Sequence record: MK562504.1
Reading direction: 5' to 3' (one strand)
DNA from: Enterobacteria phage CHB7
Length of the DNA stretch: 64,000 bases
Positions 1 through 64,000 of this stretch are shown here, piece by piece (within the stretch, counting starts at the first letter, position 1; the number at the start of each line of letters is the position of its first letter). Made by a program: the position numbers and the translations under genes. Under the pieces are notes generated by a model, which saw nothing but the letters and a program-made list of their open reading frames with translations, searched no databases and had not been told where the DNA came from.

Positions 1-257
1 TCAAAGACATAACCAACAAAGGCATCTACACCAACAGCTACTGAAGCCAGAGCCAGTTGACGGTTATTCAGAAGCAGTTCAACCTGTGAGCGAAATGCTG
101 ACTCATCAGAAATCTCTGCATTAACCTGATAAGATTCAGGAGTTACTTGTGAACTGAATGTATTGCTACGCATAACTATAGCAAGGCTTTCAACAGTGTT
201 CAGCATAAAGTTGCTATCAATACCTTTAGAGGCCAGCATTTCATTTACAGTAGTCAT
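1..257 (-). CDS. hypothetical protein, partial (N-terminal part; 3' end lies beyond window start)
   Basis: ATG at 255-257 on minus strand; frame open to position 3 (hand translation, no stop). Confidence 0.4.
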   Translation of the reverse strand, partial: MTTVNEMLASKGIDSNFMLNTVESLAIVMRSNTFSSQVTPESYQVNAEISDESAFRSQVELLLNNRQLALASVAVGVDAFVGYVF

Positions 258-258
258 A

Positions 259-681
259 TTAATTCTCTCTCATTTTGTTAAGTGTTTGTCGTGATAACTT
301 TAAGCTTTCTGTAGATGAAAAGTCAAGAACTTTTTCAGACCTTGGGAAGTAATGCCTATCCCATGAACTCTCTACATCGCTAATCAGTGTTGCTAGGTTA
401 TCTAAGTCTGTTCCGTTTTGCAACTTCTTTTTTAAAGAATCTATCAAGAAGAGTGTATCTTTTGCTTTACGCCTCTCAGCCGATATCTCCTTCATATGCT
501 CAAATACTGAACATTTCATTCTCTCATCGTAACCCTCGGAGAGTTCAATCTCATGTTGAACATCAACCATTCGACGATGATGGTAAGCGTATTCCTTTTG
601 AGCAGCAATGTCAAGTCCTTCCAACTTTTTTAAAGCTCTCATGAAGTCAGCTATGTCTGGGTGAACAAACATTCTCTGCAT
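259..681 (-). CDS. hypothetical protein
   Basis: 140 aa ORF in track; no recognised motif. Confidence 0.5.
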   Translation of the reverse strand: MQRMFVHPDIADFMRALKKLEGLDIAAQKEYAYHHRRMVDVQHEIELSEGYDERMKCSVFEHMKEISAERRKAKDTLFLIDSLKKKLQNGTDLDNLATLISDVESSWDRHYFPRSEKVLDFSSTESLKLSRQTLNKMREN

Positions 682-939
682 AATGCCCTCTTTTAAGTAT
701 CTATTAAACTTAATCTGTTTTCTTTACGTATTCTATACGTATAACTTTAAAGCTTCTTAAAAGCTATTAAAAATCTTTTAAGGGGTTTTAAAGAAACTGT
801 ATAGTTAATCTGTAAAGGGAGTCTTTTAAGTTAAAACCCACTTCGCAAAGATTAACACCTTGTCAAGTGAATTGTCAACTTGCTTTTTGAAACTTTTTGC
901 AGTAATGTATTGAGTCAATGATTTTGAGAGGGAGTAAAA

Positions 940-3639
940 ATGGAAAACGTAGATTTTGAAAACTTGCACTTGGTAGGTGATACCGAAACTGATGGGTTAC
1001 TCCTTGAGTTCACAAAAGCACACGTAATGGCATTTGCAGATTACAAAGATGACAGTGACGAACCTGCTGTGTGGGTCTTCACCGATGAACCTATTCTTGG
1101 TCACAAGTGTACCAAATACATCAAAGGTGGTCTTCGTGAAGGTGTAGAGTTTGCTCTTAAGGCAAAGCGTCTCTGCATTCATAACGGTCTGGGTTATGAC
1201 TGGTGGGTGTTCAATCACATTGCGCCGGACTTATGGAACTTTGACAATCCGAAGTGCAAACCTTGGGGAGACTTCTTTCAGGATTCTCTTATCCAGTCTC
1301 GTGTTCAGTGGATGGATAGACCTACACCGAAAGGTTACAAAGGTGCTCATGGTTTGGCTGCATGGGGTGCTCGTGTTGGTGTTCGTAAACCAGAGATTGA
1401 AGAGTGGGGCGTTTGGAATGCTGACATTCTGAACCGTGTTGTTGAGGATATTCGAATCAACGCCAAAACTAAACGTGCTCTTGATAACGAATACCTGAAG
1501 TTGAAGAAGTGTGGTGTAGACACTTACGAAACATACATGCGAGCTAAAGAAACATCTTTTTGGATGAGTCAGCAAGCTATCAACGGTTGGAAAGCTGATA
1601 TTGAACTTATGCAGTTCCATGTCAAAGAACTTGACAGAATGACTGATGAATTAGCTGCTGAAGTTGAGCCTCATCTACCACCGACTATTAAGACGAAAGG
1701 CAAAGTCACTGGCGAAGAGTTTGCAAAAGCTTGGAACGAGTATGTGGAGACATTTGGTGAAGCAGATGGTTTGAAGCGTATCACTAAGTATCCAAAAACC
1801 AAGTTCCGTCAGCAGGTTCGTAATGGTGAGATGCAGACTTACGCTATCAAACCTTTTGGTAAACCGACTACCAAGATTTTCAACATTGAGAAGCGTAACT
1901 GCTACACTCCAACTAACACGGTTACGGGAGAAGAGTACAAAGAAGGTTTTGTGGCAATGAAAGATGCTCGTGCAGTTTGTAACGAGTTGAATGCTGTGAT
2001 TGATAAGAAGTGTAAAGACTGGAAACCAGTTAAAACTGTGAAGACTGTGAAGTACTACAACAATCACGTAGTAAATCACTTTGAACTTGAGTCAAGCCGT
2101 TACACAGGTTTGATTGATGCGCCTTATACACCAATTGAGTTTGAAGTTTCACGCATGACTCAGGTTGCGGTTGTGAAGGATTATCTGAAAACTCTTGGCT
2201 GGATTCCTGATGACTGGAACTACAAGAAAGATTCTGATGGTCGTCCGGTGAAGGTTTGTCGCTTCAAAGACAACAAGAAGATGATTCGTAAACATCCGAA
2301 ATGGCAAGAGATGGTAGACCGTTGTGGGTTGAACTATGTTGAACATGAAGGTGTACAGTACATCGAACACAACTGGTCTGTGAAGAAGTACACAGATTTG
2401 CTTGAGCCTTGCTTGATTCGTACTTCACCGAAACTGACTGAATCATCTTACGATACGATTGAAGGGGAACTTGGACAGAAGATTGCGAAGTACTATACTT
2501 TGATGCACCGACGCAGAACTATCGAAAACTCAAAGGATGACGAAAAGGGTTGGTTAAACCAGATTCGTCCAGATGGTCGTTTGAGTGCTGGTGCAATGGT
2601 GTTTGGTACTTCAACTGGACGTATGACACAATATGGAATTGTGAACGTACCTTCTGGAGCTGCTGTTTACGGTGAACCGATGAGGGCAGTCTGGATTTGT
2701 GAAGAAGGAACAAACGTAGTTTCCGTTGATATGAACTCTGCACAGCTTGTTCTACTGTGTAACTTTATGGGTGATAAGGAGTTCACCAAAGCGGTAACTC
2801 AGGGTAAAGAAGAGATTGAGTTTATCCGTCAGGAAGACGGTAGATACTACTGTAAACACTTTGACGAATACCTGAATCCAGAAGTTGATAAGTATCTGCG
2901 TTACGACTCTGAAAATGACTTGTACGTAGTCTACTCAGGTACTGATGCTCATACACTGAACAGTATCTACTTCAGCTTGAACGAAGAACAAGATATCTTG
3001 ACTTGTCGTATGACTCAGGATGAAAATCTTCTTCACGAAATCAGTAAGGGTCGTAAGAAAGCTAAGAATGGTATCTATGCGTTACTGTTCGGTGCTGGTG
3101 ATGAGAAGTTTGCTAAGACGATTAAAGCTGCGACTACTCAGGAAGGTGCATTAACTAAACAGACTTACTTTGTGCGTTTGCCGAAGATTAAGAAACTGTT
3201 AGATGACTTGGAAGCTGACTTTAAAGCAACTAAGAAAGCACTCGAAGAAGTATTTGGTAAGACTGCTGCAATTGCTAAAGGTGGTTTTGTCAAGGTTGCT
3301 GGAGCATGGTTGTGGTGTAAGTCTCCACACAAACTGTTGAACTACTTGCTGATGGGTTCAGAGGCACAAGTTCAGAATGAAGCAATCAACCTTGCATGTC
3401 GTCGTATGATTGATGAAGGTTTGATGAAGTTGAACGGTCGTAAGCCAGCTATCGGTGCTCGTTTACTCTGTGCATATCACGATGAAACAAGTTGGGAATG
3501 TCCAGAGAGCATGACAGCAGAAGTTAAGGCTGTGACTGACTGGTACTACGGTCAAGCTTCTAAGAACTTAGGGCTTCGTAAAGAAACTCTGGTAACAGGG
3601 ACTGGTAAAGTTGGTAAGTCTTGGTATGAGGTGCATTGA
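940..3639 (+). CDS. DNA polymerase, family A (T7 gp5-like) with 3'-5' exonuclease domain
   Basis: 899 aa; exo motif DTETDGL near N-terminus; segments HNGLGYDW, AHGLAAWGARVG and APYTPIEF resemble T7 DNA polymerase; RBS GAGAGGGAG before ATG at 940. Confidence 0.9.
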   Translation: MENVDFENLHLVGDTETDGLLLEFTKAHVMAFADYKDDSDEPAVWVFTDEPILGHKCTKYIKGGLREGVEFALKAKRLCIHNGLGYDWWVFNHIAPDLWNFDNPKCKPWGDFFQDSLIQSRVQWMDRPTPKGYKGAHGLAAWGARVGVRKPEIEEWGVWNADILNRVVEDIRINAKTKRALDNEYLKLKKCGVDTYETYMRAKETSFWMSQQAINGWKADIELMQFHVKELDRMTDELAAEVEPHLPPTIKTKGKVTGEEFAKAWNEYVETFGEADGLKRITKYPKTKFRQQVRNGEMQTYAIKPFGKPTTKIFNIEKRNCYTPTNTVTGEEYKEGFVAMKDARAVCNELNAVIDKKCKDWKPVKTVKTVKYYNNHVVNHFELESSRYTGLIDAPYTPIEFEVSRMTQVAVVKDYLKTLGWIPDDWNYKKDSDGRPVKVCRFKDNKKMIRKHPKWQEMVDRCGLNYVEHEGVQYIEHNWSVKKYTDLLEPCLIRTSPKLTESSYDTIEGELGQKIAKYYTLMHRRRTIENSKDDEKGWLNQIRPDGRLSAGAMVFGTSTGRMTQYGIVNVPSGAAVYGEPMRAVWICEEGTNVVSVDMNSAQLVLLCNFMGDKEFTKAVTQGKEEIEFIRQEDGRYYCKHFDEYLNPEVDKYLRYDSENDLYVVYSGTDAHTLNSIYFSLNEEQDILTCRMTQDENLLHEISKGRKKAKNGIYALLFGAGDEKFAKTIKAATTQEGALTKQTYFVRLPKIKKLLDDLEADFKATKKALEEVFGKTAAIAKGGFVKVAGAWLWCKSPHKLLNYLLMGSEAQVQNEAINLACRRMIDEGLMKLNGRKPAIGARLLCAYHDETSWECPESMTAEVKAVTDWYYGQASKNLGLRKETLVTGTGKVGKSWYEVH

Positions 3640-4151
3640 TGCAAGATTGTGGTTTTACTCATGAGCAATTAAAATCATGGATTCACTACGACCCCTTAAC
3701 AGGGGTCTTAACTTGGATTGGTAGACCTCCTAACAGTGGTCGGGTGGTTATAGGCAGTCAAGCTGGGTCAATCAAAAGGACAAAATCTGGTGTGTATCTT
3801 CATACACAGATACTAGGTTACAGGACAGGGAATCACCGTATTGCTTGGTTCTGGATGACTGGAAAATGGCCTGATAAACATATTGACCATAAGGATGGAG
3901 ATGGTCTAAACAATGCTTGGGAGAATCTTAGAGAAGCCACGAAAGAGCAGAACATGGCTAACAGGAGACAACCTAGAACATCAAAGAGTTTAAAAGGCAC
4001 AAGTAGAAGCAAATCTGGAAAGTGGATTGCACAGATTAACCATAATGGAAAGACTAACCATATTGGCACATACATGACCGAGCAAGAAGCCCACGAAGCT
4101 TACTGTGAAGCTGCTATAAAACTCCACGGAGATTTTGCAAAACTTAGTTGA
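3639..4151 (+). CDS. HNH homing endonuclease with AP2-like DNA-binding domain
   Basis: IDHKDGDGLNNAWENLREATKEQN HNH core; C-terminal SGKWIAQINHNGKTNHIGTY AP2-like segment; ATG overlaps polymerase stop (TGATG). Confidence 0.8.
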   Translation: MQDCGFTHEQLKSWIHYDPLTGVLTWIGRPPNSGRVVIGSQAGSIKRTKSGVYLHTQILGYRTGNHRIAWFWMTGKWPDKHIDHKDGDGLNNAWENLREATKEQNMANRRQPRTSKSLKGTSRSKSGKWIAQINHNGKTNHIGTYMTEQEAHEAYCEAAIKLHGDFAKLS

Positions 4152-4176
4152 CAAGGTGCTCATGGAAGAGTACCTT
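4148..4176 (+). promoter_or_regulatory. candidate sigma70-like promoter (TTGACA-17-TACCTT)
   Basis: TTGACA at 4148-4153, weak -10 TACCTT at 4171-4176; upstream of 4204 ORF. Confidence 0.3.
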
Positions 4177-4203
4177 ATACTATATATTGTATAGGAGACT
4201 TGT

Positions 4204-4404
4204 ATGACTATTTCAGAAATTGAAGTTCAACTGCAATGTGCTGGATATTCTCAAAGTGAGATTGAGGCTATGTGCATCATCATTTGCAGTAGCCATAAGC
4301 ACCTCAAGCTTTCTAATGAAAATCTTTTCAAGGTTGATATTTTTATCGCTGGGGGCAAGATTATCAAGGATAAGACAGGCTACCTTAAAGGTGAACGTCT
4401 ATGA
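4204..4404 (+). CDS. hypothetical protein
   Basis: 66 aa ORF; RBS TAGGAGA upstream of ATG. Confidence 0.5.
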   Translation: MTISEIEVQLQCAGYSQSEIEAMCIIICSSHKHLKLSNENLFKVDIFIAGGKIIKDKTGYLKGERL

Positions 4405-4610
4405 GCCATCGTGGAAGAACTCATCTTGCCATGATGCAAGGGGCTTCAAAAGAGACTATCAAGAATCGGAAGAAAACTCTTTTTGACAGAATGAATAGAC
4501 TCATTGATAATGCAAGTCTACCTAACTCTGAAAAGGTTTTCTTGAAAGGGAATCTGAAGAGTATTGCACAGGAACTTATTGATATTGAACTTTGGAGACA
4601 CCAAAAATGA
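4401..4610 (+). CDS. hypothetical protein
   Basis: 69 aa ORF; start overlaps previous stop. Confidence 0.5.
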   Translation: MSHRGRTHLAMMQGASKETIKNRKKTLFDRMNRLIDNASLPNSEKVFLKGNLKSIAQELIDIELWRHQK

Positions 4611-4858
4611 GCAATAAAGAGCAAGAAGCTTTAGCAATCTTCAAGAGCGAAGACAAATCAATAGCTTTTGTCTCAGAGGCTTGGTGCAGAGATTTGGGGT
4701 ATGATTGGTATCTCTTCTTATGCGCTAAGAAAGATGTTAAGCCAGTTGATGAAACCCGATTCAAAGAACTGTATAATGTCTGCCAAGAGGGTTATGAAGA
4801 ACATTACAAAGGTTCTTTGAATCCTGTAAATTCAAAAGCTTCAGATTTATTTTATTGA
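4607..4858 (+). CDS. hypothetical protein
   Basis: ATG at 4607 overlaps preceding stop (ATGA); track ORF 4592-4858 trimmed to this ATG. Confidence 0.45.
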   Translation: MSNKEQEALAIFKSEDKSIAFVSEAWCRDLGYDWYLFLCAKKDVKPVDETRFKELYNVCQEGYEEHYKGSLNPVNSKASDLFY

Positions 4859-4868
4859 GAGGTTTAAA

Positions 4869-5114
4869 ATGTTAAAATTATTGATACCAGCTTTAGCAGT
4901 CCTACTGGTTGGGTGTAACCCTTCTTATGAGAATAAGGATGCTTCTTACAGACTTCCTCCAGAAATGCAAGACTGCAAGATTTATAAGCTTAATGGTGAT
5001 GCCATTAGCAGGGATGTTATTGTAGTTCGCTGCCCAAATTCTCAGACGACAACTTCTTACAAGTATGGGAAGAATAGTCAGTCACACGCCACAGTTTTTG
5101 ATGAGGGATATTGA
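4869..5114 (+). CDS. putative lipoprotein
   Basis: N-terminal MLKLLIPALAVLLVGC: signal peptide with lipobox LVGC. Confidence 0.5.
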   Translation: MLKLLIPALAVLLVGCNPSYENKDASYRLPPEMQDCKIYKLNGDAISRDVIVVRCPNSQTTTSYKYGKNSQSHATVFDEGY

Positions 5115-5115
5115 T

Positions 5116-5322
5116 ATGCAGGTTCTGGTAAACTTTATCTATAAGTATGAAAACATCTTCAGCACTATGACTGTAGCTCAACGCAATCCAGTTATTCCCC
5201 GAGAAGGGGAGACTGTTGAGATTAATGATTGGAACTACAGAGTTGAAGAGGTCAAGCATAAACTTAAAGATGGTTATGACCACCAAGTTGTAAATGTGTA
5301 TTTAAAAGGTAAGTGGCAATGA
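5116..5322 (+). CDS. hypothetical protein
   Basis: ATG at 5116 with GAGGGA RBS; track ORF 5065-5322 trimmed. Confidence 0.4.
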   Translation: MQVLVNFIYKYENIFSTMTVAQRNPVIPREGETVEINDWNYRVEEVKHKLKDGYDHQVVNVYLKGKWQ

Positions 5323-5561
5323 GTAGAGAAGACCAGTTAATTGATATGCAAAATGACAAAAATGAGGCAATATCCATAATCCCAATATTGTGGGGGCATG
5401 ACTGCACATATGGTAACTATCTGTGTGTTTGTGAAGACCGAAACATTGAACCCGTAAGCCGTGATGAGTATCAAAAACACTTAAAGGCTCTTGACAATTA
5501 CTTCACAGATAATAAATGCTCTCAGATTTCAAGTGAGGTCTTGCATGAAGATTTTTATTAA
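5319..5561 (+). CDS. hypothetical protein
   Basis: ATG at 5319 overlapping preceding stop; track ORF begins with GTG at 5313. Confidence 0.45.
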   Translation: MSREDQLIDMQNDKNEAISIIPILWGHDCTYGNYLCVCEDRNIEPVSRDEYQKHLKALDNYFTDNKCSQISSEVLHEDFY

Positions 5562-5642
5562 AGTTATTGATGAAGATTTTGGAGGGTGCTCTTGGCACTC
5601 ATTTTTCACAAAAGGTTGTCTAGCTTGTGAGGCACGTAATAA

Positions 5643-6746
5643 ATGACAATTCTGTACAAACAAAATAAAGATGGTTCTTTCAACGTCTGGTCATGCGTTG
5701 CTGTAGGTGACAAAGTGGTTACCACGTATGGCAAAGAAAATGGCAAGATGATGTTTGAAGAGTACACAGTAGAACCAAAAAACATCGGCAAAAAGAATGA
5801 GCGTAACGCTGAACAGCAAGCTCTCTTTGAAGTTGCTGCTAAATACAAGAAGCAGGTTGACCGTAAAGGCTATGCTTATTCAAAATCTGCTGCACAGGAA
5901 GTTGAGAAGGTTGGTGTACAGCTTGCACATGATGCTGCCAAGGTTAGTCATGCAAAGTATCTGAAGTTCCCTGCTGATGCTCAACCGAAACTTGATGGTG
6001 TTCGTTGCAGAATTTCTCGTCATCAGAGTATTGGTGGGACATTTACAGCTTATTCTCGTGAGAATACTGTTTACAATGTCCCTGAAGAGTTGATTCCAGA
6101 TTTACTCATGATGCTCAAACTCCATAAAGATGTTGATGAGTTTGACGGTGAGATTTATGCTCATGGTTGGGACTTGGAAGATATTGTATCAATGATTAAG
6201 AATGTTGACAATCCAGACCGTCACCTACTTAAATTCTACTGGTATGATATCTGTGATAATTCTAAAACTTGGCCTGAGCGTCGTGAAATAATTGATAACT
6301 CACCAATTGTTGAGCTAGGTGATGCTTGCAGGGTTGTACCTGTTCAAACTATCCGTGTTAACTCTTGGGAAGAGTTTGATAAAGCTCATGATAATTGGGT
6401 TAAGCTGAAGTTTGAAGGGGCAATGTACCGCTCCATTTCAGCAGACTCTTTCTATGAGTGTGGTCACCGTTCATACTTCCTAATTAAGCATAAGAAGATG
6501 CACACGGAAGAATTTAAAGTAACTGGTGTGAAGACTGATAAACGTGGTCATGGTAAGTTTGTTGTAGAGACACTTCCTAACGTCTTTGTTGATGTTTCAT
6601 GGAAAACTACCCATGAGAAGAAACAGTATCTTGCTGAACATCCTGAAGAATTTATCGGGAAACCTTTGACCGTTCAGTTCCAGAAGATGACTCGTAAGGG
6701 TTCTTTGCAGTTCCCTGTTGGTCTCGTTATACGAGATTATGAATAA
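5643..6746 (+). CDS. ATP-dependent DNA ligase
   Basis: Adenylation motif KxDGxR (PKLDGVRCRI); 367 aa. Confidence 0.8.
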   Translation: MTILYKQNKDGSFNVWSCVAVGDKVVTTYGKENGKMMFEEYTVEPKNIGKKNERNAEQQALFEVAAKYKKQVDRKGYAYSKSAAQEVEKVGVQLAHDAAKVSHAKYLKFPADAQPKLDGVRCRISRHQSIGGTFTAYSRENTVYNVPEELIPDLLMMLKLHKDVDEFDGEIYAHGWDLEDIVSMIKNVDNPDRHLLKFYWYDICDNSKTWPERREIIDNSPIVELGDACRVVPVQTIRVNSWEEFDKAHDNWVKLKFEGAMYRSISADSFYECGHRSYFLIKHKKMHTEEFKVTGVKTDKRGHGKFVVETLPNVFVDVSWKTTHEKKQYLAEHPEEFIGKPLTVQFQKMTRKGSLQFPVGLVIRDYE

Positions 6747-6752
6747 AATTTG

Positions 6753-6780
6753 TTGACATACCCTCTCCGGTAGTTATACT
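6753..6780 (+). promoter_or_regulatory. sigma70-like promoter TTGACA-16-TATACT
   Basis: TTGACA 6753-6758, TATACT 6775-6780; a 9 bp inverted repeat (TCCGGTAGT / ACTACCGGA) flanks the -10 and start region. Confidence 0.55.
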
Positions 6781-6830
6781 AGCAATATAAAATTTGATAT
6801 AGGAACTACCGGATGAGTTAGGAGAAGAAA

Positions 6831-7211
6831 ATGAAAAAGATTATGATAGGTGTCATTCTGGCAACTCTGAGTTTTGGTGCATCAGCTATGAAGATGCCTG
6901 AAGCAGACTTTAGCAAGGTCTCTATGGAGGCTTGTCAGATTGTTCGTAAAGTCGTAACAGATGCTGGAGAGTTGACTAAACCGTTATCTTCTCCAACCGT
7001 CATGGAAATGTCTGACCGTATCACTGATTACAATTATCGTGTGATGGCAGACTACTACGAAGCTGTTTCTGATGCTATGGTCACTCAGGATGTTGACTTG
7101 CTTGATGACAAAGACATTGAGAAGGTTGAAGATACTAAACGTGATATGATGGATGAAACGTTTAAAGGTGTTCATTACTTTGTTGAAAAGCGCACTTGTG
7201 TAGGTCTATGA
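6831..7211 (+). CDS. secreted/periplasmic hypothetical protein
   Basis: N-terminal MKKIMIGVILATLSFGASA signal-peptide-like; RBS AGGAGAAGAAA. Confidence 0.55.
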   Translation: MKKIMIGVILATLSFGASAMKMPEADFSKVSMEACQIVRKVVTDAGELTKPLSSPTVMEMSDRITDYNYRVMADYYEAVSDAMVTQDVDLLDDKDIEKVEDTKRDMMDETFKGVHYFVEKRTCVGL

Positions 7212-7212
7212 T

Positions 7213-7416
7213 ATGAAGAAGAATCGTTGCAGGAAGAACTATGGAGAAGTGCTTGACGACGAAGGTCATGTCATCTTCCGAGTTTACTGTGCAGATGACT
7301 CTGAAGTAGATAAAGCACTTGATGACTATATTAATGGTACTCGTGAAAACGTCAGAGCAACAAACATAGATTCATTGATTGACACTTCCAGAAAACGGAG
7401 GAAGAAAGATGAATGA
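7213..7416 (+). CDS. hypothetical protein
   Basis: 67 aa ORF with basic C-terminus. Confidence 0.45.
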   Translation: MKKNRCRKNYGEVLDDEGHVIFRVYCADDSEVDKALDDYINGTRENVRATNIDSLIDTSRKRRKKDE

Positions 7417-7708
7417 AGTCTTTGACCCTTACGCCCCACAAGATAAGTGGGAAGCTGATAGAGAGTATGAGATGGAAAGTTATATCTGTCCGATGGATGT
7501 AGACGAAATGAGAGAGTTCGTTGCATTCCGTTTTGAAAAAGAAATTGAGAAAAGAAAACTTTCTCAGGCACAAGTTGCAAAAATTTGTGATATCTCTCAA
7601 AGTCGTGTTTCCAACATTGTCAACGGTACTGGAAAGATTACCCTTGAATACATGTTGAAAGCTTGTGAAAAACTTGGTGTTAACTTCAACTTAAGGCTGT
7701 CGGATTAA
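7409..7708 (+). CDS. helix-turn-helix (XRE/Cro-like) DNA-binding protein
   Basis: C-terminal LSQAQVAKICDISQSRVSNIVNG HTH-like segment; ATG at 7409 with GGAGGAAG RBS. Confidence 0.55.
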   Translation: MNEVFDPYAPQDKWEADREYEMESYICPMDVDEMREFVAFRFEKEIEKRKLSQAQVAKICDISQSRVSNIVNGTGKITLEYMLKACEKLGVNFNLRLSD

Positions 7709-7709
7709 T

Positions 7710-8069
7710 ATGAAACGTGAAAATGCAATCTTCAAAGGTAACTTTGCAATTGGCTTCTACGGAAAACCTACTGAAACTGAGAAGCAGTATGGTAAATACC
7801 TCCTTGATGACCTGATTGATTATGTCCAAGAAGGGCTAATTAAACACTCTGAGAAGAATCGTGTGAAAGGTTATATGGCTGTAGGTTCAGCAATCTCTAA
7901 CATTAAACTGGAGACGACATGTGCAAAAGAAGTTAGAGACCACTTTATCCGAGACCTTCACAGTAACCTTGATGGTGTTGATGTTATGTGTGCTTGGCTT
8001 GATGTTGATGGTGCTAAGTATACAACTTTCGTATTTAAAAATGAGGATATCAAATGTCTCTTCCCGTAA
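7710..8069 (+). CDS. hypothetical protein
   Basis: 119 aa ORF. Confidence 0.5.
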   Translation: MKRENAIFKGNFAIGFYGKPTETEKQYGKYLLDDLIDYVQEGLIKHSEKNRVKGYMAVGSAISNIKLETTCAKEVRDHFIRDLHSNLDGVDVMCAWLDVDGAKYTTFVFKNEDIKCLFP

Positions 8070-8554
8070 AAATTGACTTGTTCTTTGGATACAATCTGAT
8101 GACAGGGTGTATGCTTAGTCTTCCAAAGTCTCCTTATCGTACTGAGAAGGGTGCTGTGAAACGTGCTGCACACTACAATAATGACTTAGGTCGTTTGCAG
8201 ACGATTTACAAGTGGCTTGAAGAAGATGGTCGAGTAAATGAGTACTTCCATCAGCTTCGTATGGCTAACGAAGAAAATAAGATGGGCTATGAACTGTTCC
8301 CACGTCTTTACAAAGTGACTTCACCAACTTCTCAAACTTGGAATGAGAAATCTATTGAGGGTTACAAAAAGGTCACAATGTCTCCGTTTAGTAGTGGTGC
8401 AGAGTTTGAGAAGCTACGTGAGATAATTTATCAGACTGTTGCAAAGCGTGTTGCAAAGGGTCTTTCTTATAATGAAAAGATTGACTGGAACACTCAAAAA
8501 GTTATACAATTCTTTGCATACGATAATGACAAACAAACTTTTGTAGAGGTTTAA
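8054..8554 (+). CDS. hypothetical protein
   Basis: 166 aa ORF; ATG 8054 with GAGGA RBS. Confidence 0.5.
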   Translation: MSLPVKIDLFFGYNLMTGCMLSLPKSPYRTEKGAVKRAAHYNNDLGRLQTIYKWLEEDGRVNEYFHQLRMANEENKMGYELFPRLYKVTSPTSQTWNEKSIEGYKKVTMSPFSSGAEFEKLREIIYQTVAKRVAKGLSYNEKIDWNTQKVIQFFAYDNDKQTFVEV

Positions 8555-8555
8555 C

Positions 8556-9074
8556 ATGAAGATTGGAAACAGCTTAACAGAGCCAGAAGCAATTCTGCTG
8601 AAGGGTGTTATCAAAGAGCACCTGAAAAATCGTAGACTCCAAGAAGGTACAATCCTGATTGAGACAAACTACGAAGCTGGAACGATTGAGTTTCTTGATG
8701 GAGATACTGGTGATGCACTTTGCCTTTTACCAACTCACCTCTTCACTACTGAGTTCCGAGATTCCAAATCAATCTCTGTGAAGCTGGTTCCAAGCATTGA
8801 GTTGTATGAAGGTACACAGTACCCACGTAGCTTCAAAGCCTTACTTAACATCTTCATAGATGATATTGTAGATTTGGTAAGGCCGGAAGCTGGTGAGTAT
8901 GTAATCACTGCTGAATGTCAGAATAGTAGCTACATCACTCTTGCTGGCAATCTTTCGACGATGAACTTCTTAGATTTCATCCCAAAGCACTTTGAGGACT
9001 TCCTTTCATCGTGTGGCGATGACCTTGATTTCATTGTAAAACTGGAACAAGAGTATAAGGTGAACAAGAAATGA
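8556..9074 (+). CDS. hypothetical protein
   Basis: 172 aa ORF. Confidence 0.5.
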   Translation: MKIGNSLTEPEAILLKGVIKEHLKNRRLQEGTILIETNYEAGTIEFLDGDTGDALCLLPTHLFTTEFRDSKSISVKLVPSIELYEGTQYPRSFKALLNIFIDDIVDLVRPEAGEYVITAECQNSSYITLAGNLSTMNFLDFIPKHFEDFLSSCGDDLDFIVKLEQEYKVNKK

Positions 9075-9340
9075 AAATCTTTAAAGTTGAACATTGTTAC
9101 ATGGAGAGTGGTGAGCCAATTCGTTGTCCTCATTGTGGTGGTACAGACTTCCAAGGTGAGGTTAAAGATATTGTCTCTGGTCATGTAGCAGAAGAGTATA
9201 CTCGTTGCCGTGGCTGTATGAATATTGTTTCATTTTGGGCTTATGGGAGTTATGAGCCACATCCACATATTATTTACCATCCAGTTAAAGTAGTGAAGAA
9301 CGTCATCAACTGGTTTATCATTAAAGGATTTTTCAAATGA
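9071..9340 (+). CDS. zinc-ribbon protein
   Basis: CPHCGG ... CRGC cysteine pairs. Confidence 0.5.
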   Translation: MKIFKVEHCYMESGEPIRCPHCGGTDFQGEVKDIVSGHVAEEYTRCRGCMNIVSFWAYGSYEPHPHIIYHPVKVVKNVINWFIIKGFFK

Positions 9341-9882
9341 TTCGTTTAGTATTTGCAAGTGGTCGTAAAGGTGAGTTTGGTACTCCTGATGGGATGCCTT
9401 GGGAACGCAACCGTGAAGACATGAAAGAGTTTAAAAAGCTGACTCAAAACCAGCTTGTAATCATGGGTAACGAGACTTTCAAGACTCTTGGACGTAAACC
9501 TTTACCAAATCGTGAGAACATGATTCTGTCAAACAACCTCCCGTATTACGGGATAGATTTTGATAATGATGGTTTTGTTATTGCAAAGGTTGACCCAGAT
9601 TCTTTCGGTGCATTCTTGAAAAAGATTGACAGTCAGATTGATGAAAATGTCTGCGTGATTGGTGGTGCAAACATCTTGAAAGCAGCTTTACCGTTTGCTG
9701 ATGAAGTTTACCACACAGTTATCTATGAAATTACTAAAGAGCCAACTGTGTATCTTCCTGAAGAGGGATTCTTTGAGTATTTACACGAGCCTGAACTATT
9801 TGCTAGAATACAGGCTAAACCTCTGGATGATAAATCTGGGTTGGTCAATTTCTATGTTCCACAAGTAAGAGGACGTTTCTGA
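9337..9882 (+). CDS. dihydrofolate reductase
   Basis: MIRLVFASGRKGEFGTPDGMPWERNREDMKEFK ... VIMGNETFKT: DHFR N-terminal signature. Confidence 0.85.
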   Translation: MIRLVFASGRKGEFGTPDGMPWERNREDMKEFKKLTQNQLVIMGNETFKTLGRKPLPNRENMILSNNLPYYGIDFDNDGFVIAKVDPDSFGAFLKKIDSQIDENVCVIGGANILKAALPFADEVYHTVIYEITKEPTVYLPEEGFFEYLHEPELFARIQAKPLDDKSGLVNFYVPQVRGRF

Positions 9883-9883
9883 T

Positions 9884-10780
9884 ATGTCACAAGCAGATGT
9901 AAGCTACAAAAATATTCTGAACCACGTTTTAACAGTTGGCGAGCAGCGTAAAACCCGAACTGGTTCTGTAATTTCAACGTTCTCACCCCCAGAGTTTCGT
10001 TTTGATATGCGTACTGGTTTTCCTTTACTAACCTCTAAACAGGTTCTGACCAGACAAGTTATCGGAGAAGCTTTATGGTTCTTGAATGGTGAGAATAAAC
10101 TTGGTCATCTTCGCTATCGTACTTGGGGAGAAAATGATGGAGAACGTTGGACAATTTGGACAAATGACTTCGAGCGATGGCTTAAAACAACGTATGCAAG
10201 TGAGCAAGATTGGCTTGATGATGCAGGTGGACGAATCTACGGTGTACAGTGGAGAGCCTCAGAAGGTCATGGTGGCGTTACAGTTGACCAGCTAGATAAT
10301 CTGATTACCAAGATGAAAAAGTCTCCTACAGACCGTTACATGCTGGTTAATGCTTGGAATGCTGCTGATATATCAGCTAATGCAATGGCTTTACCACCTT
10401 GTCATGTGCTTTTCCAGATTTACATCTCAAATACTGGTGAAGTTGATTTAAAATGGTATCAACGTTCTGTAGACAGCTTCTTAGGTTTACCATTTAACAT
10501 TGCATCTTATGGTTTTATCTTGGAAGTGCTTTGTAAGATGACTGGATACACACCTCGTTATCTGATTGGTACTTTTGGTGATACTCAGATTTATCAAAAC
10601 CATATGAATCAGGTATTCCAGCTTTTAGGTAATGAAGAGTTTCCTGCACCAAAGTTTGAGATTATCCAAGATTTGAAATGTCTGGATGACCTCAAACATA
10701 TGACTGCAAGTGACTTTATCGGTGGTTTCAAAGACTATCGACATGCTGGGAAGATTGAAGCTCCTTTGTCAGTAGGTTGA
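9884..10780 (+). CDS. thymidylate synthase
   Basis: Active-site ALPPCH and DSFLGLPFNIASY motifs; directly downstream of DHFR. Confidence 0.9.
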   Translation: MSQADVSYKNILNHVLTVGEQRKTRTGSVISTFSPPEFRFDMRTGFPLLTSKQVLTRQVIGEALWFLNGENKLGHLRYRTWGENDGERWTIWTNDFERWLKTTYASEQDWLDDAGGRIYGVQWRASEGHGGVTVDQLDNLITKMKKSPTDRYMLVNAWNAADISANAMALPPCHVLFQIYISNTGEVDLKWYQRSVDSFLGLPFNIASYGFILEVLCKMTGYTPRYLIGTFGDTQIYQNHMNQVFQLLGNEEFPAPKFEIIQDLKCLDDLKHMTASDFIGGFKDYRHAGKIEAPLSVG

Positions 10781-10786
10781 TAGATA

Positions 10787-10830
10787 CAAAAAAGGCTCCT
10801 TTTTACGGGAGCCTTAAACTTATTTTTTCT
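10787..10830. terminator. bidirectional rho-independent terminator
   Basis: Hairpin AGGCTCC (10793-10799) / GGAGCCT (10808-10814) flanked by A-run upstream and T-run downstream; sits between convergent genes. Confidence 0.6.
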
Positions 10831-11194
10831 TAGCGTTTTGAGTGTTCTGTTCAGTGATTGCTTGCAAAGCTGATACAGACTGTGCTAGGTTATTAACACT
10901 GTCAGAGAATTTATCAAGGGTTTTGGTCAACTTGGCGTTTTCACCCTTTACGTTCTCTAGCTGAACTTTCTGGTTCTCCATGCCTAATTGCAGGAGTTTC
11001 ATGTCAGACTGCAAATCACGAATAGCTGAATAGTTGCTTTTGTTGTAACTATCAAGCTGTTGTAACTTTGTCGAAACGGAAACTTCCTGCTTCCCACTAG
11101 ACACCTGCATTGTAGTGTACATACCAATTACACTGAAGATACCCACAACAATTGCACCAATGTTATTTTTGAAAGCATCCTCTAACCACTTCAT
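10820..11194 (-). CDS. membrane-anchored coiled-coil protein
   Basis: N-terminal hydrophobic helix IGAIVVGIFSVIGMY followed by heptad-rich region. Confidence 0.5.
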   Translation of the reverse strand: MKWLEDAFKNNIGAIVVGIFSVIGMYTTMQVSSGKQEVSVSTKLQQLDSYNKSNYSAIRDLQSDMKLLQLGMENQKVQLENVKGENAKLTKTLDKFSDSVNNLAQSVSALQAITEQNTQNAKKK

Positions 11195-11388
11195 TCTTTC
11201 TCCCCTTTAAAGGCTTTTTCCAAGTTGTTAACAAATTCATCATCAATAGGCGTATCTGTCTTACTCGCAAGGTATCTTGCAAGTCTGAAGAAGGCTTTCT
11301 CAATCATGTATTCACTCAGAAGGGAAAGTAGAAGTTTCCAGAGGAAGCTACCCAAGTTTTTTAAGAGGATTGCTAGGATAGTCGGCAT
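11191..11388 (-). CDS. small membrane protein
   Basis: 65 aa; N-terminal hydrophobic helix; overlaps downstream gene start. Confidence 0.4.
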   Translation of the reverse strand: MPTILAILLKNLGSFLWKLLLSLLSEYMIEKAFFRLARYLASKTDTPIDDEFVNNLEKAFKGEKE

Positions 11389-11467
11389 TATGTCACCTCA
11401 TCAGCCAAGATGGTGAGAATACCTATGAAAATATTAACACCATCTTAACATTTAGTCAACAAATTGA

Positions 11468-13813
11468 TTATGCCGTTCTAACCCAAGCCATCAATCTGAT
11501 AAACATATTTACAACACTGAATGCAGAACCAGAACCAGTACCACCAGTGTTACCACTCAATGTGTGGCTGTGAGCACCAATACCAACTGTATGCGTGTGA
11601 GCACCAGCGGAAGCAGCAGTACCACTAACTGAGTGGGTGTGAGCACCAGCGGAACCAGTGTTGATGTTCCCATAGTTGGTTTTAGAACCAGCACCAACAT
11701 AACCAGTATATTCACCATTCCACGTCTGGTGAGCAGCCATACCATGAACGTGAGCACCAGCGGAAGCAGCAGTACCTGAAACACCATGTGTGTGAGCACC
11801 AGTGCTGTTGGAGGTCTTAGTACCATAGTCGAAGCTTGATGTTGTCGCTGAGAAGCTATGGGTGTGTGAAGGGATGTTGCCTACAGCTAATGTCACAGTA
11901 TCTGCACCACCAGTAGTTTTAACATCTGAACCGTTTGCTGCACCGATTCTGACAGTTCTACCAACACCTTCATTTAGATACGTCCAAGTTAATCCCGGAA
12001 GGGTAGTGTTAGGGTTCTGGTTAGTTGCAAACCATGTTACAATACCAACTGGATAAATCTTCTTAAGGTCTGTAGAGTTAGTGATAGCAGCAGAAATTTT
12101 AGCATCAGTTTCTGCCTTAGTGTATGCACCTACATCTCCAGCAGATGGTTTATCAGTTGAGGTGTAAATCTTAGACCAATCTACCTCGAACCCAAAAGCG
12201 TCTCTTGAAGACCTGTAGAAGATACCACCATTTTTGTAGTTGAAACGCAACTGTGCAGAAGGGCATGAACCCTGTGCTTGGTAGAGTTGCAGAATCATCT
12301 GTGAACCACCACCAACAAGGACATTATACAGCCCTGACTTAGCATTCCAAGGAACTGCGTTAAAATCTGTTGAAGTATATGCACCAGTTGCACCAGCTAA
12401 CATAAATCTTGAGTTAGCAGCAGACTGTGTAAAGTATCGTGCATCAAAGTTACCCCAATCAGAAGGTTGAACCTGTCCAGTAATTGCCAAAGTTTTGTTT
12501 GCAGTGATTGTTGAGCCAAGTGTTAGCGTTGAACCATCCACATAGTTTGACAAAACAAGGTTGTTATTGTTGGCACTTCCATTACCCACATACCATCTCA
12601 TGGTTCCATCGGAATCAACACCTCTCAAGTAAAGAGCGGCCTGTTTTGTTGCATTTTTCAGCATCAAAGCTTCATTATCAGATGTGATATTTTGCTTTAC
12701 GCTGAAGTTGTTTGTTGCGTTAACTCTTGCCAAACTCGATAGTGTTCCGGCAGGAATAAATCTTGAATCAATATTAGTCCAGTCACTAGGTTGAACCTGT
12801 CCAGTAATTGCAAGACTCTTGTTAACTCTTACCATATTGTCAAGTAATACGTAGGTATCGTTTGAGATATTTGTTAAGACAACTGAGTTGCTACCATCTG
12901 CATAGTTACCTACAGCCCACTTCATAGAAGCATCTGTGTTCTGACCTTCAATATAAAGTGCTTTACCACTTGTCAAGTTCTTAAGAGTTAATCTTGCACC
13001 GTCACCAAGTAACGTTGTAGTCCCTCTGAAGGTGTTGTTTCCAGTAATCGTGTTAGCTGCTGCCAACTGAACAAATCTTTGGTCTGCTGCATCACGAGTA
13101 TAGAATCTTGCATCGAAGTTTGCAAAGTCTGAAGGAACAACCTGTCCAGTAACTTGAAGCTGTTTGTTAATCCCTACAGAGCCAGTGCCAAGAACAATAT
13201 TAGTGTTCTGTTTGGTGTTTGCAATAGTAACATCAGAACCAGAACTCAAGTTACCAATTGTGAATCTTACTGCATTTGCTGTATCACGACCTTCATAATA
13301 CAATGCAGCAGCCGCAGTGTTCTTTAAAGTTAAACCTGCATTGTCTGTCTGAAAAATCTGACTTGCTGTGAAGGTGTTTTGAGTTCCCTTGATAGCAAAC
13401 CTTGCATCATTCTCATCATTAGTTCTCATCCCAAGTTCATTAGGGGATGGCTTATTCAGAGTATGGTAAACTGTTGCATTTCTTGAAGCATCTGCAATAG
13501 TCAGTTTAAGACCATTTGCATTAAGCTTGAAAGTTTTTGCAGTGTCACCGAAGACAATTTCAGAGTTACCTGTTGGGTCAAGTAAATCTTTTCCTCCATA
13601 GGTAAGCTTGACAATCCCTAAATTACCTGTCATGGTTCCACCAACTAATTGCAGAAATCTTTCCAGCTTGAAAGATGCAAGGAAATCTGCATAAGTCATT
13701 CTACGGTCTTCATCACCTAACATCTCAGTTCTTTTCTTAACTCTGACATGTAATAGGTCATCAGAACGAATTTCGTTAATCGAGTTCAGTTCACTCAATT
13801 TAAATTCTGCCAT
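11468..13813 (-). CDS. tail fibre protein with C-terminal tail-collar-like HxH repeat domain
   Basis: 781 aa; C-terminal repeats of GAHTHSVSGTAASAGAHTH and terminal GSGSAF...MAWVRTA; RBS AAGAGG. Confidence 0.8.
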   Translation of the reverse strand: MAEFKLSELNSINEIRSDDLLHVRVKKRTEMLGDEDRRMTYADFLASFKLERFLQLVGGTMTGNLGIVKLTYGGKDLLDPTGNSEIVFGDTAKTFKLNANGLKLTIADASRNATVYHTLNKPSPNELGMRTNDENDARFAIKGTQNTFTASQIFQTDNAGLTLKNTAAAALYYEGRDTANAVRFTIGNLSSGSDVTIANTKQNTNIVLGTGSVGINKQLQVTGQVVPSDFANFDARFYTRDAADQRFVQLAAANTITGNNTFRGTTTLLGDGARLTLKNLTSGKALYIEGQNTDASMKWAVGNYADGSNSVVLTNISNDTYVLLDNMVRVNKSLAITGQVQPSDWTNIDSRFIPAGTLSSLARVNATNNFSVKQNITSDNEALMLKNATKQAALYLRGVDSDGTMRWYVGNGSANNNNLVLSNYVDGSTLTLGSTITANKTLAITGQVQPSDWGNFDARYFTQSAANSRFMLAGATGAYTSTDFNAVPWNAKSGLYNVLVGGGSQMILQLYQAQGSCPSAQLRFNYKNGGIFYRSSRDAFGFEVDWSKIYTSTDKPSAGDVGAYTKAETDAKISAAITNSTDLKKIYPVGIVTWFATNQNPNTTLPGLTWTYLNEGVGRTVRIGAANGSDVKTTGGADTVTLAVGNIPSHTHSFSATTSSFDYGTKTSNSTGAHTHGVSGTAASAGAHVHGMAAHQTWNGEYTGYVGAGSKTNYGNINTGSAGAHTHSVSGTAASAGAHTHTVGIGAHSHTLSGNTGGTGSGSAFSVVNMFIRLMAWVRTA

Positions 13814-13828
13814 TATACAATCCTCTTA

Positions 13829-13851
13829 AAAGGGGCTAAAAAGCCCCTGCA
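13829..13851 (-). terminator. intergenic hairpin (weak terminator/attenuator)
   Basis: AGGGGCT-AAAA-AGCCCCT hairpin followed by 4 U on the minus strand. Confidence 0.35.
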
Positions 13852-13855
13852 ATAA

Positions 13856-14497
13856 TTAAGCAGTTCTTTGCCATACATACAGTACGAAAGATGGCTGTTC
13901 AACGTTGAATGCCTGCCCAGAACCAGTTGACCCTGTTGTACCAGAGTGGGAATGTTCACCTGCTCCAGTGACAGATACAGACACATTGTGATTATGTGAA
14001 CCAATAGCCACTGTGTGACTGTGAGAGCCGATTGCCACTGTATGTGTATGAGCACCAGCATTAGCCGCAGTACCACTCACTGAGTGAGTATGGTTACCAG
14101 CAGCCTGAGTATCAGACCAGTAAGCCACTTTTGGTGTGTAGTCATCACCAGATGTGTAGATACCCCCACCACCAGAGTTAACCTCACCTTCTGGAACCTT
14201 GTGAGTGTGGTTACCAGCAGTTGCCGCAGTACCACTAACCGAGTGTGTGTGAGCACCAGCATTGCTGGTCGTCTTTGTACCATAGTCAAAGGTAGTTGAA
14301 GACTTAGTACCATAGTCAAATGCGCTGATAGACACACTAGTACCGTGTGAGTGACCACCGCCTGTAACATACACTGAGTGAGTGTGAGCAGGAATATTGT
14401 TTGCAGTCAAAGCCACAGTTTGGGAACCAAATGTGGAACCTGCTGGTCTAGCTGCACTGTCCACTAGTACCGTGTGAGTGACCACCGCCTGTAACAT
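13856..14497 (-). CDS. tail fibre, C-terminal portion (tail-collar HxH domain) of a gene split by a 127 bp duplication
   Basis: 213 aa ORF; shares the 42 aa block DSAARPAG...HSHGTS with the upstream ORF; no RBS before its ATG. Confidence 0.55.
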   Translation of the reverse strand: MLQAVVTHTVLVDSAARPAGSTFGSQTVALTANNIPAHTHSVYVTGGGHSHGTSVSISAFDYGTKSSTTFDYGTKTTSNAGAHTHSVSGTAATAGNHTHKVPEGEVNSGGGGIYTSGDDYTPKVAYWSDTQAAGNHTHSVSGTAANAGAHTHTVAIGSHSHTVAIGSHNHNVSVSVTGAGEHSHSGTTGSTGSGQAFNVEQPSFVLYVWQRTA

Positions 14498-14588
14498 ACA
14501 CTGAGTGAGTGTGAGCAGGAATATTGTTTGCAGTCAAAGCCACAGTTTGGGAACCAAATGTGGAACCTGCTGGTCTAGCTGCACTGTC
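14335..14588. repeat. perfect tandem duplication, 2 x 127 bp
   Basis: 14335-14461 and 14462-14588 are identical by direct reading; unit length is not a multiple of 3. Confidence 0.85.
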
Positions 14589-15167
14589 ATAACCCACAAG
14601 TGCTCTACCTTTTGATACTAGCTCCCAAGTACCTCCACAAATCAAGTAAGTGGATGGGTTAGCAGCATTCATAGACAAGTGAATAGTCCCAACTGGATAT
14701 GAAGCCTGAACAGCCCTGTATAGACTATTAACTGCTCTTGCTGTAGCATACTTATCAGCATCTTCATTATATGCGTTAGAAGCTAACCAGTTCTGCACAT
14801 TACCTAAACCGACTTGTGATTTAGTTGTGTTGTGAGGGTTATTCTTATCATTAATGTGAGCCTGAATAAGTTGGTTAACTTCATCAGAAGACATGATTTG
14901 CAAGTTTGCTCTTGCTTCAGCGACGTCAACGATATCTGATAGGTTGTTTGCAGCGACAAGCTGTAAAGCGTTTAATACGTTACCTAATTCAACCTGAACC
15001 TTTGTAACGCCGTGAGGGTTATTTCTCAATGATGCGTGTGGGTCAAGTAATTGTTCAAGTGTACACCTCTTATCCTCAATACCTTGTTTAAGGTGGAAGA
15101 TATCACTTAGCTCAATTGGTAACGATGCTTGAGGCAAGGCACTAATTTGAATTTCACCTACTGCCAT
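14448..15167 (-). CDS. tail fibre, N-terminal portion (truncated after the duplication junction)
   Basis: 239 aa; reads the first repeat copy in frame, then ends GQCS-stop inside the second copy. Confidence 0.55.
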   Translation of the reverse strand: MAVGEIQISALPQASLPIELSDIFHLKQGIEDKRCTLEQLLDPHASLRNNPHGVTKVQVELGNVLNALQLVAANNLSDIVDVAEARANLQIMSSDEVNQLIQAHINDKNNPHNTTKSQVGLGNVQNWLASNAYNEDADKYATARAVNSLYRAVQASYPVGTIHLSMNAANPSTYLICGGTWELVSKGRALVGYDSAARPAGSTFGSQTVALTANNIPAHTHSVYVTGGGHSHGTSGQCS

Positions 15168-15169
15168 TA

Positions 15170-15484
15170 TTAGCCTCCAATAAATTCATAAGTGTACTGG
15201 TTAGTTGTACTTGTTGGAGCAGTCCCTGTCACGGTATTAATAAGGCTCCATCCAGCCGATACTAAATCAGGTTGCTCGGTAGCAAAGCTTCTAACTTCAC
15301 CTACAATAGCTGTTGTCCCATTTGCCCTTTCCAACAAATAGTTTAAAATATAATTATACCACTGACGACCCATTGGCTCACCACGTAGTAAACCTGTTGC
15401 CTGAATCTCAGGAGGTGGTAACACTTTTAACTGGTTACCATCAGCGTCTACATCATCTGTAGCCCATCTTACTGCATCTGCCAT
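15170..15484 (-). CDS. tail/baseplate-associated hypothetical protein
   Basis: 104 aa ORF; position in baseplate module. Confidence 0.5.
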
Positions 15485-16341
15485 TATGAACTTCCTTCCT
15501 GTTGAGATTTATCTTTTCTGCCTTTGATGATTTGTGCAACTTCAGCCATTACACCATAACCACCACCTGCGACTGTTTCTTTACCGACGATAAAGTTGTC
15601 GTTACTGTTATTTGTCCTGCTCACATTCAAATAATCTTTTGAAGTGCTTCCAGCAGTTCTGTCAATCCTGAAATAGCCGTCTCTGATACCTGCGTCTGCC
15701 AAGCTACCTAATAAGTTAGCCTCAAGAGAACCACCTGTGTTATTAGTGACAAGACCTTTGTTGTTATCTGTTACAAACCAGTTATCTTTGTCATCAACAA
15801 TAGCTAAGGCTGAGTCAGCAACCTCTACAGGTGTCCAAGCAGTACCATTCAAAGTTACATCTCGTAAGATGACTGCTGAACCAATTGTTGTTGCAGCAAT
15901 CCTTGAAAGTGTGTATGCTGTATCTAGAACGTTATTTCTGGTATTAACACGAATAACAATACCACCAGTCATAGGTGTGATATGCTCAAACACCTGTGAA
16001 AAGGTAGCATTGTATAGTGTCATTACGGCATTTTGAAGAAACGCTGGAGTTGTGTCAGAACGTCTTAGGAAAATCTGGATATACAGCATTGCACGATATG
16101 TGTCATCATCAGCACCGAGTGGTCTTGGTACTTTAATCAAAGCTCCAATATTGTCTAATTGCTGACCAATAGCTGTACGGATATTACGTTCTGTATGCAT
16201 CTGCCAAGTAATATCCTCTAATAATTGTAACTCATCTGTAATAGATTTCAATAGGCTAGTGTAAATAAACTTTTCTTTGAATTGAGTTACAGTTCTTTCA
16301 TCCAATGTTTTGTAATAGACGTCTTCAATCTTTTCAAACAT
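15484..16341 (-). CDS. baseplate protein (gpI-like position)
   Basis: 285 aa; gene order downstream of J-like protein. Confidence 0.5.
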
Positions 16342-16343
16342 TG

Positions 16344-17812
16344 TTACTCCTTAGTGATAGTGTACTGGCTGCTTTCCCATACCGTATACTGGTCACCGTC
16401 AACTGTGATTCTTGCTGTGGTATACTGGTCATCTGATGGTGGTACTGCTTGGTTGTTTGAAAGGGCAACTTTGATTTCGTTGATTTCAATACCTTGAATA
16501 ACATCATAGATATAACCATAGATTCTGTTAGGAATCACATCATTACCAACTTTTAGGGTTCTGCCATAGTCATTAATACCCTGCACAATATTTTCATGAA
16601 TATCTGCTTCAGGGATTGTCAAACTTTCTTCATCATAAAGTGAGTAAGACACTTTCACGAATACATACTTTGGTGTTGGTCTACTAAAGTAAACATTGTG
16701 AGCCAAGTTTCCAAGGTCATATGCAGTACCAAAGATGGAACCATAAGCCCTAATACCAGCAGGTTTCGTATCCCAGATAGCTTGAGCAACGTTATCGTTC
16801 TGACCACCTACAACGACAATCTTGAAAGATTTCGGAGGAATACCATCAGGAGTTGTTGTCTCAGTATCGTTTTCAACACCTGAAGCATCTGACACACCCT
16901 GAACTCTCTTGACAGCAGCAACGATAGCATCTAAAGTACCTACACCAGTAACGGTTAAAGATTCTAGGTAACGTTGACGAAGTTCTGTATCAGTTTCTTC
17001 ATCACGTCCTGTTGTTAGGTCGTATCTGTTAAATACACTATCAAGACCATCTACAGTTGTTTCAATCTCAATCAGAGTTCCTGCCAAAGCTGGCATAGCA
17101 CCAACCTCTTCAGCGACTACATCATGAATTGTAGTAATCTTCGTAAAGCTTAAGAATGTCGTTGCAGTAACAACCATAGGGTTTGTTCTGGCAATGATAT
17201 CTCCTTCATCTTTGTAGATTCTTAGAGATGACCCATCATCAATAACTTCAGCTTTTGCAACAATACCACCATTAATAGCATCTGCAAGCTCATTGAGTAA
17301 AGTTGTGATAGTATCTGAAGAAGTTGGTTGATAAGAGAAAACAACGTTATCAATAATAATAACATAGTTTGCATCAGTACGTAAAGAGTTAACTTCTAAG
17401 ACCGCTTCAACACAGTAAGATGGTGTCAAGGTGAACGTAGATACTGGATAGAAAATATTACCAGCAGTACTTCTTAATCTTGTTGTTGCAGGAATTGAAG
17501 CACCAGTCGTACCAGTAAATTCAGCCTGACCTCTAGTAGCTTGAGCAACATATCTGTAGATTGCGTTTAAGGCTGTGATATCATCTAGGTTGAATCCTTC
17601 AGCTTTATCAATGGTGTTGCCATCATAAATCTCAGACAGAACTTCATGGGTATCTGCCAAAGCTCTTGCTACTGATGCTAAGAACAGACCTAACTGGCTG
17701 TCTTCAGATACGTCAAGGTTTGGGGAGATATCTCTTAAAAGTCTTGCTTTGATATTGTCAAAGATTTCTTGATATCTCAATGTTTGTAATCCTGTTGCGG
17801 TTAATCCAGCCA

Positions 17813-17813
<1 letters not shown>
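16344..17813 (-). CDS. baseplate J-like protein
   Basis: 489 aa; size and position typical of gpJ/gp6-like wedge protein (positional inference). Confidence 0.55.
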
Positions 17814-20969
<3,156 letters not shown>

Positions 20970-20970
<1 letters not shown>

Positions 20971-23213
20971 TATTCTTCCTCTGGGTAACTTGAGTTAAGA
21001 AGGATATCTTCTTGGTTCTTGTCCATGATATCAACCGTCTTAGTAGCAATCTGCTTACCATCCAGATTAAATGAGACATTCAGGGTCTGTTTAGTTTGCA
21101 TAGGGAAGCCAGAAGGTGTCATCATCATTGGGGTTTGGTTGAACTTATTGGCAAAGTTATTTAAAGACTCTGACAAGTTGTTCATGATAATATCCCAATT
21201 AGACATTCCATTATCAACAAAGCTACGATTACCTTGAGCATCTACAGAGTATTGCGCAAACTGTAGCTGTCCATTCTGGTCAAAGAACATCGGACGTTTA
21301 GGGTTGGTAATGCTTGATACAGCGTCTTCAAAAGGTTTTGGAAGGTTGACTTCGTTAAATCTACCATTATTCTTACTGTCTGTAGAACCAGACAACATCA
21401 ATGATGACCCGACTGTACCAAGAGCCATTCGGGTTGCTGTGACTCCTGCAACACCTGTAGCTGTTTCTGCTGCTGTAGCTGCACCACCTAAACCAAACTT
21501 CTGCATAATTTTTGCAAAGATACCTTCTTCAAAGATACTCTTAACAAATGCTACAGTACCACCAAAGATTTTTGCAACCTTGTTAATAGCAGCAATTGCA
21601 GCACCAATCATAGCAAAGGTTGAAACGAGTTCAGCAGAATCCTTGATAAGTTTCTGTTGACTTGCATCTAAATCCTTGTACCATGCCATTGCAGAGTAAT
21701 ATAGTGAAGATGTTCTGTACATGATATCTGTTACGAAATCAAGTAAGTTACCAGCACCTTTTAACAGGTAACCAATCACAGTCCCAAGTGCTTCAGCAGT
21801 ACCCATAGAACCTTGTAAGAACATTGCAATGGATTGTGAAAGTTGTGAAATACCATCGCTAGAGTTGTTAAACAATGCAACTAACATGTTATCCCACATA
21901 GACTTTGCTTGACCCATTGAGGTAGCTGTCTGCTTAGATACGGCATTCATGCCACCTGCTGCCTGTACCAACTCAGCCATCTTTTCAGATACCTTTGGCA
22001 GTACATCTTCAGCAAGAAGTTTACCGTCCTTCATCATCTTATCAAGTTCTTGTGGTGTCTTCCCGATAGCGTCAGCAAATAGCTGTACAGCACCTGCCAA
22101 ACGGTCACCTAACTGACCACGAAGTTCTTCAGCCTGAATCTTACCCTTAGAAGCCATCTGTTGGAAAGCAACCATGATACCTTTCAGGTCTTCGTCTGTT
22201 GCACCCCTGATACGGGAGAACATCGCAGCGTTCTTATAGAACTCCTGAGTTCCTTGGAATCCAAGAGCAGGTTGAGCACCAGCAGCAAAGTTTGAGTATT
22301 GCTTCATGGTGTCTGTGTAGTTCTGTCCAATCTGATGAGCGAATGATGCAGCGAACATTCTAGCTTGCTGTGTATCTGCTCCAAAGATAGCTGTTGAGGC
22401 TAACTGTGCAGACTGTCTTTTTACACCTGCATCAATCGTCTTCTGAGCCAGTTCCAAGGCTGCATAAGCTGAAACAAAACCACCAATCATCTGACGTAGA
22501 GATGAGTTAGCTCTTTCCTGAAGCCAAGCTGATTCTCTGACTGACTTGAGTCTAGCATTTTCTGCAATAACCCAACGCTTGGTAACGTCAATGAGCTTTT
22601 TGACTTCCATCTCATATTCACCGACTTTACCAGTTCCCTTATATTTGTTATAAAGACCCTGCAAGTTCCCTCTGAAGGAAGCTGCCATTTGGTTACCTTG
22701 TCCACCAATAGTTTCAAGGCGACGTGTCAGACCAGAATAGAAGTTGTTGTTGAACATTCTTTCCATCTGTCTCTGAGCAATATCAGGTCTTGCAGGTCTT
22801 GGGTTACCACTTCCACCAGTAGGAGGGAAGCCAGTACCACCTTTTCTACCGCCACGAACAGTGACTTTTCCATCAACTTTCAAAGCGTCTCTTAAAGCCT
22901 TGTTAATTTCCTTGGCAGTTTTTCTACCTTGAGTTTCCAGTCTTTTAAGAGATTTAACACCTTGTGAATCAAGGTTAAGGGAGTTGTTGAGTGCTTTATT
23001 GATTCTGCCCGAAGCAGTCTGAGCGTTTTTTACAATTCTGTTTAATGCTTCCTGTGAAGACTTATTAGGTTTCACATCAAAGGCTTTGTTGATATTACGT
23101 TCGATTCGTTGAGCAGACTGCATAGCCATCTTTTCAACTCTCTGCAAACCTTTAACAACCTTTTCACTGAAACCCAACTCCACAATAAAGCTGTCAACTG
23201 TATATTGTGCCAT
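20970..23213 (-). CDS. tail tape measure protein
   Basis: 747 aa; long helical, Ala/Gly-rich central region; downstream of chaperone pair. Confidence 0.8.
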
Positions 23214-23452
23214 TAAATTTTACCTGCCCTTCTAAGTTCGTTATAAGCAATTTCTTCTTTGTATGACCTCTGGATTTCTAAATATTGTCGCAGAGATAAT
23301 AAATCAGAGAAAGTCATTGAGAAGAGTTGGTCGAGTGTTTCTTTACACCCTTCCATACCGTAAATAGCAAGCACAAATTTCATCTCATCTGCTTCTTCAT
23401 AAGTTGCTTCTACAGCCCCATCAGTCAATGGGGTCTGCATAGCACTACTCAT
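23213..23452 (-). CDS. tail assembly chaperone, downstream frame
   Basis: 79 aa; its frame is open upstream into the preceding ORF in the -1 register. Confidence 0.45.
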   Translation of the reverse strand: MSSAMQTPLTDGAVEATYEEADEMKFVLAIYGMEGCKETLDQLFSMTFSDLLSLRQYLEIQRSYKEEIAYNELRRAGKI

Positions 23453-23454
23453 GC

Positions 23455-23865
23455 TTACTGAGAAGTTAGGCTTTTGAAAATGCTTGCTTCGAAAAAACTT
23501 CCGAAATTAGCCTCCAGAGCAAATGCCAAGAAGTCAATAAATTCACCGTAGTTTGCTTGGAAGTATTTATCTACGTTTAGAGGGAAGTCATCTACAGTTG
23601 CACCTTGGAATAGCAGAGCAGCCATTGAGTCAATATCGAGTTCATCAATACGGTCAAAGCAAGCTTCAACTAATTCTTTGAAAGGTACTGCTGTCACACT
23701 TTCTTCACCTTCTTTCTGCTCTTTCCCAGATAAACTTGAAAACATCTGAGCAATTGTCGGTACAACAACTTTACCGAGTTTCATCGACATTTTAATACCA
23801 TCTCTTGCACCCAGCAGGACAATATTCACTTTCTTACCATTAATAATTTTGCATTCTGTCTTCAT
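23455..23865 (-). CDS. tail assembly chaperone
   Basis: 136 aa acidic protein between tube and tape measure. Confidence 0.5.
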   Translation of the reverse strand: MKTECKIINGKKVNIVLLGARDGIKMSMKLGKVVVPTIAQMFSSLSGKEQKEGEESVTAVPFKELVEACFDRIDELDIDSMAALLFQGATVDDFPLNVDKYFQANYGEFIDFLAFALEANFGSFFEASIFKSLTSQ

Positions 23866-23945
23866 TGTGATTCCTTAAATTTCTTAGGTTCTATAAACGA
23901 AAAAAAGGGAAGACCTTTTACAGTCTCCCCCTTATTAGGATGTTC

Positions 23946-24392
23946 TTAAACACTTGACGCAGGAATCGTAGAAGTGTAGTCTAGCTTCTCACAACCAAAA
24001 ATCCAAGTTTTAGAGTTCTGGTCACGACCAAGTTCAATCTGTGGAAGTTCCTGCAACCATGCGTTAATACCAGTTGCCAGAACAGAGCCAGATGGGTCGT
24101 AGATTACGAAGTTAGAAGAGATATCTTCTTCAAGTTCCATGTCATCTTGTTTAGCTTGAATCGCAGAAAGCATCTGGTTAGAGAGTGAAGTCTGCATTAG
24201 CTCAATCTCAATAGTACCTGTCTTATCTGCGTTTCTTGTCAGAGCTACCTGACCACCTGCACCAACAACTGGTGTAACAAGTGGAGAAGTTCTCTGAAGA
24301 CGTAAGAATGAATCTGGAGCAAAGCCTTCGATGGCAATACCATTCCAGCTACATACAACGTCTTTAGGGGAATATTGCTGATACATAGCCAT
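23946..24392 (-). CDS. tail tube protein
   Basis: 148 aa immediately downstream of sheath-sized ORF. Confidence 0.55.
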   Translation of the reverse strand: MAMYQQYSPKDVVCSWNGIAIEGFAPDSFLRLQRTSPLVTPVVGAGGQVALTRNADKTGTIEIELMQTSLSNQMLSAIQAKQDDMELEEDISSNFVIYDPSGSVLATGINAWLQELPQIELGRDQNSKTWIFGCEKLDYTSTIPASSV

Positions 24393-24407
24393 TCCAATTT
24401 ACCTCTA

Positions 24408-25760
24408 TTATTCGTAAGCCACTGTACCTTTCAAGTCAACATCCAAGATAGCACCTGCTAAGATACCTGCGAAGGTAACATCTTTCAGGATACGAGCTTT
24501 CTTGTCTGCCAAAGCAACTTGAGAGGCTTTAGGAACATTAACTGTGTAAGATGACAGGAAGTTTCTGTTAACTGCTCTTTGCAGAGAGGTTTCAATGACC
24601 TGACGAATACGGGTAATACCTGTATCATCATAAGTAATCTTACCACCCTTCTGATTAATTAGCAAGTCTCTCAGAGAAGTTTTCAAGTCAGATTCTAGCC
24701 AGTCAACACCACGGATGATATCAATCCATTCACCACCAGAAGTGACACCTCTACGTACAACTGGAACACCACCATCAAGGTCGATGAAGTTGCAGTGACG
24801 TACATCCAAAGCGGATTTCTGAATGCTTGTCAGAGGTCTCTGGTTAGCTGGCTGAAGAGACGCTTCAACACCAGTCAACTGAGCATTACCCCAAGCAATT
24901 GAACCTGCATCATACGGAGCACCGTAAGCGATGTAAGCCATTTCTGGGTAATCATAGGTAGCAGTGTGATGCCACAAGCAGACTGTACGAGTGTACATGC
25001 TCTTGGCAAGCTGTGCAGGAACATCAGAAGCTGATTCTAGTTCGGTTCCTTGCAGGGCAGCTACATCTGCGTTTGCTGTGAAGAAAATCTTCTTACGAGC
25101 CTGAATTTCTGAAGCCATTGCCAAGATGAACTGAGAAGTTCTGTCTTCAGCAGAGATGAAGTACCAATCTGTAGAGTACGTCTCAATAGCAGCCAAAGCA
25201 CTTGCAGCAGTGTCAGAAGTTGTAGCAGCGATTGATACAGAGCTTGTAGTTGAGGTAACTTTTACAAAGTCATTGTCACCAGCTTTTGTAACAATCATGG
25301 TTGCGGAGCTACCAGTACCAGTTACGTTGATAGTAACATCATCTTTGATTGTTGGGTCAGCTTCAATCTGGTCTTTAAACTGCGTCAGAACAATCAGAGC
25401 AGTGTCATCAGCTTGTGCAGTGTATTGGTATGGCTGAGAAACGCCACCACCTACAGCAATCGTCAGAGAGTAATCTGTACTTTCAGCTACTTCATCAGGG
25501 ATTGACACTGTGTACTGCATAGCACGTCTACCAATATATAGCTGAGTTACTTTTGGAGTTTGGCTCCATAACTGTCTTGCAGCTTTATAAGCAGCAGAGT
25601 TTTCATCGAAATCTTCAGCAACTTCAGTCAGAGAGGTATAGCCACGAACCCTTTCTTCAAAGTTGTCAGTTGACGCTAAGAATAATGGTAGACCAAAACC
25701 TTCTCTCGTAGTTCCTGCGGTGTTCAATGTAATATCTACATTAACAATTGGATTCCACAT
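24408..25760 (-). CDS. tail sheath protein
   Basis: 450 aa upstream of tube/chaperone/tape-measure; positional and size inference. Confidence 0.6.
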   Translation of the reverse strand: MWNPIVNVDITLNTAGTTREGFGLPLFLASTDNFEERVRGYTSLTEVAEDFDENSAAYKAARQLWSQTPKVTQLYIGRRAMQYTVSIPDEVAESTDYSLTIAVGGGVSQPYQYTAQADDTALIVLTQFKDQIEADPTIKDDVTINVTGTGSSATMIVTKAGDNDFVKVTSTTSSVSIAATTSDTAASALAAIETYSTDWYFISAEDRTSQFILAMASEIQARKKIFFTANADVAALQGTELESASDVPAQLAKSMYTRTVCLWHHTATYDYPEMAYIAYGAPYDAGSIAWGNAQLTGVEASLQPANQRPLTSIQKSALDVRHCNFIDLDGGVPVVRRGVTSGGEWIDIIRGVDWLESDLKTSLRDLLINQKGGKITYDDTGITRIRQVIETSLQRAVNRNFLSSYTVNVPKASQVALADKKARILKDVTFAGILAGAILDVDLKGTVAYE

Positions 25761-26360
25761 TTATTTTACCCCTTTGGAGTCTACATCTAGATGGATAGTA
25801 TATTCTGGTGGCTCCTGTCCTTCCTCATAAACCAACTCACCATCAACGATAACGCGCTCAATAATACCACCACGTTCATCTTTCAAGACTGAGTTCATTA
25901 CAAGGGTTACAACAAGAGGTGCAGAATTTTCGAAATCTGTATTAAGATAAGTATAATCATTCGGGATAGCTCCAGTATCAAGCACCGTAGCACCTGTCTG
26001 TTCAAGCAATAAATCCCTTGTGGAACTCATCTCTAACCTTTGTTTTAGCTCCAGCATAATACTGTGAGCACCTTTACCATTTACAGTAATTAGTACGGGA
26101 ATCTGAAAAGCAATTCGATAGCAAACTACGTCATCTTCCACGAATTTATCAAGTAACCAACCATAAGGTGTTGTAGCATCTTGGCAGTATACTGTAATGA
26201 ATGGCTGGTCAGGTTTTAAACCTTTATCGTTAGAGTTGTCAGAGGGGTAAGCCCTAATAACGTTTGGTCTGTTATTCTTATCACGCGCTAATCGGTGACC
26301 AATAACATCTACCAAAGTTCTAACAATCCCTTTCTCAAGTTCTGCTGTTTCTAACTGCAT
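25761..26360 (-). CDS. neck/tail completion protein
   Basis: 199 aa; position between head and tail modules. Confidence 0.45.
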   Translation of the reverse strand: MQLETAELEKGIVRTLVDVIGHRLARDKNNRPNVIRAYPSDNSNDKGLKPDQPFITVYCQDATTPYGWLLDKFVEDDVVCYRIAFQIPVLITVNGKGAHSIMLELKQRLEMSSTRDLLLEQTGATVLDTGAIPNDYTYLNTDFENSAPLVVTLVMNSVLKDERGGIIERVIVDGELVYEEGQEPPEYTIHLDVDSKGVK

Positions 26361-26736
26361 TCATTTTATCCCTTCTAATAATGATATATTCATAATGGGA
26401 TGTGTAAGCTAATTGATTTGACCAGTCCATTGTCATAAATACTTCGTACTCGTGACCATCAATCATCACAATATCAGATTCAGTCCAATCAACATCATCA
26501 GATGTTCTCAACTTAGCTACAGTATAAAGGATTCTGGTATCAGTCAGACGAATACCTTCAGGTAAAACAATCTGTGTACCGTTCTTTACAGAACCCTTAA
26601 TATATGGCTGGATATTACCTTTGCAGTTAATCTCAACAATATCTTCTGAAGCTACCCAATCACCATCGTTATTGTAATAACCATCTTCAGATACTTTACG
26701 CTTAACTACAAAGCGGTGTCTGTTTAAGAGTCTCAT
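26335..26736 (-). CDS. head-tail joining protein
   Basis: 133 aa ORF. Confidence 0.45.
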   Translation of the reverse strand: MRLLNRHRFVVKRKVSEDGYYNNDGDWVASEDIVEINCKGNIQPYIKGSVKNGTQIVLPEGIRLTDTRILYTVAKLRTSDDVDWTESDIVMIDGHEYEVFMTMDWSNQLAYTSHYEYIIIRRDKMNAVRNSRT

Positions 26737-27215
26737 TTCTTAATACCCTTTTTAGTAGAAATTTCATAAGCAAGTTGGTCTCTTAAATCACCTGTCTCAA
26801 CAAGAGGTGCGTTAAAACCTTTTTTCTTGACTGTGGAAGGTGCGTTAGGAGGAAGGATAGCAGTATTACCGAAACCTCTTTTAATTGACTTCTGAGCACT
26901 CTTTGCAAATGCTTCCAAAGTATTTGTAGGGTCTACGTTAAGACTGTTAAGTTGCTTATAGAGATTCTTCTTAGTCTGCTCTAACAAGGTCTGTCTGTTT
27001 AGCATCATAGTGATTTCAAACAACCTACGATATACTTTACCAGAAGCTGAGGGAACCCCAATAACTTCGTGTAAGTACATTAAAGCAGGATAAGAAAAAC
27101 CAGAGCTATGTTGACCTTGTTCTTGAAAATACCCAACTTGAGCATTAGCCGTATGCAAGTTCTTCATAGCCCCGACTAATTTAGCTCTCGCGGGGTGAAT
27201 AACCCTTTTAACCAT
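26733..27215 (-). CDS. head-tail connector/completion protein
   Basis: 160 aa ORF. Confidence 0.45.
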   Translation of the reverse strand: MVKRVIHPARAKLVGAMKNLHTANAQVGYFQEQGQHSSGFSYPALMYLHEVIGVPSASGKVYRRLFEITMMLNRQTLLEQTKKNLYKQLNSLNVDPTNTLEAFAKSAQKSIKRGFGNTAILPPNAPSTVKKKGFNAPLVETGDLRDQLAYEISTKKGIKK

Positions 27216-27667
27216 TATTCATCTCGCTCGATAATAAATACGCCATTGACATTAGGGCAGAAGTCTCTACCATGATATCTAGCAGCATCGCCATATTCAG
27301 TATATTTCTTGACAGAGCAAGGATTCTGTTGACGCCTGATATCAATATCACACTGGCTAATCCCACCCGCATAAGGTAGACCAGACACTGAACTCTTAAT
27401 CAGGTCGTCGTAGACAGCTTTTAGAGACTTGAATCTGGAAGAGTTACGTAAGTAAACACCACCAACTTTCTCATCTCCCATCTTGGCTACTTGAAAGAGT
27501 AAATATTTAAGAGCTTTGATGGCTGCTTTCTTTTCGTCTTTACCAGATTCCACATAGAACCACTCTAGCACCGACTGTTCAATAAGAAGTTCATCGTTAT
27601 TGGTGTCGGTGCAGAGGATTCTTACTCTATCAAGAGGGTTATTGGCTGGGTCGCCTGTATAACACAT
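27215..27667 (-). CDS. hypothetical structural protein
   Basis: 150 aa ORF downstream of capsid gene. Confidence 0.45.
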   Translation of the reverse strand: MCYTGDPANNPLDRVRILCTDTNNDELLIEQSVLEWFYVESGKDEKKAAIKALKYLLFQVAKMGDEKVGGVYLRNSSRFKSLKAVYDDLIKSSVSGLPYAGGISQCDIDIRRQQNPCSVKKYTEYGDAARYHGRDFCPNVNGVFIIERDE

Positions 27668-27688
27668 TTATAACCCTCCTTTCAAGTT

Positions 27689-28801
27689 TTAGTCTTGTGG
27701 TGCAGCGTCAGAACGAACATCTACCAGCAACTGAGGACGTGTGCAGTATGGCAGCATGTAAGAGTGCGCTTCGAAGTCAATACCCTCATCACGGTCTTTT
27801 TCGTATTCGAATACGTACAGTTCCTGACCAAGAGTATTTGCGTAACCCATCTTAGGACATGGGCCATATGCAACTTCGAAGATGTTGTTAGCTTCACCCA
27901 ACATAGAAACGTTAGGGAACGCATGACCAACACCTACAGTGTTTGCTACTCCGTCGATGCTTACCAGAACGTGAGTCTTACCACGCTTATCTTGGAACTT
28001 ACCGTTGTACTGAACGAACTTCACACCACCGTAGTAGAATGTGTTCATGTGTGCCTGAACGCCATCAGTACCACCAGTTCTCAGAGAGCCAGTAATCTGC
28101 TGCCAAGCAAGTGGAGTCTGCTGTGCAAGGTATGCGTCACGAATCTTCGGATGCTTGATAAGCTTGCTGAAGAACAGACGGTCAACAACGATGTGAATTT
28201 CTTCACCGTTGATTACAGTACCAACTTTAGCTTCATCTTCCATGTGCATACGAAGTTCTTCGATAGCAGCGTCGATATCAGCGTTTGGATTGTCAAGGTC
28301 GAAGTAAACAGTCTTCTTCTCAACGTCGAACTGCTTGAACAGGTCAGCGTACAGAACACCGTTAGCGTCGATTACTTTACCCTTCAGAGCTTGCATGAAC
28401 AAGAACTCACGAGTAATATCGAACTTGGTACGAATCTTCATCAGCTTACGAGCACGAACGATAGCTTCAGTAGTCAGTTCGTTTGCAGTGCCTGGCTGAC
28501 GTACACCCTGAATTTCATCAGGAGTAATGCTTTCCACTTCCTTGAAGTACATCATTGGGAAGCTAATCTGCTTAACTCTTTCTGGAGCACTCGTCTCAGC
28601 TTTACGGCTGGTACGGTCTACTGCATCCAGTAAGCTAATGTCAGACTCAGTTAAATCCATAAGGAAAGTAGTCTGAGTAATTGGGGCAGAACGGAAAAGA
28701 CCCAAACCGGAAATATAACCGTAAGTATTTGGGATAGACTGGACTTCACCAGTCAGGTCAGCAAGGAAAAATCTGCTTTTTTCAGAATTAGTTAATGCCA
28801 T
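27689..28801 (-). CDS. major capsid protein (lambda gpE-like)
   Basis: 370 aa; follows decoration and protease genes in the lambda-like order. Confidence 0.75.
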   Translation of the reverse strand: MALTNSEKSRFFLADLTGEVQSIPNTYGYISGLGLFRSAPITQTTFLMDLTESDISLLDAVDRTSRKAETSAPERVKQISFPMMYFKEVESITPDEIQGVRQPGTANELTTEAIVRARKLMKIRTKFDITREFLFMQALKGKVIDANGVLYADLFKQFDVEKKTVYFDLDNPNADIDAAIEELRMHMEDEAKVGTVINGEEIHIVVDRLFFSKLIKHPKIRDAYLAQQTPLAWQQITGSLRTGGTDGVQAHMNTFYYGGVKFVQYNGKFQDKRGKTHVLVSIDGVANTVGVGHAFPNVSMLGEANNIFEVAYGPCPKMGYANTLGQELYVFEYEKDRDEGIDFEAHSYMLPYCTRPQLLVDVRSDAAPQD

Positions 28802-28831
28802 TATAAAATTCTCCAGAATGTCTTATTGTTA

Positions 28832-29209
28832 TTACAGGCCAGTTGGTACGAAATCAATGCCTTTTGCTGCAAGAGCAGTCTTAACAGCAGCAGCGTCAAC
28901 GCCATCAGCCAGAGTTAAGAGGTCTTTCAGTTCAGCATCACGGAAGATACCAACAACTTTCAACTGACCGTGGTAAGACAGTTGCAGGTCTGCGTAGAAG
29001 TTGACGATGCAAACAGAGTCAGCCTGAGCTTCTTCACCTGCTGCAACTTTGGTTCCATCAGCTTTCAGAACTTCACCTACACGGTATTCTGTAGAAGCGA
29101 CTGGAGCGTACTCTTTACGAGAGTGACCTGTTGGTGTAATCTGTTCCCAAAGAATGATATCATTCAGTGGTTCTCTGTTACCTAAGTGAGTAAAACCTTC
29201 ATATGCCAT
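28832..29209 (-). CDS. head decoration protein (gpD-like)
   Basis: 125 aa between protease/scaffold and capsid genes. Confidence 0.55.
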   Translation of the reverse strand: MAYEGFTHLGNREPLNDIILWEQITPTGHSRKEYAPVASTEYRVGEVLKADGTKVAAGEEAQADSVCIVNFYADLQLSYHGQLKVVGIFRDAELKDLLTLADGVDAAAVKTALAAKGIDFVPTGL

Positions 29210-29221
29210 TATTTGTGTTCC

Positions 29222-30574
29222 TTATTTGATAAGAGATTTCAAAGCATTCTGGAGAGCCAGTTTGCGTTGTTCTGCGGTGTCATCAGATGCGTTTTCAGAA
29301 GGTTTTTCTTCGTCAACCAGTTCTGCTTCACCGTCATTACCCATTTCTTCCATTGCGTTAGAGTGTTCCAGAACAGCACCAGCAGTTTCTTTCAGCTTAG
29401 TGATTTCGGAATCTTTCTCTGACAGTGCAGAAGCATGAGCCGCGATAGTTTCATTTAGTTTCTGGTTAGCACCTTCCATAGCATTCATAAAGAGAACACT
29501 CAGAGGGTTGTCAAGACCAGCGCCTAAGATAGCCTGAGCAGCTTCTGTTGCGTCAAACCCGAAAGCTTCAGCAGAAGCAGAAATCTTACCAGTCAGTTCA
29601 GACATAGTTTTTTCCTGTTCTTTTGCTTTCATCTGAGCAACCTGAGCGCGTAGAGCCTCTAGTTCTTGCTTTTCTTGTTCAGTCATTTCTTCACCTGAAT
29701 TGTTAACGTTTAAACTTACAGGAGCTTCATCAGAACCTTGTAAGTAATTTAAGAAATCATCTTGAGACATGATTGAATTAATTAAACCAAGTTCAAGAGC
29801 TTCCTGAGCAGAATAAACATTCGCCTCAGTATTCTTCACAGCTTCTTCGGAGATATTACGTGCATCAGCTACAAAACCTGTGAAGGTGTTATAGGTGTCA
29901 TTAATTCTCTGTTGAAGTCTTGTTTTGCTTTCTTCTGAGAGTGCTTGGAATGGGGAACCCAAACCTTTAAATTCACCAGCTTTAATAACGTTAATTGTAA
30001 CGCCATTCTTTTCAAATGCTTTAGTTAATTCTTGGTGAACCATAATTACACCGATTGAACCAACATCTGCATCCGGTGATGCAATTACTTCATCAGCAGA
30101 ACATGCAAGTGCATACGCAGCGGAACATGCGAACTCATCAACATATGCTACAATTTTCTTTTTGCCTCTGGAGGCTACGATGTGACGTGCTAATTCAAAA
30201 CAACCTGAAGCTTCACCACCACCAGAATCAACGTGCAGTACAATTGTCTTAATAGATTCATCTGCTAAAGCTTCGTCGAAGCCTCTGCGTAAACCCTCAT
30301 AAGAACTTAGACCACCAGTACACATTGCATCCATAAATGTCATACGATGTGTTAGGCCACCCATAATAGGGATAATAGCAATGTCGTCTTTAACTTTTAG
30401 AAGACTTCTTGCCTCACCTTTAGGTTTGTCGAAATTGACTGCTGCTTGAACTTCACCTAACAAGCGGTTATTTACATAAGTCGCTGCTGAGTGAGCTAGA
30501 GATTCAGTGGCTAGTAAAGGTTGGTTGAATAATCTATCAGCAAGTCTGAAGATATTCGAACTCATTTTACTCAC
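29222..30574 (-). CDS. prohead protease (S49/ClpP-like) fused to scaffold domain
   Basis: LHVDSGGGEASG and ACSAAYALACSAD serine-protease segments; C-terminal Glu/Lys-rich coiled-coil. Confidence 0.75.
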   Translation of the reverse strand: MSKMSSNIFRLADRLFNQPLLATESLAHSAATYVNNRLLGEVQAAVNFDKPKGEARSLLKVKDDIAIIPIMGGLTHRMTFMDAMCTGGLSSYEGLRRGFDEALADESIKTIVLHVDSGGGEASGCFELARHIVASRGKKKIVAYVDEFACSAAYALACSADEVIASPDADVGSIGVIMVHQELTKAFEKNGVTINVIKAGEFKGLGSPFQALSEESKTRLQQRINDTYNTFTGFVADARNISEEAVKNTEANVYSAQEALELGLINSIMSQDDFLNYLQGSDEAPVSLNVNNSGEEMTEQEKQELEALRAQVAQMKAKEQEKTMSELTGKISASAEAFGFDATEAAQAILGAGLDNPLSVLFMNAMEGANQKLNETIAAHASALSEKDSEITKLKETAGAVLEHSNAMEEMGNDGEAELVDEEKPSENASDDTAEQRKLALQNALKSLIK

Positions 30575-30575
30575 C

Positions 30576-30908
30576 CTATTTGTTTAAATCCACCGATACT
30601 GAAGCGATAACATAGATACCTTCTTCAGCAAAGAATTGAGGGCTGCTAAGAGCACCTGTTGCCACGCATTTATCGTTGGCATCCCATAGGCTATAGTGTG
30701 AGACCGTTGCAGAAGCTGGCACAGTGATATTAACTGTGTCTTCTGAGGCAATTAAGCCGTTGTTCGGTTCAGAGAAATAAATAGCCACTGGCTGAGTAAC
30801 CTTATTTGCTGTAGGGTCTGCCGTTGGGTCTACATTGTGTAAAACAATAGTCGTTGGGGTTAGCGTGGCGAGGATTTTATTCTTACCATCAATAGTTAAT
30901 GTTCCCAT
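30576..30908 (-). CDS. hypothetical head-associated protein
   Basis: 110 aa ORF. Confidence 0.45.
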   Translation of the reverse strand: MGTLTIDGKNKILATLTPTTIVLHNVDPTADPTANKVTQPVAIYFSEPNNGLIASEDTVNITVPASATVSHYSLWDANDKCVATGALSSPQFFAEEGIYVIASVSVDLNK

Positions 30909-31408
30909 TAATTGAACCTTACTTTCTGTTTAAGGACTGTTGAATGGTTACCAGATTCATCCACCACATTTACAATCATATCATATACTTTACCTTTGAC
31001 AAGTACTTTGTAATCATTTTGTGAAAAAATGTACTCAAGTCTGTTAGACTCTTTGTTTACTGTCATTGGAGATTGAAATGCTGTGTCAATGGTAATGAAC
31101 GCAGCTTCAACGCTATTAACGTTTATACGTTTATTCTCACAGTTATATAACTTTACACCCAAAAGGCATGAACTGTCAAATGGAATTTTAACAATTTCGC
31201 TACAATTGTTTGAAATAAACGAATTTCCGTTCATTGGAGCATCAAGTAACCTGCAAATAGTGAAAACGTTAGAGGTTCCACCATCACTTACATAACCTGA
31301 AAGGCTGACCCTTGAGCCAGCCTCTACAGATAACGTATCAGTAATAACCAGAACACCTCTATACGAATGCACTCGTGTAGCATTTGAAATAGAGATAACT
31401 TCAGCCAT
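30908..31408 (-). CDS. hypothetical head-associated protein
   Basis: 166 aa ORF. Confidence 0.45.
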   Translation of the reverse strand: MAEVISISNATRVHSYRGVLVITDTLSVEAGSRVSLSGYVSDGGTSNVFTICRLLDAPMNGNSFISNNCSEIVKIPFDSSCLLGVKLYNCENKRINVNSVEAAFITIDTAFQSPMTVNKESNRLEYIFSQNDYKVLVKGKVYDMIVNVVDESGNHSTVLKQKVRFN

Positions 31409-32883
31409 TATTTATTTGCCTTATTCGCTGTACTTGGGTCTTTTGCTGAAGGGGTCTTCGCAGTTCCCTCTCCGGCAGTCTTATAACCATCACCTGAACG
31501 ACTTTGAGTGTTAGGGGATAATTCTTCAGACACAGGTTGAGACTCATCAGCAGGTGGTAAGCCAATGTGTTCTCTAAGCTTGTTAGACAGTTCCTTATCA
31601 ACTTCCATAGCACCAACTGCAACGGTCTTCTGAATGTAAGCACCAATAGCTTCAAGGTCTGGAGTTTCAATATCGTCATAGACGATTTGAACGTGCTCTT
31701 CATCATCCCACATATTCAGGGCGTAAGTCTGTGCTACTAGGTCACGGTTAATTACGTTCTTGATTTGTTTCAGAAGAATATCTACAGACATTGCAAGTAA
31801 ACTTGTCTTAGAATCTGCTAAAGAGAATGAACCATATTTTGACTGACCCATTGCAAGAACATCTGACATAAACGCCATCATAATCTGCTTAGAATAACGG
31901 TCAATGATAGCTCCAGTATCATAAGCTTTTGCACCCTGTCTAGATACTAATGAGAACTCAAAGATATCCTCTTTAGTTTCTGGGTCGATGAATCTAGGCC
32001 AGATTAAACCTGCTCGGTCATTTGCAATCATATCATTAACTACAGACTTGCAGTATTCTACGAAAGCTTTCTTTTCAGGTTCAGCATTCTCATCCAGATA
32101 ATCAGGTGGCAAACCAATCTTTGGCATACCTACTAAGTCTCTGGAAACACCAACTGCTTCGTACTCTTCAATTTGGACTTTATATTTCCAAGGTACATAA
32201 GCATTAAGTAATGGTGAACGACCCTCTGGGTTACCATATTCATCATCATATTTGAACAGTAAGAATTTACTTCTTGGAAGTTTTCTTGTTAGTGGCTGTT
32301 CAGCCAGATTAATAGCTCCAGCAATGTGTGAAACGTTTCTCAGATTCTGTCTAACACCTGTTACTTTTCGATAGTCTGAATCGAAATACCACTTATCAAT
32401 GGTTGACTGGTTTCTGATAGGGAGTTTAGCCCAACCAATTAAACCATCATTATATCTTGAAGGGTATTTACCTTTATTACCCTGACGCTTCTTGTAAACT
32501 TTCTCATTCACACAGAATCCGTAAGTACAGAATGACATTACAGAGTTAATAAAGTCAGCCCAATCATGCTCCATGTCATCCATTAGAGAGTTAAAGAAGT
32601 CTGCTCGTTCAATCATCTTAGGGTCTTGTTCTTTTCCCTTCGGAGGAACAAATCTCCAGTTGACTTTTCTAACAAACATCTTAATAATGTTTACAGATGC
32701 CGCTACAGCAGGGTCACGCATCATCAGTTGGAAAGTCTTAATACTTTCTGGGAATCTTAAAGCTTGTCTAGGTTCTTCGTAGATTCTTCCACCACGAACC
32801 TTTAAACCAAGGCTCCCAACCTCACCCATTCTGAATGGAGGTAGGCTTTCTTGTGTTTCTGTAATTTCTGCCATTCTTCTCAC
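31408..32883 (-). CDS. portal protein
   Basis: 491 aa immediately downstream of terminase large subunit. Confidence 0.75.
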   Translation of the reverse strand: MRRMAEITETQESLPPFRMGEVGSLGLKVRGGRIYEEPRQALRFPESIKTFQLMMRDPAVAASVNIIKMFVRKVNWRFVPPKGKEQDPKMIERADFFNSLMDDMEHDWADFINSVMSFCTYGFCVNEKVYKKRQGNKGKYPSRYNDGLIGWAKLPIRNQSTIDKWYFDSDYRKVTGVRQNLRNVSHIAGAINLAEQPLTRKLPRSKFLLFKYDDEYGNPEGRSPLLNAYVPWKYKVQIEEYEAVGVSRDLVGMPKIGLPPDYLDENAEPEKKAFVEYCKSVVNDMIANDRAGLIWPRFIDPETKEDIFEFSLVSRQGAKAYDTGAIIDRYSKQIMMAFMSDVLAMGQSKYGSFSLADSKTSLLAMSVDILLKQIKNVINRDLVAQTYALNMWDDEEHVQIVYDDIETPDLEAIGAYIQKTVAVGAMEVDKELSNKLREHIGLPPADESQPVSEELSPNTQSRSGDGYKTAGEGTAKTPSAKDPSTANKANK

Positions 32884-32891
32884 CTGAATTG

Positions 32892-34508
32892 TTAACGTCT
32901 AAGCCCCTCATAAGGATTGCTTCTCACTAAATCAGTGTGAGTACCCATAGAAGGTGGCTTGAATAGTTTTACTTCGTTGAGACTGTTGAAAGCATCGCTT
33001 GTGGCATCCACTTGGTCATCCTTGGTTTTCCCATCCCCACAAAAACCTTCCAGTTCTTGGAAATAGGCTTCGTTCCAGCTACCTCTAACGATTTTTACCA
33101 ATCCTGCTTCAGAAGCAGCAGAGAAACCCGCAAAACGGGTAACTTTATCTTTATTGGTTGGTTTGGCTCTTGCACGATAACCTTTCTCGGCAAGTTTTCT
33201 GATAAGAGATGTTGCGTAGGATTTACCAGCAGCGCCTGGGTCTTGAGGAATAAAGATGCCAGTACGTTTGCCGTCGCTTTCAGCAGTCAAGTTAATTTGT
33301 GTCTCGACTCCAGAAGGTCTATCTCTAAATCTTACTACGTTCATGACATAATAGCAACCATCTTTTTTAGATTTAGCCATTCTAACACCTGCTGTCCAGT
33401 CAGGGTTAGGGTTAACTTCAGACGGTAAAGTAGCCGCTAAGTCCCATGCTCTAACGTCAAATACGTCAGGTGGAACTGAATCAACAATCTCACACCATTG
33501 TCTTTGCCAATAGTTAGAACCTTCTGCACGAGCTTTCCAGTTACCAAATCTCAAACGTGCAACGTTTACTGGAGTGTTGTTTTCCAGCTTACCACGATAC
33601 TTCGGTTCCAAGAAGTCAAGGATTGGGTTATCATCAATCGTACCAGAGATAAAGGTATATGTCTGAGGAATCTCCAGAGGGAACATTTCAAGAATCTTGT
33701 CTCTGTCCCAATCAGATACCATCACGCCATCATTCATTACATACCAACGAATACGACCACATTTCTCAGGGTCTGGATAACCTTCTTCGTCTAAGAATGG
33801 TTCTACCCAATCATAAATGAAGTGGTCTCTGTCTGGGTTCATGGAAATCTTCATGTAAGAGTCACCTTCAGCACCAGAACGCAAACGAGTTTGCAGGTAT
33901 GAAATCTGTGACGCAGAGAAGTGTGTACCTTCGTCAAAGTAAATTGCTGAGTATTCAATACCCTGATGACCTTCAGCGTGTTTTTCAAGTTCTAAGTAGG
34001 TAAACTTGATAGTAGCCCCAGAAGGGAATACGATAGTCATCTTCTGTTCATGTGGAACACCACCGAACTTACCAAAAAGCTTCTTCGCAGCAGGCCATAA
34101 ACCACCTTGTAACTGTGTCGTGTTTCGACGGAAGTATACAGCGTTGTAGTTAGGGTCTTCGATAAATCTGAGTGAATCCATCAGCAAAGCAGCAGTCTTA
34201 CCAGCACCAGCCGCACCACCATATAGAACTAAGTCAGCATTTGTGTTAAGAAATACTTCCTGAGAGCCGGGTTGTGGAGCTACATAGTTCTTATCAGTCA
34301 TAAGTTTGAAGATAAGTCTTACTTGGTCTGGAGTGTATCTTAATAAAGTCAGAATCTGAGTAGGAAGGAATTTAGAGGGGTCTTTACCAAATGACTTGAT
34401 AATATCTTTAACTTCATCAGAAAGCCCCAACTCTCCAGCTAGGACTTTCCTTACATCTTCCACTCGCTTCTGCTTAACAGCATTCAAATCCATTAAGCGC
34501 CTCCGCAA
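32892..34508 (-). CDS. terminase large subunit
   Basis: Walker A LYGGAAGAGKTAAL; 538 aa. Confidence 0.85.
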   Translation of the reverse strand: MRRRLMDLNAVKQKRVEDVRKVLAGELGLSDEVKDIIKSFGKDPSKFLPTQILTLLRYTPDQVRLIFKLMTDKNYVAPQPGSQEVFLNTNADLVLYGGAAGAGKTAALLMDSLRFIEDPNYNAVYFRRNTTQLQGGLWPAAKKLFGKFGGVPHEQKMTIVFPSGATIKFTYLELEKHAEGHQGIEYSAIYFDEGTHFSASQISYLQTRLRSGAEGDSYMKISMNPDRDHFIYDWVEPFLDEEGYPDPEKCGRIRWYVMNDGVMVSDWDRDKILEMFPLEIPQTYTFISGTIDDNPILDFLEPKYRGKLENNTPVNVARLRFGNWKARAEGSNYWQRQWCEIVDSVPPDVFDVRAWDLAATLPSEVNPNPDWTAGVRMAKSKKDGCYYVMNVVRFRDRPSGVETQINLTAESDGKRTGIFIPQDPGAAGKSYATSLIRKLAEKGYRARAKPTNKDKVTRFAGFSAASEAGLVKIVRGSWNEAYFQELEGFCGDGKTKDDQVDATSDAFNSLNEVKLFKPPSMGTHTDLVRSNPYEGLRR

Positions 34509-34514
34509 ATAGAA

Positions 34515-34715
34515 TTATTCGGCAGCAACTTCTTCGGCAGCTTTAACACCAAACTTTGCATCAACTGCATCTAACAGTTCATCCATATTGGTTTCTTTAA
34601 TATCTTTACCAGTTGCATTAGCCAGACGGTGAGCAACACTGATAATAGTGTTCTGCAACAGTTCTGCTCTTTTGTTTGCTTCATAAAGTTCTTTGTAAAC
34701 ATTAGTCTCGTTCAT
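34515..34715 (-). CDS. small hypothetical protein
   Basis: 66 aa ORF upstream of terminase. Confidence 0.4.
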   Translation of the reverse strand: MNETNVYKELYEANKRAELLQNTIISVAHRLANATGKDIKETNMDELLDAVDAKFGVKAAEEVAAE

Positions 34716-34936
34716 TGTATTTCTCCAAAAATAATAAGTGAATGGCTCTCCTGAAAAAAGACGGCGCAGAGACCGTCAAGGAGAAACCACAATGTATGCC
34801 AGAGACATACTGTATAAGTCTTCTTATAAAGTATACATCTGTAAAAAAGCCCTGTCTAAAAATACTCTTCGGTAGCGAAAGGAAGAATACTCGTAGCAGG
34901 GCGTTATTATTTTATTTTGAGAGAGAGTAAAATAAT

Positions 34937-35012
34937 TTGGAGCGTCGAAAGGGAGTTGAACCCTCATAATCCTGTTTTGCAGACAGGTACATAGCCATTT
35001 CTGTCATCGACG
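34937..35012 (-). tRNA. tRNA-Cys (GCA)
   Basis: Hand-folded cloverleaf; loop CUGCAAA; encoded CCA; U73. Confidence 0.7.
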
Positions 35013-35019
35013 CATTAAA

Positions 35020-35113
35020 TTGGAGGAAGATACCAGACTTGAACTGGTACGCCGATTTCTCGGTTACTGACAGTTTAGCAAACTGTTCCCTTACCTTTTA
35101 GGGTTAATCTTCC
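35020..35113 (-). tRNA. tRNA-Ser (GCU), long variable arm
   Basis: Anticodon stem ACAGT/ACTGT, loop TTGCTAA; variable-arm hairpin CCGA-GAAA-TCGG. Confidence 0.7.
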
Positions 35114-35115
35114 AA

Positions 35116-35850
35116 TTATTTGTTCAAGGCATCCTTCATTTCTGGAGTTGCGATTGAATCAATCACACCAGTTTTACAAGCATCATCAAACCAGTCTGGT
35201 AAGACACCTGCAAGGAAACCATTAATATTAGTTTTCAAGTAATCAGCAATTAACGCTGCTTCATCTGCAATCATCTTAGTGACCTCATTAGCATATGCAG
35301 TAATCTTAGCAATGCCCTGATTAATCGCTGTAACGGCTTGTGAGGCTAAGGAAGAGATAGTGTCTAGTCCTTTATCAATTGCATCTTTTAAGTCGCTTAG
35401 AACGCCATTCACAGTGTCTATGGAGGTGTTAATCAAATCCATAGCTTGTTGACCGTACTCTGTAGCTACTCCCATGATTCCACTAAACGGTGTACAACCA
35501 ACTTGCTCTCCTGCTGCACCCATAACGTTAGAGTAACCTTTAGCTACCTGCATACGTGATGAGAACTCATCTACAGATTTCTGACCGTATTGAGTCAGTG
35601 TGTTAGTTGTCGTTGTAGTGCTTCCAAGGCTCGTTGAGAAGCTACTTAACAAGGCTGTAGTCAAACCAGCAGCAATAAGTTTATCTTTTACTGTAGGGTC
35701 TGATACCGAGCTAATAGAGCTTACTAATGAAGTAGAAGCGGCAATTGTGCCACCAAGGATTGCTGCACCAGTAATAAGAGGGTTAGAAAACCCGTTACCG
35801 GATTTCAGGAGATTAAAAATCTCTTTACCTTGTTCTGTCATCTCTTTCAT
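35116..35850 (-). CDS. hypothetical protein
   Basis: 244 aa Ser/Thr/Ala-rich protein inside the tRNA region. Confidence 0.5.
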   Translation of the reverse strand: MKEMTEQGKEIFNLLKSGNGFSNPLITGAAILGGTIAASTSLVSSISSVSDPTVKDKLIAAGLTTALLSSFSTSLGSTTTTTNTLTQYGQKSVDEFSSRMQVAKGYSNVMGAAGEQVGCTPFSGIMGVATEYGQQAMDLINTSIDTVNGVLSDLKDAIDKGLDTISSLASQAVTAINQGIAKITAYANEVTKMIADEAALIADYLKTNINGFLAGVLPDWFDDACKTGVIDSIATPEMKDALNK

Positions 35851-35867
35851 TAAGCACCTTTTGAAAT

Positions 35868-35944
35868 TGGCGGGTTAGTGGGATTTGAACCCTCTTCTCA
35901 TGTTTTTCAGACATGCGCTTTAACCATATAAGCTACTTAACCCA
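35868..35944 (-). tRNA. tRNA-Phe (GAA)
   Basis: Loop CUGAAAA; 3' end ambiguous by about 2 nt. Confidence 0.6.
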
Positions 35945-35951
35945 TTAAATT

Positions 35952-36028
35952 TGGGGTGACCTACGGGAATCGAACCCGTATAGACCATGTTCACAGCATG
36001 GGTCATTATCCATTTATGATAAGGCCAC
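35952..36028 (-). tRNA. tRNA-His (GUG)
   Basis: Loop CUGUGAA; C73; perfect T stem. Confidence 0.65.
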
Positions 36029-36059
36029 ATGTAAGGACTCTCGTAAGAACCCTTAGAAG

Positions 36060-36135
36060 TGGCAGCAGCGTAAGGATTTGAACCTTAATCTTTCAGCTTC
36101 AGAGGCTGGAGCATTGCCAGTTATGCTACACTGCT
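36060..36135 (-). tRNA. tRNA-Gln (CUG)
   Basis: Loop CUCUGAA; G73. Confidence 0.55.
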
Positions 36136-36142
36136 ATTAATT

Positions 36143-36221
36143 TGGTACTCCATATCGGATTCGAACCGATACATAACACAGATTTTAAGTCTGGCCTCTC
36201 TGCCAATTGGAGTAATGGAGC
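36143..36221 (-). tRNA. tRNA with Leu anticodon UAA, standard length (short variable region)
   Basis: Loop CUUAAAA; A73; about 79 nt, no long variable arm. Confidence 0.5.
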
Positions 36222-36223
36222 AT

Positions 36224-36299
36224 TGGCGGGGGATGTTGGAATTGAACCAACTTCTTCGATTTCAAAGACCGAGGTTTTAACCTTGTAAACTAATCCCCT
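36224..36299 (-). tRNA. tRNA-Gln (UUG)
   Basis: Stem TCGGT/ATCGA, loop CUUUGAA; G73. Confidence 0.6.
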
Positions 36300-36307
36300 T
36301 TAAATCT

Positions 36308-36865
36308 TTACTTTCTTAGTGGATGAATAAAGAATGCCAACATAATTCTTTCCCTTGAAAATGCTCTTTCTTCTGGGACAACACTTTTAAGTTTCCAACC
36401 AACATAAATTCTCCAGTAAAATTGTTTACCAAAGATTTTAATTGACGGGATAAAAGCGAATAAACCCCAAGCATTACTGTTCCACATCAGGAGATAACCT
36501 GTCTGATTATCTTCAGGGTTAGAACTTACGTTGATATTACCTTTCCACTTAGTAACATCTTTTACATCTCTTCCTAATACATGGTAAGAGAAGTTATAAG
36601 CTTTGTTTCTCCAGAGCCATCCAACTCTCTGCATATAAACACCGAGCTTACCAATCTTTCGAATCTTAGCCCATCGTTCAACGTGACCTTTGTCACCATC
36701 AATTGGGTTGTCATAAGTTTCCATCCATCTGAATCCAAAAGGTAAGTGACCTTTCTTCTCACTGTAGAATGGAACCACAAATGGTGCTAAGATTACTGCT
36801 AAGATTGCTGCAAATGGCTCTAGCAAAGCTAGGAAAATCCATGAAGCATACTTCAAATATCTCAT
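36308..36865 (-). CDS. membrane protein, hypothetical
   Basis: ATG 36863-36865 with AGAGG RBS; N-terminal hydrophobic segment; track ORF extends upstream from TTG into tRNA-Arg. Confidence 0.5.
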   Translation of the reverse strand: MRYLKYASWIFLALLEPFAAILAVILAPFVVPFYSEKKGHLPFGFRWMETYDNPIDGDKGHVERWAKIRKIGKLGVYMQRVGWLWRNKAYNFSYHVLGRDVKDVTKWKGNINVSSNPEDNQTGYLLMWNSNAWGLFAFIPSIKIFGKQFYWRIYVGWKLKSVVPEERAFSRERIMLAFFIHPLRK

Positions 36866-36885
36866 TTTAAATAGCCTCTTTAAAT

Positions 36886-36962
36886 TGGTGCAGAATAAGG
36901 GATTCGAACCCCTAACAAACAACTTCGTAGGTTGCTGCTCTATCCGTTTGAACTAATTCTGC
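36886..36962 (-). tRNA. tRNA-Arg (ACG)
   Basis: Loop CUACGAA; perfect 7 bp acceptor GCAGAAT/ATTCTGC. Confidence 0.65.
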
Positions 36963-37124
36963 AATGTTCTTTTGAGATTCCTGTCTAGCTCTCTTCTTAT
37001 CTCTTCTGAGAAAGCGTCTACGATGGTCTGTACGCCATTTGTAGTAATCTTCCTCACCAGCGTGAGAAGCACAGCAACCACAACTTGCAATTTCAACTTT
37101 ACCGTGTCTACCATAAGGCTTCAT
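36912..37124 (-). CDS. small basic Cys-containing ORF overlapping tRNA-Arg (doubtful)
   Basis: ATG with AGGAG RBS right after the preceding tRNA; last 51 nt overlap tRNA-Arg. Confidence 0.3.
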   Translation of the reverse strand: MKPYGRHGKVEIASCGCCASHAGEEDYYKWRTDHRRRFLRRDKKRARQESQKNIAELVQTDRAATYEVVC

Positions 37125-37140
37125 AGGAATCTCCTAAAAT

Positions 37141-37218
37141 TGGTGTTCCAAGACGGATTCGAACCGTCACTAATACAAGGTTTGAGCTTGCATCCTCTGC
37201 CAATTGGGATACTGGAAC
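37141..37218 (-). tRNA. tRNA with Leu anticodon CAA, standard length (short variable region)
   Basis: Stem GCAAG/CTTGT, loop CUCAAAC; A73; D-arm similar to the UAA tRNA. Confidence 0.5.
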
Positions 37219-37220
37219 AT

Positions 37221-37295
37221 TGGTACTCGCTGAAGGACTTGAACCTTCTTCACCAACTTGTAAGGATGGGGCTTTACCATATAAACTAAGCGAGT
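37221..37295 (-). tRNA. tRNA-Val (UAC)
   Basis: Loop CUUACAA; A73. Confidence 0.6.
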
Positions 37296-37391
37296 ATGAA
37301 AAGAGGTCTGAAGTTGTGCCGCTAACTCAACTCCGTGGAATTTGTTACGGTCTTCAGTTGACTCAAGCGGTCTTTCACTCGACCTCTGAAA

Positions 37392-37468
37392 TGGTGCTGC
37401 TCACAGGACTCGAACCTGCATTTCCATCCTTACAAGGGATGTGTAATAGCCAATTATACGAAAGCAGC
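37392..37468 (-). tRNA. tRNA-Thr (UGU)
   Basis: Stem CATCC/GGATG, loop CUUGUAA; A73. Confidence 0.65.
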
Positions 37469-37474
37469 ATTGTT

Positions 37475-37549
37475 TGGAGCATCCAGAGGGAATCGAACCC
37501 TCAACCTCAGTTTGGAAGACTGTAATTTTCCCGTTTAAACTATGGATGC
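37475..37549 (-). tRNA. tRNA-Gly (UCC)
   Basis: Loop CUUCCAA; U73; perfect T stem. Confidence 0.65.
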
Positions 37550-37555
37550 ACTAAT

Positions 37556-37631
37556 TGGTGGAGAAGCAGGGAATTGAACCCTGTACTTAAGTTTGCAAAA
37601 CTTATGTTTTAACCATGTAAACTACATCCCC
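37556..37631 (-). tRNA. tRNA-Ala (UGC)
   Basis: Stem TAAGT/ACTTA, loop UUUGCAA; G3-U70 wobble pair; A73. Confidence 0.7.
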
Positions 37632-37637
37632 AATGTT

Positions 37638-37713
37638 TGGTACAGGTGGAGGGAATTGAACCCATCGTCTTACTGATTAAGAGTCAGCCGCATAACCATT
37701 TTGCTACACCTGC
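37638..37713 (-). tRNA. tRNA-Lys (CUU)
   Basis: Loop CUCUUAA; A73. Confidence 0.55.
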
Positions 37714-37720
37714 ATTAATT

Positions 37721-37798
37721 TGGTAGGAGACAAGGGATTCGAACCCTCAAACACCAACTTCTAAGGATGGTAGGTTTACCAATTACCGTCAATCTCCC
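37721..37798 (-). tRNA. tRNA with Leu anticodon UAG, standard length (short variable region)
   Basis: Loop CUUAGAA; A73; about 78 nt. Confidence 0.45.
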
Positions 37799-37866
37799 AT
37801 TAAATCTTTGTAGAGAACTGCTAAGACGCCAAAGCAACAATGGTATCAAATGCCTTAACAATTCTC

Positions 37867-37887
37867 TAAAAAGACCTAACTGGTCTT
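37867..37887 (-). terminator. hairpin downstream of nuclease gene (weak terminator)
   Basis: AAAGACC-loop-GGTCTTT followed by U-rich tail on the minus strand. Confidence 0.35.
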
Positions 37888-38026
37888 TGCATAGTCTTGT
37901 TTAATCCGGTGACTAGAACCTTTGGAGAGCTTGATATTATCTCTTCTCCGTGACACCTACTAGGTGCTTTGTTGTGCGTGTACGACAATACACGAGGGAA
38001 ACCGAACGCTGTACCAGAGCGTGGGC

Positions 38027-38368
38027 TTAAATCTTTAAGCTAAGTTCAGTCTTGGACTTGACATCTTTAGCTTTGTAGATGACGACTTTATCAAGTGGTT
38101 CAATGTAAACAGCTAAGTAATCAACTTGAGAGTTATCAAAATTCATTATTCTATTTTCATTCTTGTTAGAACGAACTCTTTTCAGTTGCACTCTCCAAAG
38201 TTCACCTCTTTTGACTGATGTTGATTTTACCTCAACAGTCTCAATCAAACCATCTTTGTGAACTAGAAAGTCATACTTTGCATTATCTGTAGCTGGTGAA
38301 TACACTTCATAACCTCTTTTGAGGAAAGCTAATTGTGTAGCAATTTCACCTACTGAACCTTTCTTCAT
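38027..38368 (-). CDS. PD-(D/E)XK nuclease-like protein embedded in tRNA cluster
   Basis: ATG 38366-38368 with AAGGTGGTGA RBS; YDFLVHKDGLIETVEVKS resembles a D...ExK nuclease core. Confidence 0.5.
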   Translation of the reverse strand: MKKGSVGEIATQLAFLKRGYEVYSPATDNAKYDFLVHKDGLIETVEVKSTSVKRGELWRVQLKRVRSNKNENRIMNFDNSQVDYLAVYIEPLDKVVIYKAKDVKSKTELSLKI

Positions 38369-38390
38369 AATCACCACCTTAAAATTATTT

Positions 38391-38477
38391 TGGCAGAGAG
38401 TGCAGGAGTTGAACCCGTACCGTTTCCAGCAGCACCAGTTTTCAAGGCTGGTTGGTCTCCGTTGACCGCCACTCTCT
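38391..38477 (-). tRNA. tRNA-Ser (UGA), long variable arm
   Basis: Loop CUUGAAA; perfect acceptor AGAGAGT/ACTCTCT; G73; 87 nt. Confidence 0.65.
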
Positions 38478-38490
38478 CCGAAACAATCTT

Positions 38491-38573
38491 TGGCATGGGA
38501 CGGAGGAATCGAACCCCTTTGAGTAAGTTTTGGAGGCTTACGCACATGCCTTAGTGTCTTAACATCGTCCCAT
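38491..38573 (-). tRNA. tRNA-Trp (CCA), atypical 83 nt with enlarged D region
   Basis: Anticodon hairpin GTAAG-(C)CUCCAAA(A)-CTTAC; perfect acceptor; G73; extra nt between acceptor and D stem. Confidence 0.45.
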
Positions 38574-38715
38574 ATATTATTTCGAAGCTTACCGTATTAT
38601 CACAACACTGTAAAGCCCCTTCTCAGATTATTTACATGTTCTGGAAAACATGAGATACAGACCACCTCCCTACAGGAAGACCCGCTTAGGTCGTCTAAGT
38701 AATCTGCTAACTATT

Positions 38716-38743
38716 TGGTAGCCAAGGTAGGAGTCGAACCTAC
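38716..38743 (-). pseudogene. tRNA 3' fragment (CCA + acceptor + T arm only)
   Basis: TGG-T-AGCCAAG followed by T arm GTAGG-AGTCGAA-CCTAC; no matching 5' acceptor strand found within 100 nt. Confidence 0.4.
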
Positions 38744-38842
38744 TTACTCTCGAAGGTAGCTAACCTTCAGTAACTTTCCGACTTTCGTACATCTGTTAAC
38801 ATGTATTCAGATGGCTTACTAGTGTTGTCTTGACCATTAAAC

Positions 38843-38919
38843 TGGCACACCCTACAGGACTCGAACCTGTAACTCAGTGCTTAGAAGGCACTTGCTCTAT
38901 CCAATTGAACTAAGGGTGC
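38843..38919 (-). tRNA. tRNA-Arg (UCU)
   Basis: Loop CUUCUAA; G73. Confidence 0.65.
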
Positions 38920-39170
38920 ATTCTTATCTTTAAAGGCTCTCTTAGAAAACCCTTAAAGATGCCCACATTATTAATCATACCGTGGGCGAGTACGCCAAAT
39001 TCTTTGATGAGGGGTTGGAAGACCTCACTGGTGTTTAGCCTATTAAGCTACTGCCAGAAAAACATTATCGTTTGCATTTATTTTAGTTTGCAAAAATAGA
39101 CGCTACGCTAACGAAAACTAAGGTTACTATAAAGTGGTCACATCTGAATGTCAACAACTTTATCGAATTT

Positions 39171-39246
39171 GGTAGTGGTAGCAGGAATCGAACCTGCGAT
39201 GTTCGGTTATCAGCCGAGTGTTATGACCGTCTTAACTATACCACCA
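39171..39246 (-). tRNA. tRNA-Ile (GAU)
   Basis: Loop CUGAUAA; A73. Confidence 0.6.
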
Positions 39247-39248
39247 TT

Positions 39249-39325
39249 GGAGGTTCAGATGGGATTCGAACCCACATTCATAGGGCTTATGAAACCCTTG
39301 CATTACCTTATCTGCGACTGAACCA
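39249..39325 (-). tRNA. tRNA with CAU anticodon (Met or Ile2)
   Basis: Stem AGGGT/GCCCT, loop UUCAUAA; U73. Confidence 0.55.
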
Positions 39326-39403
39326 TAATAAGTTGCCCTTTGGAGAAGAACTATTGAGTGGGTGTTTCCAGCCGCGCAGGTGTTCTTCAGTTAAGGGCTA
39401 ATT

Positions 39404-39479
39404 TGGTAGGAGTGGAGGGATTCGAACCCTTCGCCTGTCAGATTAAAAGTCTGCCGCATCACCATTCTGCTACACTCCC
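39404..39479 (-). tRNA. tRNA-Lys (UUU)
   Basis: Loop CUUUUAA; A73. Confidence 0.6.
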
Positions 39480-39735
39480 ATTGAATCATCTTTGCAGTAA
39501 CCTACGCAAACCTTGCTAAAGGGTTTGTAGAGTCATTTCCTATTAAGCTAATCTAGAATCATGCTAAGGAAATTCATCGGCACTCATGGGACGACATTTA
39601 GCTCCATAAGTCACTGCAAAGAGGATTACCAGACCGTTGTTTATCTTAAGTGCTCCCATTACACCAACACGCCGTAACGTGTGAAGGAATCGAACCTTCG
39701 CCTTTTCTTTACCAGAGAAATAGATTGTTTTATAC

Positions 39736-39765
39736 TTGCTGTAAACGGTCTTCTGTAAATTTGTT
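39736..39765. repeat. inter-tRNA spacer repeat (TGCTGTAAACGGTCTTCTG family), copy 1
   Basis: Same about 20 nt word recurs at 40281-40306 and 40440-40466; CCAGACC word recurs near 39639, 39787, 40238, 40395. Confidence 0.6.
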
Positions 39766-39906
39766 GAGCCAGACCAAGTTTTAAATTTTTCAAAATTAAA
39801 TTGGCTTGAAATTTTTTAAGTTGGCTTGCTGAATTTGGTCTTCTGCTCCTTTAAAGAACACTCGTAAGAACTCTTTAAGGGAGGGGCTAAAAAGCCCTCT
39901 CAAATT

Positions 39907-39984
39907 TGGCGGTTACGAAGGGATTCGAACCCTCATCATCTCCCGTGACAGGGGAGTATTTTAACCAGATTAAACTACATAACC
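39907..39984 (-). tRNA. tRNA-Asp (GUC)
   Basis: Perfect stem CTCCC/GGGAG, loop CUGUCAC; G73. Confidence 0.7.
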
Positions 39985-39990
39985 TTTATT

Positions 39991-40078
39991 TGGTGCGCCG
40001 TGAAGGAGTCGAACCTACCGAGTCATAATGACAAGTGATTTACAGTCACCACCGCTTCCATCTACGGGATAACGACGC
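39991..40078 (-). tRNA. tRNA-Tyr (GUA), long variable arm
   Basis: Loop CUGUAAA; 88 nt; A73. Confidence 0.6.
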
Positions 40079-40148
40079 ATTTTATTCCATTCAGGCTAAG
40101 GACTTGCACCTTACAAATCGGTGAGCATTACGCTTCTCTCCCAAATCT

Positions 40149-40225
40149 TGGCGGTGAGTTAGGGATTCGAACCCTATGCCATTCGGTTAACAGCCGACCG
40201 CACATGCCTTATGTGCTTCCTCACC
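40149..40225 (-). tRNA. tRNA-Asn (GUU)
   Basis: Loop CUGUUAA; G73; perfect T stem. Confidence 0.65.
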
Positions 40226-40306
40226 ATGTTTAGTATTGCCAGACCGTATCTTTTCATTTTTCCTATAAAAATTTTTGAGATTGCTGTAAACGGTCTTCTG
40301 CAAATT

Positions 40307-40383
40307 TGGAGGCGGGTGCAGGAGTCGAACCTGCCGATACCATGCTAATGAGACATGTGAGACGCCCTTTCTCTATACCCGCG
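40307..40383 (-). tRNA. tRNA with CAU anticodon, unpaired 1-72 (C-C)
   Basis: Loop CUCAUUA; first acceptor pair is a C-C mismatch; U73. Confidence 0.5.
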
Positions 40384-40466
40384 AACTTTTATGACCAGAC
40401 CAAACTTTTAAGTTTTCTATGCGCGAAAAGTAAAGTTGTTTGCTGTACTTGGTCTTCTGTCAAATT

Positions 40467-40541
40467 TGGAGTCGTAGACGGGATTCGAACCCGCGAGCAA
40501 CTGATTGAAGGTCAGGTGGCTAACCATTTGCCTTCTACGAC
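40467..40541 (-). tRNA. tRNA-Glu (UUC), tentative
   Basis: Stem CTGA/TCAG, loop CCUUCAA (C at position 33 is unusual); perfect acceptor. Confidence 0.45.
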
Positions 40542-40548
40542 ATTAATT

Positions 40549-40625
40549 TGGTCTCCGTTGAAGGGATTGAACCTTCGACCTCACCGCCCCAAACGGCGCA
40601 CTCTACCAAACTGAGCTAAACGGAG
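40549..40625 (-). tRNA. tRNA-Pro (UGG)
   Basis: Loop UUUGGGG; C1-G72; A73; perfect acceptor. Confidence 0.7.
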
Positions 40626-40744
40626 ATAATCTTTTCAAACTCTATGTAACCACTTTAACATTATTTTTTAGTGGTTGTCAAGAACTTTTTTAAAATATTT
40701 TTCAGTATCTTAGAAAAACTCTCGATTTCGTTTCTATGTAGAAC

Positions 40745-40773
40745 ATATTAAAGGGTATCGAGCAGATTGTCAA
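40745..40773 (-). promoter_or_regulatory. sigma70 consensus-like promoter (TTGACA-17-TAATAT) reading into the tRNA cluster
   Basis: Minus-sense TTGACA (40768-40773) and TAATAT (40745-40750), 17 bp spacer inside a GGGTAT/ATACCC palindrome. Confidence 0.6.
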
Positions 40774-40791
40774 TACCCTTTTTAAAACTTT

Positions 40792-42207
40792 TTACCAGAT
40801 GTAACGGTCAATCATTACTGCTTTGAGCATTACGCTGATTGGGTCAAACTTCTCACCACCAAGCAGAGCTTTTAAAGTGGCTGGAGAGAACCCTGATACC
40901 ATTGCTACCCCATTATCCTTAACAGACACTTCGCAAGTACCATTACGGTTTGCTAAGTACCAGAATACCAGTTGTGGCATTTCGTATCCAGCTTTTTCAT
41001 ACTTACTGCGAATTGCTTCGAAGTTTGTATGGCCATCTGCACCGTCAACCTGATTGAACTCCATATCAGAGAAGATAATAAGCTTACTTGGCATTGCTGC
41101 CTGAGTCAAGCCATTTCTTACACCGATTTCAAGAATACGGTCAAATGCTGCTTGCAGGTTTGTTGAACCATACTCAACCTTGTTCATTACCTGACGCATA
41201 CGAGTCTGCAAATCACCACTCAGAGTAATAAAGTGAGGTCTTGTGGAGTAAACCATTAACTCATCTTTAAAGCACCCTGTATTGCGTTCTGAGACGTATA
41301 ACGCCAAAGACAGGCCAATATCAAGAGCAGTTACAGAACCAAATGTCTGCCAAGTCATAGACGCTGATACATCTGACATACACAGAATGTTTTCACCTTC
41401 TGCCATCCAGTTTGGTAATGCTTTCCACTGTTCGTTTGCAACACTTGCTTTACCATGATTAACGGACTTCAGAATATCGTATGGGTACACAGCACCAGCA
41501 TTAATCTTGGCCTCACCTTTGGATAAAGCTTCAACGTAAGCTGCATAACGTTCACCGTCTTTCTTGCTGAACAGCTTTTGATAACGTGCAGCAGCCAGTG
41601 AAGGAATCTTGCTGTAGTCAATCTCACCAAAGTTATTTGTAGAGATTTTCTGTTCAACGGTATCAGACAAAGCTGATAACAGTGTACGGTATTCTTTCTC
41701 ACTCAGGCTTGCAAACTTACAGAAACGTTTTACAAACTGTTTGTGTCGTGGTTTTACTCGTGGTAACCACTTAGCCGCTAAACCTGCTGTATCAGGGTCT
41801 AACAAGGCTGCTTCTAAATGCTTGAAAGCATCTGTCTCATAACGAGTACCTACGAAGATTTTGAAGTCATCGAAACGACCTAATTCAGAAATCTTATCCA
41901 TGATACGAAGAACTTGGAAAGAATCCAGAATGTTATCTTCGATTGCTTGTAAGAGGACAGTTCGGAAAGCTTTACGCTCACCCATACCTTCTCGTACATC
42001 TCGCATATGCAGTAAAATACGAACTGCTACATCAACATCCTCACGCAAAGCTTTGTAGAACAAGTCTGGGAGAATCTCTACATTGCCACGGCTTGAGCCA
42101 GCAGCTTTATAGAAGTCTACCAAGGCAGACATTGATGATGTATGGTTAACAGCACCATTTTCAGTTCGCCCTGCATGGAGGTGCGAATGTTTAAATAAAT
42201 CGCTCAT
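40792..42207 (-). CDS. vWA-domain protein with MIDAS motif (DUF2828/TROVE-like?)
   Basis: 471 aa; DxSxS MIDAS motif in LCMSDVSASM; N-terminal RTENGAV segment; purine-rich RBS. Confidence 0.6.
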   Translation of the reverse strand: MSDLFKHSHLHAGRTENGAVNHTSSMSALVDFYKAAGSSRGNVEILPDLFYKALREDVDVAVRILLHMRDVREGMGERKAFRTVLLQAIEDNILDSFQVLRIMDKISELGRFDDFKIFVGTRYETDAFKHLEAALLDPDTAGLAAKWLPRVKPRHKQFVKRFCKFASLSEKEYRTLLSALSDTVEQKISTNNFGEIDYSKIPSLAAARYQKLFSKKDGERYAAYVEALSKGEAKINAGAVYPYDILKSVNHGKASVANEQWKALPNWMAEGENILCMSDVSASMTWQTFGSVTALDIGLSLALYVSERNTGCFKDELMVYSTRPHFITLSGDLQTRMRQVMNKVEYGSTNLQAAFDRILEIGVRNGLTQAAMPSKLIIFSDMEFNQVDGADGHTNFEAIRSKYEKAGYEMPQLVFWYLANRNGTCEVSVKDNGVAMVSGFSPATLKALLGGEKFDPISVMLKAVMIDRYIW

Positions 42208-42287
42208 ATTTTACTCTCTTCTCTCATTTATTGTTTGATGTGACAGACTTTAGAACATCTTCGTAGAGCCTGTCAACATCTTTTAAA

Positions 42288-42659
42288 TTATTTTTTCAGA
42301 GCCGCTACAGCAGAGAACGTTGGTTTGTTCTCTTGTGGTTTATCTCCACCCTTCTCACCCTCTTTCTTGGTGTCTGCTGCAATGGCTTTCATCTCACCTG
42401 CTGAGTGAGTCATGATAGTTTTTCCAGCTTCCATCATTGACTTCAGGTTTACGTCATCAGCCGTCAAACCAAACTCTGCAAGTTTTACAGGGTCTCTGGT
42501 AACAATCGCCTCAAACAACTTTGCAGCATACTCTGCTGAGTTGTCAATGGTTAATTGGGCTTTTACAAGAGAACTTTTGTTACGTGAGCCTTTTGGTCTT
42601 CCAGATGGGTTACCGGACTGGCCTTTCTTGAATTGGCCTTTGTTTGTACGTTTTGTCAT
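42288..42659 (-). CDS. DNA-binding protein with GRPKG motif (possible small terminase subunit)
   Basis: N-terminal KGQSGNPSGRPKGSRNK basic AT-hook-like segment. Confidence 0.45.
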   Translation of the reverse strand: MTKRTNKGQFKKGQSGNPSGRPKGSRNKSSLVKAQLTIDNSAEYAAKLFEAIVTRDPVKLAEFGLTADDVNLKSMMEAGKTIMTHSAGEMKAIAADTKKEGEKGGDKPQENKPTFSAVAALKK

Positions 42660-42833
42660 TCAGTCTCCTTCTAAGACTTCTTAAAAGGCTTTTAAGATAA
42701 GAGATAGATATCCAGAAAGATATCTGTTTAAATAGCCTTTTTAGAAGAGTCTTTTAAGTAATCTTCTAAGTGTTTTATTAGGCTACAGCTTGTCAAGTCA
42801 TTTGTCAACAACTTTTTTCAGTTGCAATAGTTC

Positions 42834-42862
42834 TTGACTTGTTGTATGGATTACTGTACCAT
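42834..42862 (+). promoter_or_regulatory. sigma70-like promoter TTGACT-17-TACCAT
   Basis: TTGACT 42834-42839, TACCAT 42857-42862; heads the plus-strand block starting at about 42908. Confidence 0.45.
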
Positions 42863-42907
42863 CTTACTTAAAGCTGTAGGTCTGCCTTTATCTACAAAGG
42901 AGACTTA

Positions 42908-43069
42908 ATGAGAAAATCTAATAAACCGAAGAAAGGTAATAATACCAATCACTGTAAGGAATCAAAAAGGGTAGAATCAATCTACTATTCGTCCTCTGAA
43001 ATTGGTCTGTACCTGTTCTTTCAAAATTACAGAAGACAAGAGGATTATTTATGTGTAGTTCACAATTAG
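42908..43069 (+). CDS. small ORF (53 aa), doubtful
   Basis: ATG preceded by AAGGAG at 6 nt; not in track (under 60 aa); overlaps next ORF. Confidence 0.25.
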   Translation: MRKSNKPKKGNNTNHCKESKRVESIYYSSSEIGLYLFFQNYRRQEDYLCVVHN

Positions 43070-43284
43070 AAATCACAGATATTATTGAGTTGTATCAGAC
43101 TGCAAAGAATCATGGCTATATAACTTCTATTGGGAAGAATAGTCACTATGATGCTCTAACTGGAATGTATTTCAGGGCTGTAGCTCAATCTAGTGAACAG
43201 CATTTAATGGTTTCTTCCAGTGAGTTTGCTTCGTTTCTCTATTGCAGCAAAATTATAAATCGTAGGAGAACTGATAAATGTTAA
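43051..43284 (+). CDS. hypothetical protein
   Basis: 77 aa; AAGAGG RBS. Confidence 0.4.
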   Translation: MCSSQLEITDIIELYQTAKNHGYITSIGKNSHYDALTGMYFRAVAQSSEQHLMVSSSEFASFLYCSKIINRRRTDKC

Positions 43285-43868
43285 CCGTAAGTTTTAATTA
43301 TAATAGTGATGGCTCTGTATCCGTCACTTCACCTTATGCAAATGACCTCTTAAAAGAGTTGGTTAATCAGTGTGGAAGAGGTATGCACTACGTACCTGAC
43401 ACTTTTAAACAGAAGACAATTGCAAATAACCTGATGCGTGTGACGGTATGTAATGTGAACCCTTCATACGACCTAAGCGAAGAATGTCCATATTCCTTGA
43501 TGGCTCTTGGTGCAGAAAGTAAGTTTAAACTTGTCTGTCACGACGCTGAAACCTTCCTAAAGGTCTTCTCAAATCTTATCCATAATGACAAGTACACTTA
43601 TGTTGATGGCTCTGTATCATTCTACCCAGCAAACTACACATGCGTTCTTGTGGACAATATGAGAAGTGGTGGCATGACACCTACAGATATCTCGTTTGAT
43701 GTGAACACTACACCAGACGCAACTCCAAGCAATGATTTCGACATGGATTACGCACTTGCTTTGAGTAAGAAATCTGAGTTCATTGAGTATGTCAATGGAT
43801 TCGGCTTTAAGTTTGATGAGACTATGAATCTCAAAAAGCTTAAAAACCTGCTTAAGACTAAAGCTTAA
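43278..43868 (+). CDS. hypothetical protein
   Basis: 196 aa ORF. Confidence 0.5.
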   Translation: MLTVSFNYNSDGSVSVTSPYANDLLKELVNQCGRGMHYVPDTFKQKTIANNLMRVTVCNVNPSYDLSEECPYSLMALGAESKFKLVCHDAETFLKVFSNLIHNDKYTYVDGSVSFYPANYTCVLVDNMRSGGMTPTDISFDVNTTPDATPSNDFDMDYALALSKKSEFIEYVNGFGFKFDETMNLKKLKNLLKTKA

Positions 43869-43913
43869 GTATTTCGGGGCGAAAGCCCCTTTTTAATTAT
43901 TTAAGGATAGATA

Positions 43914-44288
43914 ATGAAGGCGAAGAGTGGAAAAGACTTTTACTGCTTCCTACAATCCTATGTACAAACAATTGAAGAAGGTGAGAGATATAATCTTAAT
44001 GATGTTCTCCCAACTCCTTTAACGTGGCGTACTAGTCAATGGCCTGAAACGGATATCCCACCAACCACTGCAACCTTCAAATACACTCCTAAAATTGACC
44101 TACCAGATTCTGAAGAATTACTCTACCCAATGTTCCACATTGTCGGTCTAGGTACTTTCCTTATGGATATTCAGTATGTGATGGGTAAGGGATATAAAAT
44201 TGAAGGTGTAGTTCTTGGTGATGTCTCTCCACAACACAAAGGCTACTTCAGATTAAATGCAAGATTAGAGGCTAATAAAAATGATTAA
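43914..44288 (+). CDS. hypothetical protein, paralog of N-terminal domain of the next gene
   Basis: Shares ...FLMDIQYV... core with N-terminus of 44281-45165 (...FFMDLQYA...). Confidence 0.5.
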   Translation: MKAKSGKDFYCFLQSYVQTIEEGERYNLNDVLPTPLTWRTSQWPETDIPPTTATFKYTPKIDLPDSEELLYPMFHIVGLGTFLMDIQYVMGKGYKIEGVVLGDVSPQHKGYFRLNARLEANKND

Positions 44289-45165
44289 GGCAAAAACATA
44301 TCCAGACTTCAAAGAGTTCGTTAAAGGCTTTATTGCGAACGTTAAAGCTGGTAAAAGATATGACTTCAGAACATATCAAGAAGCAATTCTCCCACTGACT
44401 TACAGTTCGCCTTGGCCTGAAGCAGATATTGCAGAGGTGACCAACTTTGCTTATGAGCCAGCATATACAGTCCCATTCAGTCCAGAACTTCTTTACAGTG
44501 TTGGTGCTCAAATGAGAACTGCTGATTTCTTCATGGATTTGCAGTATGCAATCATCAACGGTAAAGATGTTGATACGGTTTACTGTGAATGGCTTGCAAG
44601 AGTTAAACCTTTCTCAATGCTGAACGCAAAACTGAAAGATTCTGTAGTTCCTCCAGTAATCACTACACAGCCAACTAACCAGACTGTTAATGAAGGTGGT
44701 ACGTTGACTCTGAGTGTTGTTGCAACTGGTGCTACAGGTTATCAATGGAAGAAAGGTGCAAGTAACATCTCCGGTGCAACGTCTGCAACTTACACAAAAA
44801 CAAACGTAGTCCCTGCTGATGCTGGTTCTTACACTTGTGTAGTAACTGGTGAAGGTGGTGCAACTGTAACGTCAAACGCTGCAACTGTGACGGTGAATGC
44901 TTTACCAGTAATCACTACACAGCCACAAAACGTTGAAATCACTGAAGGTGACACTCTTGAGTTGAGCATTGTGGCTACTGGAGCAACTGGTTACCAGTGG
45001 AAGAAAGGTGCTGACAACATCTCTGGAGCAACTTCAGCAACTTACACAAAAGAGAATGCAACAACTGCTGACGATGCCGGAACGTACACTTGCGTAGTTA
45101 CTGGTGCAGGTGGTTCTGTAACGTCAAACGCAGCTACTGTTGTGGTTAACGAAGTAGGAGGTTAA
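44281..45165 (+). CDS. protein with two tandem Ig-like domains
   Basis: Two about 80 aa repeats (PVITTQP...GATGYQWKKGA.NISGATSATYTK...AG.YTCVVTG.GG..TSNAATV.VN) with the G-x-Y-x-C Ig-like signature. Confidence 0.6.
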   Translation: MIKAKTYPDFKEFVKGFIANVKAGKRYDFRTYQEAILPLTYSSPWPEADIAEVTNFAYEPAYTVPFSPELLYSVGAQMRTADFFMDLQYAIINGKDVDTVYCEWLARVKPFSMLNAKLKDSVVPPVITTQPTNQTVNEGGTLTLSVVATGATGYQWKKGASNISGATSATYTKTNVVPADAGSYTCVVTGEGGATVTSNAATVTVNALPVITTQPQNVEITEGDTLELSIVATGATGYQWKKGADNISGATSATYTKENATTADDAGTYTCVVTGAGGSVTSNAATVVVNEVGG

Positions 45166-45167
45166 TA

Positions 45168-45632
45168 ATGCAACTCTCTGATAAGGGGCTTGCAGCAATT
45201 AAGTTTTTTGAAGGGCTTCGTCTAGAAGCCTATAGAGACTCTGCTGGAATCCCAACAATCGGGTACGGTACAATCCGTATTGGTGGCAAGCCTGTTACGA
45301 TGGGTATGAAGATTACTGCTTCACAAGCTGAACAGTATCTGCTTGCAGATGTTGAAAGCTATGTTGGGGCGGTAAACAAAGCTATCAAGGTTCCAACCTC
45401 TCAAAATGAGTTTGATGCTCTCGTTGTAGAAACTTACAACATTGGTATCACAGCCATGAGAGACTCAACTTTCATCAAGCGTCATAATGCTGGTAACAAA
45501 GCTGGCTGTGCTGAAGCTATGCAGTGGTGGAACAAGGTAACGGTCAATGGTAAGAAAGAAGTTTCTAAGGGTCTGCAAAACAGACGTCGCTTAGAAGCAA
45601 AAATTTATCTTGACGCTGTTTATCCGAAATAG
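45168..45632 (+). CDS. endolysin, T4-type lysozyme (GH24)
   Basis: KFFEGLRLEAYRDSAGIPTIGYG segment (catalytic E..D..T pattern); strong RBS AGGAGG. Confidence 0.85.
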   Translation: MQLSDKGLAAIKFFEGLRLEAYRDSAGIPTIGYGTIRIGGKPVTMGMKITASQAEQYLLADVESYVGAVNKAIKVPTSQNEFDALVVETYNIGITAMRDSTFIKRHNAGNKAGCAEAMQWWNKVTVNGKKEVSKGLQNRRRLEAKIYLDAVYPK

Positions 45633-45640
45633 TAGATTTA

Positions 45641-45668
45641 GAGGCTCCTTCGGGAGCCTTTTTTATTT
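45641..45668 (+). terminator. rho-independent terminator
   Basis: AGGCTCC-TTCG-GGAGCCT hairpin followed by TTTTTTATTT. Confidence 0.7.
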
Positions 45669-45670
45669 CT

Positions 45671-46081
45671 ATGGAGAAAACTATGAAGATTTGGGCTAGT
45701 GATGTTGGAACTTTCAAATACACCCGTAGTGGTATGAAGGTTCGTATCAGTGGAAGCAAGGTTGTAACGTTAGGCGACAAGGTTTACAGCAAGTTTATCA
45801 TTGAGGTAATTGAACGCTCTCCTATCACGATTGCCAACAATGCTTTCTATGTAGGGAGTATGTACAACGTGGATGGTGAAGGTCTGTTCAGTCCACTTGG
45901 TGAGAGTGGTTTAGACATTATTTCAGAACACCCCTTGACAAGAGAACAACTTTCCGGTTACTATAAAAGCCTACTTGAGAAGCAGAAAGCTTTGCATCAG
46001 GGTGAGGCTAATTACCACAACAACCAGTGCATTAAGCTTCTGGACAAGATTGAAAAAGCTGAGAGAGGTTATTATGAATAA
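45671..46081 (+). CDS. hypothetical protein
   Basis: 136 aa ORF. Confidence 0.5.
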   Translation: MEKTMKIWASDVGTFKYTRSGMKVRISGSKVVTLGDKVYSKFIIEVIERSPITIANNAFYVGSMYNVDGEGLFSPLGESGLDIISEHPLTREQLSGYYKSLLEKQKALHQGEANYHNNQCIKLLDKIEKAERGYYE

Positions 46082-46469
46082 AGAGATTCCTGTAAAAGTT
46101 GACACATCTCGTCACAACACGGTTGACCCCAACAAAGGGCTGGTTGATTGTGTGATTTTCCAGACTAATGGAAACCTTAGTCTTCGTTTTCTGAAAACTG
46201 GCAATACACTACGTCGTGTTCGTGATGACCAAGATGGTTGTCCTGTGTTTGGTTGGTATGATGTAGAGTTTCCATTCTACGCCATCCACTATCCAGATGG
46301 TCAGGAAGATTGGACTACCAAATCAATCTTTGATGAACTGAATGGTATTCCTGTAGAGCAGGAAGTTGAGAAGGAGCCTGTAGAGCTAACCTTCACTTTT
46401 GTCACTGAAGAAAAAGTTGGTGACATTTCTGTTACCGAAGCTATTCAGGTCACACAGGTAATTCGCTAA
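46074..46469 (+). CDS. hypothetical protein
   Basis: ATG 46074 with GAGAGAGG RBS; track ORF 45975-46469 trimmed. Confidence 0.5.
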   Translation: MNKEIPVKVDTSRHNTVDPNKGLVDCVIFQTNGNLSLRFLKTGNTLRRVRDDQDGCPVFGWYDVEFPFYAIHYPDGQEDWTTKSIFDELNGIPVEQEVEKEPVELTFTFVTEEKVGDISVTEAIQVTQVIR

Positions 46470-46762
46470 TGAGTCGTTTACAGGTTGTCTTTCCGATTTG
46501 TGACTTTGTTCTTGAACGAGAGTTCGACCTGTACGAAGAAATAACCGACGACATGACTTGGAGTGTCGTTGAAGAGGCTATCAAGAAACTTTATGGTGGC
46601 CTCTTAAATCCCGCCAACAAGAAACTCACCACTAAGCAGGTGTCTGAACCGTACACTACGTATGATGCCTCAAAGACACCTTTTGAGAACACCTGCTTCG
46701 AGTTACTTATTGGTGGCAACAAAGTTAACTATTTCTTTGTCAGGGAATACCGTGATGACTAA
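46469..46762 (+). CDS. hypothetical protein
   Basis: 97 aa ORF. Confidence 0.5.
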   Translation: MSRLQVVFPICDFVLEREFDLYEEITDDMTWSVVEEAIKKLYGGLLNPANKKLTTKQVSEPYTTYDASKTPFENTCFELLIGGNKVNYFFVREYRDD

Positions 46763-47099
46763 GTTACACGTTGTTGTTTACAAGAGCTTTGCGGATATGC
46801 AGAATGCTTTGACTTCACAAGTTGACAAGCACCGTTCAAGGCTCTTTATCATGTGTGATTTAGGAGATTACCAGCATCCTAAAGAGTTTAAATACAAAGA
46901 TGGTGTCAGAGTCTTACAGTTTGAGGATAGCGTAACAGTTTTCGTCAAGCATGACCTTCCAGCAAAACACATAGGCATGTTGGAGTACTACATTTACCGC
47001 CATACAAACATGCGTGGTGATAACATCAAGATTTCTTCTTTAGAGGTCTTTGAAACTCCTAACACACAACTTAAAAAATATTTAGTGAGGAAACTATAA
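46755..47099 (+). CDS. hypothetical protein
   Basis: ATG 46755 overlapping upstream stop; track ORF 46662-47099 trimmed. Confidence 0.45.
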   Translation: MTKLHVVVYKSFADMQNALTSQVDKHRSRLFIMCDLGDYQHPKEFKYKDGVRVLQFEDSVTVFVKHDLPAKHIGMLEYYIYRHTNMRGDNIKISSLEVFETPNTQLKKYLVRKL

Positions 47100-47689
47100 T
47101 GTCTGAAGAAGTAAAGCCAGAGAATCAAGAAGAGTTTATGCCACAAGTTACCCTTGTACAACACTTTGGTAACATTGAAGGTATTCTTGCAGCATTCCAA
47201 CCAACTGTTAACTCACCTGCAAAGGTTTGTACAGTGACGATGAACGTTAACAACATCTCTGCATGTGTTATCGAAGAAGTCCAGTACTTCAAGTATAACG
47301 ACAAAGAGGTTGATGCAGCACTTTTGAAGTATCGTGCAACCCTTGACAAAGATATTAACCATCGTGACGTAGTTTCACTGTTTGGTGACCTGCACAAGCT
47401 GCTTGAAAAGGTTCTGAAGCGTACATACTACATGAATAGTGGTGCAATTATCACTACGTACATCTCTCCTTGCATTACTGAACCAGTTTTGACAGATGAT
47501 GCACAGTTCTACGTGACTGCTGCTTCAAGCCCTGATTGGTGGATGAAAAACAATGCACTGAAGACTGTAGTTGAAGCTATTCGTGAGCATATTCCTGGGT
47601 TTAGCCCTTGGCGTGGTGCTAAAGATGACTTTATCTCTATGCTTGAGAACGAACGAAACAGGCGTAGTGCATTACTGCCTAAAAAATAA
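47099..47689 (+). CDS. hypothetical protein
   Basis: 196 aa ORF. Confidence 0.5.
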   Translation: MSEEVKPENQEEFMPQVTLVQHFGNIEGILAAFQPTVNSPAKVCTVTMNVNNISACVIEEVQYFKYNDKEVDAALLKYRATLDKDINHRDVVSLFGDLHKLLEKVLKRTYYMNSGAIITTYISPCITEPVLTDDAQFYVTAASSPDWWMKNNALKTVVEAIREHIPGFSPWRGAKDDFISMLENERNRRSALLPKK

Positions 47690-47767
47690 TCTTGACAGCA
47701 GTATACAGATTTCTATATGATGGGGCTACTCAAGGGTAGTCCCTTTTTCATATGCGAGGAAAGTAAA

Positions 47768-48454
47768 ATGAAAGTACAAAAAGGTGATGTAATAATTATC
47801 CATGTCACTAACAGACATAGATTTGCAATAGCTGGTGCTGACACAGTTCATGCAGATGTAACATTTGTCTCAGACACTGGAAGAGTATACTTTAAACCAA
47901 GAGCAAACATGAAATTCATGGTCAACAATGTTGAACAGAGGATTTACGCAGGTCAAGTTTACTCAACTGATGATTTTCACAGAGGTATGTTCACTGGAGC
48001 ATGGAAAGACGCTCTGATGCTAAATCTGAGTGTTGTGCAAGATAAGAAAATTGAAGACTCCAAAGATACAGGCAAAGCAGCTACATTAAGTGTTGAAGAC
48101 ATACCTAAGCATGACTACGGGGCAGCACGTTTCACAACTAAGGCAGATGATAATGATGAAGCTTCAGTAGTGGTTGACAAAGCTAAAGATTTCTTTAAAA
48201 CTTTCTCTTCAGGAAGCCAACATCACCACTATTTCAACCCTCAGACAAAACTTAACTCAATGCTGAAAAGTAAGTGTGAAGATGCTAAGAAGTTGGCTGA
48301 AGAGGTTTACGAGGCTTCTTGTGCAGCAAGTGAAGTGGTTGAAGAGAATCAGTTTGAAAGGGTAATTCGCATTATGATGAAAGCTGGTTTAACACCTTAT
48401 CAAATTGCTGAAGAGATTCAACGTCAGTTCTACAACGCTATGGTGAAAGAATGA
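47768..48454 (+). CDS. hypothetical protein
   Basis: ATG 47768 with GAGGAAA RBS; track ORF 47717-48454 trimmed. Confidence 0.5.
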   Translation: MKVQKGDVIIIHVTNRHRFAIAGADTVHADVTFVSDTGRVYFKPRANMKFMVNNVEQRIYAGQVYSTDDFHRGMFTGAWKDALMLNLSVVQDKKIEDSKDTGKAATLSVEDIPKHDYGAARFTTKADDNDEASVVVDKAKDFFKTFSSGSQHHHYFNPQTKLNSMLKSKCEDAKKLAEEVYEASCAASEVVEENQFERVIRIMMKAGLTPYQIAEEIQRQFYNAMVKE

Positions 48455-48672
48455 AAAAATTTACAACACTTGGTGAGTACTGGATGCTTGCTGCTACAGA
48501 ATCCTACAGGAAAGCCAAAAAGACTAAACAGTGTTATGGTAAGAAAGCGGAAGGTGATATTCTGTACTGCACTGTGCATGATGGGATGCCTCATGTTACA
48601 CCAAGAGGTAAAGCTTTCAAACGTCTGATGGATATTGAGTGGAATGCTCGTTTAGAGAGGGTAGTAAAATGA
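48451..48672 (+). CDS. hypothetical protein
   Basis: 73 aa ORF. Confidence 0.45.
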   Translation: MKKFTTLGEYWMLAATESYRKAKKTKQCYGKKAEGDILYCTVHDGMPHVTPRGKAFKRLMDIEWNARLERVVK

Positions 48673-49175
48673 TTTACGAAGATAGCCGTGATGTGATTTC
48701 TTTTCAGCAGTCTAACCATCATGTATCTCTGAAGATTACTAAGCCAAATGGTGAAGCAGGTGTTATCTCCCACTTCGGAGGTGATAATTGGTTTGGTACA
48801 GGGTGCTTTGAAGGTTACAGCAAAGAATATCTGAAAGCATTCTACCGAGATTTTATTAATGACTACAACGAACTTGTTCAAGCAAAGAACGATTGCACAA
48901 GCAGTGAGTATAAAGCCAGAGGTTGGGCTGGAACTATCCTGATGCTTGGCATTTTCCTTCTGATGATTTGTGTAATCTCCTTTATGGGTTTTTACAACCA
49001 AGAATTAACCCTTAATCAAACTGAGAAGAAACTTGGTGAACTCTGGTTCTTGTATGTACTTCCAATTGCTGGTATGATTGCTGCCTATTGGAGAATGAAG
49101 GTTCATAAGAAACGACTTGTGGACGCTGAGAATAAATTTGAAGAGGTAAGTAAAGAATGCAACCTAAGATTTTAG
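48669..49175 (+). CDS. membrane protein (two predicted TM helices)
   Basis: Hydrophobic segments GWAGTILMLGIFLLMICVISFMGFY and LWFLYVLPIAGMIAAYW; ATG 48669. Confidence 0.5.
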   Translation: MIYEDSRDVISFQQSNHHVSLKITKPNGEAGVISHFGGDNWFGTGCFEGYSKEYLKAFYRDFINDYNELVQAKNDCTSSEYKARGWAGTILMLGIFLLMICVISFMGFYNQELTLNQTEKKLGELWFLYVLPIAGMIAAYWRMKVHKKRLVDAENKFEEVSKECNLRF

Positions 49176-49249
49176 CTGTATGTATCCGTTATGCAATTGC
49201 TGATATGATTAATCAGGCAATCCTGAAAGACGCTTATAAGGAGTGATAA

Positions 49250-49477
49250 ATGATTATGACACCTACCCATCCATTCGGCTTTAGCTCTCTGAATGAACTG
49301 AAAGAGTACCTTGATAAGAACTACTACAATGAACAACCTGTAACGGTTCTTAAAGCTGACCTTTCAAAACTTCTGGACATTGCTATTGAAGCTACTGTAG
49401 AATCCAAACCAGAAGTTGAGAAGAAAGCTGAAAAGAATACGAAGAAGACTGAAAAGAAATCTGAGGATTCTGAGTAA
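49250..49477 (+). CDS. hypothetical protein
   Basis: 75 aa; RBS AAGGAG. Confidence 0.5.
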   Translation: MIMTPTHPFGFSSLNELKEYLDKNYYNEQPVTVLKADLSKLLDIAIEATVESKPEVEKKAEKNTKKTEKKSEDSE

Positions 49478-49529
49478 AATCTTGAAGGGGTTACTTGATA
49501 GCCCCTCTTAACCAAACAAGGTAGCGAAA

Positions 49530-49943
49530 ATGAAACATTTAGTTGGAAAAGTTCTGAATGTCAAACACATATTGACTGGCGAGCATATAACATCTGTCAA
49601 GGTTCAGAAAGTAAATGATGATGCTAACTACCCAATCTTCTGCACTGTCATTGAAGATTTCATGGTTGATGGTTTCCATTATGCAGAAGGTGAGTACTTG
49701 ACGTTTGATAAAGAAGGTAAGTGGCGTGGCAAAAACCATTCAGAGGTAAGTGATTTTGACATGGTTCTTGATATTACATCAGGTGATTCTAAGACTGTTG
49801 AAATTCTGATGAGTGATTATGAAGAACAAGTTATGAAGGTTGCTGTAGATGTTGATATGGCTGCTGAACTACTTGTACCACATCTGAAATCTGGTAAACT
49901 CTCTTTGGAAACTTTTGAGAAGATTGTTAAAGGTAAACTATGA
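49530..49943 (+). CDS. hypothetical protein
   Basis: 137 aa ORF. Confidence 0.5.
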   Translation: MKHLVGKVLNVKHILTGEHITSVKVQKVNDDANYPIFCTVIEDFMVDGFHYAEGEYLTFDKEGKWRGKNHSEVSDFDMVLDITSGDSKTVEILMSDYEEQVMKVAVDVDMAAELLVPHLKSGKLSLETFEKIVKGKL

Positions 49944-50404
49944 AACTTAAAGAAATCGTTCGTAAAGCAATGCTGGACAACTCCACCAAGGATGAGATGT
50001 ACAAAGAAATCTGTGATAAGTTGAACTGTTCAAGACATGCTGCAAAGGTTCTTGTATCAAGTTTTATCTGGGAGTGTTCAGAGGCTTACATGAACTATGT
50101 AGCTTTTGAAAGTTCTCACTTGACAGGTGACAAACAAGCTGGTGAAGATTTGAAAGAGCCAAAAGAGAAACCACCTGTGAAATTAGGTGATATCTACACG
50201 CTTAAAAATTTTCAGACTGGAATTGAGGTTGCCAGAGGTACTGTAGAGCACGTCTTCAAAGATGGTACTTACACTATTCAGATTTTTAAATACATCCCTG
50301 AATACACTCATCTTTGTGGGCTTACTTTCTTGGTAACAAGGGATGACTTTATCAGAAACAGTCCAAATAAATTCGCAGTACCACTTTATGAAGTAGTTCG
50401 GTGA
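49940..50404 (+). CDS. hypothetical protein
   Basis: 154 aa ORF. Confidence 0.5.
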   Translation: MKLKEIVRKAMLDNSTKDEMYKEICDKLNCSRHAAKVLVSSFIWECSEAYMNYVAFESSHLTGDKQAGEDLKEPKEKPPVKLGDIYTLKNFQTGIEVARGTVEHVFKDGTYTIQIFKYIPEYTHLCGLTFLVTRDDFIRNSPNKFAVPLYEVVR

Positions 50405-51021
50405 AGACTATGCTAATCACTGAACAGCATTGGGAAATGATAAAGTTTACTGTAAAGACACTGAAAGGGTTTGGTATGACTAAAGAATTTGAGTTAGAGA
50501 GAAAGTACTTGGTACTAAGTTTGGAAGATATTGACAACTATCTTTCACCGGAATGTAGAGACCAGCTTCAACAAATTGTAATGTCACTGAGACATTCAAG
50601 AGAGTTTGTAGATGGTAAAGAGCCACTAAAAGGTATCTTTGTTAAGGAGTCTTATCCGTTCTATAAAGACACTTTGCAGAAACTTGAAATGTATGTTAAA
50701 CAGCAGAACCGTAAAGAGTTCACTATGGTTTCTCTTGGTGGACAACAAATGCTTGTGATGGAAGATATCAACCCTAAACGAGTTAACAGAGGTGTTTGTA
50801 TCAAGGTCACAGGTAAAGAAGAGTTCATTGATGCTACGTACCTAAGCCACATCTTTGAAGGTGGAAGTGCAGTATTGAACCTGAATGAATATCACATCAG
50901 TTCACATCCAATTAAGGGTGACCAGATAATGCTTCAGGTAAGAGAACGTCACAATGGATTCACACACTTCTTCCAGACGACTAAGACCTCGTTGAGAGCA
51001 ATGCTCAAAGAAGTGATGTAA
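50401..51021 (+). CDS. hypothetical protein
   Basis: 206 aa ORF; last gene of plus block. Confidence 0.5.
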   Translation: MKTMLITEQHWEMIKFTVKTLKGFGMTKEFELERKYLVLSLEDIDNYLSPECRDQLQQIVMSLRHSREFVDGKEPLKGIFVKESYPFYKDTLQKLEMYVKQQNRKEFTMVSLGGQQMLVMEDINPKRVNRGVCIKVTGKEEFIDATYLSHIFEGGSAVLNLNEYHISSHPIKGDQIMLQVRERHNGFTHFFQTTKTSLRAMLKEVM

Positions 51022-51027
51022 AGCTAT

Positions 51028-51058
51028 ACAGCCCCTTTATTGGGGCTTTTTTATTTTC
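51028..51058 (+). terminator. rho-independent terminator
   Basis: AGCCCC-TTTATT-GGGGCT hairpin followed by TTTTTTATTTT. Confidence 0.7.
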
Positions 51059-51139
51059 TTATAAAATTTGGATTCACTCCGTTCATCTTGGGTCACCATA
51101 TCATGTGATAAAATATCTACCCTTCTTAGTAGCCTACTT

Positions 51140-51400
51140 AATCTTACTCTCTATATAGTTATATAGTACTATATAGTATCTTAGTCCCTTAGCAGTGAGT
51201 CTCTATAGCCCTCTGTATAACCCTTCTAAATAGCCCTCTATAAAGCCCTCTAATCAATCCTCTTCCAAACCTATACAATCACCTTAACCATCTCTTCATA
51301 GCCCCTTAGAAGCCCCTATACCCATCTTAATCTCTAGGTAAATGATAGTACCCTCTATAGGGTGTTCACTAGGTTCTACTAATCCTCTATATAGACTGTT
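51140..51400. repeat. cluster of short TATAG-containing repeats (CTCTATAG / CCCTCTATAA / TATATAGTA)
   Basis: Three tandem TATATAGTA units at 51150-51180; GAGTCTCTATAGCCC, CCCTCTATAAAGCCC, CCCTCTATAGGGTG, CCTCTATATAGACTG further on. Confidence 0.6.
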
Positions 51401-51699
51401 TTAGCTAACTAAACAGGTATCACCTTCTAAGGCTTATCCTACAAGGTCTAACACGGTACTAACAAGGTATCTTATAAGCCTGTATTTACCTGTTTTATAC
51501 AGAATACTATATAGATATTTATGCAATTCTTTAGTATTTCGTTTAGAAATATCTAAACTCATAAATTTTTATAAAATAGAACTGTCAAGTCACTTTTTAG
51601 GTGTTATGAAGGAACTCAAAAATATCTGTCTAGGATGTATATCTGCTTGGTAGCCCTTAACATCGCCCTTACAAGTCCTTTGCAAAATCTTAAAATATC

Positions 51700-52210
51700 A
51701 TTAACAATTTCTTAACAACTCTCTCAAGCTCTTAACATCTCTTCAGAGTTCTTAACAGATTCTTAACAGGACTAACAAGGGTGTAACAAGTTTCTAACAA
51801 GTGCTACATAGTCTTTACAGAATCTTAACAGATTGCTAACAAGTGCTAATTAGTTAATTTTAAAGGGTTATTTTGTTAAGATAATTAACAAGTTCCTAAC
51901 AAGTGTTTAACCTTTTTAACAAGCTGTTAACATGGTCACTATCTCTGGTCTTATCGTTCCCTTACCTTCTTAGTGATTCTCTAAACATCCTCTTAAAAGC
52001 TCTCTATAGCTCTATACAGCCTCTTTATAGCCCCTTGTAAGGTAACTATAGCCCAAGTAACTACAAAGGGTTTTATAGGGCTTTCTAGGGGCTTTAAAGG
52101 GTATGCCAAAGAGTCTAACAAGAGTTTAACAAGGTCTTAACAATGATTTAACATACCCCTAACAAGGGTAACTATGCAGGAGTTGTTAAGAATTTGTTAA
52201 GAAAATGTTA
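51700..52210. repeat. iteron-like array of more than 20 TAACA(A/G) words
   Basis: Direct copies at about 10-12 bp spacing over 51701-51924 (CTTAACA, CTAACAAG, GTAACAAG); second cluster 52105-52155; inverted copies (TTGTTAAG) 52173-52205. Confidence 0.7.
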
Positions 52211-52225
52211 AGGGGGCTAGCATAT

Positions 52226-52291
52226 ACGTAACTTTTAAGCCCCTTTTACGTAACTTCATAGCCCCTTTTACGTAACTTTTAAGCTACTTTT
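52226..52291. repeat. 3 x 22 bp tandem repeat (ACGTAACTTTTAAGCCCCTTTT family)
   Basis: Units 52226-52247, 52248-52269, 52270-52291 with 2-4 substitutions each. Confidence 0.7.
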
Positions 52292-52327
52292 AAGCCCCTA
52301 TAACATACTTTTTAGTGACTATCAATA

Positions 52328-52670
52328 GGATTCGATAGAGTCCTATCTTATAGGGGATTGTTTAGATATTCACAAGATACTAGCCAGCATATAAGCTTAT
52401 ACCCTTATAAGATTCTTTTAAGGCTCTAGGAAGCTCTATAAAGGGCTTTAAAGAGTGGGTTAATATGATTGGTTAAGTTGAGATGATAAGCCGTTATAGA
52501 GCGTTATAGAGCGTTTAAGGGATTGCCCTTCCCTTTCGGGTTATGGGCTTATATTTAAGGGATTGGTAACAATACCAATTAGTTGATTTGATAAGAGAAT
52601 ATAGAGTAAACTATAGAGTTATTGTTCTAAATGTCTGGAAAGGGATTGTATAAGGATTCGATAGAGTCCT
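52328..52670. repeat. dispersed 17 bp repeat GGATTCGATAGAGTCCT (2 copies)
   Basis: Copies at 52328-52344 and 52654-52670; near-palindromic core. Confidence 0.6.
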
Positions 52671-52684
52671 GTCTCATAGACGTT

Positions 52685-52707
52685 AAAAAGCCCCATTTAA
52701 GGGGCTG
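52685..52707 (-). terminator. rho-independent terminator ending the small-gene array
   Basis: Minus-sense AGCCCC-TTAAAT-GGGGCT followed by TTTTT. Confidence 0.6.
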
Positions 52708-52747
52708 TTAAGGTATCTGGGGCTATTTGCCCCGATGCGGCGTCTTA

Positions 52748-52999
52748 TTAGTCATTGAAGCCGTTTTTGTTGTAGTAAAGAGTGATAATAGAATCACCCC
52801 AATAGTAAGTTGTAACGCCGTATTTTAAGACTTCCTGTTTTGTTTCTTTCCAGAAATTTTCTGACGGTTGATAGTCCTGAATAGTTGCTTTCAGACACAT
52901 TTCAATCATTCCGAAAGCATCACCAGTGCCTACCATGTCAAATTTAACATCTAAAACGTGAAAACCAAAGTTGTTAACAGTTGCGCGGATAGTTGCCAT
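52748..52999 (-). CDS. array gene 1, hypothetical
   Basis: 83 aa; preceded by type A cassette (GNRA hairpin + GGAGA RBS). Confidence 0.5.
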   Translation of the reverse strand: MATIRATVNNFGFHVLDVKFDMVGTGDAFGMIEMCLKATIQDYQPSENFWKETKQEVLKYGVTTYYWGDSIITLYYNKNGFND

Positions 53000-53064
53000 T
53001 TTTAGAATCTCCAGTTTAGGATTTTTGTTTAGTGGGGAAGTTTCCCTCCCCGTTGATAAGTACT

Positions 53065-53592
53065 TTACAGACTTTCGATTAACTGGTCAAGCCCTTTTTG
53101 CATATCTTTTAAGGATTTTTCATGTAATTTTATCATGTCGTTGATTGCTTGCCCTAACTGAAGAGAATAATCACCGTCTTTTGTTTCACTTGTATAGATG
53201 TTCTCTACATCATACAGATTAAAAGGATTGCACCCTGTACCCATTGCCTGAGTCCCAAAAGCCAACGGCATGATATACAAATTAAGAGACTTTATAGAGC
53301 GCTCATAAGCCATTTTATAGCGGTTAATCTCTTCTTTTGATGACTTGATGCAATGCTCGTAAAGTTCTGCAACTATAGCCATAAAATCCGGTAAAATCAT
53401 TGCAACTGCTTTCATAAAATTGTTTGCTGTTACAAGTTTTACATTTGGGCGATGAATGTAATATTTTTTATCACTTCCCTTTGTGATGACTGCAAAGAGT
53501 TTAGCATTACAACGGAATTCGAAAGTGTCTTTTACTGGTTTGGTCATTACGTCTTTTGAGCGGATAGTGTTAATTGCAGTGAACTTATTCAT
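53065..53592 (-). CDS. array gene 2, hypothetical
   Basis: 175 aa; stop codon embedded in conserved GTAAAGTACTT word. Confidence 0.5.
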   Translation of the reverse strand: MNKFTAINTIRSKDVMTKPVKDTFEFRCNAKLFAVITKGSDKKYYIHRPNVKLVTANNFMKAVAMILPDFMAIVAELYEHCIKSSKEEINRYKMAYERSIKSLNLYIMPLAFGTQAMGTGCNPFNLYDVENIYTSETKDGDYSLQLGQAINDMIKLHEKSLKDMQKGLDQLIESL

Positions 53593-53596
53593 CTTG

Positions 53597-53692
53597 ATTC
53601 TCCAGTTTAGGATTTTTGTTTAATGGGGAAGTTTCCCTCCCCGTTGATAAGTACTTTACTTGTTTTGATTTGCCTTTGCAAGCTTTTTATTG
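53597..53692. repeat. about 95 bp near-identical dispersed repeat (type A cassette + flank), copy 1
   Basis: Near-identical to 57052-57147; includes the 3' end of array gene 3. Confidence 0.7.
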
Positions 53693-53793
53693 AAAAAATA
53701 ATCTTGAATCTCACTTGCTATCAGCAGACCAAAAGGAATAACCACTGATACAATCATGCCACACAGAATAGGGTTTTTAATTACTTCCATCAT
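53656..53793 (-). CDS. array gene 3, small membrane peptide (45 aa)
   Basis: ATG with cassette RBS; hydrophobic ILCGMIVSVVIPFGLLIA; below track length cut-off. Confidence 0.4.
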   Translation of the reverse strand: MMEVIKNPILCGMIVSVVIPFGLLIASEIQDYFFNKKLAKANQNK

Positions 53794-53991
53794 TTTAGAA
53801 TCTCCAGTTTAGGAAAGCGTTATTGCTTGAGATAAACTATATAGACTTTGATGAGTCATTGCAAGTAATTCTTAAGCTTATCTATAAAGAATCTTTTAAG
53901 TGATTCCTTTTAGATAAACCCCCTCGAACAAAGTTACCAATGTCAAGGGGTATTGTCAAGATAATTTTTAATGTTTTTTGTAAGTCATTGA

Positions 53992-54333
53992 TTAGCTTAT
54001 AAAGATTTTTTCAGGCTTGACATAGGTTAATCTCTGTGATTTTAGTAAGTCACTCCAGATTAATCCCGCTATGTGACTATAACCCTTTTCACGTAGTTGT
54101 TTCATTGTCTCCGCTCTAGTTTCAAAGCGGCTTGCGTAGTATTCAGTGTTAAGGGTTGTTTTGTTTCCTTCGTTATCTGTATGCACAATTTGCATCACTT
54201 GAAAGGGGCTTACATCTTCTCCCCTGTTCCATTGCTCAAAGTACTTGAGACACTGCATAGGTTTCATTTTGTCGTTAACTTGGGTAGACCATGACGAATT
54301 TTCTTTATCAGTGATAATTGTTACATAGGCCAT
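53992..54333 (-). CDS. array gene 4, hypothetical
   Basis: 113 aa. Confidence 0.5.
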   Translation of the reverse strand: MAYVTIITDKENSSWSTQVNDKMKPMQCLKYFEQWNRGEDVSPFQVMQIVHTDNEGNKTTLNTEYYASRFETRAETMKQLREKGYSHIAGLIWSDLLKSQRLTYVKPEKIFIS

Positions 54334-54384
54334 TTTCAGATTCTCCAGTTTAGGATTGTTGGTAAAGCTCTTTATCTGGGGCTT

Positions 54385-54413
54385 AAGATACTAGCTTTTA
54401 AACCCCATGTAAA
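54385..54413 (-). promoter_or_regulatory. cassette type B promoter (TTTACA-17-TATCTT) overlapping a 9 bp stem hairpin
   Basis: Minus-sense TTTACA 54408-54413, -10 54385-54390; hairpin GGGGTTTAA/TTAAGCCCC spans spacer and -10. Confidence 0.5.
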
Positions 54414-54418
54414 GCACT

Positions 54419-54616
54419 TTAATAAATTCTATCCATCAGATTATTCACGGCCATAATTGCATTATCTTTGAAGTGTGGATGACTGCTATTCTGTGAGAAT
54501 AGTATTTCTCCATTGTATACTATTTTTAGGTCTATCTTTGAACCTTCCATGTTAAGGTTACACTCTACACCTTTTAAACACCACAAGGTAGAAAGTTTTT
54601 GCATCAGTGATAACAT
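54419..54616 (-). CDS. array gene 5, hypothetical
   Basis: 65 aa. Confidence 0.45.
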   Translation of the reverse strand: MLSLMQKLSTLWCLKGVECNLNMEGSKIDLKIVYNGEILFSQNSSHPHFKDNAIMAVNNLMDRIY

Positions 54617-54666
54617 TTTAGATTCTCCAGTTTAGGATTGTTGGTAAAGCTCTTTATCTGGGGCTT

Positions 54667-54695
54667 ATCTTATCTAACTATAAACCCCATGTAAA
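54667..54695 (-). promoter_or_regulatory. cassette type B promoter (TTTACA-17-TAAGAT)
   Basis: Minus-sense TTTACA 54690-54695, TAAGAT 54667-54672; stem GGGGTTTAT/ATAAGCCCC keeps pairing through base changes relative to the 54385 copy. Confidence 0.5.
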
Positions 54696-54707
54696 GCACT
54701 TTATTAG

Positions 54708-54929
54708 TTATTTGTAGTAATAATATGTAAACTCATTTATCAGGCTTCCATCCTCATCATTATACTGCTTATGACTAGCCAGATAACCGCCATTAGCTAG
54801 AATTTCATCAATCAACTTTTTAGCGTCATCGTTGGGAATCCTAACAGGTTTACTAAACGGCTGTAAATAGGTACGACGAACATTTGAGAATTTAAAATCA
54901 ATGGTTTTTACGTTAAGAACTTGCAACAT
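54708..54929 (-). CDS. array gene 6, hypothetical
   Basis: ATG 54927-54929 placed directly after the cassette RBS; track ORF extends from TTG at 55007. Confidence 0.45.
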   Translation of the reverse strand: MLQVLNVKTIDFKFSNVRRTYLQPFSKPVRIPNDDAKKLIDEILANGGYLASHKQYNDEDGSLINEFTYYYYK

Positions 54930-55007
54930 TTTTTGAATCTCCAGTTTAGGATTGTTGGGATGTTTCCCGTTGATGAATACTTTACTTTCTTGCGTTTTCA
55001 GTGCCAA

Positions 55008-55238
55008 CTACTTTTCTATAAGAATCTCATATTCACCATTCACACTATCAAAGTAAATACCTTCATCATCTTCTGACTTATAGTAACATTGGATATCATC
55101 CGATGTTGGGTAGTCTTGCCTTGCTATCTGACAGGCAACAATAGCATTATTTTCGCTACCTGTAAACTCTTCTAAACCTTTAAAGTCACATTGTGAACCA
55201 TTGCAGATAGATAAGATAAGATAGATTGTTGTAAGCAT
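55008..55238 (-). CDS. array gene 7, small secreted/lipoprotein-like protein
   Basis: N-terminal MLTTIYLILSIC hydrophobic leader; 76 aa. Confidence 0.45.
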   Translation of the reverse strand: MLTTIYLILSICNGSQCDFKGLEEFTGSENNAIVACQIARQDYPTSDDIQCYYKSEDDEGIYFDSVNGEYEILIEK

Positions 55239-55301
55239 CTTTTAAGCCTCTTGTAAGCCCCTATGCGGGGCTTTTCTAGTGAACTGGTATGATTTTATGG
55301 T

Positions 55302-55859
55302 TTATGCTGTTAAGTCGCTTATAGCCGTTTCTGTTACGTTGAATTGCATTGTGTCAAAGATATCACAATATACATTGCTCATCTCATCGCTACGTTGGAT
55401 TATTGTCACAATGTTGCGTAATTCATCCGGTATATAACCCAAGTTCCTATTATTCAGGTTAGGGACAAAGAAAGGCGCATACATAGCATTAAATTCAGTT
55501 GTGTAAACCTTTTTAATCCATTCTTTATCGAAATACTCTGTAAAGCTTGCTACGTCGCTCATATTTTCACAACTCCAATCATCTTGCAACTCTTCGTCTG
55601 GTATGTCAAGCTCTAAAATAACTATTTTTTGCGACTTCATTTGATAAGCCGCTGTGACACTTGCACTATCAAGAGCATTTTTAATACCCTCATCCGTGAC
55701 TTGTTCGTTGTCCATTTCTTCAACGTCATAGAACTTGCTTACAGGGTAGACATAAAAACATCCATCCATATCTGAGCAATTCCAAGCGCCTGATGGCTTA
55801 TCGCCACCATTTAACAGGTTTACAAAGTTTTCTTGAGTAGTACCGTGAAAGCATTTCAT
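55302..55859 (-). CDS. array gene 8, hypothetical
   Basis: 185 aa. Confidence 0.5.
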   Translation of the reverse strand: MKCFHGTTQENFVNLLNGGDKPSGAWNCSDMDGCFYVYPVSKFYDVEEMDNEQVTDEGIKNALDSASVTAAYQMKSQKIVILELDIPDEELQDDWSCENMSDVASFTEYFDKEWIKKVYTTEFNAMYAPFFVPNLNNRNLGYIPDELRNIVTIIQRSDEMSNVYCDIFDTMQFNVTETAISDLTA

Positions 55860-55909
55860 TTTAGATTCTCCAGTTTAGGATTGTTGGTAAAATTCTTTAT
55901 CTGGGGCTT

Positions 55910-55938
55910 ATCTTATCGAACTATAAACCCCATGTAAA
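55910..55938 (-). promoter_or_regulatory. cassette type B promoter (TTTACA-17-TAAGAT)
   Basis: Minus-sense TTTACA 55933-55938, TAAGAT 55910-55915. Confidence 0.5.
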
Positions 55939-55943
55939 GCATT

Positions 55944-56192
55944 TTATTTAGTTTTCTTTGTAAAGATTAGTTTAACTGCAACAGTGGGCAACTCTTCAAT
56001 ACTTGTGAACAAAGTCACCTTTTGAGTCTTGACATTATAGCCATTTTTTGCAGCGTATGCCGTAAACCGATTCACAATATAGCTGTAAGTTTTTGCCGTA
56101 TTATCTGGCATATGGTATAAATAGGGCTTGCCTAAATTTTGTGGTTGTGTTAATAGTCGGCAAGTGTCTGGAACGTTTAAGTAATTCAGCAT
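55944..56192 (-). CDS. array gene 9, hypothetical
   Basis: 82 aa. Confidence 0.45.
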   Translation of the reverse strand: MLNYLNVPDTCRLLTQPQNLGKPYLYHMPDNTAKTYSYIVNRFTAYAAKNGYNVKTQKVTLFTSIEELPTVAVKLIFTKKTK

Positions 56193-56280
56193 TTTAGAAT
56201 CTCCAGTTTAGGATTTTTGGGGCTTGCTTACCTCGTTGATGAGTACTTTAATCTATCTAAAAATCATTGTCAAACTATTT

Positions 56281-56682
56281 TTAAAGTTCTGCGTAAATTA
56301 CATCACAGATATCTTGAAAATCTTGCTTTGTCAAGTTGCGCTGTAACCAAGTTGCGAAAAAGTCAGCAATTGCAAAATTTGCATCGAACTCAATAGATAG
56401 CCACACTTTAACAGCAAATCGGAACATTTTCAAGTCTAGTTCTTTATTCATAACTTTTGATTTGGCTAACATGTCAGCCATTTCATATTGTGCGCCATCA
56501 AGTGTACTACCATTTGCAACGTTTGCAAGTGAATTTTTAATGTTTTCTACATCTAAAATCACTCCCTGAATTTTACCGATAATGTTATGCAATGTTTCAT
56601 CAGGTGCGGTTGATGTAATGGCATTGATGCGGTTTACAGTCAAACGTGCTTTCAGGATTGCAACTTCTTTATTGTTAGCCAT
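56281..56682 (-). CDS. array gene 10, hypothetical
   Basis: 133 aa. Confidence 0.5.
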   Translation of the reverse strand: MANNKEVAILKARLTVNRINAITSTAPDETLHNIIGKIQGVILDVENIKNSLANVANGSTLDGAQYEMADMLAKSKVMNKELDLKMFRFAVKVWLSIEFDANFAIADFFATWLQRNLTKQDFQDICDVIYAEL

Positions 56683-56735
56683 TTTTAATACTCCAGTTTA
56701 GGTTGGTTGTTTGGTAAATCTCTTTATCTGGGGCT

Positions 56736-56764
56736 ATCTTATCAGCCTGATAACCCCATGTAAA
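56736..56764 (-). promoter_or_regulatory. cassette type B promoter (TTTACA-17-TAAGAT)
   Basis: Minus-sense TTTACA 56759-56764, TAAGAT 56736-56741. Confidence 0.5.
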
Positions 56765-56772
56765 GCAATTTA

Positions 56773-57045
56773 TTAAACTAAGTGTAATTTTTTACCGTTA
56801 ACAATGATGTAACTTACGCCGCTATTACTATAAACATCTTGATAAATTCTGCGTAACTTGCCCAAATAACGTACTTTCCAAGACGTTGGAATCTTTTTTC
56901 CATAGCCCGTAGCAGTTTTTTGAAGCCCTGCCAGTTGCCAATCTAAGATATGTTGTTCTGCTTGCAACTCTTCAAAGTTTAAAACCCCGTCAATGTAAAC
57001 TTTTAAGGTAACGTTTAAGGTACGGCCATTGTTAGTGGTATACAT
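56773..57045 (-). CDS. array gene 11, hypothetical
   Basis: 90 aa. Confidence 0.45.
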   Translation of the reverse strand: MYTTNNGRTLNVTLKVYIDGVLNFEELQAEQHILDWQLAGLQKTATGYGKKIPTSWKVRYLGKLRRIYQDVYSNSGVSYIIVNGKKLHLV

Positions 57046-57051
57046 GTTTTG

Positions 57052-57147
57052 ATTCTCCAGTTTAGGATTTTTGTTTAGTGGGGAAGTTTCCCTCCCCGTT
57101 GATAAGTACTTTACTTGTTTTGATTTGCCTTTGCAAGCTTATTTTTA
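57052..57147. repeat. about 95 bp near-identical dispersed repeat (type A cassette + flank), copy 2
   Basis: Matches 53597-53692, including a remnant of the array gene 3 3' end. Confidence 0.7.
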
Positions 57148-57474
57148 AGAATTTTTTCTTTTGTTTATTTCTTGTGCAACAACTGGATAATAGTCTGTTA
57201 AATCAGCCACTTGCAATGACTCTAACAGTACATTATAATCATTGATTAGTTCAAAATCACCAGATAAAACATCATTGATTTGGTATGTTTTAGCCTTAAA
57301 TCTGAAGCTCATCTCTAAACGTTGCAATTGTGTACCATCTAAACGCTCTAAAAAGCCCCTGACAAGGTTTATTTTAACTTCCTTAGTGGTTATCTCATTT
57401 ACTTTGTTTAGCGCCTTATAAGCCTTGTAAAGCGCTACAATTGAGACCAGCAAAGCAACACCAGAGATTAACAT
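57145..57474 (-). CDS. array gene 12, membrane-anchored hypothetical
   Basis: N-terminal MLISGVALLVSIVALY hydrophobic helix. Confidence 0.5.
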   Translation of the reverse strand: MLISGVALLVSIVALYKAYKALNKVNEITTKEVKINLVRGFLERLDGTQLQRLEMSFRFKAKTYQINDVLSGDFELINDYNVLLESLQVADLTDYYPVVAQEINKRKNS

Positions 57475-57764
57475 TATGATTTCCCCTTGTGAAATAATTT
57501 ACCAGTATGACTAATTTCAAAAGAGTCTATCATGTCTTTTGTAGACTTAACAGAACTTTTATTAGTGTTATCATAAATATCAACCTGAAGCAAAGGTTTT
57601 TTGTATTCTTTACAAAAGTTCCATACACAAATAACAACTTCTTTACCATTGATTTTTCCATGATACCATTCCGTAATATCATGAGTTCGGCGCATAGATT
57701 CTATGAAGTTGATATCTTGTAATAGTTTACTGAGTTTAGAACGTACATGAGCGGCAATAAACAT
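57474..57764 (-). CDS. array gene 13, hypothetical
   Basis: 96 aa; stop overlaps gene 12 start. Confidence 0.5.
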   Translation of the reverse strand: MFIAAHVRSKLSKLLQDINFIESMRRTHDITEWYHGKINGKEVVICVWNFCKEYKKPLLQVDIYDNTNKSSVKSTKDMIDSFEISHTGKLFHKGKS

Positions 57765-57805
57765 TTTAGAATCTCCAGTTTAGGAAAGCTCTTTATCTGG
57801 GGCTT

Positions 57806-57835
57806 ATGGTATCAAGCTTTTAAGCCCCTTGTAAA
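57806..57835 (-). promoter_or_regulatory. cassette type B promoter variant (TTTACA-18-TACCAT)
   Basis: Minus-sense TTTACA 57830-57835, TACCAT 57806-57811. Confidence 0.4.
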
Positions 57836-57840
57836 GTACT

Positions 57841-58002
57841 TTATGAAATAATTTTTATAACTTCTTTTAGTGTGATGTTTTCGCCATTTGTCAAGGCTAA
57901 ACATTTGTTACCAGTGCATGACAAGTAACTAAATGAGACTTTACCAGTTTTAGAAAATCCGTCAAGCCCTTTGTAAGTAATGATAGAGTTTTCTTTTATC
58001 AT
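57841..58002 (-). CDS. array gene 14, small hypothetical (53 aa)
   Basis: ATG 58000-58002; stop directly follows GTAAAGTACT word; below track cut-off. Confidence 0.35.
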   Translation of the reverse strand: MIKENSIITYKGLDGFSKTGKVSFSYLSCTGNKCLALTNGENITLKEVIKIIS

Positions 58003-58013
58003 TTGTCAAGCCC

Positions 58014-58220
58014 TTAAACATCATAATAATAAATTGCAGTATGTCTAATATGCTTTCTTGTGTGAATTGTCAAGTAACAATCTGATTTGATTGATGTATT
58101 TACATACGTATCATAATCTTTCTCTGATATACGTTGCCACACATCACAAATTAGCATATAAAAACGACGATGTTTTGTTTCAGTATTATCTACAATCATT
58201 AATTCACGTTGATATAACAT
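58014..58220 (-). CDS. array gene 15, hypothetical
   Basis: 68 aa; first gene after the array leader. Confidence 0.45.
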   Translation of the reverse strand: MLYQRELMIVDNTETKHRRFYMLICDVWQRISEKDYDTYVNTSIKSDCYLTIHTRKHIRHTAIYYYDV

Positions 58221-58418
58221 TTTTGAATCTCCAGTTTAGGAAGTGGGCTTGATTGCCCGTCTGATGCAAATACTAAATAACTTTGTTTTGCAGGTCAAGC
58301 AAATTTTTAAAAATATTTTCAGGAATTGCCAGAGAGGAACGGGCACACGACTACCACAAAACATAGCACAAATCAAGAATTATTTTTCAGTTCTCTACAG
58401 ATTTTTCTCTTGACTTTT

Positions 58419-58454
58419 GGGGAGAGGGGGAGTAAGAGGGGGAGAGGGGCAGGG
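58419..58454 (+). repeat. G-tract (GGGG-N3-GGGGG-N6-GGGGG-N3-GGGG-N2-GGG)
   Basis: Five G-runs within 36 nt in an otherwise AT-rich leader. Confidence 0.6.
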
Positions 58455-58471
58455 ATGGCTCTATCTACCTA

Positions 58472-58647
58472 CCTGCACAATTCTAAAATGATTTTTCTTG
58501 CCCGACACTCGCCGGGACTGCACGTTTTGAAAATGAAAAAACTCTTTGGAGTCCACCTGCACAAATTGAAAATGAATTTTCCCTTTGGAGTTCAAAATTT
58601 TCTCTACAGATTTCTGTCCAGACTTTTACCTGCACAATTCTAAAATA
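58472..58647. repeat. 3 dispersed direct repeats CCTGCACAATTCTAAAAT(G/A)
   Basis: Copies at 58472-58490, 58556-58574, 58629-58647; contain the reverse complement of the cassette word CATTTTAGAAT. Confidence 0.6.
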
Positions 58648-58690
58648 AAAAAGCCCTCCTTACCTGAAAAACTTACCAGATAAGAAAGGC
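58641..58690 (-). terminator. rho-independent terminator (10 bp stem, 18 nt loop)
   Basis: Minus-sense GCCTTTCTTA / TAAGGAGGGC stem followed by TTTTTTATTTT. Confidence 0.55.
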
Positions 58691-58721
58691 TTAGCCTATT
58701 GTGAATATGCTACAGAGTCTC

Positions 58722-59504
58722 TTAGTTCTTTGCAGCTAAGAACTTGATATTAGCAATGCCTACAATTGCTTCAGCATCTTTCTCATTTGCTGCAAGAATG
58801 TACACATCAGGTTCACTTCCAAATGTCACTGCACGTTGCATACTACCTTTCAACGGCGGGGTAACTTGAGCGTTACTTAGAGACATTCTCTCAACCGGAG
58901 GGTTACTCCGATGTACCTTGTTCTTACGATGCCTGAAGAGGGTAACTCCATCTTCGTTGACAACGGCTACACCTGCAAAGTATTGTGGCTCACTGTGATT
59001 ACCCCATGTTGACAGAGTATTAAACATTGCCTCTTCAAACACGTAAAGGTAAACATCAACATCTTTCAGGATGTGATTCATAATCACCACAACAGCTTTC
59101 GGGTCAAGTCCACCAATCCCTGCACCAATCATTGGAAGACCAACTTTCTTCAGTTGATTTACTTTGCAGTACTGGTTAAGACTCAACAAAGCACTCTCAA
59201 GAGCATCGTAACGGGCATCTTTACCAGTCTTCAACTGAGTATACAGGTTAGCAATACGTCCTTGTTTAAGACGTGCTACAGAGAGTTTACCAAGCAGTTT
59301 CTGGCAAGGTTTATGCTCTCTTCCTCCTGCTACACGGTAGACTTCAGCATCGGTTTCATAGGCTTTTGGGTAGCCTTTAGAAATCTTATCAGCAATACCT
59401 GCACCCATCAGGTTCATGCAGTTACAACCGTGACCGATGATATCAAACTTACCTTTTTCAAAGTCTGCGAAGATATCACCTTTGATGACTTTTACAATAC
59501 CCAT
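58722..59504 (-). CDS. macro-domain protein (TARG1/DarG-like ADP-ribosyl hydrolase fold) with C-terminal unknown domain
   Basis: N-terminal KGDIFADF...DIIGHGCNCMNLMGAGIA and later GLPMIGAGIGGLDP match macro-domain signatures; 260 aa. Confidence 0.65.
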   Translation of the reverse strand: MGIVKVIKGDIFADFEKGKFDIIGHGCNCMNLMGAGIADKISKGYPKAYETDAEVYRVAGGREHKPCQKLLGKLSVARLKQGRIANLYTQLKTGKDARYDALESALLSLNQYCKVNQLKKVGLPMIGAGIGGLDPKAVVVIMNHILKDVDVYLYVFEEAMFNTLSTWGNHSEPQYFAGVAVVNEDGVTLFRHRKNKVHRSNPPVERMSLSNAQVTPPLKGSMQRAVTFGSEPDVYILAANEKDAEAIVGIANIKFLAAKN

Positions 59505-59505
59505 C

Positions 59506-59724
59506 TTACCATTTCTCCCATGATTCTTTATCTTTAGAAGGCTTCACACGCTGTCCTTCATGGTCTACCCAGATTCCACCACAACCTTCACAGAGTGTTG
59601 GCATAGCGTAACCAGCTTTGAACTCTTCTTCAGAGATAAGACCTTTTAAGTCTCCTGTGTCACGTCCAAACAGTTCGATGGAACAGTCTTTGCAGAAATC
59701 AGCCATTTTCTTTACCTTTTTCAA
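59506..59724 (-). CDS. zinc-ribbon protein
   Basis: CKDC ... CEGC cysteine pairs. Confidence 0.45.
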   Translation of the reverse strand: MKKVKKMADFCKDCSIELFGRDTGDLKGLISEEEFKAGYAMPTLCEGCGGIWVDHEGQRVKPSKDKESWEKW

Positions 59725-60025
59725 AGAGAACTTTCTCTGTCAACTCGTACAAGTCTACATGCTCTATGCCAGCAATGTCAATACCAAGTTTAGTATAACG
59801 CTCTTTGATATCTTTCTCATTCATCCAGATAAGACACCAATGATTCCTGACAGACTCTTCGAGTTTATCTACACAATCATGAAAGGTTGGTGTGTCACCT
59901 CTTGTACCAACCATTGCCACAACACCATAAAGGAACTCACCGTTACCATGTGTGACTTGAGCTACACCAATATCTTTTTCACTGTCTTGGATGACAGCTA
60001 CAAAGGTTTTACCGTTCAATTCCAT
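59699..60025 (-). CDS. hypothetical protein
   Basis: 108 aa ORF. Confidence 0.45.
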   Translation of the reverse strand: MELNGKTFVAVIQDSEKDIGVAQVTHGNGEFLYGVVAMVGTRGDTPTFHDCVDKLEESVRNHWCLIWMNEKDIKERYTKLGIDIAGIEHVDLYELTEKVLFEKGKENG

Positions 60026-60183
60026 CAGAGATTACCTCTTCAATTTGTTGCAGAACTGATTCTGAAGTCTCTTCCCACATCATCATACTGTCAATATCAC
60101 CACAACAGCTTTCTCCAGCAACGTTGTAACGTGCTTGACCATATTCTTTGATGAGTTCAATCAACTTCTCTTTGTTTGACATG

Positions 60184-60453
60184 CTACTTCCTCGTTTTGA
60201 GAACTGCCATAATTTCTTTGGTATCTTCTAAGAACCATGTGTAGTGATTCTCTTTGATTTCTGGATGAGTGTCAATCTTTAATTTGCAATCTCTTCCAGT
60301 ATCTTTCAACTGCGTTGTGATACCCTTCATAAAGATATGACACATCACATCATCCATAACCATCGGCATAAAGTCAATTCGCATGTAAGTATCTTTTGGT
60401 CTTGGAAGAAGTAAATAACCTTCTGTATAGAACAGTTCTGTCTCTTGACTCAT
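60184..60453 (-). CDS. hypothetical protein
   Basis: 89 aa ORF. Confidence 0.45.
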   Translation of the reverse strand: MSQETELFYTEGYLLLPRPKDTYMRIDFMPMVMDDVMCHIFMKGITTQLKDTGRDCKLKIDTHPEIKENHYTWFLEDTKEIMAVLKTRK

Positions 60454-60719
60454 TGCTGCTTATTCCCTAACAAAATCATATCAATCAAATTATTGGCTTT
60501 CATCGTACATTGATAGTACCCATCACGATAAAATTCAAGGGCTTGTGACAAGTCTGTGCCTGTATTACCCTTGACAACATAGCGTGCTTCTTCTTGAGTG
60601 TACTTATCACTTTCACTTACTTGGGAGTTTTTGAACGTAGAGTTCACTTTGTTCATTGAACACCCTGACATAAGTATCAGTAGCACAAATGTTATAAAAC
60701 TCTGGCTTAGTCTTTTCAT
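60450..60719 (-). CDS. lipoprotein (possible o-spanin)
   Basis: Signal peptide with lipobox LMSGC; AAGAGG RBS; start lies inside the upstream membrane-protein gene in a different frame. Confidence 0.5.
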   Translation of the reverse strand: MKRLSQSFITFVLLILMSGCSMNKVNSTFKNSQVSESDKYTQEEARYVVKGNTGTDLSQALEFYRDGYYQCTMKANNLIDMILLGNKQQ

Positions 60720-60960
60720 ATGTCAATACCTCTTTTGTGTGTTTGTTTTTAGCAAGCACATCTTTCAAATCATTTTTGTAATTGGAGCTAAGATTTGCTA
60801 AACCTTCTTGGTAAGCATCCTTAGCAACGCTTATAAGCTTCTGGTTAGTCAACTCTGTCTGAGTAACTTGGTAATCCTTGTAAGAATAACCTCCCCAGAC
60901 ACCTACACCAATCAGAAAAACAACTATGAAAGCTGCTTGACAGAACTCTTTAAATGTCAT
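60613..60960 (-). CDS. membrane-anchored periplasmic protein (possible i-spanin)
   Basis: N-terminal TM helix AAFIVVFLIGVGVWGG; strong AGGAGA RBS. Confidence 0.5.
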   Translation of the reverse strand: MTFKEFCQAAFIVVFLIGVGVWGGYSYKDYQVTQTELTNQKLISVAKDAYQEGLANLSSNYKNDLKDVLAKNKHTKEVLTYEKTKPEFYNICATDTYVRVFNEQSELYVQKLPSK

Positions 60961-60978
60961 TTGTTAATCTCCTAAAAC

Positions 60979-61001
60979 GAAAAAGGCTCCCGAAGGAGCC
61001 T
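60979..61001 (-). terminator. rho-independent terminator
   Basis: Minus-sense AGGCTCC-TTCG-GGAGCCT followed by TTTTTCGTTTT. Confidence 0.65.
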
Positions 61002-61012
61002 GTATCATAACC

Positions 61013-61477
61013 TTAACCGAGGACTTTAGCAAGGACATTTGCAGCCATCGTTGAAGCTTTTGCAGCAGCAGCTACGCCAGCCTTGATAGTGCTATCCTTA
61101 ATGGCAGATACCGTTGCAGCATCAGTAAAGAGATACGTGGTAGTTTGTGAACCACTTGTAAAGGAAAGCATAAGAGCAGTTTCCAGATTGAAAGAACGGT
61201 ACGGAGCACCGGACTGTACAATTCCTTTAGCACCTAACTCTGAAGCCATACCCATATCATAGATGGTCATCAGGTTTTCTTTATGTGCTGTAGTAGAACC
61301 GACACCTTTAACGTGTTTTGAAACGTTCAGCAGAGCACGATATTCACGGATATCACCATCAGCTTTTACGTTGACAGCACGAAAGATTTTGCCATCAAAG
61401 TTACTTTTAATGATATCACGAACAACCTGTGATTTGTTTGCTGATGCGTCGATAGCTACTGTAATAATGTTTTGCAT
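61013..61477 (-). CDS. hypothetical protein
   Basis: 154 aa ORF. Confidence 0.5.
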   Translation of the reverse strand: MQNIITVAIDASANKSQVVRDIIKSNFDGKIFRAVNVKADGDIREYRALLNVSKHVKGVGSTTAHKENLMTIYDMGMASELGAKGIVQSGAPYRSFNLETALMLSFTSGSQTTTYLFTDAATVSAIKDSTIKAGVAAAAKASTMAANVLAKVLG

Positions 61478-61489
61478 GATTTCTCTCTC

Positions 61490-62185
61490 TTAGTGTTTGA
61501 TAAGCATTGTGTTAATGTCTGGAAGGATTCGTTTAACCTTCTCAACATTCCTTACTGTATCTTCTATAAAGCATACTACCTCATAGTACGGAAGAATGCA
61601 AGACTGAATCATACGAACTTTCAAACTTTCTGCACTGATTCTGTTTGAACCAAAACCACGCATAAAAAGCATGTAGTCAGTCACAATATGTTTGTCAATA
61701 AACAAATGAGTTGGTACACGTTGAGACTCACCACGGGCAGTTAAAACACCAATTGCAGCACTCTTATGAATGCCTGAGATGATGTTAAAGATGTACGTAG
61801 GTTGAGCATCAACTGACTCAATCAAGTTTGTATACTGTGATAAAGTGCCATCTTCCAGATACGTTGAATTTGTTGGCTTATCAAACTTAGTGAGAACACC
61901 ATCAATATCTGTTAAAACCATTGGCTTTTTCATATCAAGGTCTTTTGCAACCAAGATTAAGCTGTCACGTTTAACGGCTACTGACTTACCTGTTTGAAGG
62001 TCTGTACAGAGAACTGTTTCAGCAGGTGAATGAAAATCTTTGAAGTCACACTCAACAGCCCTTGCAGTATCTGCAAAATCCTCTTTCATAAGGTCTGTCC
62101 AGCTTGCAGCACTGATATCTATAGCCAGAGGATTGATATCGTAAGCGTGACAAAATACCTTATCCAATTGTTTTAATTCGCTCAT
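61490..62185 (-). CDS. HAD-family phosphatase-like protein
   Basis: MVLTDIDGVLTKF matches HAD motif I (DxDG); ATG at 62183-62185 preferred over track TTG start. Confidence 0.5.
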   Translation of the reverse strand: MSELKQLDKVFCHAYDINPLAIDISAASWTDLMKEDFADTARAVECDFKDFHSPAETVLCTDLQTGKSVAVKRDSLILVAKDLDMKKPMVLTDIDGVLTKFDKPTNSTYLEDGTLSQYTNLIESVDAQPTYIFNIISGIHKSAAIGVLTARGESQRVPTHLFIDKHIVTDYMLFMRGFGSNRISAESLKVRMIQSCILPYYEVVCFIEDTVRNVEKVKRILPDINTMLIKH

Positions 62186-62711
62186 GTTTAACCTTTTTGA
62201 TGTTTGTTGCAAACTCACATTGAGCAAGCACCTTCATGTTATTGTACACATCTTGAGAGTATTGTCTAGCTTTTGGAATGCGGTATGAGTATCCTGCATT
62301 ATATGAAGCTAAGACACGCTGTAAAGAGTATTTCCCATTAGGATTACCATGAACCTTAGTCCAGAACTGAAGCTCTTTGTGTGTCTCCTTTGCAGCATAA
62401 TCGAAGTCTCTGATAAGTTTCTTCTTAGCTACGTTTGGGCTAACTTTGTTACGCTTTACAACAGTCTTCAAGTGATTCTGGAACAACCCATAATCGTGAG
62501 TCTTTTTATTTTCAAGACGAAGACCTAACTCTGACTCTTGTAAGGCTATAGCGGCTAAGGTTAATCCCCAACCTTTACCCATCTCTTTCTCACCGTAGTG
62601 ATAAGCTTTAAGCATGTTTGTTTTCTGACTGATGGATAATTCTGGACAGTCTGAAGCGACTGCCAAATGTGCTGTTAAGAATAAGCACAAACCTAAAATG
62701 AACTTCTTCAT
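62160..62711 (-). CDS. secreted lytic transglycosylase (SLT-domain) protein
   Basis: Signal peptide; catalytic-type QESELG and later YGLFQ, ASYNAG motifs; strong AGGAGA RBS. Confidence 0.65.
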   Translation of the reverse strand: MKKFILGLCLFLTAHLAVASDCPELSISQKTNMLKAYHYGEKEMGKGWGLTLAAIALQESELGLRLENKKTHDYGLFQNHLKTVVKRNKVSPNVAKKKLIRDFDYAAKETHKELQFWTKVHGNPNGKYSLQRVLASYNAGYSYRIPKARQYSQDVYNNMKVLAQCEFATNIKKVKHERIKTIG

Positions 62712-62770
62712 TGGTTCTCCTGTTTAGTTCAACATGCAAGCAATTATACACTACTCTGCACAAAACACAA

Positions 62771-62797
62771 ATAAAAAAGGCTGCCGAAGCAGCCCTT
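62771..62797 (-). terminator. rho-independent terminator
   Basis: Minus-sense GGGCTGC-TTCG-GCAGCCT followed by TTTTTTATTTG. Confidence 0.7.
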
Positions 62798-62811
62798 TAA
62801 GAATTTACTTA

Positions 62812-63921
62812 TTAGATTTCACGTTTACGTTGAGAAATCAGTTCACCAGCAGTGCCTACAACAACATGCAGTGCTTCAGATTTGCCATCCCACTCTTTGA
62901 CAACCTGACGCTGACCATTCACGATTGCTGCAACTTCATAACGAGAAGCTCGCATTTTCATATCTTGATAGTCAGTTGGTACAGATACAACGTCTCGTGG
63001 ATGTACACGAACTTTCAGGATAGTATCACCAGAGAAGCTACGTACATAATCCCAAGCACCAACATGCAGACCTTGAGAGCAAGTTACTGTACGGTCATTA
63101 TCAACCATCCAGCGTGGCATCTCTACAACGTTACCCAAATCATTAGGAACTTTGCAGGTACGGGAGTCAAACAGCTTACCACCACGAGTTGTAACTTTCT
63201 TCCAACCGATGATATAACCTTCTTCATCAATCTCAACGTCAAGGTGAGATACAAAGCCCCAAAGTTGTTCTACAGAATCTTTGGATGGGTTTTCCATCAG
63301 TTTTTCGAAGAATGCAACCAGACGTTTAAAGCCATCATCACCAACTTTCATCATATCCAGAATACGGTCTACCAGAGTGGAACGCATTTGAACAGCACCG
63401 TAGTACAGGTTATCGCCTTTGATGGTGATTGCACCCTGAGTGAAGTTCTCGATAGACTTACGAATGTTCATCAGTTCGAAAGCTTTCTTGTACTCACCAC
63501 CTACAACAGCCATCACGATTTCTTTGTAGTTTGGATGGGTAGACTCAACGATTTCAGAATCTGCACCGAAAGTCATGATAACAGAATCACCAGTAATCAT
63601 GTACTCAATCTGGTTACCGTTCTGCATTGCTTCGTGCAGTTGGTTAACAGGTTCTTTCTTCACTGCCTCTTTAACAGCCTTGGCAACTGGCTTAGTAGCC
63701 GTTTTCTTAGCAGACTTTGCAATCTGTTTCAGAGTCTGTTTAGCTGGCTTGGAAGTTGCTTTCTTAGCACCTTTCAGGGTTGCTTCGTGACGTTCTACAG
63801 CACGACCAACGGAACGAGTAGAAGTATTATACTTCATTGCAATGGCAGTTTTGGTCAGTTTACCTTCCTGAACCAGTGCATAGATTTCTGCGTCGATTTG
63901 TGCTTTAGTTTTAGTAGTCAT
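62812..63921 (-). CDS. hypothetical protein with N-terminal HTH-like segment and Lys/Ala-rich linker
   Basis: 369 aa; MKYNTSTRSVGRAVERH then KKATSKPAKQ... basic linker. Confidence 0.5.
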   Translation of the reverse strand: MTTKTKAQIDAEIYALVQEGKLTKTAIAMKYNTSTRSVGRAVERHEATLKGAKKATSKPAKQTLKQIAKSAKKTATKPVAKAVKEAVKKEPVNQLHEAMQNGNQIEYMITGDSVIMTFGADSEIVESTHPNYKEIVMAVVGGEYKKAFELMNIRKSIENFTQGAITIKGDNLYYGAVQMRSTLVDRILDMMKVGDDGFKRLVAFFEKLMENPSKDSVEQLWGFVSHLDVEIDEEGYIIGWKKVTTRGGKLFDSRTCKVPNDLGNVVEMPRWMVDNDRTVTCSQGLHVGAWDYVRSFSGDTILKVRVHPRDVVSVPTDYQDMKMRASRYEVAAIVNGQRQVVKEWDGKSEALHVVVGTAGELISQRKREI

Positions 63922-63964
63922 CTTATTACTCTCTCTTGTTAGTTAATATTACTTAGTGGTTCGT

Positions 63965-63993
63965 ATTCTAAGGGGCTTTGCAGCCCCTGTCAA
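63965..63993 (-). promoter_or_regulatory. sigma70 consensus-like promoter (TTGACA-17-TAGAAT) with hairpin-forming spacer
   Basis: Minus-sense TTGACA 63988-63993, TAGAAT 63965-63970; spacer GGGGCTGCAAAGCCCCT is a perfect hairpin. Confidence 0.6.
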
Positions 63994-64000
63994 ACTATTT

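Follow-up and report, generated by a model that had tools for sequence, protein, structure and literature searches.

A predicted hexamer decoration protein and its capsid-binding-domain-only paralogue directly upstream of the endolysin gene in the Felix O1-like phage CHB7

Two overlapping genes of Enterobacteria phage CHB7 raise the question of what a protein with tandem Ig-like domains does directly upstream of the endolysin gene and apart from the structural genes, and of what role is played by the small protein encoded just before it, which resembles its N-terminal domain. The genes were analyzed within a window of 64,000 nucleotides of the phage (record MK562504.1), the term window being used here for this whole stretch of DNA. 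It was concluded that the larger protein (294 amino acids, aa) is very probably Hex-Dec, a capsid decoration protein, and that the smaller one (124 aa) is a tandem duplicate of its capsid-binding domain (CapBD) alone, which is under selection and dispensable; we hold this reading as a whole with high confidence. The features on which it draws are the following, with coordinates counted from the first nucleotide of the window.

27689-28801, minus strand: major capsid protein, the putative partner of the CapBD (9ncf_A, E 3e-235; 9c2d_A, E 3e-232; phrog_29, major head protein)
43876-43899, plus strand: terminator-like hairpin directly 5' of the paralogue, GGGGCGAAAGCCCC followed by a T run
43914-44288, plus strand: CapBD-only paralogue, 124 aa, 14.3 kDa, phrog_4463, 100% identical to CHB7_gp94
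44281-45165, plus strand: predicted Hex-Dec / Sf14 gp20 orthologue, 294 aa, 31 kDa, pI 4.7, phrog_3995
44281-44640, plus strand: CapBD of Hex-Dec (aa 1-120), with about 90% identity to the CapBDs of Sf14 and Bas63
44653-44904, plus strand: Ig-like domain 1 (aa 125-208), from Pfam and direct repeat alignment
44905-45162, plus strand: Ig-like domain 2 (aa 209-294), from Pfam and direct repeat alignment
45168-45632, plus strand: endolysin, a GH24 phage lysozyme (PF00959, E 6e-39; phrog_7 endolysin, E 6e-57)
45640-45671, plus strand: terminator-like hairpin 3' of the endolysin, with a 9-bp stem and then a T run, at the end of the putative paralogue/Hex-Dec/endolysin unit

A 2.9-kb region of the locus was found to share 95.9% DNA identity with the Escherichia coli phages SUSP1 and SUSP2, which belong to the genus Suspvirus of the Ounavirinae, and about 80% with genomes of Mooglevirus and Felixounavirus; DNA matches were obtained in 241 phage records. 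The window is taken by its sequence to be that of a Suspvirus, a Felix O1-like myophage near SUSP1. Both open reading frames (ORFs) were recovered as the initial annotation had placed them, at 43914-44288 (124 aa) and 44281-45165 (294 aa) on the plus strand. They overlap by 8 nt (ATGATTAA), the Hex-Dec start overlapping the paralogue stop, and the endolysin starts 2 nt past the Hex-Dec stop codon. The annotation had also placed the larger gene outside the structural operon and immediately 5' of a lysozyme gene, and this held: the structural module occupies 11468-34508 on the opposite strand, running from the tail fibre to the large terminase, a cluster of 24 tRNAs lies between it and the locus, and the PF00959 gene is at 45168-45632. 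Some 9.8 kb separate the Hex-Dec gene from the closer end of the structural module, and some 15.5 kb separate it from the gene for the major capsid protein. In Bas63 the Hex-Dec gene lies >10 kb outside the structural module, and this odd gene position has already been remarked on (PMC12609058); by a term search, the paralogy is not discussed in either structural paper. Antisense ORFs inside both genes (e.g., 44272-44511 on the minus strand) were deemed spurious, since the coding sequence that they overlap is strongly conserved.

The C-terminal part of the 294-aa protein had been described as two Ig-like repeats with a G-x-Y-x-C signature, and two tandem repeats were indeed found at aa 125-208 and 209-294. 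By direct alignment they are 77% identical in protein and 76% identical in DNA, and each carries the signature as GSYTC or GTYTC. Pfam assigned Ig_3 (E 5.6e-21), Ig_2 (E 1.7e-15), and I-set (E 6.5e-15), each in two stretches, and these matches are far above chance. Tandem Repeats Finder did not report the Ig repeats, whose 252-bp units are 76% identical and contain indels. The Ig part (aa 116-291) also matched "Hoc-like head decoration" PHROGs (E 7e-28 and 1e-27).

Full-length matches of the 294-aa protein were obtained to the Bas63 Hex-Dec chain 9ncf_S (E 2.4e-215), to the Sf14 gp20 chain 9c2d_S (E 5.3e-174), and to phrog_3995 (E 8e-164). Residues 1 to 120 align end to end with both chains, and amino acid identity over the CapBD is 0.89-0.90 to the CapBDs of Sf14 and Felix O1. 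In the alignment to the solved chains, the two capsid-contact arginines are kept, in AQMR(79)TADFF and WLAR(107)VKP, and the major capsid protein encoded in the window is about 93% identical to 9ncf_A and 9c2d_A with the KIRD(221)AYL motif kept. Orthology, domain layout, and the contact residues in both partners were established here for CHB7 itself. On these sequence comparisons the 294-aa gene is assigned as the orthologue of the Ounavirinae hexamer decoration protein Hex-Dec (Sf14 gp20), to which it is alike in CapBD (about 90% identity), in Arg79 and Arg107, in Ig type, in gene place, and in its near-identical capsid partner. The number of Ig-like domains differs, with two in the CHB7 protein versus three in Sf14 gp20 and four in Bas63 Hex-Dec; this variation has already been described in both papers, with 1 to 4 among Felixounavirus genomes (PMC12609058).

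What these proteins do is documented in the relatives. Mass spectrometry detected Sf14 gp20 in particles, and a model of it on the capsid was built (PMC11821841; PDB 9c2d/9c3a). It is a monomer that binds with its N-terminal 118 residues in the middle of the pentamer-proximal hexamers on a T=9 capsid, where Arg79 and Arg107 contact Asp221 of the capsid protein, and its Ig-like domains reach outward as in T4 Hoc (PMC11821841). Bas63 Hex-Dec was modelled on the capsid with the same architecture (PMC12609058; PDB 9ncf), and in both phages the monomers were located by cryo-EM at the centres of 60 capsid hexamers (PMC11821841, PMC12609058). For Felix O1, the 31.6-kDa Gp36 is present in CsCl-banded virions and was called the "major tail protein" without localisation (PMC3185647); ORF36 adjoins the lysin ORF35, as verified from the gene order. 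The suggestion in the initial annotation that the Ig protein decorates the virion is therefore borne out by its orthologues on the Sf14 and Bas63 capsids and in Felix O1 virions. Virion proteomics and structure had been named as ways to check it, and both have been answered in orthologues, the former by mass spectrometry of Sf14 gp20 (PMC11821841) and by Felix O1 Gp36 (PMC3185647) and the latter by the capsid models of Sf14 gp20 (9c2d/9c3a) and Bas63 Hex-Dec (9ncf). The capsid location of the CHB7 protein would follow from these relatives, with a CapBD about 90% identical. The 294-aa gene is in this respect already known: capsid decoration has been published in the relatives, and SUSP1 gp121 and CHB7 gp95 were named as homologues with only two Ig-like domains (PMC11821841).

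By analogy, the CHB7 protein would resemble T4 Hoc in being a monomer at the hexamer centre with a projecting string of Ig domains, acidic and non-essential. Unlike Hoc, whose capsid-binding domain is C-terminal, the CHB7 protein carries its CapBD at the N terminus, and the domain order is reversed. The CapBD is also larger than the domain of Hoc, has another topology, is pseudo-C2 symmetric, and shows no sequence similarity to it (PMC12609058). Because the domain order is reversed and the two capsid-binding domains are unrelated, Hex-Dec is a functional analogue of T4 Hoc and not a member of the Hoc family. The Ig domains are homologous to that of T5 pb10 (PDB 5lxk and 8zvi; E 5e-10 and 3e-10), but pb10 has one Ig domain and the matches span only aa 124-207 of the CHB7 protein; no similarity to the capsid-binding domain of pb10 was detected in a sequence search with the 294-aa protein. 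A stronger match than that to pb10 was obtained between the Ig repeats and the Aureispira grappling-hook protein GhpA (9flp_A; E 2e-47). The matches to GhpA and pb10 would fit an Ig class that has passed promiscuously between phages and bacteria.

The arrangement proposed for CHB7 is as follows. As a monomer, the CapBD of about 120 aa would plug the centre of each hexamer adjacent to a pentamer, 60 in all on a T=9 capsid, with contacts like those of Sf14 between Arg79 and Arg107 and Asp221 of the major capsid protein, and the two C-terminal Ig-like domains would extend away from the capsid as an acidic, flexible fibre. By analogy with Hoc, this fibre presumably lets the particle adhere weakly to glycans, to mucus, or to the surfaces of cells, or else controls aggregation, a role also proposed by both structural papers. 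Hex-Dec would be made late, together with the endolysin, in a small unit between two hairpins and apart from the head and tail genes.

Support for such a unit was sought in the surrounding sequence. A hairpin scan of the region found 3 against 2.5 expected in shuffled sequence, a total not above chance, and on its own the hairpin 5' of the paralogue is a weak candidate for a terminator; a comparable hairpin is present at the matching place in phage mio and in a divergent, 87-kb metagenomic contig (L007). A sigma-70 promoter scan of the region gave 7 sites against 7.7 expected, with nothing above chance, and no promoter is therefore claimed. The hairpin and the ribosome-binding site take up nearly the whole 45-bp gap before the paralogue, and the gene is therefore probably transcribed by read-through from upstream. 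The hairpins, the tight spacing, and the overlapping codons suggest that the paralogue, Hex-Dec, and the endolysin form one late unit; because the promoter scan was at chance level, the transcription unit was deduced only from the hairpins and the tight spacing. Translation of the paralogue is probably coupled to that of Hex-Dec.

For the 124-aa protein, the paralogy that had been noted with the N-terminal domain of its neighbour was confirmed by its alignment to aa 2-119 of the 294-aa protein (34% identity, E 4e-16), and each of the two proteins matched the PHROG family of the other (phrog_4463 and phrog_3995). The 124-aa protein itself matched phrog_4463 (function unknown) over profile positions 1-122 of 123 (E 4e-75), and a Pfam scan gave no match and no Ig domain. 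In phmmer searches it matched 9c2d_S (E 6e-15) and 9ncf_S (E 1e-11) over aa 2-119. A usable AF2 model was obtained only from a 13-sequence alignment and was of moderate quality (pLDDT 71, pTM 0.72), the single-sequence model (pLDDT 38) being unusable. In a Foldseek search of this model against the PDB, only 9ncf_S and 9c2d_S were found at E<=0.001, with TM scores of 0.58-0.59 and a probability of 1.00. The predicted fold of the paralogue is that of the Hex-Dec CapBD, as judged from a model of moderate quality.

The paralogue is known under the names Felix O1 ORF37, Sf14 gp21, VpaE1 ORF40c, and CHB7 gp94 and is also present in Bas63. By tblastn, 252 phage records were matched in 488 places, and it was deduced from these counts that 236 of the 252 carry both copies and 16 carry one. 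In the 16 the paralogue is lost, decayed, or fused, and it is therefore not essential for plaque formation. Phage mio retains only a decayed remnant in a 192-bp gap, and in SP3_SHan-2021 the first 48 residues of the paralogue are fused to Hex-Dec at a common WPE-DI motif. This chimera was considered as a natural domain swap and set aside, being a single record that may be an assembly or isolate-specific artefact. An intact ORF is retained across Felixounavirus, Mooglevirus, and Suspvirus, and its dN/dS of 0.04-0.18 against SUSP1, Sf14, and Felix O1 is similar to that of the neighbouring genes. The 124-aa paralogue is a real gene under purifying selection; this selection, the paralogy, and the synteny are direct observations of the present analysis. 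The synteny of the paralogue is preserved in 236 of the 252 records and on the divergent metagenomic contig. Hex-Dec lies upstream of the endolysin also in SUSP1, Sf14, Felix O1, mio, SP3, and the metagenomic contig, where the order is a 195-aa protein, the paralogue (122 aa), a protein of the Hex-Dec type (298 aa), and the lysozyme. The orthologues on this contig are 44% and 59% identical to those compared here (44% for the paralogue), and the paralogues are 31-36% identical to each other. As the orthologues are closer than the paralogues, the duplication is older than the split from this contig, and from then on each copy has had an evolutionary history of its own.

When 1.8 billion representative proteins were searched exhaustively with a profile, only 12 members of the CapBD family were returned, among them the two neighbouring proteins on the metagenomic contig; the family is therefore narrow. 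In its more distant members the CapBD is joined to Big_2-like Ig classes or to a Lys/Ser-rich tail, and the family alignment contains 32 invariant columns. Position 79, the place of the contact arginine Arg79 in Hex-Dec, is occupied by Gly in nearly all paralogues, and their position 107 holds Gln, His, or Arg. An argument that the paralogues have lost both contact arginines was considered and is weakened by the variable position 107 and by the distant CapBD-Ig proteins, in which Arg79 is not universal; the residue argument is therefore only suggestive.

In the literature, no published function or discussion was found for the phrog_4463 paralogue. A term search of both structural papers (PMC11821841, PMC12609058) found no occurrence of "paralog", and "gp21" is absent from the Sf14 main text and refers in the Sf14 supplement only to SPP1 gp21 (PMC11821841). 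The paralogue is the only under-described part of the locus.

As to its role, the 124-aa gene is an old tandem duplicate of the CapBD alone, and our best guess is that its product still touches capsid-protein hexamers, transiently or sparsely, for example in procapsids or on hexamers free of Hex-Dec, and would not be a stoichiometric part of the mature virion. It may thus be an accessory protein that interacts with the capsid protein, transiently or at low occupancy during assembly, an assignment that we make with low confidence. In both cryo-EM papers no density was observed on the other hexamer class (PMC11821841, PMC12609058), and the selective occupancy of the 60 pentamer-adjacent hexamers is left only partly explained by both. 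A bolder version, which we rate as rather unlikely, is that the paralogue is an overlooked third capsid-interacting protein of the Ounavirinae, either capping the 20 true 3-fold hexamers in its bare form or acting, at the hexamer centres of the procapsid, as a transient placeholder or competitor that confines Hex-Dec to the 60 pentamer-adjacent hexamers.

If the paralogue were a true second decoration at hexamer centres, a bare cap for the 20 hexamers on true 3-fold axes, which Hex-Dec leaves free, and if icosahedral averaging had smeared it, several observations would agree with this. Its predicted fold is that of the CapBD, it is under purifying selection, and it would be co-expressed and probably translationally coupled with Hex-Dec. 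The change of Arg79 to Gly, together with Gln, His, or Arg at position 107, could fit a different hexamer conformation, as the Asp221 side chains are shifted within Sf14's true 3-fold hexamers (PMC11821841). The averaged maps count as weak negative evidence, because the imposed symmetry would smear a monomer on a true 3-fold hexamer. The virion lists speak against such a cap. In the Felix O1 virion proteome Gp36 is listed and Gp37 is not, though proteins of 9.7-13.7 kDa were detected (PMC3185647). For VpaE1, with 22 virion proteins, the main text names gp54, gp58, and gp68 as proteins absent from the Felix O1 list; ORF40c is not among these extras there, though similarly small proteins were detected, and is "hypothetical" in the annotation table. 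Table 1 of the Sf14 paper does not list the paralogue either (PMC11821841), and 16 of the 252 genomes have lost the gene or carry it in decayed form. From this weak negative evidence, together with the lack of density on the other hexamer class and, suggestively, Gly in place of Arg79, it was concluded that the paralogue is probably not on the virion, at least not stoichiometrically, and a second decoration of this kind is considered distinctly unlikely.

It is very unlikely that the paralogue is a functionless leftover of the tandem duplication. Its dispensability would suit such a relic, as would the remnant in mio, the fusion in SP3_SHan-2021, and the 16 single-copy records among 252. Such a relic is contradicted by the dN/dS values, which are like those of the neighbours, and the ORF is intact across three genera and on a contig where it is only 44% identical; the 32 invariant columns point the same way.

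A lysis-cassette role of the pair, for instance that of an endolysin partner with a cell-wall-binding or regulatory function, was weighed because both genes are co-linear with the lysozyme gene and almost abut it between two hairpins, a synteny conserved in all relatives examined. However, mass spectrometry and cryo-EM show the Hex-Dec orthologue to be a stoichiometric constituent of the capsid, and for neither protein did the Pfam scans suggest a function in the membrane or in lysis. By Pfam, the endolysin is complete in itself, a GH24 enzyme of one domain, and co-transcription of two late functions suffices to explain the position beside it. Because of the virion evidence for the Hex-Dec orthologues, a lysis role is held to be highly improbable.

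Least credible of all is a tail protein or fibre as the identity of the 294-aa protein, although most of its records in GenBank and RefSeq carry such a label ("tail protein," "putative tail protein," or "tail fiber protein"), as does phrog_3995 ("tail protein"), and although the matches of its Ig domains to the Ig parts of major-tail-protein PHROGs might suggest it. Against it, the label seems traceable to the Felix O1 paper, in which Gp36 was named without localisation (PMC3185647), the N-terminal domain of the orthologue is at capsid hexamer centres in two cryo-EM structures (9c2d_S and 9ncf_S), the "tail protein" annotation found in most genomes is explicitly called wrong in the Bas63 paper (PMC12609058), and the window has its own, separate genes for the tail sheath, the tape measure, and the tail fibre.

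For the main gene, the assignment as Hex-Dec is corrective in value rather than novel, as most genome records and the PHROGs still say tail protein or fibre. A Hoc-like capsid decoration would be a useful display scaffold and is relevant to therapeutic Felix O1-like phages in mucus. For the paralogue, the finding is that of a capsid-binding module free of payload, kept by selection beside the full-length gene in most Ounavirinae genomes. Such a CapBD-only protein could be relevant to the question why, of the two hexamer classes in the T=9 capsid, Hex-Dec decorates only one, and, if it proved to be a third capsid-interacting protein, it would explain the selective occupancy by Hex-Dec.

The Ig repeats of Hex-Dec, the capsid decoration protein (window 44653-45162), were compared with solved structures. 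The top non-phage match was GhpA, a grappling-hook protein of Aureispira (9flp_A, E 2e-47), which was aligned to the repeats over 15 matched stretches. Animal Ig domains and T5 pb10 both matched far less strongly.

The paralogue, an Ig-less copy of the capsid-binding domain (CapBD) of Hex-Dec encoded directly upstream of the Hex-Dec gene, was altered in some relatives, and only one CapBD copy was present in 16 of the 252 related records. Two such loci were as follows.

L004 2501-3379, Salmonella phage SP3_SHan-2021 (MW296865.1): lone "tail protein", a paralogue/Hex-Dec chimera
L005 2307-2497, Escherichia phage mio (MN850631.1): decayed paralogue remnants in a 192-bp gap upstream of Hex-Dec

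Both the start and the end of the paralogue are still recognizable as decayed remnants in the mio gap, and this locus is a case of natural loss of the paralogue gene. The chimera, found in the single SP3_SHan-2021 record only, is of the paralogue type at aa 1-48 and of the Hex-Dec type from aa 49 onward, with the junction at the shared WPE-DI motif and no separate paralogue gene left beside it. It looks like the product of recombination between the tandem CapBD copies.

Three further features of the window were recorded.

29222-30574, - strand: 450-aa ORF in the head module, with a match at E 2e-115 to "head maturation protease" in PHROG
34938-40625, - strand: cluster of 24 tRNA genes, flanked on one side by the large terminase gene and on the other by the divergent region that precedes the paralogue/Hex-Dec pair
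40792-42207, - strand: 471-aa ORF adjoining the tRNA cluster

According to the Bas63 paper (PMC12609058), the beta-tulip decoration protein of relatives has been misannotated as a "tail protease". Homologues of the 471-aa ORF in relatives are labeled "RNA-binding protein", "vWFA protein" or DUF2828 (pfam11443), and a gene for a putative RNA-binding vWA protein lies beside the tRNA array.

A frameshift within the first Ig domain of the Hex-Dec variant P0053 (209 aa) leaves CapBD followed by a nonsense tail; the protein may be naturally truncated, or the frameshift may be an error of sequencing. Distant CapBD homologues were found fused to a Big_2-like Ig domain (P0057 and P0058), to a different Ig domain (P0061), or to a Lys/Ser-rich low-complexity tail (P0060). 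Since these homologues carry other payloads, CapBD behaves as a portable capsid anchor.

Follow-up and report, generated by a model that had tools for sequence, protein, structure and literature searches.

A direct terminal repeat predicted by homology in a Felix O1-like phage carries a conserved, helically phased array of TAACA words

The 64,000-nt stretch of Enterobacteria phage CHB7 DNA analyzed here (the window) belongs to a Felix O1-like myovirus of the Ounavirinae, with Suspvirus EP1 and SUSP2 being its closest relatives. Between two convergent gene blocks, it contains about 1.6 kb that a previous reading, made from the sequence alone, had described as free of open reading frames (ORFs) and bounded by convergent terminators, and both descriptions held. 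No ORF of at least 60 amino acids (aa) is present across positions 51022 to 52747, the longest being 45 aa, and at both boundaries, a hairpin followed by a run of T or U residues faces inward. The Rho-independent terminator that closes the upstream + strand gene block (51028 to 51058, + strand) consists of a hairpin at 51030 to 51047 and a T-run, and its fold of -12.2 kcal/mol was equaled by none of 200 shuffled sequences. Its counterpart, which closes the downstream - strand gene block (52685 to 52708, - strand), has a hairpin followed by UUUUU, folds at -12.5 kcal/mol (z = -3.1), and is 91% conserved; the two terminators, one inverted relative to the other, agree at 92%. In all, 256 Ounavirinae records match the region, with values of 91% for EP1 and 87% for SUSP2, and synteny of the flanking genes and terminators extends to SUSP2, NS7, Sf19, D1-2, Felix O1, Michonne, VpaE1, and Sf16.

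Different annotators have placed small ORFs in this region (three in GEC_vB_NS7, two in UAB_69, and gp118 in Michonne), and one reading would therefore be that it encodes small proteins or noncoding RNAs and that its repeats are incidental. However, each of the five ORFs of at least 30 aa is intact in only 1 to 5 of 15 relatives, an Rfam scan of the region returned no family at an E value of <0.1 (the best matches, at 0.11 to 0.98, were to unrelated eukaryotic families), and the inward-facing terminators shield the region from both sides. A scan for sigma-70 promoters found 7 sites where 8.6 were expected and thus no enrichment. With no ORF conserved and no Rfam match, the short ORFs or small RNAs that the sequence-only reading had named as speaking against its own proposal find no support, and we regard a coding or RNA function as very improbable. 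As promoter-like sites were not in excess, the idea that the TTAACA words of the region are the -35 elements of real promoters was also abandoned.

Two noncoding arms flank a central block, which is considered below as a predicted direct terminal repeat (DTR). The left arm (51059 to 51648, + strand), which would form one side of a concatemer junction, carries a forward array of CTCTATA or CTATAGCCC-type words, with CTATA occurring 9 times against 0.29 expected. It contains no conserved ORF, and its mean conservation over 15 phages is 78%. Within it lie an AT-rich stretch (51500 to 51599) with a GC content of 21% and, from roughly 51530 to 51569, about 30 bp of inserted sequence specific to the window. 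On the other side, starting 8 bp outside the right edge of the DTR, a 22-bp unit, TACGTAACTTTTAAGCCCCTTT, is repeated in tandem on the + strand (52225 to 52292; score of 101, 82% matches); the 3.1 copies found agree with the three that had been noted previously. Its first unit is conserved in relatives, and the later units are variable (52250 to 52289 at 32%). The right noncoding arm (52293 to 52684, - strand) carries TATAGAG, the inverse of the left-arm CTCTATA, along with several repeats, and ATAGAG is found there 6 times against 0.08 expected. Mean conservation in this arm is 70%, with a block of 96% at 52410 to 52449. The sequence GTTATAGAGC occurs twice, CGTTATAGAG is present in 2.4 copies at 52492 to 52515, AAGGGATTG is found three times (52517, 52557, and 52640), and a dispersed repeat of 27 nt with 93% identity joins 52327 to 52353 and 52653 to 52679. 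The duplicated sequence, the three-copy word, and the dispersed repeat listed previously are therefore all present, but the element described as a perfect palindrome, ATTGGTAACAATACCAAT (52562 to 52579), is in fact a 7-bp inverted repeat (ATTGGTA/TACCAAT) with a 4-nt spacer.

The central block, 51649 to 52217, aligns from edge to edge with those of the DTR-bearing phages Ro111lw, D4, ZX4221, and UAB_69, and its homology to Felix O1-like DTRs extends over the full length at 77 to 92% identity. The Ro111lw record has exact, identical ends of 613 bp that map to window positions 52217 to 51649, and the D4 and ZX4221 records show exact terminal identities of 581 bp and 591 bp, respectively, with the same edges and flanks as those of Ro111lw; one of these three independent exact-DTR records is documented as a PhageTerm result. 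UAB_69 has a repeat_region annotated as "DTR" at the homologous position, within 2 to 3 nt, and the records of EcSzw_1, H12, E9, and I14.1 open exactly at the DTR edge. The same cut-site context is found in Erwinia phage M7, which belongs to another genus and has an exact DTR of 444 bp with 13 forward and 7 inverted TAACA copies. By homology, positions 51649 to 52217 (±2 nt) are thus predicted to be a short, exact, nonpermuted DTR of 569 bp; the UAB_69 annotation and the M7 record ends, which differ by 2 nt per side from the ends of the three exact-DTR records, would place its boundaries at 51647 to 52219. In virions, the chromosome would have its start near 51649 and its end near 52217, so that both ends carry the repeat. 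Since the window holds a single copy of the DTR within contiguous sequence, as in a circularized assembly or at a concatemer junction, these ends are assigned by homology.

Both edges are marked by conserved words. Just outside the left edge, the context TGTATATCTGC(TT) (51634 to 51648, + strand) is identical in Ro111lw, D4, ZX4221, and UAB_69, and in M7, the corresponding sequence reads TGTATATCTAC and, across the edge, TTAGTGGCC. The left boundary word itself, GGTAGCCCTTAACA (51649 to 51662, + strand), is the same in all 15 phages compared, which represent three genera. The right boundary word, TGTTAAGGGGGC (52206 to 52217, + strand), is where the three exact DTRs end, and the right edge is found as TGT(T/A)AAGGGGGC in the same number of phages, so that the left 14-mer and the right 12-mer are both kept throughout. 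The reverse complement of the right boundary word, GCCCCCTTAACA, mirrors the left edge; the two edges of the DTR are inverted copies of TAGCCC(CC)TTAACA. Judged by the same homology, the flanking gene blocks would be transcribed toward the chromosome ends and stopped by the two terminators. Overall, we consider it highly likely that a Felix O1-like phage chromosome has its termini, and its concatemers their junctions, in this region.

The sequence-only reading had named the region as the best candidate in the window for an origin, a pac site, or a genome terminus. The terminus is borne out, as the TAACA block coincides with the DTR of the relatives; the other two are not. Noncoding repeat arrays are typical of pac regions, e.g., those of SPP1 and P22, and some related records have been deposited as circular, both of which would suit headful packaging from a pac site into circularly permuted, terminally redundant genomes. 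Relatives, however, have exact fixed ends of 581 to 613 bp with identical boundaries, two discrete fragments were degraded by Bal31 in UAB_Phi87 (PMC4837284), and Ro111lw and Pr103Blw were assigned to the DTR class by PhageTerm (PMC6454146, PMC8303462). Because the DTR ends of the relatives are exact and nonpermuted, as these reports document, a pac site is not supported, and we give it hardly any probability.

Previous work has established DTR lengths in this group: 613 bp for Ro111lw by PhageTerm (PMC6454146) and 608 bp for UAB_Phi87, mapped by Bal31 digestion and run-off sequencing in the laboratory of UAB_69 (PMC4837284). The DTR of Pr103Blw is 581 bp, and no lysogeny genes were reported for this phage (PMC8303462); the relatives are all virulent phages with linear DTR genomes. 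Two records were set aside for placing the DTR. That of UAB_Phi87 (JN225449; 87,603 bp) starts and stops elsewhere than at the physical ends of the DNA, and the repeat_region of PC79-13 measures only 127 bp in a circular record and was read as a probable assembly overlap. The Felix O1-like literature that we found gives DTR lengths only, without position or internal motifs (PMC4837284, PMC6454146, PMC8303462, PMC3185647), and among the direct repeats given in the Felix O1 paper, the TAACA array is absent. Hence, the DTR ends of the Felix O1-like group are already known, and no earlier description of the TAACA array seems to exist; the feature is of a known kind with an undescribed detail.

Across positions 51059 to 52685, TAACA occurs 24 times in forward and 6 times in inverted orientation; the DTR accounts for 20 and 5 of these copies, respectively. 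Elsewhere, a stretch of 569 bp holds a mean of 1.84 copies and a maximum of 7, so the 25 copies in the DTR amount to a 13-fold enrichment (Poisson P of ~4e-20), and no comparable secondary cluster, such as might mark the gene of an autoregulated binding protein, is present elsewhere in the 64 kb. The estimate of more than 20 copies of (C/T)TAACA(A/G) was slightly high for this strict 7-mer, which occurs exactly 20 times (16 + 4), and is exceeded by the shorter YTAACA, with 26 copies. Array A (51702 to 51932, + strand) comprises 14 forward copies and 2 inverted ones (51874 and 51925), with spacings of 9 to 11, 20, 31, and 49 bp. Next comes the TAACA-free center of the DTR (51975 to 52100), with forward CTCTATAGC and TTTATAGCCCC words followed by inverted copies; its inverted arms at 52023 to 52041 and 52081 to 52099 are 84% complementary. 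Five forward copies at an exact 11-bp spacing make up array B (52116 to 52164, + strand), and three inverted copies (52184 to 52210, - strand; TGTTA on the + strand), again spaced by exactly 11 bp, run into the right edge. This inverted triplet is 95% complementary to 51749 to 51768 and 94% complementary to 51701 to 51718, both in array A.

The spacing of these words follows the DNA helix. Gaps between forward copies run 11, 20, 20, 11, 9, 11, 11, 31, 11, and so on, ending in 11, 11, 11, 11, and 84% of the gaps between consecutive copies are no more than 1.6 bp away from a multiple of 10.7, a value matched by none of 20,000 random placements; this is in line with the helically phased spacing of about 10 to 12 bp proposed from the sequence. 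A comparison with relatives, suggested at the same time, gave 19 to 22 forward and 3 to 6 inverted copies across 15 phages. In these phages, the TAACA motif columns are 96.8% conserved versus 80.9% for the spacers, although such conservation statistics are drawn from related sequences and their P values overstate independence. A global phase of 10.2 to 10.5 bp (R = 0.71 to 0.81) was found in 15 of 15 enterobacterial phages; in Erwinia phage M7, the phasing is not significant taken alone. The length of the DTR, 569 bp in this phage, EP1, and Felix O1 and 581 to 633 bp in others, varies in steps of about 11 bp while a phase of about 10.4 bp is kept, and the placement on one face of the helix is retained across at least four Ounavirinae genera, with repeat units being gained or lost in 11-bp steps. 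Conservation and phasing thus support well the idea of a helically phased protein-binding array.

An array of this kind could also be an iteron-type replication origin, instead of or besides being part of a DTR, at which an initiator would bind and melt adjacent AT-rich DNA. As in the iteron origins of plasmids and phages, the repeats are direct, helically phased, and strongly conserved and adjoin an AT-rich stretch, the 21% GC segment lying about 50 bp from the array, and no origin has been mapped for Felix O1-like phages in the literature that we found. However, the block has exactly the extent of the mapped DTR and is delimited by the chromosome ends, by which the conservation of the array is already accounted for. 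Classical iterons are 17 to 22 bp long and are bound by a cognate initiator whose gene is usually close by, whereas the conserved core here is only 5 to 7 bp (TAACA plus one or two flanking bases) in an 11-bp unit, and a Pfam scan of seven flanking proteins gave a single match, to a DUF, and neither an initiator family nor a Par gene. No DnaA-box-like sites were found, and searches for IHF and Chi sites were negative or at chance level (a single IHF-like match at 52576, with 9 in the whole window). Moreover, no part of the region is less conserved than the AT-rich stretch, which contains the window-specific insertion. GC skew, which had been recommended for locating an origin, proved uninformative, as it follows the gene strand; both GC and AT skew turn only where gene orientation changes, with no origin mark in the region. 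A centromere-like partition site found no support, since the seven neighbors scanned have no ParB/ParR or ParA/ParM domains and every relative is a virulent phage whose linear genome ends in DTRs. Neither an iteron origin nor a partition site has positive support, and we consider an origin unlikely.

The terminase large subunit gene, terL, lies at 32892 to 34493 on the - strand (phrog_979; E = 2e-232). TerL proteins of the Felix O1 type have been placed in a DTR cluster (PMC4837284), and TerL is the only terminase component found in the Felix O1-like group (PMC4591319). PHROGs and Pfam scans of the neighbors of the region and of TerL yielded no DNA-binding or small-terminase family. We also know of no TAACA-binding protein. 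The array most likely offers terminase or maturation proteins a platform for binding on one face of the helix. We infer from the layout of the region a role for the array and a duplication of the repeat by staggered nicks, as follows. Replicating genomes would join via the repeat into concatemers with one DTR copy per junction, and a maturation nuclease, consisting of TerL and a putative partner, would recognize the mirror-image edge words TAGCCC(CC)TTAACA. Opposite strands would be cut about 570 bp apart, and strand displacement synthesis would then duplicate the repeat, which is how the classical model of staggered nicking explains T7-type ends. The approximately 25 TAACA words, on one helix face with a period of 10.4 bp, may form a cooperative platform for a protein that marks the junction for maturation and packaging and that would wrap the repeat into a nucleoprotein complex, with the oppositely oriented CTCTATA and TATAGAG arrays of the arms perhaps being accessory sites of the same complex.

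More specifically, and as a tentative proposal, the TAACA words may be the recognition array of an as-yet-unrecognized packaging initiation protein that polymerizes along the whole DTR, with the edge words setting both staggered cuts; a candidate is a conserved 66-aa ORF (34515 to 34715, - strand) directly upstream of TerL. If true, this would be a terminase recognition architecture unlike cos, pac, or T7. Alternatively, the protein bound by the array could serve in recombination or annealing for concatemer formation, in protecting the ends from host exonucleases after injection, or in controlling DNA ejection. The location of the array within the DTR, and therefore at both virion ends, agrees with such roles, and phasing on one face suits any cooperative binder. 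We nevertheless find them rather doubtful, since there is no candidate protein and the edge words to be cut are themselves built from TAACA, an arrangement that links the motif to the cutting machinery; the roles are not distinguishable from one another computationally.

Placing the physical start and end of the chromosome bears on genome orientation, annotation, engineering, and the interpretation of coverage in phages that are widely used for Salmonella and Escherichia coli typing, biocontrol, and therapy. The edge words and the phased TAACA array provide concrete targets for studying DNA recognition and cutting in a group with no identified small terminase, and such studies could decide by what route a myovirus lineage outside the T7 model recognizes short, exact terminal repeats and duplicates them.

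Compared with other Felix O1-like DTR phages, this phage matches in edge words, flanks, and position between convergent gene blocks and differs in the approximately 30-bp insertion in its left arm. Further afield, the R sites of lambda cosB and the pacL and pacR sites of SPP1 are helix-phased short sites by the cut, to which the small terminase binds cooperatively, bending or wrapping the DNA. Those systems have 3 to 7 sites and a recognized small terminase, whereas here about 25 sites are distributed along 570 bp, and a small terminase cannot be recognized. In architecture, the closest analogue of the TAACA array is found in the CCTAAAG arrays of T7, where the first 340 bp hold 11 copies, including three within the 160-bp DTR, and those beside the DTR have a 13-bp period. 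We know of no report of a T7-like polymerase in Felix O1-like phages. Maturation of T7 depends on pausing of its own RNA polymerase at the junction (PMC3276506). The two systems differ in several respects: there is no sequence homology between them; the words are CCTAAAG and TAACA, with a period of 13 bp in T7 and an 11-bp unit with a 10.4-bp phase here; the T7 array lies mostly just inside the left end, whereas the TAACA array lies inside the DTR; and early promoters adjoin the left end of T7, whereas both ends face terminators here. They nevertheless belong to the same DTR packaging class (PMC4837284), and both have a short, exact, nonpermuted, and noncoding DTR, a predicted one in this phage, with a short word repeated in one orientation in or beside the repeat.

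By homology, the TAACA-rich block of phage CHB7 is predicted to be the direct terminal repeat (DTR) of its genome. Short, exact and non-permuted terminal repeats have been published for Felix O1-like phages (PMC4837284, PMC6454146, PMC8303462), including a 608-bp DTR in UAB_Phi87, determined by Bal31 digestion and run-off sequencing (PMC4837284), and PhageTerm lengths of 613 bp for Ro111lw and 581 bp for Pr103Blw (PMC6454146, PMC8303462); for Felix O1 itself, "short terminal repeats" were inferred (PMC3185647). None of these four papers gives the position of the repeat. In the Ro111lw record (MH571750), the first 1,214 bp and the last 1,077 bp are noncoding; its initial 613 bp are identical to its final 613 bp and map in reverse onto 52217-51649 of the window. 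The records of D4 (581 bp) and ZX4221 (591 bp), from other laboratories, also have exact terminal identities, and all three phages agree in the DTR edges and the flanks outside them, ...ATATCTGCTT/GGTAGCCCTTAACA... and ...AATGTTAAGGGGGC/TAGCAT... (the slash marks the edge). From these records and the further ones below, we assign the putative DTR to 51649-52217 (569 bp), which fits the DTR family of the Ounavirinae in full-length homology and conserved boundaries. The block is single copy in the window, as fits a circularized assembly or a concatemer junction.

Further records point to the same site. The UAB_69 record carries a repeat_region "DTR" at the homologous site, 2 to 3 nt wider per side; the records of EcSzw_1, H12, E9 and I14.1 start at the DTR edge; and the block is present at both ends of the Nanopore assembly of KMM2 (PMC10383413). 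Erwinia phage M7 (genus Kolesnikvirus) has an exact terminal identity of 444 bp, and the sequence around its left cut, TGTATATCTAC/TTAGTGGCC, can be aligned base by base to TGTATATCTGC/TTGGTAGCC of the window, with the next conserved word 30 bp away in both. The UAB_69 annotation and the M7 record ends would alternatively place the limits at 51647-52219. In the more distant genus of M7 (NC_041978), the repeat has mostly diverged, yet TAACA persists in 13 forward and 7 inverted copies laid out as in the window, forward on the left and inverted on the right, and a block of ~60 bp by its left edge (…CCTTTGCAAAATCTTAA…) still aligns. Overall, 256 phage records match the region, all except one from Felix O1-like myoviruses (Ounavirinae), the nearest being the Suspvirus members Escherichia phage EP1 (91%) and SUSP2 (87%).

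The density of TAACA in 51649-52217 is far beyond chance, with 25 copies (20 forward and 5 inverted) versus 1.84 on average and at most 7 per 569 bp in the rest of the window (Poisson p ~4e-20), and no second cluster of comparable kind was found elsewhere in the 64 kb. Every repeat listed in the sequence-only reading was recovered in the region, with two small corrections. The copies of the strict 7-mer (C/T)TAACA(A/G), or YTAACAR, number exactly 20 and not more than 20 (YTAACA, 26; TAACA, 30); the supposed perfect palindrome at 52562-52579 proved to be a 7-bp inverted repeat with a 4-nt spacer.

An alignment covering the entire noncoding region in 15 phages, drawn from the genera Suspvirus, Felixounavirus and Mooglevirus, revealed that mean conservation is highest in the DTR (84%), followed by the left arm (51059-51648; 78%) and the right arm (52293-52684; 70%). 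The left edge word GGTAGCCCTTAACA is identical in all 15 phages, and the right edge word TGT(T/A)AAGGGGGC is likewise present in all. Read inward, both edges are TAGCCC(CC)TTAACA, and hence the cut sites are mirror images. After the left edge come array A, with 14 forward TAACA copies (51702-51932), a TAACA-free center with CTATAGCCC-type words, forward and then inverted (51975-52100), array B, with 5 forward copies (52116-52164), and three inverted copies (52184-52210), before the right edge. Within the DTR, conservation is 96.8% in TAACA columns versus 80.9% in other columns, and the copy number, which the sequence-only reading had proposed to check in relatives, is kept (19 to 22 forward and 3 to 6 inverted copies). 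The local repeat unit is 11 bp, but spacings of 9, 20 and 31 bp are interspersed and place all forward copies on one period of 10.4 bp across the whole DTR (resultant length R = 0.77). In each of the 15 enterobacterial phages the best period is 10.2 to 10.5 bp (R = 0.71 to 0.81), and the observed phasing was equaled by no more than 2 among 2,000 random placements. DTR lengths across these phages (569-570, 581, 591, 602, 612-614 and 633 bp) differ in steps of ~11 bp, which suggests gain or loss of one repeat unit by slippage or unequal recombination with the helical phase kept. Such phasing despite changes in length is what would be expected if selection keeps the sites on a single face of B-DNA.

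A second word family lies in opposite orientations in the arms, CTCTATA on the left and TATAGAG on the right (CTATA, 9 observed versus 0.29 expected on the left; ATAGAG, 6 versus 0.08 on the right), and the 22-bp triple repeat begins 8 bp beyond the right DTR edge. Some 30 bp at ~51530-51569, in the AT-rich part of the left arm, are present in the window only and missing from all 14 aligned relatives; conservation here is 27%, and the overlapping ORF is 129 nt versus 99 to 100 nt in relatives.

The surrounding region (51022-52747) is bounded by the stop codons of a plus-strand gene (50410-51021) and a minus-strand gene (52748-52999). As previously claimed, it has no ORF of 60 amino acids or more, the longest on either strand being 45. 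Annotations of related records leave it blank or show a few tiny ORFs that do not match between annotators. A coding role was rejected, as the five ORFs of at least 30 amino acids are each intact in just 1 to 5 of 15 relatives. Comparison with known RNA families gave no matches, and a promoter scan of the region showed no excess. Inward-facing terminators, each a hairpin followed by a T-run, lie at 51030-51047 (+) and 52685-52708 (-). The segments 51028-51051 and 52685-52708 are inverted near-copies of each other (24 nt, 92% complementary), and both terminators share the word ACAGCCCC, related to the TAGCCC family found in the arms and at the DTR edges. By homology, the whole 1.7-kb gene-free stretch would be the concatemer-junction region, with both terminators keeping transcription out.

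Earlier, the region had been proposed as an origin, pac site or genome terminus. The coincidence of the TAACA block with the DTR of related phages argues for a terminus, and the exact fixed ends of relatives (PMC4837284) speak against a headful pac site. An origin, instead of or alongside the terminus, is considered improbable and has no positive support: no DnaA boxes were found, the single IHF-like match is no more than chance would give, no initiator was recognized among the seven flanking proteins scanned, the AT-rich stretch (51500-51599) is the region's least conserved part, and GC skew merely follows gene orientation. The sequence-only observation is confirmed, and its interpretation is borne out in part: the region is predicted to be a genome terminus rather than a pac site.

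In our working model, the block is most likely the terminal repeat of the chromosome. Concatemers would contain one repeat per junction, and a maturation nuclease may recognize the mirror-image edge words and nick opposite strands ~570 bp apart. Strand-displacement synthesis would then leave a full repeat on each daughter end, as in the classical T7-type scheme. The one-face TAACA array could be a platform for cooperative protein binding, by which this DNA is marked and shaped for cutting and packaging. The large terminase gene (TerL) lies at 32892-34493 (-); no small terminase was recognizable in PHROGs and Pfam scans of proteins near the region and near TerL, as reported for the Felix O1-like group (PMC4591319). 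Directly upstream of TerL is a conserved 66-amino-acid ORF (34515-34715, -) of the function-unknown family phrog_4397, with no Pfam family, at the position where the gene for a small terminase or a packaging accessory protein is usually found.

GATC is absent from the 64-kb window (0 observed, ~236 expected under a second-order model) and from every related Ounavirinae stretch examined. Moderate depletion is seen for GGCC (0.45 of the expected count) and CTAG (0.53). The absence of GATC suggests that sites for Dam or for GATC-targeting restriction are under strong negative selection.

This kind of feature is already known for Felix O1-like phages, and several GenBank records contain it implicitly. 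The searchable literature yielded no description of where the DTR lies, of its mirror-image edge words or of the TAACA array with its conserved 10.4-bp phase. The category is ordinary, yet it opens self-DNA recognition by these widely used phages to clean tests.

ATATCTG occurs twice just outside the left DTR edge (AAAATATCTGTCTAGGATGTATATCTGCTT; 51619-51648), and T7 has ATCTGTT at 161-167, directly after its DTR, at the RNA polymerase pause site of the concatemer junction. The likeness is probably coincidental; Felix O1-like phages are not known to have a T7-like polymerase. T7 junction processing relies on the phage's own RNA polymerase (PMC3276506). By analogy, T7 would be the nearest mechanistic counterpart of the region. 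In the T7 sequence that we inspected, the DTR is 160 bp and CCTAAAG occurs 11 times within the first 340 bp, with three copies in the DTR and the remainder directly beside it, at a 13-bp period; the architecture is similar, but there is no homology, and word, period and placement all differ.

What the first reader, a model, noticed from the sequence alone, without database searches (positions are those of the whole stretch)
52748..58220. Array of 15 small genes, each preceded by one of a few conserved promoter/hairpin/RBS cassettes
Fifteen short minus-strand ORFs (45-185 aa, no recognised domains, several with TM or signal segments) are separated by 60-100 bp spacers from a small set of families. 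Type A (3 near-identical copies): stop codon inside GTAAAGTACTT, a GGGGAGG-GAAA-CTTCCCC hairpin with GNRA tetraloop, then TCCTAAACTGGAGA-N6-ATG. Type B (5 copies): TTTACA-17-TAAGAT promoter-like element whose spacer and -10 sit inside a 9 bp stem hairpin, then the same RBS word. In type B the hairpin loop and stem bases differ between copies while pairing is kept (TTAA/TTAA versus TTAT/ATAA), which argues for a selected structure. One cassette plus about 45 bp of flanking coding sequence is duplicated nearly verbatim (53597-53692 and 57052-57147), so cassettes appear to move with gene fragments. This looks like a recombination-prone early-gene cassette array, a plausible reservoir of host-takeover or anti-defence genes.
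Basis: seen in the sequence. Interest (0 to 1): 0.8.

Follow-up and report, generated by a model that had tools for sequence, protein, structure and literature searches.

The report
Promoter–hairpin–RBS cassettes shuffling phage early genes
A Felix-O1-like phage carries 15 small genes of unknown function, 12 of them behind a repeated unit of host-type promoter, RNA hairpin and fixed ribosome-binding word, and relatives show that genes are gained, lost and duplicated at these units, as already described for "PeSL" cassettes in T4-like phages.

Summary
The window is a Felix-O1-like (Ounavirinae) phage; one array protein is identical to a phage CHB7 protein. On the minus strand, 52748-58220 holds 15 small ORFs. 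Twelve are preceded by a cassette ending in the invariant word CCTAAACTGGAG (12 copies, all in the array; 0.24 expected).

Both cassette types are sigma-70-like promoters. Type A is TTGnnn-17-TAAAGT followed by a GGGG..CCCC hairpin. Type B is TTTACA-17-TAnnnT embedded in a hairpin. The type B 9-bp stem is the top of a roughly 21-bp interrupted helix that shows compensatory changes across 62 distinct copies from four genera.

Relatives show single-gene gain, loss and duplication with junctions inside chimeric cassettes. The window's array is itself a mosaic of three lineages.

This matches the PeSL cassettes of T4-like phages. Parts were noted before: direct repeats in Felix O1 and wV8, and an "SAS-like 26-bp repeat" in Mordin. 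I found no paper linking them to promoters, RNA structure or shuffling.

Early timing is weakly supported. Protein functions are unknown except one predicted ADP-ribosyltransferase fold. I rate it a new member of a known kind, of moderate interest.

The parts
52748..58220 (-). Array of 15 small ORFs, g1-g15: g1 58014-58220 (68 aa); g2 57841-58002 (53); g3 57474-57764 (96); g4 57145-57474 (109); g5 56773-57045 (90); g6 56281-56682 (133); g7 55944-56192 (82); g8 55302-55859 (185); g9 55008-55238 (76); g10 54708-54929 (73); g11 54419-54616 (65); g12 53992-54333 (113); g13 53656-53793 (45); g14 53065-53592 (175); g15 52748-52999 (83). In some searches these are labelled w2-w16.
   Evidence: Every ORF matches a PHROG of unknown function and none matches Pfam. 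Orthologues lie in the same order in 9 relatives.
58218..58298 (-). Cassette upstream of g1: TTGACC-17-TAGTAT promoter, small hairpin GGGC-AATCAA-GCCC, RBS word 58229-58240, ATG.
   Evidence: It is 100% identical to the phage mistaenkt cassette.
57762..57843 (-). Type B cassette g2>g3: TTTACA-18-TACCAT inside helix GGGGCTTA..TAAGCCCC, with the short linker GCTTT|CCTAAACTGGAG. This is the mosaic breakpoint and the site where three genes present in relatives are missing.
   Evidence: CM hit 57790-57836, 64.5 bits; MFE -18.3, z -3.2.
57043..57136 (-). Type A cassette g4>g5: TTGCAA-17-TAAAGT, ACTTATCAAC, hairpin GGGGAGG-GAAA-CTTCCCC, RBS word 57055-57066.
   Evidence: D3; MFE -16.1, z -3.2.
56680..56772 (-). 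Type B cassette g5>g6: TTTACA-17-TAAGAT, stem GGGGTTATC/GATAGCCCC, with the T-A variant of the outer-helix pair.
   Evidence: 59.2 bits; MFE -23.4, z -4.6.
56190..56273 (-). Type A variant g6>g7: TTGACA-17-TAAAGT. Its hairpin has decayed (GAGGTAAGCAAGCCCC, where Silverhawkium has GGGGCAAGCAAGCCCC).
   Evidence: MFE -4.8, z -0.1.
55857..55946 (-). Type B cassette g7>g8: TTTACA-17-TAAGAT, with the A-T variant of the outer-helix pair.
   Evidence: 70.9 bits; MFE -20.2, z -5.5.
55255..55273 (-). Hairpin AAGCCCC-GCATA-GGGGCTT between g8 and g9. There is no RBS word, no promoter match and no T-run.
   Evidence: MFE -13.4, z -2.7. An annotated 'Rho-independent terminator' lies at the equivalent intergenic position in wV8 (between gp21 and gp22); orthology of the flanking genes was not tested.
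54927..55007 (-). Type A variant g9>g10: TTGGCA-17-TAAAGT, short hairpin GGGA-AACA-TCCC.
54614..54703 (-). Type B cassette g10>g11.
   Evidence: 70.6 bits; MFE -23.0, z -5.6.
54331..54421 (-). Type B cassette g11>g12; the -10 position reads TATCTT.
   Evidence: 67.9 bits; MFE -22.9, z -4.3.
53791..53864 (-). Cassette upstream of g13, inside the 198-nt spacer 53794-53991: TTGCAA-17-TATAGT plus the RBS word, with no GGGG..CCCC hairpin.
53590..53681 (-). Type A cassette g13>g14. The -35 TTGCAA and the spacer lie inside the last 11 codons of g13, and the g13 stop codon is the TAA of TAAAGT.
   Evidence: (D3).
52997..53090 (-). Type A cassette g14>g15, a chimera. Its 5' half is the promoter at the end of g14; its 3' half matches the cassette that in relatives follows an extra 87-aa gene.
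   Evidence: identity to Silverhawkium drops to 80% only here.
52685..52733 (-). End of the array: hairpin GGGGCAAATAGCCCCAGATA (52714-52733), which resembles a type B 3' half without a promoter, then the terminator-like AGCCCC-TTAAAT-GGGGCT followed by TTTTT (52685-52706).
   Evidence: At the same position Felix O1 has terminator t23 and Moogle has an annotated terminator.

Best explanation
The array is the variable small-gene region of a Felix-O1-like phage. Twelve of its 15 genes are separate expression modules, each led by a repeated 75-95-bp cassette with three functional parts.

1. Promoter. Each cassette has a promoter for the host sigma-70 RNA polymerase. Type A is TTGnnn-17-TAAAGT. 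Type B is TTTACA-17-TAnnnT.

2. Sense-strand RNA structure.
- In type A, a GGGG..CCCC hairpin starts 10 nt after the -10. It would therefore sit at the 5' end of the cassette's own mRNA, where a stabilising role is inferred.
- In type B, a helix of about 21 bp encloses the promoter from -35 to about +15. It can only exist in transcripts reading through from upstream. There it would attenuate, process or 3'-protect them. This role is inferred and the choice between those functions is open.

3. Translation-initiation word. The word CCTAAACTGGAGA plus 6-8 nt and ATG is invariant and specific to the array.

The cassettes share 14-45-nt identical stretches but flank unrelated genes. They therefore act as portable homology. 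Recombination between non-allelic cassettes deletes, inserts, duplicates or re-heads whole genes while leaving each gene with a working promoter and RBS.

What is shown: the sequence architecture, the selection for pairing, the chimeric cassettes at indel junctions, and the mosaicism. What is inferred: promoter activity, transcription start sites, the role of the helix, and expression timing.
For: Source and spread. Best DNA matches are Ounavirinae of the genera Mooglevirus, Suspvirus and Felixounavirus. g8 is 100% identical to CHB7_gp117.

Promoters.
- All 71 distinct non-B cassettes from 10 phages have TTGnnn, exactly 17 nt, then TAnnnT.
- In 36 distinct type B cores, CTTTACA and the T, A and final T of the -10 are invariant while the other loop positions vary.

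RNA structure.
- 33 of 36 distinct type B cores keep 9 of 9 stem pairs through changes such as G-C to U-A, and U-A to A-U, G-C or C-G.
- On 62 distinct extended copies, 94% of cells pair, against 89.4% in shuffles (0 of 500 reach the observed value) and at most 57% when partners are slid. The covariation score is 0.115 against 0.042.
- RNAalifold predicts the three-segment helix on its own. One outer pair reads GC 43, UA 14, AU 1, GU 1.
- The five window copies fold at -18 to -23 kcal/mol, z -3.2 to -5.6.
- A U.G wobble at one pair in 51 of 62 copies places the structure on the sense strand.

Specificity. The covariance model finds 75 hits of 57-72 bits, all on the array strand, and none in the other 58 kb of the window. 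In 2.9 million viral contigs, type B occurs only in contigs of about 54-94 kb (about 30 distinct contigs); several have exactly the lengths of Felix-O1-like genomes fetched here, e.g. Moogle 87,999, wV8 88,487 and M7 84,694.

Shuffling.
- Gene content varies one gene at a time, and orthologues carry different cassette types in different phages.
- g14>g15 is a chimera with its crossover in the shared TCAACGGGGAGGGA.
- KPS64 lost g11 between two type B cassettes.
- Silverhawkium and Moogle join the type A cassette after g9 directly to g12.
- Michonne has a tandemly duplicated 85-aa gene with a cassette-to-cassette fusion, and KPS64 has a duplicated type A cassette.
- The window array is 94-100% mistaenkt/SUSP2-like, then 96-100% Silverhawkium-like, then 96-100% 3HA14/Sf13-like, then Silverhawkium-like again.

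Precedent. PeSLs of T4-like phages have the same parts, including stem-loops between -35 and -10, overlapping the -10, or downstream of it, and GGGG..CCCC stems. Their promoter and terminator activity and their recombination were shown experimentally.
Against: - No transcript data exist for this phage group: literature searches found none. Promoter use, start sites and timing are therefore untested.
- The Felix O1 RT-PCR timing is mixed.
- The helices are not followed by a U-tract, so classical intrinsic termination is unlikely.
- Two of the four mosaic breakpoints in the window lie inside genes (g8 near 55575, g12 near 54225). Cassettes are therefore not the only crossover sites, only those that change gene content.
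- Breakpoints in intergenic cassettes are also what selection for intact genes would leave behind.
- Cassette copies are paralogues and orthologues, so the covariation counts overstate the number of independent events.
Confidence: 0.7

Rival explanations
1. The cassettes are only conserved regulatory leaders (promoter plus RBS), inherited with the genes or homogenised by gene conversion. They do not promote rearrangement. Junctions fall in them only because recombinants that cut genes are lost.
For: Allelic exchange also occurs inside genes. About 80% of the array is coding, so selection alone would push surviving gene-content junctions into the spacers.
Against: Crossovers map to the identical stretches shared by non-allelic cassettes and produce clean chimeras. 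Michonne has a tandem duplication with a cassette-to-cassette fusion. The same gene sits behind type A in one phage and type B in another. Recombination between PeSLs was shown directly in T4-like phages.
Confidence: 0.2
2. The type B helix is chiefly an RNase III processing signal. As in the T7 early region, it would cut read-through polycistronic RNA between genes and leave a protective 3' hairpin. This is compatible with the best explanation and is one of its sub-options.
For: The helix has about 21 bp in three segments, with a conserved 2x2 internal loop and a 1x1 mismatch. It lies directly after the upstream stop codon and is conserved with compensatory changes. The resemblance to T7 RNase III sites is from my own knowledge and was not tested.
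Against: No cleavage data exist. Type A cassettes have only 4-8-bp hairpins, too short for RNase III. PeSL stem-loops behaved as terminators or attenuators in a reporter assay.
Confidence: 0.3
3. The inverted repeats are DNA operators for a dimeric phage repressor that shuts off the early promoters. TAAAGnnCTTTA palindromes overlap the -35 and the +1 region of type B and the -10 of type A.
For: TAAAGNNCTTTA with at most 1 mismatch occurs 15 times in the window against 4.9 expected, and 10 of those flank the five type B hairpins.
Against: - Where the flanks vary, each palindrome breaks while pairing between the flanks is kept (G-C to A-T and T-A, with a G.T intermediate).
- Stems change sequence while keeping pairs.
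- G.U wobbles make the structure specific to one strand.
- The 10 flanking matches are not independent, because they belong to repeated cassettes.
Confidence: 0.08
4. The invariant word around the Shine-Dalgarno sequence is the functional core. It would be a start-associated sequence recognised by a trans-acting factor (a translational repressor, a nuclease or a ribosome-associated factor) that co-regulates all array genes. The promoters and hairpins would be secondary.
For: The 12-mer is invariant in about 150 copies across three genera while the linkers and hairpin loops vary. It is absent from the RBS of the other roughly 75 genes in the window. Erwinia relatives have a different but equally fixed word, AACCCTTAyAAAGGAATC. 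A possible SD mini-hairpin (UCC-UAAACU-GGA) has the variants CCU-UAAACU-AGG and CCUU-AYA-AAGG.
Against: No candidate factor was identified. A loose test for such SD hairpins is also passed by 36 of 56 other genes in the window. Concerted evolution plus selection for an efficient, unstructured initiation region could explain the conservation.
Confidence: 0.25

Closest known systems
PeSL (promoter-early stem-loop) cassettes of T4-like phages (Arbiol et al. 2010, PMC2839356; Comeau et al. 2014, PMC4122927)
   Same: Repeated intergenic units of about 100 bp in a region of small ORFans. The order of parts is the same: upstream stop codon in AT-rich sequence, sigma-70-like promoter with N17 spacer, GGGG..CCCC stem-loop (placed between -35 and -10, overlapping the -10, or downstream of it), then SD and ATG. 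G-T pairs occur in the stems. They are associated with indels, replacements and duplications between close relatives. The PST/T4 promoter consensus TTTACW-N17-TAYWAT resembles type B.
   Different: The phage subfamily is different (Ounavirinae, not T4-like), and sequence homology was not shown. The cassettes here carry an invariant 12-26-nt RBS word. The type B stem extends to a helix of about 21 bp that pairs the -35 region with the transcribed leader. Promoter or terminator activity and mini-circles were not tested here.
Repeats already recorded in Felix-O1-like genomes
   Same: These are the same elements. The Felix O1 paper lists 57-bp direct repeats CTTTACATGGGGCTTAAAAGTCTGTAAAGTAAGCCCCAGATAAAGAGCTTTACCACT (type B) and 39-bp repeats TTGACACTGG...ACATCAAC (the type A promoter) between genes 15-21. 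The wV8 GenBank record annotates DR_1 to DR_9 on them. The Mordin announcement reports a 26-bp repeat CCAACAATCCTAAACTGGAGAATCTA upstream of 8 genes and calls it SAS-like, 'role unknown'.
   Different: Those reports list repeats only. In the literature I could search, none identifies the promoters, the conserved RNA helix, the two cassette architectures or the link to gene shuffling.
Start-associated sequences (SAS) and extended SAS of Cluster K mycobacteriophages (Pope et al. 2011, PMC3203893)
   Same: A fixed word of about 13 nt, including the SD, lies just upstream of many start codons. About half of them have imperfect inverted repeats immediately upstream. The consensus is clade-specific and the function is unknown.
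   Different: The authors found little support for an mRNA hairpin in ESAS. Here compensatory changes support one. SAS are scattered over temperate siphovirus genomes, not concentrated in one array, and no embedded sigma-70 promoter or shuffling role was described.
RNase III processing hairpins of the T7 early region (from my own knowledge; not tested)
   Same: Intercistronic hairpins of about 20 bp with internal loops, lying right after stop codons in an early polycistronic region transcribed by host polymerase.
   Different: T7 sites do not contain promoters and are not repeated recombination substrates. Cleavage here is purely hypothetical.
Integron gene cassettes (attC)
   Same: Small genes of varied or unknown function, each bounded by a structured repeat. 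Gene-by-gene gain and loss occurs in a one-directional array.
   Different: No integrase or site-specific recombinase was seen. The cassettes carry their own promoters. Junctions look like homologous crossovers in shared sequence.

Membership tests
PeSL cassettes | Sigma-70-like early promoter (-35, about 17 nt, -10) in the intergenic repeat | tested here: met
   71 of 71 distinct type A/other cassettes have TTGnnn-17-TAnnnT. In 36 distinct type B cores, CTTTACA and the T, A and final T of the -10 are invariant. This is a sequence match only; activity was not tested.
PeSL cassettes | Stable stem-loop, typically GGGG..CCCC, placed within, overlapping or just downstream of the promoter | tested here: met
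   Type B has its stem between -35 and -10, overlapping the -10. Type A has its stem downstream of the -10. Pairing is conserved with compensatory changes.
PeSL cassettes | Upstream stop codon in an AT-rich stretch, with SD and start codon at the 3' end | tested here: met
   Spacers read TAA(A/T)-rich ... GGAG-N8-ATG.
PeSL cassettes | Clustered in a hyperplastic region of small ORFans and associated with indels or replacements between close relatives | tested here: met
   Gene map, chimeric junctions, duplications and mosaic map.
PeSL cassettes | Stem-loop terminates or attenuates transcription, and the promoter is strong in vivo | not testable with these tools
   Needs reporter assays. No U-tract follows the stems.
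PeSL cassettes | Recombination between neighbouring cassettes yields mini-circles | not testable with these tools
   Needs inverse PCR or long reads from infected cells.
PeSL cassettes | Host genome is a T4-like phage, or there is sequence homology to T4-type PeSLs | tested here: not met
   The window and all relatives are Ounavirinae. Type B occurs only in contigs of about 54-94 kb, several with exactly the lengths of Felix-O1-like genomes fetched here. I therefore file this as an analogue in another lineage, not as a homologue.
SAS/ESAS (Cluster K mycobacteriophages) | Fixed word including the SD, 3-8 nt upstream of many start codons | tested here: met
   12 of 12 exact copies in the window and about 150 in relatives. 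The Mordin authors drew the same parallel.
SAS/ESAS (Cluster K mycobacteriophages) | 17-bp imperfect inverted repeats without evidence for an mRNA hairpin; sites scattered over the genome | tested here: not met
   Here the repeats covary as an RNA helix, and all copies lie in one 5.5-kb array.
Rho-independent terminator | GC-rich stem-loop directly followed by a U-tract | tested here: not met
   The terminator scan flags no minus-strand site inside 52748-58220. The stems are followed by AGATAAAG or ACTAAAC. Only the array end (52685-52706) has a T-run.
RNase III processing site | About two turns of dsRNA, often with an internal loop; cleaved by RNase III | tested here: inconclusive
   The geometry fits for type B (about 21 bp with a 2x2 loop). 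Cleavage cannot be tested. Type A stems are too short.
ADP-ribosyltransferase fold (g8 only) | ART beta-sandwich core with catalytic H-Y-E or a related triad | tested here: inconclusive
   [not shown]

The most novel reading that the evidence does not exclude
The cassettes may be more than PeSL look-alikes. The promoter-enclosing helix of about 21 bp and the clade-specific invariant SD word could form a dedicated post-transcriptional control layer. In that layer, read-through RNA would be cut or stabilised at each helix, and all array mRNAs would be switched off together by a factor that reads the word. The same units would serve as an integrase-free cassette-capture system that circulates counter-defence or host-takeover genes, such as the predicted ADP-ribosyltransferase g8, among Ounavirinae of Escherichia, Salmonella, Shigella, Citrobacter and Erwinia.
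Probability: 0.15. Interest if true: 0.7.

Novelty: new member of a known kind. Interest (0 to 1): 0.45.

Why it matters
Felix-O1-like phages are widely used for Salmonella and E. coli typing, biocontrol and therapy, yet their transcription programme is essentially unknown. The Felix O1 paper could not say how its many genes are transcribed.

Recognising 12 tandem host-type promoters, each tied to a conserved RNA structure and a fixed RBS, gives a concrete and testable map of the variable gene region. It also explains why this region differs gene by gene between otherwise similar phages. It extends the PeSL modular-shuffling idea beyond T4-like phages, which suggests a general solution among large lytic phages.

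On the practical side, the cassettes are natural landing pads for engineering and a marker for the accessory-gene region where host-range and counter-defence functions are likely to sit. They are also repeats of the kind that can break genome assemblies; I noticed that several GenBank records begin or end inside this array, but did not test why.

Tried and rejected
- Intrinsic terminators. No U-tracts follow the stems, and the scan finds no minus-strand terminator inside the array.
- DNA palindrome or operator reading of TAAAGnnCTTTA. It is enriched, but variants break the palindromes while keeping pairing between the flanks.
- Flanking 13-15-nt 'direct repeats' around the type B stem as target-site duplications of a tiny mobile hairpin. 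They are better explained as the two arms of the outer helix.
- SD mini-hairpin as an array-specific feature. My loose criterion is also met by 64% of other genes, so it stays a weak note.
- Extended complementarity of the RBS word to the 16S rRNA 3' end. By inspection, only GGAG pairs. This rests on my own knowledge and no tool was run.
- Function of the proteins. Pfam finds nothing, PHROGs gives only unknown-function families, and PDB sequence searches are empty for g8 and g14. The g14 model matches only generic coiled-coil hairpins.
- Transcriptome literature for Felix-O1-like phages. None was found.
- Realignment by the covariance model. It did not fix the register of the 1-nt-shorter stem class, so the tool's counts for the two innermost pairs are underestimates. 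The end-anchored count is the better figure.
- A search for RegA- or RegB-like regulators.

Full report
**Source and context**

The 5.6-kb region matches 244 phage records. All informative ones are Ounavirinae: Shigella phage Silverhawkium at 94.5% over 55% of the query; Sf13, Sf14, Sf19 and 3HA14 at about 84%; then Suspvirus, Citrobacter Mooglevirus and Felixounavirus. The 185-aa protein g8 is 100% identical to CHB7_gp117 of Enterobacteria phage CHB7, on a contig of 87,998 bp.

The array corresponds to Felix O1 ORFs 15-23. It is bounded upstream by the homologue of Felix O1 terminator t13 (window 58651-58692) and downstream by the homologue of t23 (window 52685-52706). A Macro-domain protein (58722-59504) lies just upstream.

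**Checking the observation**

- There are 15 minus-strand ORFs of 45-185 aa between 52748 and 58220. None has a Pfam domain, and all belong to PHROGs of unknown function.
- The word CCTAAACTGGAG occurs 12 times in the 64-kb window. All copies are on the minus strand, inside the array, and 6-8 nt before an ATG. Chance expectation is 0.24.
- Three genes lack a cassette: g2 (11-nt spacer), g4 (start overlaps the g3 stop) and g9 (hairpin only).

**Both cassette types are promoters**

A TTGACA-like hexamer (TTGCAA, TTGACC, TTGACA or TTGGCA) lies exactly 17 nt upstream.

Across the window and nine relatives, all 71 distinct cassettes that carry the RBS word and are not type B have TTGnnn-17-TAnnnT. 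The hairpin always begins 10 nt after the -10. With a start site about 7 nt after the -10 (inference), type A mRNAs would begin with a 5'-proximal GGGG..CCCC hairpin.

The -35 and spacer often lie inside the last codons of the upstream ORF. g13 and g14 stop at the TAA of TAAAGT. In relatives g4 does too, and it ends in the same peptide (..LAxxNQNK) as g13. The '45 bp of duplicated coding sequence' is therefore simply the upstream half of the type A promoter.

In 36 distinct type B cores, CTTTACA and the T, A and final T of the -10 are invariant, while the remaining loop positions vary. That is the pattern expected of a working promoter.

**The type B structure is larger than reported and is selected**

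- Seventy-five type B copies (36 distinct cores) were collected from the window and 12 loci of four genera, including the Erwinia Kolesnikvirus phages. Of the 36, 33 keep all 9 stem pairs and 3 keep 8. Changes include GGGG/CCCC to GGTG/CACC, and U-A to A-U, G-C or C-G at the stem top.
- The sequences flanking the stem, AAAGTGCTTTACAT and AGATAAAGAGCTTT, also pair. This gives a helix of about 21 bp with a constant 2x2 internal loop and one mismatch. It joins the -35 region to the first roughly 15 transcribed nucleotides.
- RNAalifold predicts this three-segment helix without guidance. One outer pair reads GC 43, UA 14, AU 1, GU 1, and one copy shows the G.U intermediate.
- On 62 distinct copies, 94.0% of cells pair. 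Shuffles give 89.4% (0 of 500 reach the observed value) and slid partners give at most 57%. The covariation score is 0.115 against 0.042.
- The five window copies fold at -18 to -23 kcal/mol, with z from -3.2 to -5.6.
- Frequent U.G pairs would be A.C mismatches on the other strand. The structure therefore belongs to the sense strand, which means RNA.
- Because the type B promoter's own start lies 3' of the upper stem, the complete helix can form only in transcripts that read through from upstream.

A caveat applies to the covariation counts. The copies are related to one another, so the counts overstate the number of independent events. I see at least two independent events at the outer pair and several at the stem top.

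**Specificity and spread**

A covariance model of the type B core scores 57-72 bits on exactly the 75 known copies, all on the array strand. It finds nothing else in the window.

BLAST finds type B in 287 phage records and type A in 247. All informative ones are Ounavirinae of Escherichia, Salmonella, Shigella, Citrobacter and, for type B only, Erwinia. A pattern scan of 2.9 million viral contigs finds type B only in contigs of about 54-94 kb (about 30 distinct contigs), several with exactly the lengths of Felix-O1-like genomes fetched here.

Erwinia phages keep the type B promoter and helix but use a different fixed RBS word, AACCCTTAyAAAGGAATC.

**Evidence for shuffling**

Gene order is conserved, but gene content differs one gene at a time:
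- The window lacks three genes (126, 85 and 170 aa) that relatives have between g2 and g3. It also lacks an 87-aa gene that they have between g14 and g15.
- Silverhawkium lacks g10 and g11.
- KPS64 lacks g11.
- Moogle lacks g7, g10, g11 and g13.
- Michonne has extra genes.

Orthologous genes carry different cassette types. g12 is behind type B in the window and behind type A in Silverhawkium and Moogle. g10 is behind type A in the window and type B in Michonne. g8 is behind type B in the window and type A in Moogle.

Junctions are chimeric cassettes:
- The window's g14>g15 cassette has the g14-end promoter joined to the 3' half of the relatives' cassette that follows the 87-aa gene. The switch falls in the shared TCAACGGGGAGGGA.
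- KPS64 joins the g10>g11 hairpin to g12 through the identical stretch of about 44 nt, CCCCAGATAAAGAGCTTTACCAACAATCCTAAACTGGAGAATCT.
- Silverhawkium and Moogle join the type A cassette after g9 to g12 at the RBS word.
- The window's g2>g3 cassette has the hairpin of the mistaenkt cassette that follows g2, together with the RBS-proximal part belonging to g3.

Michonne has a tandem duplication of the 85-aa gene with one cassette fused directly to the next (...GGAGAATCTAAAATG|CTTTACATGGGG...). KPS64 has a duplicated type A cassette.

The window's array is itself a mosaic:

| Window range | Closest lineage | Identity |
|---|---|---|
| 58300-57850 | mistaenkt / SUSP2 | 94-100% |
| 57800-55600 | Silverhawkium | 96-100% |
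| 55550-54200 | 3HA14 / Sf13 | 96-100% |
| 54200-52650 | Silverhawkium | 98-100% |

Two of the switches lie inside orthologous genes (g8 and g12). The two that change gene content lie in cassettes. Cassettes are thus the places where non-allelic joins occur, but they are not the only recombination sites.

**Comparison with what is known**

The closest described system is the PeSL of T4-like phages. It has an AT-rich stretch with the upstream stop codon, a sigma-70-like promoter with N17 spacer, a GGGG..CCCC stem-loop in any of five positions relative to the promoter (most often between -35 and -10 or overlapping the -10), and then SD and ATG. PeSLs cluster in hyperplastic ORFan regions. Their promoter and attenuator activity was shown in reporters, and recombination between neighbouring PeSLs produces indels and mini-circles. 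Every sequence-level defining feature is met here. The lineage is different and no homology is shown, so I file this as an analogue and a new member of the kind.

Parts of the element were already recorded:
- The Felix O1 paper lists the 57-bp and 39-bp direct repeats, without giving them a function. It says that how transcription proceeds is unknown.
- The wV8 record annotates DR_1 to DR_9 on these elements. The wV8 paper does not discuss them.
- The Mordin genome announcement reports the 26-bp RBS repeat as 'reminiscent of SAS', with role unknown.

Cluster K SAS/ESAS share the fixed start-associated word and upstream inverted repeats. Their authors, however, found little support for an RNA hairpin.

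**Function of the helices: inference only**

No U-tract follows the stems, so classical termination is unlikely. The options are:
- attenuation, as measured for a PeSL stem-loop;
- RNase III-type processing, for which the geometry of about 21 bp with an internal loop fits (this resemblance rests on my knowledge of T7);
- 3' protection of the upstream message.

Type A hairpins would instead cap the 5' end of their own mRNA.

**Timing and gene function**

In the Felix O1 RT-PCR, ORFs 16, 20, 21 and 22 peak at 5 min, but 17, 19 and 23 peak at 25 min. Several structural genes are also listed at 5 min. 'Early' is therefore plausible but weakly supported.

**Verdict**

The element is best described as a PeSL-type promoter/stem-loop/RBS cassette system in Felix-O1-like phages. 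What this analysis adds is that:
- type A is recognised as a promoter;
- the promoter-enclosing helix and its covariation are described;
- chimeric junctions are mapped at nucleotide level;
- the mosaic structure of the array is mapped;
- g8 is a candidate ADP-ribosyltransferase.

Interest is moderate.

Noticed in passing
[not shown]
   Followed up: partly
window 58722-59504 (-): A 260-aa Macro-domain protein (Pfam PF01661, E 5e-8; PHROG 'phosphatase') lies directly upstream of the array. An ADP-ribose-binding or hydrolase domain next to an array that holds a predicted ADP-ribosyltransferase may be a functional pair.
   Followed up: no
window 58471-58654 (- strand reading); also 62756-62779; Erwinia phage L011 2988-3448: Four copies of a roughly 25-nt motif, (A/T)TCATTTTnnAATTGTGCAGGT, spaced 40-85 nt apart. 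They lie between the strong terminator (58651-58692) and the first array promoter, next to a C-rich run CCCCTCTCCCCCTCTTACTCCCCCTCTCCCC. A similar fourfold repeat (CATTTTCAATTTGTGCATAG) sits at the same place in Erwinia relatives. They could be binding sites or unusual promoters.
   Followed up: no
window 51200-52450: Dense short repeats phased at about 11 bp (TTAACA..., AGCCCCTnTA...) lie just downstream of the array terminator. The GenBank record of relative mistaenkt starts about 470 bp beyond the last array gene. This may be the genome terminus or packaging region, or an origin.
   Followed up: no
RBS word, e.g. window 53009-53020; L003, L010, L011: The fixed word can form a tiny hairpin that pairs the SD with an upstream anti-SD-like CC(U): UCC-UAAACU-GGA. 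Felix O1 and wV8 have ten copies of the variant CCU-UAAACU-AGG, and Erwinia phages have CCUU-AYA-AAGG. The pattern is suggestive, but 64% of other genes in the window pass a similar loose test.
   Followed up: partly
window 52714-52733 (-): GGGGCAAATAGCCCCAGATA, just after g15, looks like the 3' half of a type B cassette (stem plus AGATA) without a promoter or RBS. It may be a decayed cassette left by a past deletion.
   Followed up: no
window 56190-56273 (-): The type A variant before g7 has a decayed hairpin (GAGGTAAGCAAGCCCC; MFE -4.8, z -0.1). The 99.6%-identical Silverhawkium region has an intact GGGGCAAGCAAGCCCC, so the hairpin can be lost without losing the gene.
   Followed up: partly
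relatives' GenBank records (table): Several deposited genomes begin or end inside or beside this array: Sf15 ends in it, Sf16 starts in it, and ESh20, mistaenkt and EcSzw-2 start within about 1 kb of it. Either the repeated cassettes break assemblies or the physical terminus is nearby.
   Followed up: no
homologues of g14: All full-length homologues of the 175-aa g14 carry a precomputed Pfam tag, PF26821.1. The local Pfam copy did not report it for g14. It is probably a recent family of unknown function.
   Followed up: no

Follow-up and report, generated by a model that had tools for sequence, protein, structure and literature searches.

A conserved four-box repeat array next to a dimorphic G-rich spacer in an intergenic region of Felix-O1-like phages

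The noncoding gap in front of the small early genes of Felix-O1-like phages is a composite intergenic region, and only partly a ‘leader’. Within it lies a noncoding island of ~280 bp (58371–58650), or 350 bp on a wider count, that comprises four boxes, a 48-bp block (‘block B’) and a replaceable spacer between them. Judged by the alignments described below, the island is shown to be under stronger constraint than its neighbours, and this constraint is concentrated in the four boxes and the 48-bp block. We lean modestly towards reading the boxes as protein-binding sites that act at the level of DNA, and suggest, more tentatively, that the island as a whole is a cis-acting array of such sites, most likely an element of the origin-of-replication type. 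Arrays of cis-acting repeats in the intergenic regions of phages are a familiar kind of element; the particular anatomy of this island is not.

The window, by which we mean the whole 64-kb stretch of DNA analysed here, belongs to a myovirus of the genus Suspvirus (Ounavirinae, Felix-O1-like), and the 1.9 kb around the gap is 95–97% identical to the phages mistaenkt, EcSzw-2, SUSP2 and EP1. The GC content of the window is 39.9%. It carries 24 tRNA genes, and a tRNA search finds none in the gap between the phosphatase gene and the small-gene array. The genes from 52.7 to 64 kb are on the minus strand, and so this region is to be read from right to left. Following rIIB in this direction are a polynucleotide-kinase-like gene, an SLT-domain gene, the spanin-region genes and then the macro-domain phosphatase. 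The gap under study, ~500 bp in length, extends from the phosphatase gene and its terminator to the first small early gene. The array of such genes begins at 58220, is also read on the minus strand, and forms the terminal block. An earlier note on this DNA had a strong terminator precede the leader, and the leader precede the small-gene array; both the terminator and the order are right, on the minus strand. The island marks where the long rIIA-to-phosphatase operon ends and the early array takes over, and on either side of it the gene content is mosaic. In the 44.7 kb of SUSP2 examined (positions 44000–88698), only one noncoding gap is larger than this one. The features of the region are collected in Table 1.

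Table 1. Features in and around the gap, in window coordinates, in minus-strand reading order
Feature	Coordinates	Strand	Sequence and description
rIIB	62812–63921	minus	
Macro-domain ‘phosphatase’ gene	58722–59504	minus	neighbour upstream of the terminator
Intrinsic terminator closing the operon that runs from rIIA to the macro-domain phosphatase	58692–58651	minus	17-bp stem, 8-nt loop, T-run
Box unit 4	58628–58650	not assigned	ACCTGCACAATTCTAAAATAAAAAAG; A-run is the complement of the terminator T-tail
Linker between units 3 and 4	58595–58627		carries the second copy of TTCTCTACAGATTTCTGTCCAGACTTTT (repeat family D3, exact word match)
Box unit 3	58556–58594		CCTGCACAAATTGAAAATGAATTTTCCCTTTGGAG; 81–92% identical across enterobacterial genera
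Box unit 2	58517–58555		ACTGCACGTTTTGAAAATGAAAAAACTCTTTGGAG; copy absent from the earlier note
Box unit 1	58471–58497		ACCTGCACAATTCTAAAATGATTTTTC; 27/27 identical between this Suspvirus and felixounaviruses
Homopurine G-tract	58419–58454	plus	GGGGAGAGGGGGAGTAAGAGGGGGAGAGGGGCAGGG; canonical G4 motif and perfect 14-nt mirror repeat
Block B	58371–58418		TCAAGAATTATTTTTCAGTTCTCTACAGATTTTTCTCTTGACTTTT; 48 bp; ends in plus-strand TTGACT; first copy of TTCTCTACAGATTT
UP-like A/T block	58299–58320	minus	directly upstream of the −35; contains TTTTTAAAAA
Predicted sigma-70 promoter of the first small early gene	58298–58270	minus	TTGACC-17-TAGTAT
5′ UTR and RBS cassette	58221–58269	minus	CTAAACTGGAGATTCAAAAATG; cassette also before the next array gene

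The box is a bipartite sequence of 24–27 bp, CCTGCAC-N6-AAAATGA-W4-5, and its four copies all have the same orientation. From 66 distinct units comes the consensus aCCTGCAC-N6-AAAATGA-W4-5-kC, the invariant halves of which are about one helical turn apart; this invariance is set in part by the rule used to select units, and is found in unbiased alignments as well. The core, TGCAC-N3-T-N2-AAAATRA, occurs four times in the island, against 0.47 expected by chance, and four copies arose in none of 100 shuffles. It occurs nowhere else in the 64-kb window, and so the box does not behave there as a dispersed promoter or regulatory motif. Unit 4 is found in all four of the genera compared. Previously, three direct repeats of 19 bp had been described here, spaced about 80 bp apart. 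The repeats are real and the spacing is a fair estimate (84 and 73, start to start), but each is 18 nt in length; two copies are exact (58472–58489 and 58629–58646), the one in between (58556–58573) is a 14/18 variant, and a fourth copy was missed. The duplicated word reported alongside them is also present, with TTCTCTACAGATTT occurring exactly at 58391 and at 58600. None of the sigma-70 promoters that pass our scan in the coliphages lies inside the boxes, and manual comparison of the boxes with the sigma-54, sigma-E, sigma-32, T4 late and MotA motifs gives no match. A CRISPR-like array, or solitary repeat units, can be set aside, because the units either abut or are joined by conserved linkers of 0–35 nt that are identical between phages and are not unique spacers. 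The A/T tracts of the island are phased at ~11 bp (power 0.52, versus a background of 0.07, sd 0.09), a periodicity that would fit bent or wrapped DNA.

A query of 361 bp (58300–58660) retrieves 290 phage records. This core is 84–86% identical to the felixounaviruses, versus 76–78% for the surrounding 1.9 kb, and the adjacent phosphatase, at ~70% protein identity, falls below the DNA identity of the island. Among the enterobacterial relatives compared, units 2–4 and block B are 78–93% identical in Felixounavirus and Mooglevirus (block B by itself, 87–93%), while linker identity ranges from 25 to 81%. Block A, a 45-bp stretch between the promoter and block B (58326–58370), is 42–66% identical. 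The number, order and orientation of the boxes are constant in four genera, including the Erwinia phages, and the last box is always directly next to the terminator. The boxes are spaced at 45/39/73 in Suspvirus and Felixounavirus, at 45/41/75 in Mooglevirus and at 39/37/37 in the Erwinia Kolesnikvirus. The genomes examined have four boxes, and one variant contig has three. The first gene of the array is non-homologous in the felixounaviruses, and the island is nevertheless retained. Each genome has the island at a single locus, and no other noncoding sequence is as well conserved in the 44.7 kb of the genome that were examined. When IMG/VR was scanned for the pattern, arrays with several boxes came only from Ounavirinae-sized contigs; outside the Ounavirinae, the same scans find just single chance matches or coding repeats. 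Nor does the island appear to come from the host, since it has no match among 5,426 E. coli genomes.

In the window, the position between block B and unit 1 is occupied by the homopurine G-tract, to which the earlier note had drawn attention as a possible G-quadruplex (G4). The tract is exactly as described, and it is exceptional: with 27 G, it is the most G-rich 40-mer of the window (mean 7.9, sd 2.6). G4 prediction likewise agrees. The canonical pattern (four or more G-runs, each of three or more, separated by 1–7 nt) is present at 58419–58449, along with overlapping matches, and the G4Hunter score at 58419 is 2.36, above the threshold of 1.5 and the maximum for the window. This is the sole strong canonical G4 motif in the 64 kb; there is one other, weaker match. 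The first 31 nt of the tract, GGGGAGAGGGGGAG-TAA-GAGGGGGAGAGGGG, have arms that are exact 14-nt homopurine mirror images around the TAA, and so also form the H-DNA motif, a homopurine–homopyrimidine mirror repeat with arms of at least 10 nt and a short spacer. The earlier note does not mention this mirror repeat, the arms of which do not match perfectly in Felix O1, wV8 and Mooglevirus. In 5 of 23 IMG/VR loci, the ~50 nt between TTGACTTTT and unit 1 are of a different, non-G allele (ATTTCCAGATGTGGTAGCCTTGTGAGAAATGGCGAC...). This allele is present in 140 phage records (91–100% identity), from Escherichia as well as Salmonella phages, and hence in about half of the ~262 enterobacterial relatives that carry the island (the 290 phage records minus 28 Erwinia records). 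Erwinia phage M7 has a shorter G-run, GGGAGGGTGGG, and for this reason the G-rich state is probably old. Replaced by a conserved non-G allele in so many relatives, the tract fails as a functional requirement, and with it the emphasis placed earlier on the quadruplex. By this comparison, the tract looks clearly dispensable, one of two alleles at its position; it is an accessory and not the active principle.

The remainder of the gap consists of more conventional signals. The terminator is 95–97% identical to that of the felixounaviruses, and its equivalent in Felix O1 is t13 (PMC3185647). At the far end, no sigma-70 match in the gap other than the predicted promoter is directed at the array, and this promoter is the best minus-strand PWM match in 7 genomes of four genera. 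Its −35 and −10 bases, separated by a spacer in the usual range of 16–18 nt, are invariant across genera, including Erwinia phage M7. The A/T block next to it resembles an UP element, the match to the consensus having been read by eye, and TTTTTAAAAA is unchanged in six genomes from four genera, from coliphages to Erwinia phage M7. Downstream, the RBS cassette is repeated (repeat D4: 58216–58242 versus 57760–57786, 96% identity). Given the conserved hexamers and the repeated cassette, we take the predicted array promoter to be real, yet apart from the G-tract and the repeats, which are 120–350 bp away. The earlier expectation that the leader contains the array promoter is borne out to this extent, but the promoter is an element separate from the features with which it had been grouped.

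A second promoter-like sequence is found on the plus strand. The TTGACT at the end of block B (58411–58416) is kept in both alleles, and is followed, exactly 17 nt downstream, by TA. In the non-G allele, the sequence is TTGACT-17-TGgTAGCCT, with a PWM score of 11.6, on a par with the early promoter's. Erwinia phage M7 has a strong plus-strand TTGACG-18-TATACT (PWM 12.5), divergent from the early promoter and directed into the boxes. In genomes with the G allele, the −10 is TAAGAG, and the best PWM score is 6.5 versus a shuffle median of 9.3. Deletion of 58419–58470, as read from the sequence, would place TTGACT 16 nt from the TAAAAT of unit 1.

Short direct terminal repeats are a feature of Felix-O1-like phages: 608 bp for UAB_Phi87, from Bal31 digestion and run-off sequencing (PMC4837284), and 581 bp for Pr103Blw, from PhageTerm (PMC8303462). 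The homologue of the annotated 581-bp repeat is at 51649–52217 of the window (81% identity), a convergent junction at which plus-strand genes end (51021) and minus-strand genes start (52748). The island, ~6 kb away, is thereby ruled out as a direct terminal repeat or packaging site, and is placed 6.1–6.7 kb from the physical end, or ~7% of roughly 88 kb. A genome terminus or pac site in the gap had been suggested by the records and contigs that start or end inside it (Andreotti, KhF1, FSL SP-010 and four IMG/VR contigs), and is rejected for the same reason, the annotated repeat mapping 6 kb off. Public assemblies start or stop in or beside the G-tract in particular (Andreotti and contigs L017, L018 and L031). 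These ends look like artefacts of assembly, because they cluster at the tract, one contig has Nextera adaptor sequence at its end, and one is a chimera. As indirect evidence, such breaks point to the G-tract as troublesome for polymerases or library preparation, and not as a genome end.

Several other explanations of the island have to be weighed, and the DNA-level reading depends mostly on the exclusion of two of them, RNA and protein. A noncoding RNA could start near the plus-strand TTGACT, continue through the four boxes and stop at the terminator hairpin; we think this unlikely, and equally so the roles that it might have, as a protein sponge (through repeated single-stranded GGAG and A-rich motifs) or, set against the upstream operon, as an insulator of the antisense or convergent-transcription kind. 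The single orientation common to all of the boxes would suit such an RNA, as would the conserved TTGACT with TA at −12/−11 in both alleles, the good promoter of the non-G allele and the strong one of Erwinia phage M7; and an RT-PCR product has been obtained for ‘ORF14’ of Felix O1, which is in the gap, the strand not being stated (PMC3185647). Against it, the −10 of the G allele lacks the key final T, and the hairpin has no plus-strand T-run in this phage. Neither strand folds more stably than expected, whether in this phage or in Erwinia M7 (z = −0.8, 0.03 and 0.32), and alignment folding of 12 diverse sequences yields a covariation term of ~−1.4 kcal/mol on both strands, with 1–2 compensatory pairs, and the terminator as the only robust helix. 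Rfam has no match to the island even at E ≤ 10, and conservation follows the box cores and not any pattern of pairing. A small protein gene, encoded by the plus-strand ORF 58455–58643 (62 aa) with the G-tract as a strong Shine–Dalgarno sequence, is the hardest of all to credit. Its ATG does follow GGAG-rich sequence; its frame is open across units 1–3, the spacings of which (45 and 39) are multiples of three, and in 14 of 15 colinear relatives; and two records, Michonne and Sf13, list it as a CDS. Other records, however, have a minus-strand ORF in its place or no annotation. In SUSP2 and Felix O1 the ORF starts with CTG, in wV8, Mooglevirus and Erwinia its frame is shifted by indels of 2 nt and 4 nt, and one relative has an in-frame stop. 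Sites that vary number 16, 23 and 27 of 59 at the three codon positions, with no significant third-position bias. On these grounds of start codon, frame, stop and codon-position variation, the ORF is ruled out as a conserved protein gene. The same two indels argue against the minus-strand ORF of the wV8 gp13 type. Annotators, in effect, have put conflicting spurious ORFs on the G-tract.

If the island acts as DNA, it might instead be a regulatory leader, in which the boxes are operator or enhancer sites and a regulator switches the early promoter, or the whole terminal array; it could do so by looping, or by nucleation of a spreading or silencing protein. This we consider doubtful, if less so than an RNA. 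The boxes do lie upstream of a conserved, strong promoter with an UP-like element, the phased A/T tracts recall curved upstream activating DNA, the island sits where the rIIA-to-phosphatase operon gives way to the early array, and several of the array ORFs of Felix O1 peak 5 min after infection (PMC3185647). But the boxes are 210–380 bp upstream of the promoter and transcription start, the intervening block A is poorly conserved, of the many promoter cassettes in the array, all but the first are without boxes, and the island stays when the first array gene is replaced. It is very unlikely, in turn, that the island has no present function, and that the boxes are decayed tandem duplicates of the T-tail region of the terminator, kept alike by frequent recombination during co-infection. 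Unit 4 does run on from the terminator tail, on the minus strand each of units 1–3 has a weak hairpin with a T-run after it, and the genes on both sides are mosaic; yet box number, order and core are the same in four genera, Erwinia phages included, while linkers and neighbours diverge, and neutral DNA would not keep the 81–100% identity seen between genera at this depth. Little more than speculation, by analogy, is the idea that Felix-O1-like genomes are delivered or activated in two stages with the island as the checkpoint, or, in a related variant, that the island is a G-loop- or R-loop-primed origin. Were there such a checkpoint, the boxes and the structure-prone spacer might hold up the transfer of DNA, or serve to load a factor, for as long as the products of the small early genes had yet to act; in the variant, the homopurine tract and the promoter-bearing allele would be interchangeable means of opening the DNA. 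We know of no two-step entry for any Felix-O1-like phage, and this counts against a checkpoint of DNA entry in the manner of T5, in which the island would be the inner edge of a first-entering segment of ~6.5 kb and transfer, or a downstream step, would pause there. The chance of this last is slighter still. Between the island and the end are small genes that have sigma-70 promoters of their own, and the distance from the end, ~7% of the genome, is close to the 7.9% of the T5 signal, which likewise consists of untranslated repeats that are more conserved than the adjacent ORFs (10.1101/866236). The similarity of position may be coincidence, though, and the paired DnaA boxes and large inverted repeats of the T5 type are missing.

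We return, then, to the island as an origin-type array of protein-binding sites. It has the constraint in the boxes and block B without the signature of RNA structure or of coding, and from this we infer that it acts as duplex DNA. According to this reading, the island would work in double-stranded form by binding one sequence-specific protein, of the phage or of the host, at the four boxes. Beside these sites are a spacer, either structure-prone or promoter-bearing, and the phased A/T tracts. Binding at the four iteron-like boxes would lead to opening of the adjacent AT-rich DNA, perhaps helped by plus-strand transcription or by strand separation at the G-tract. The plus-strand promoter-like elements that point into the boxes, in the non-G allele and in Erwinia, would fit transcriptional activation of an origin. 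Among the roles that such arrays are known to have in lytic phages, that of an origin may tentatively be called the best fit, and the fit is incomplete. Iteron-type origins have at least three direct repeats in the same orientation, and the island has four. Its spacings (45/39/73 or 39/37/37) do not follow iteron-type helical phasing, and no initiator gene adjoins it, the neighbours being the macro-domain phosphatase and small proteins, with the replication genes elsewhere in the genome. Inside the island, there are no DnaA boxes, merely DnaA-like words with two mismatches at the background rate; one IHF-like site, where about one is expected; and Chi sites that are not enriched or are absent. 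GC skew has no feature at the island, and genomes with the G allele offer no convincing plus-strand promoter. Against an origin, too, the GC content of the island (36–40%) is not below that of the neighbouring array, and so there is no obvious unwinding element. In the literature searched, we found no experimental mapping of an origin for any Ounavirinae phage.

Comparison with known systems gives a similar picture. Like iteron-type origins (e.g. lambda ori, T4 oriE, P1 oriR and those of iteron plasmids), the island has same-orientation direct repeats in a noncoding stretch, adjoining A/T-rich bent DNA, a nearby promoter that could activate it, and better conservation than its surroundings. 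Unlike them, its boxes are long (24–27 bp) and are spaced 37–45 and 73 bp apart instead of in an 11/22-bp phase, and neither an adjacent initiator gene nor DnaA boxes accompany it. With the injection stop signal of T5 (Repeat Region 3 of the left terminal repeat), it shares conserved untranslated repeats ~7–8% from the end that bound a terminal block of small early genes and outconserve the neighbouring ORFs. The T5 region, however, occupies ~1.2 kb inside a 10-kb terminal repeat and has inverted repeats, palindromes and paired DnaA boxes, whereas the island is 280 bp of direct repeats outside a terminal repeat of roughly 0.6 kb, and has no DnaA boxes. As a predicted motif, the G-tract resembles other G4 and H-DNA motifs in its runs of G (at least four of at least three, with loops of 2–7 nt), its G4Hunter score, its 14+3+14 mirror and the breaks in assembly there, which are compatible with polymerase or coverage problems. 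It differs in that half of the close relatives have non-G sequence at the same position. Finally, 58221–58298 (promoter, 5′ UTR and RBS cassette) is repeated before the next gene, in the manner of T4-type PeSL elements and the 57-bp repeats of Felix O1; neither the four boxes nor block B nor the G-tract belongs to these cassettes, and each such set occurs only once per genome.

In the literature that we searched, on termini, transcription and origins in Felixounavirus, neither the four-box array nor the G/non-G dimorphism is described. The paper on Felix O1 lists the terminator and other repeats, and the four boxes are not among them (PMC3185647). Annotation of the gap in the wV8 and KhF records is confined to the terminator and promoter-region repeat, and a knockout study of Bas63 has no usable intergenic data. 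Classic typing phages, Felix O1 and its relatives are now used for biocontrol and therapy as well. The origin of replication, temporal control and DNA entry of these phages are questions on which the island, at the boundary of the terminal early-gene block, may bear, and it offers a compact target: four boxes and one dimorphic spacer. For those who sequence such phages, there is also a practical point, which is that the G-tract is a recurrent assembly breakpoint.

The 52-nt segment at 58419–58470 comprises the homopurine G-tract and a 16-nt spacer, and has a duplicated ACCT at its end. Judged by sequence, its removal would place TTGACT, the −35-like hexamer just upstream, 16 nt from TAAAAT, and so would yield a plus-strand promoter close to consensus. 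Exactly this arrangement, uninterrupted, is seen at the second TTCTCTACAGATTT word and unit 4 of the direct repeats ('boxes'), but there the −35 element is weak (CAGACT). In Erwinia phage M7, two strong sigma-70-like promoters are arranged divergently: one, TTGACT-17-TATATT, faces the small genes, and the other, TTGACG-18-TATACT, faces the four boxes. A box-facing promoter of this second kind is missing from the coliphage genomes with the G allele. The Felix-like variant on IMG/VR contig 3300045988_024527 (93.8 kb; about 7770–8490) has three boxes only; unit 3 and its linker are swapped for different sequence with an ATCTGT...ACAGAT inverted repeat, and the terminator and downstream gene differ too.

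ORF calls over the box array (58455–58643, plus strand, and its equivalents in KT001916, MF158040 and NC_012749) conflict among relatives: an ORF is annotated on the plus strand in Michonne and Sf13, on the minus strand in wV8, while the RefSeq record of Felix O1 has none. Two plus-strand frames stay open across the array for the simple reason that they meet no stop codon in the boxes.

Four IMG/VR contigs (L017, L018, L030 and L031) and MN850610 (Andreotti, position 1), all public assemblies from related phages, have a break at the G-tract or adjoining it. The L018 contig end is Nextera adaptor sequence, and L030 is fused within unit 1 to unrelated, GC-rich sequence. True genome ends at the G-tract were considered and rejected; the records opened there do not mark them. 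In this phage, the genome's physical end and its packaging region probably correspond to the stretch that is homologous (81% identity) to the 581-bp direct terminal repeat annotated in phage Pr103Blw (Table). The Pr103Blw repeat is itself rich in short repeats of the CTTGTTAA/TGTTAAGA type. Besides the G-tract, quadruplex-like G-run motifs occur in the window only at the two tabulated sites; G4Hunter scores also exceed 1.5 at about 51250–51300.

Table. Coordinates of features in the window and in Erwinia phage M7
Feature	Coordinates	Strand	Remarks
Divergent promoter pair, M7	L008 (M7 sequence) 1228–1320		strong, sigma-70-like
Cluster of 24 tRNA genes	34938–40625	−	includes two tRNA-Met and two tRNA-Gln
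Inverted repeat, 22 nt	57785–57806 / 57821–57842		overlaps promoter-like site
G-run motif (GGGN7-12 repeats)	52068–52101	+	in or beside terminal-repeat homologue
G-run motif (GGGN7-12 repeats)	51209–51248	−	in or beside terminal-repeat homologue
Terminal-repeat homologue	51649–52217		inside noncoding gap 51022–52747, at convergent gene junction

Repeated cassettes precede the small array genes (57760–57842 and 58216–58242). One is an RBS cassette of 27 nt, whose copies at two array genes share 96% identity. This cassette and the 22-nt inverted repeat each resemble the promoter/stem-loop cassettes known from hyperplastic early regions, as well as the 57-bp repeats that have been reported in Felix O1.
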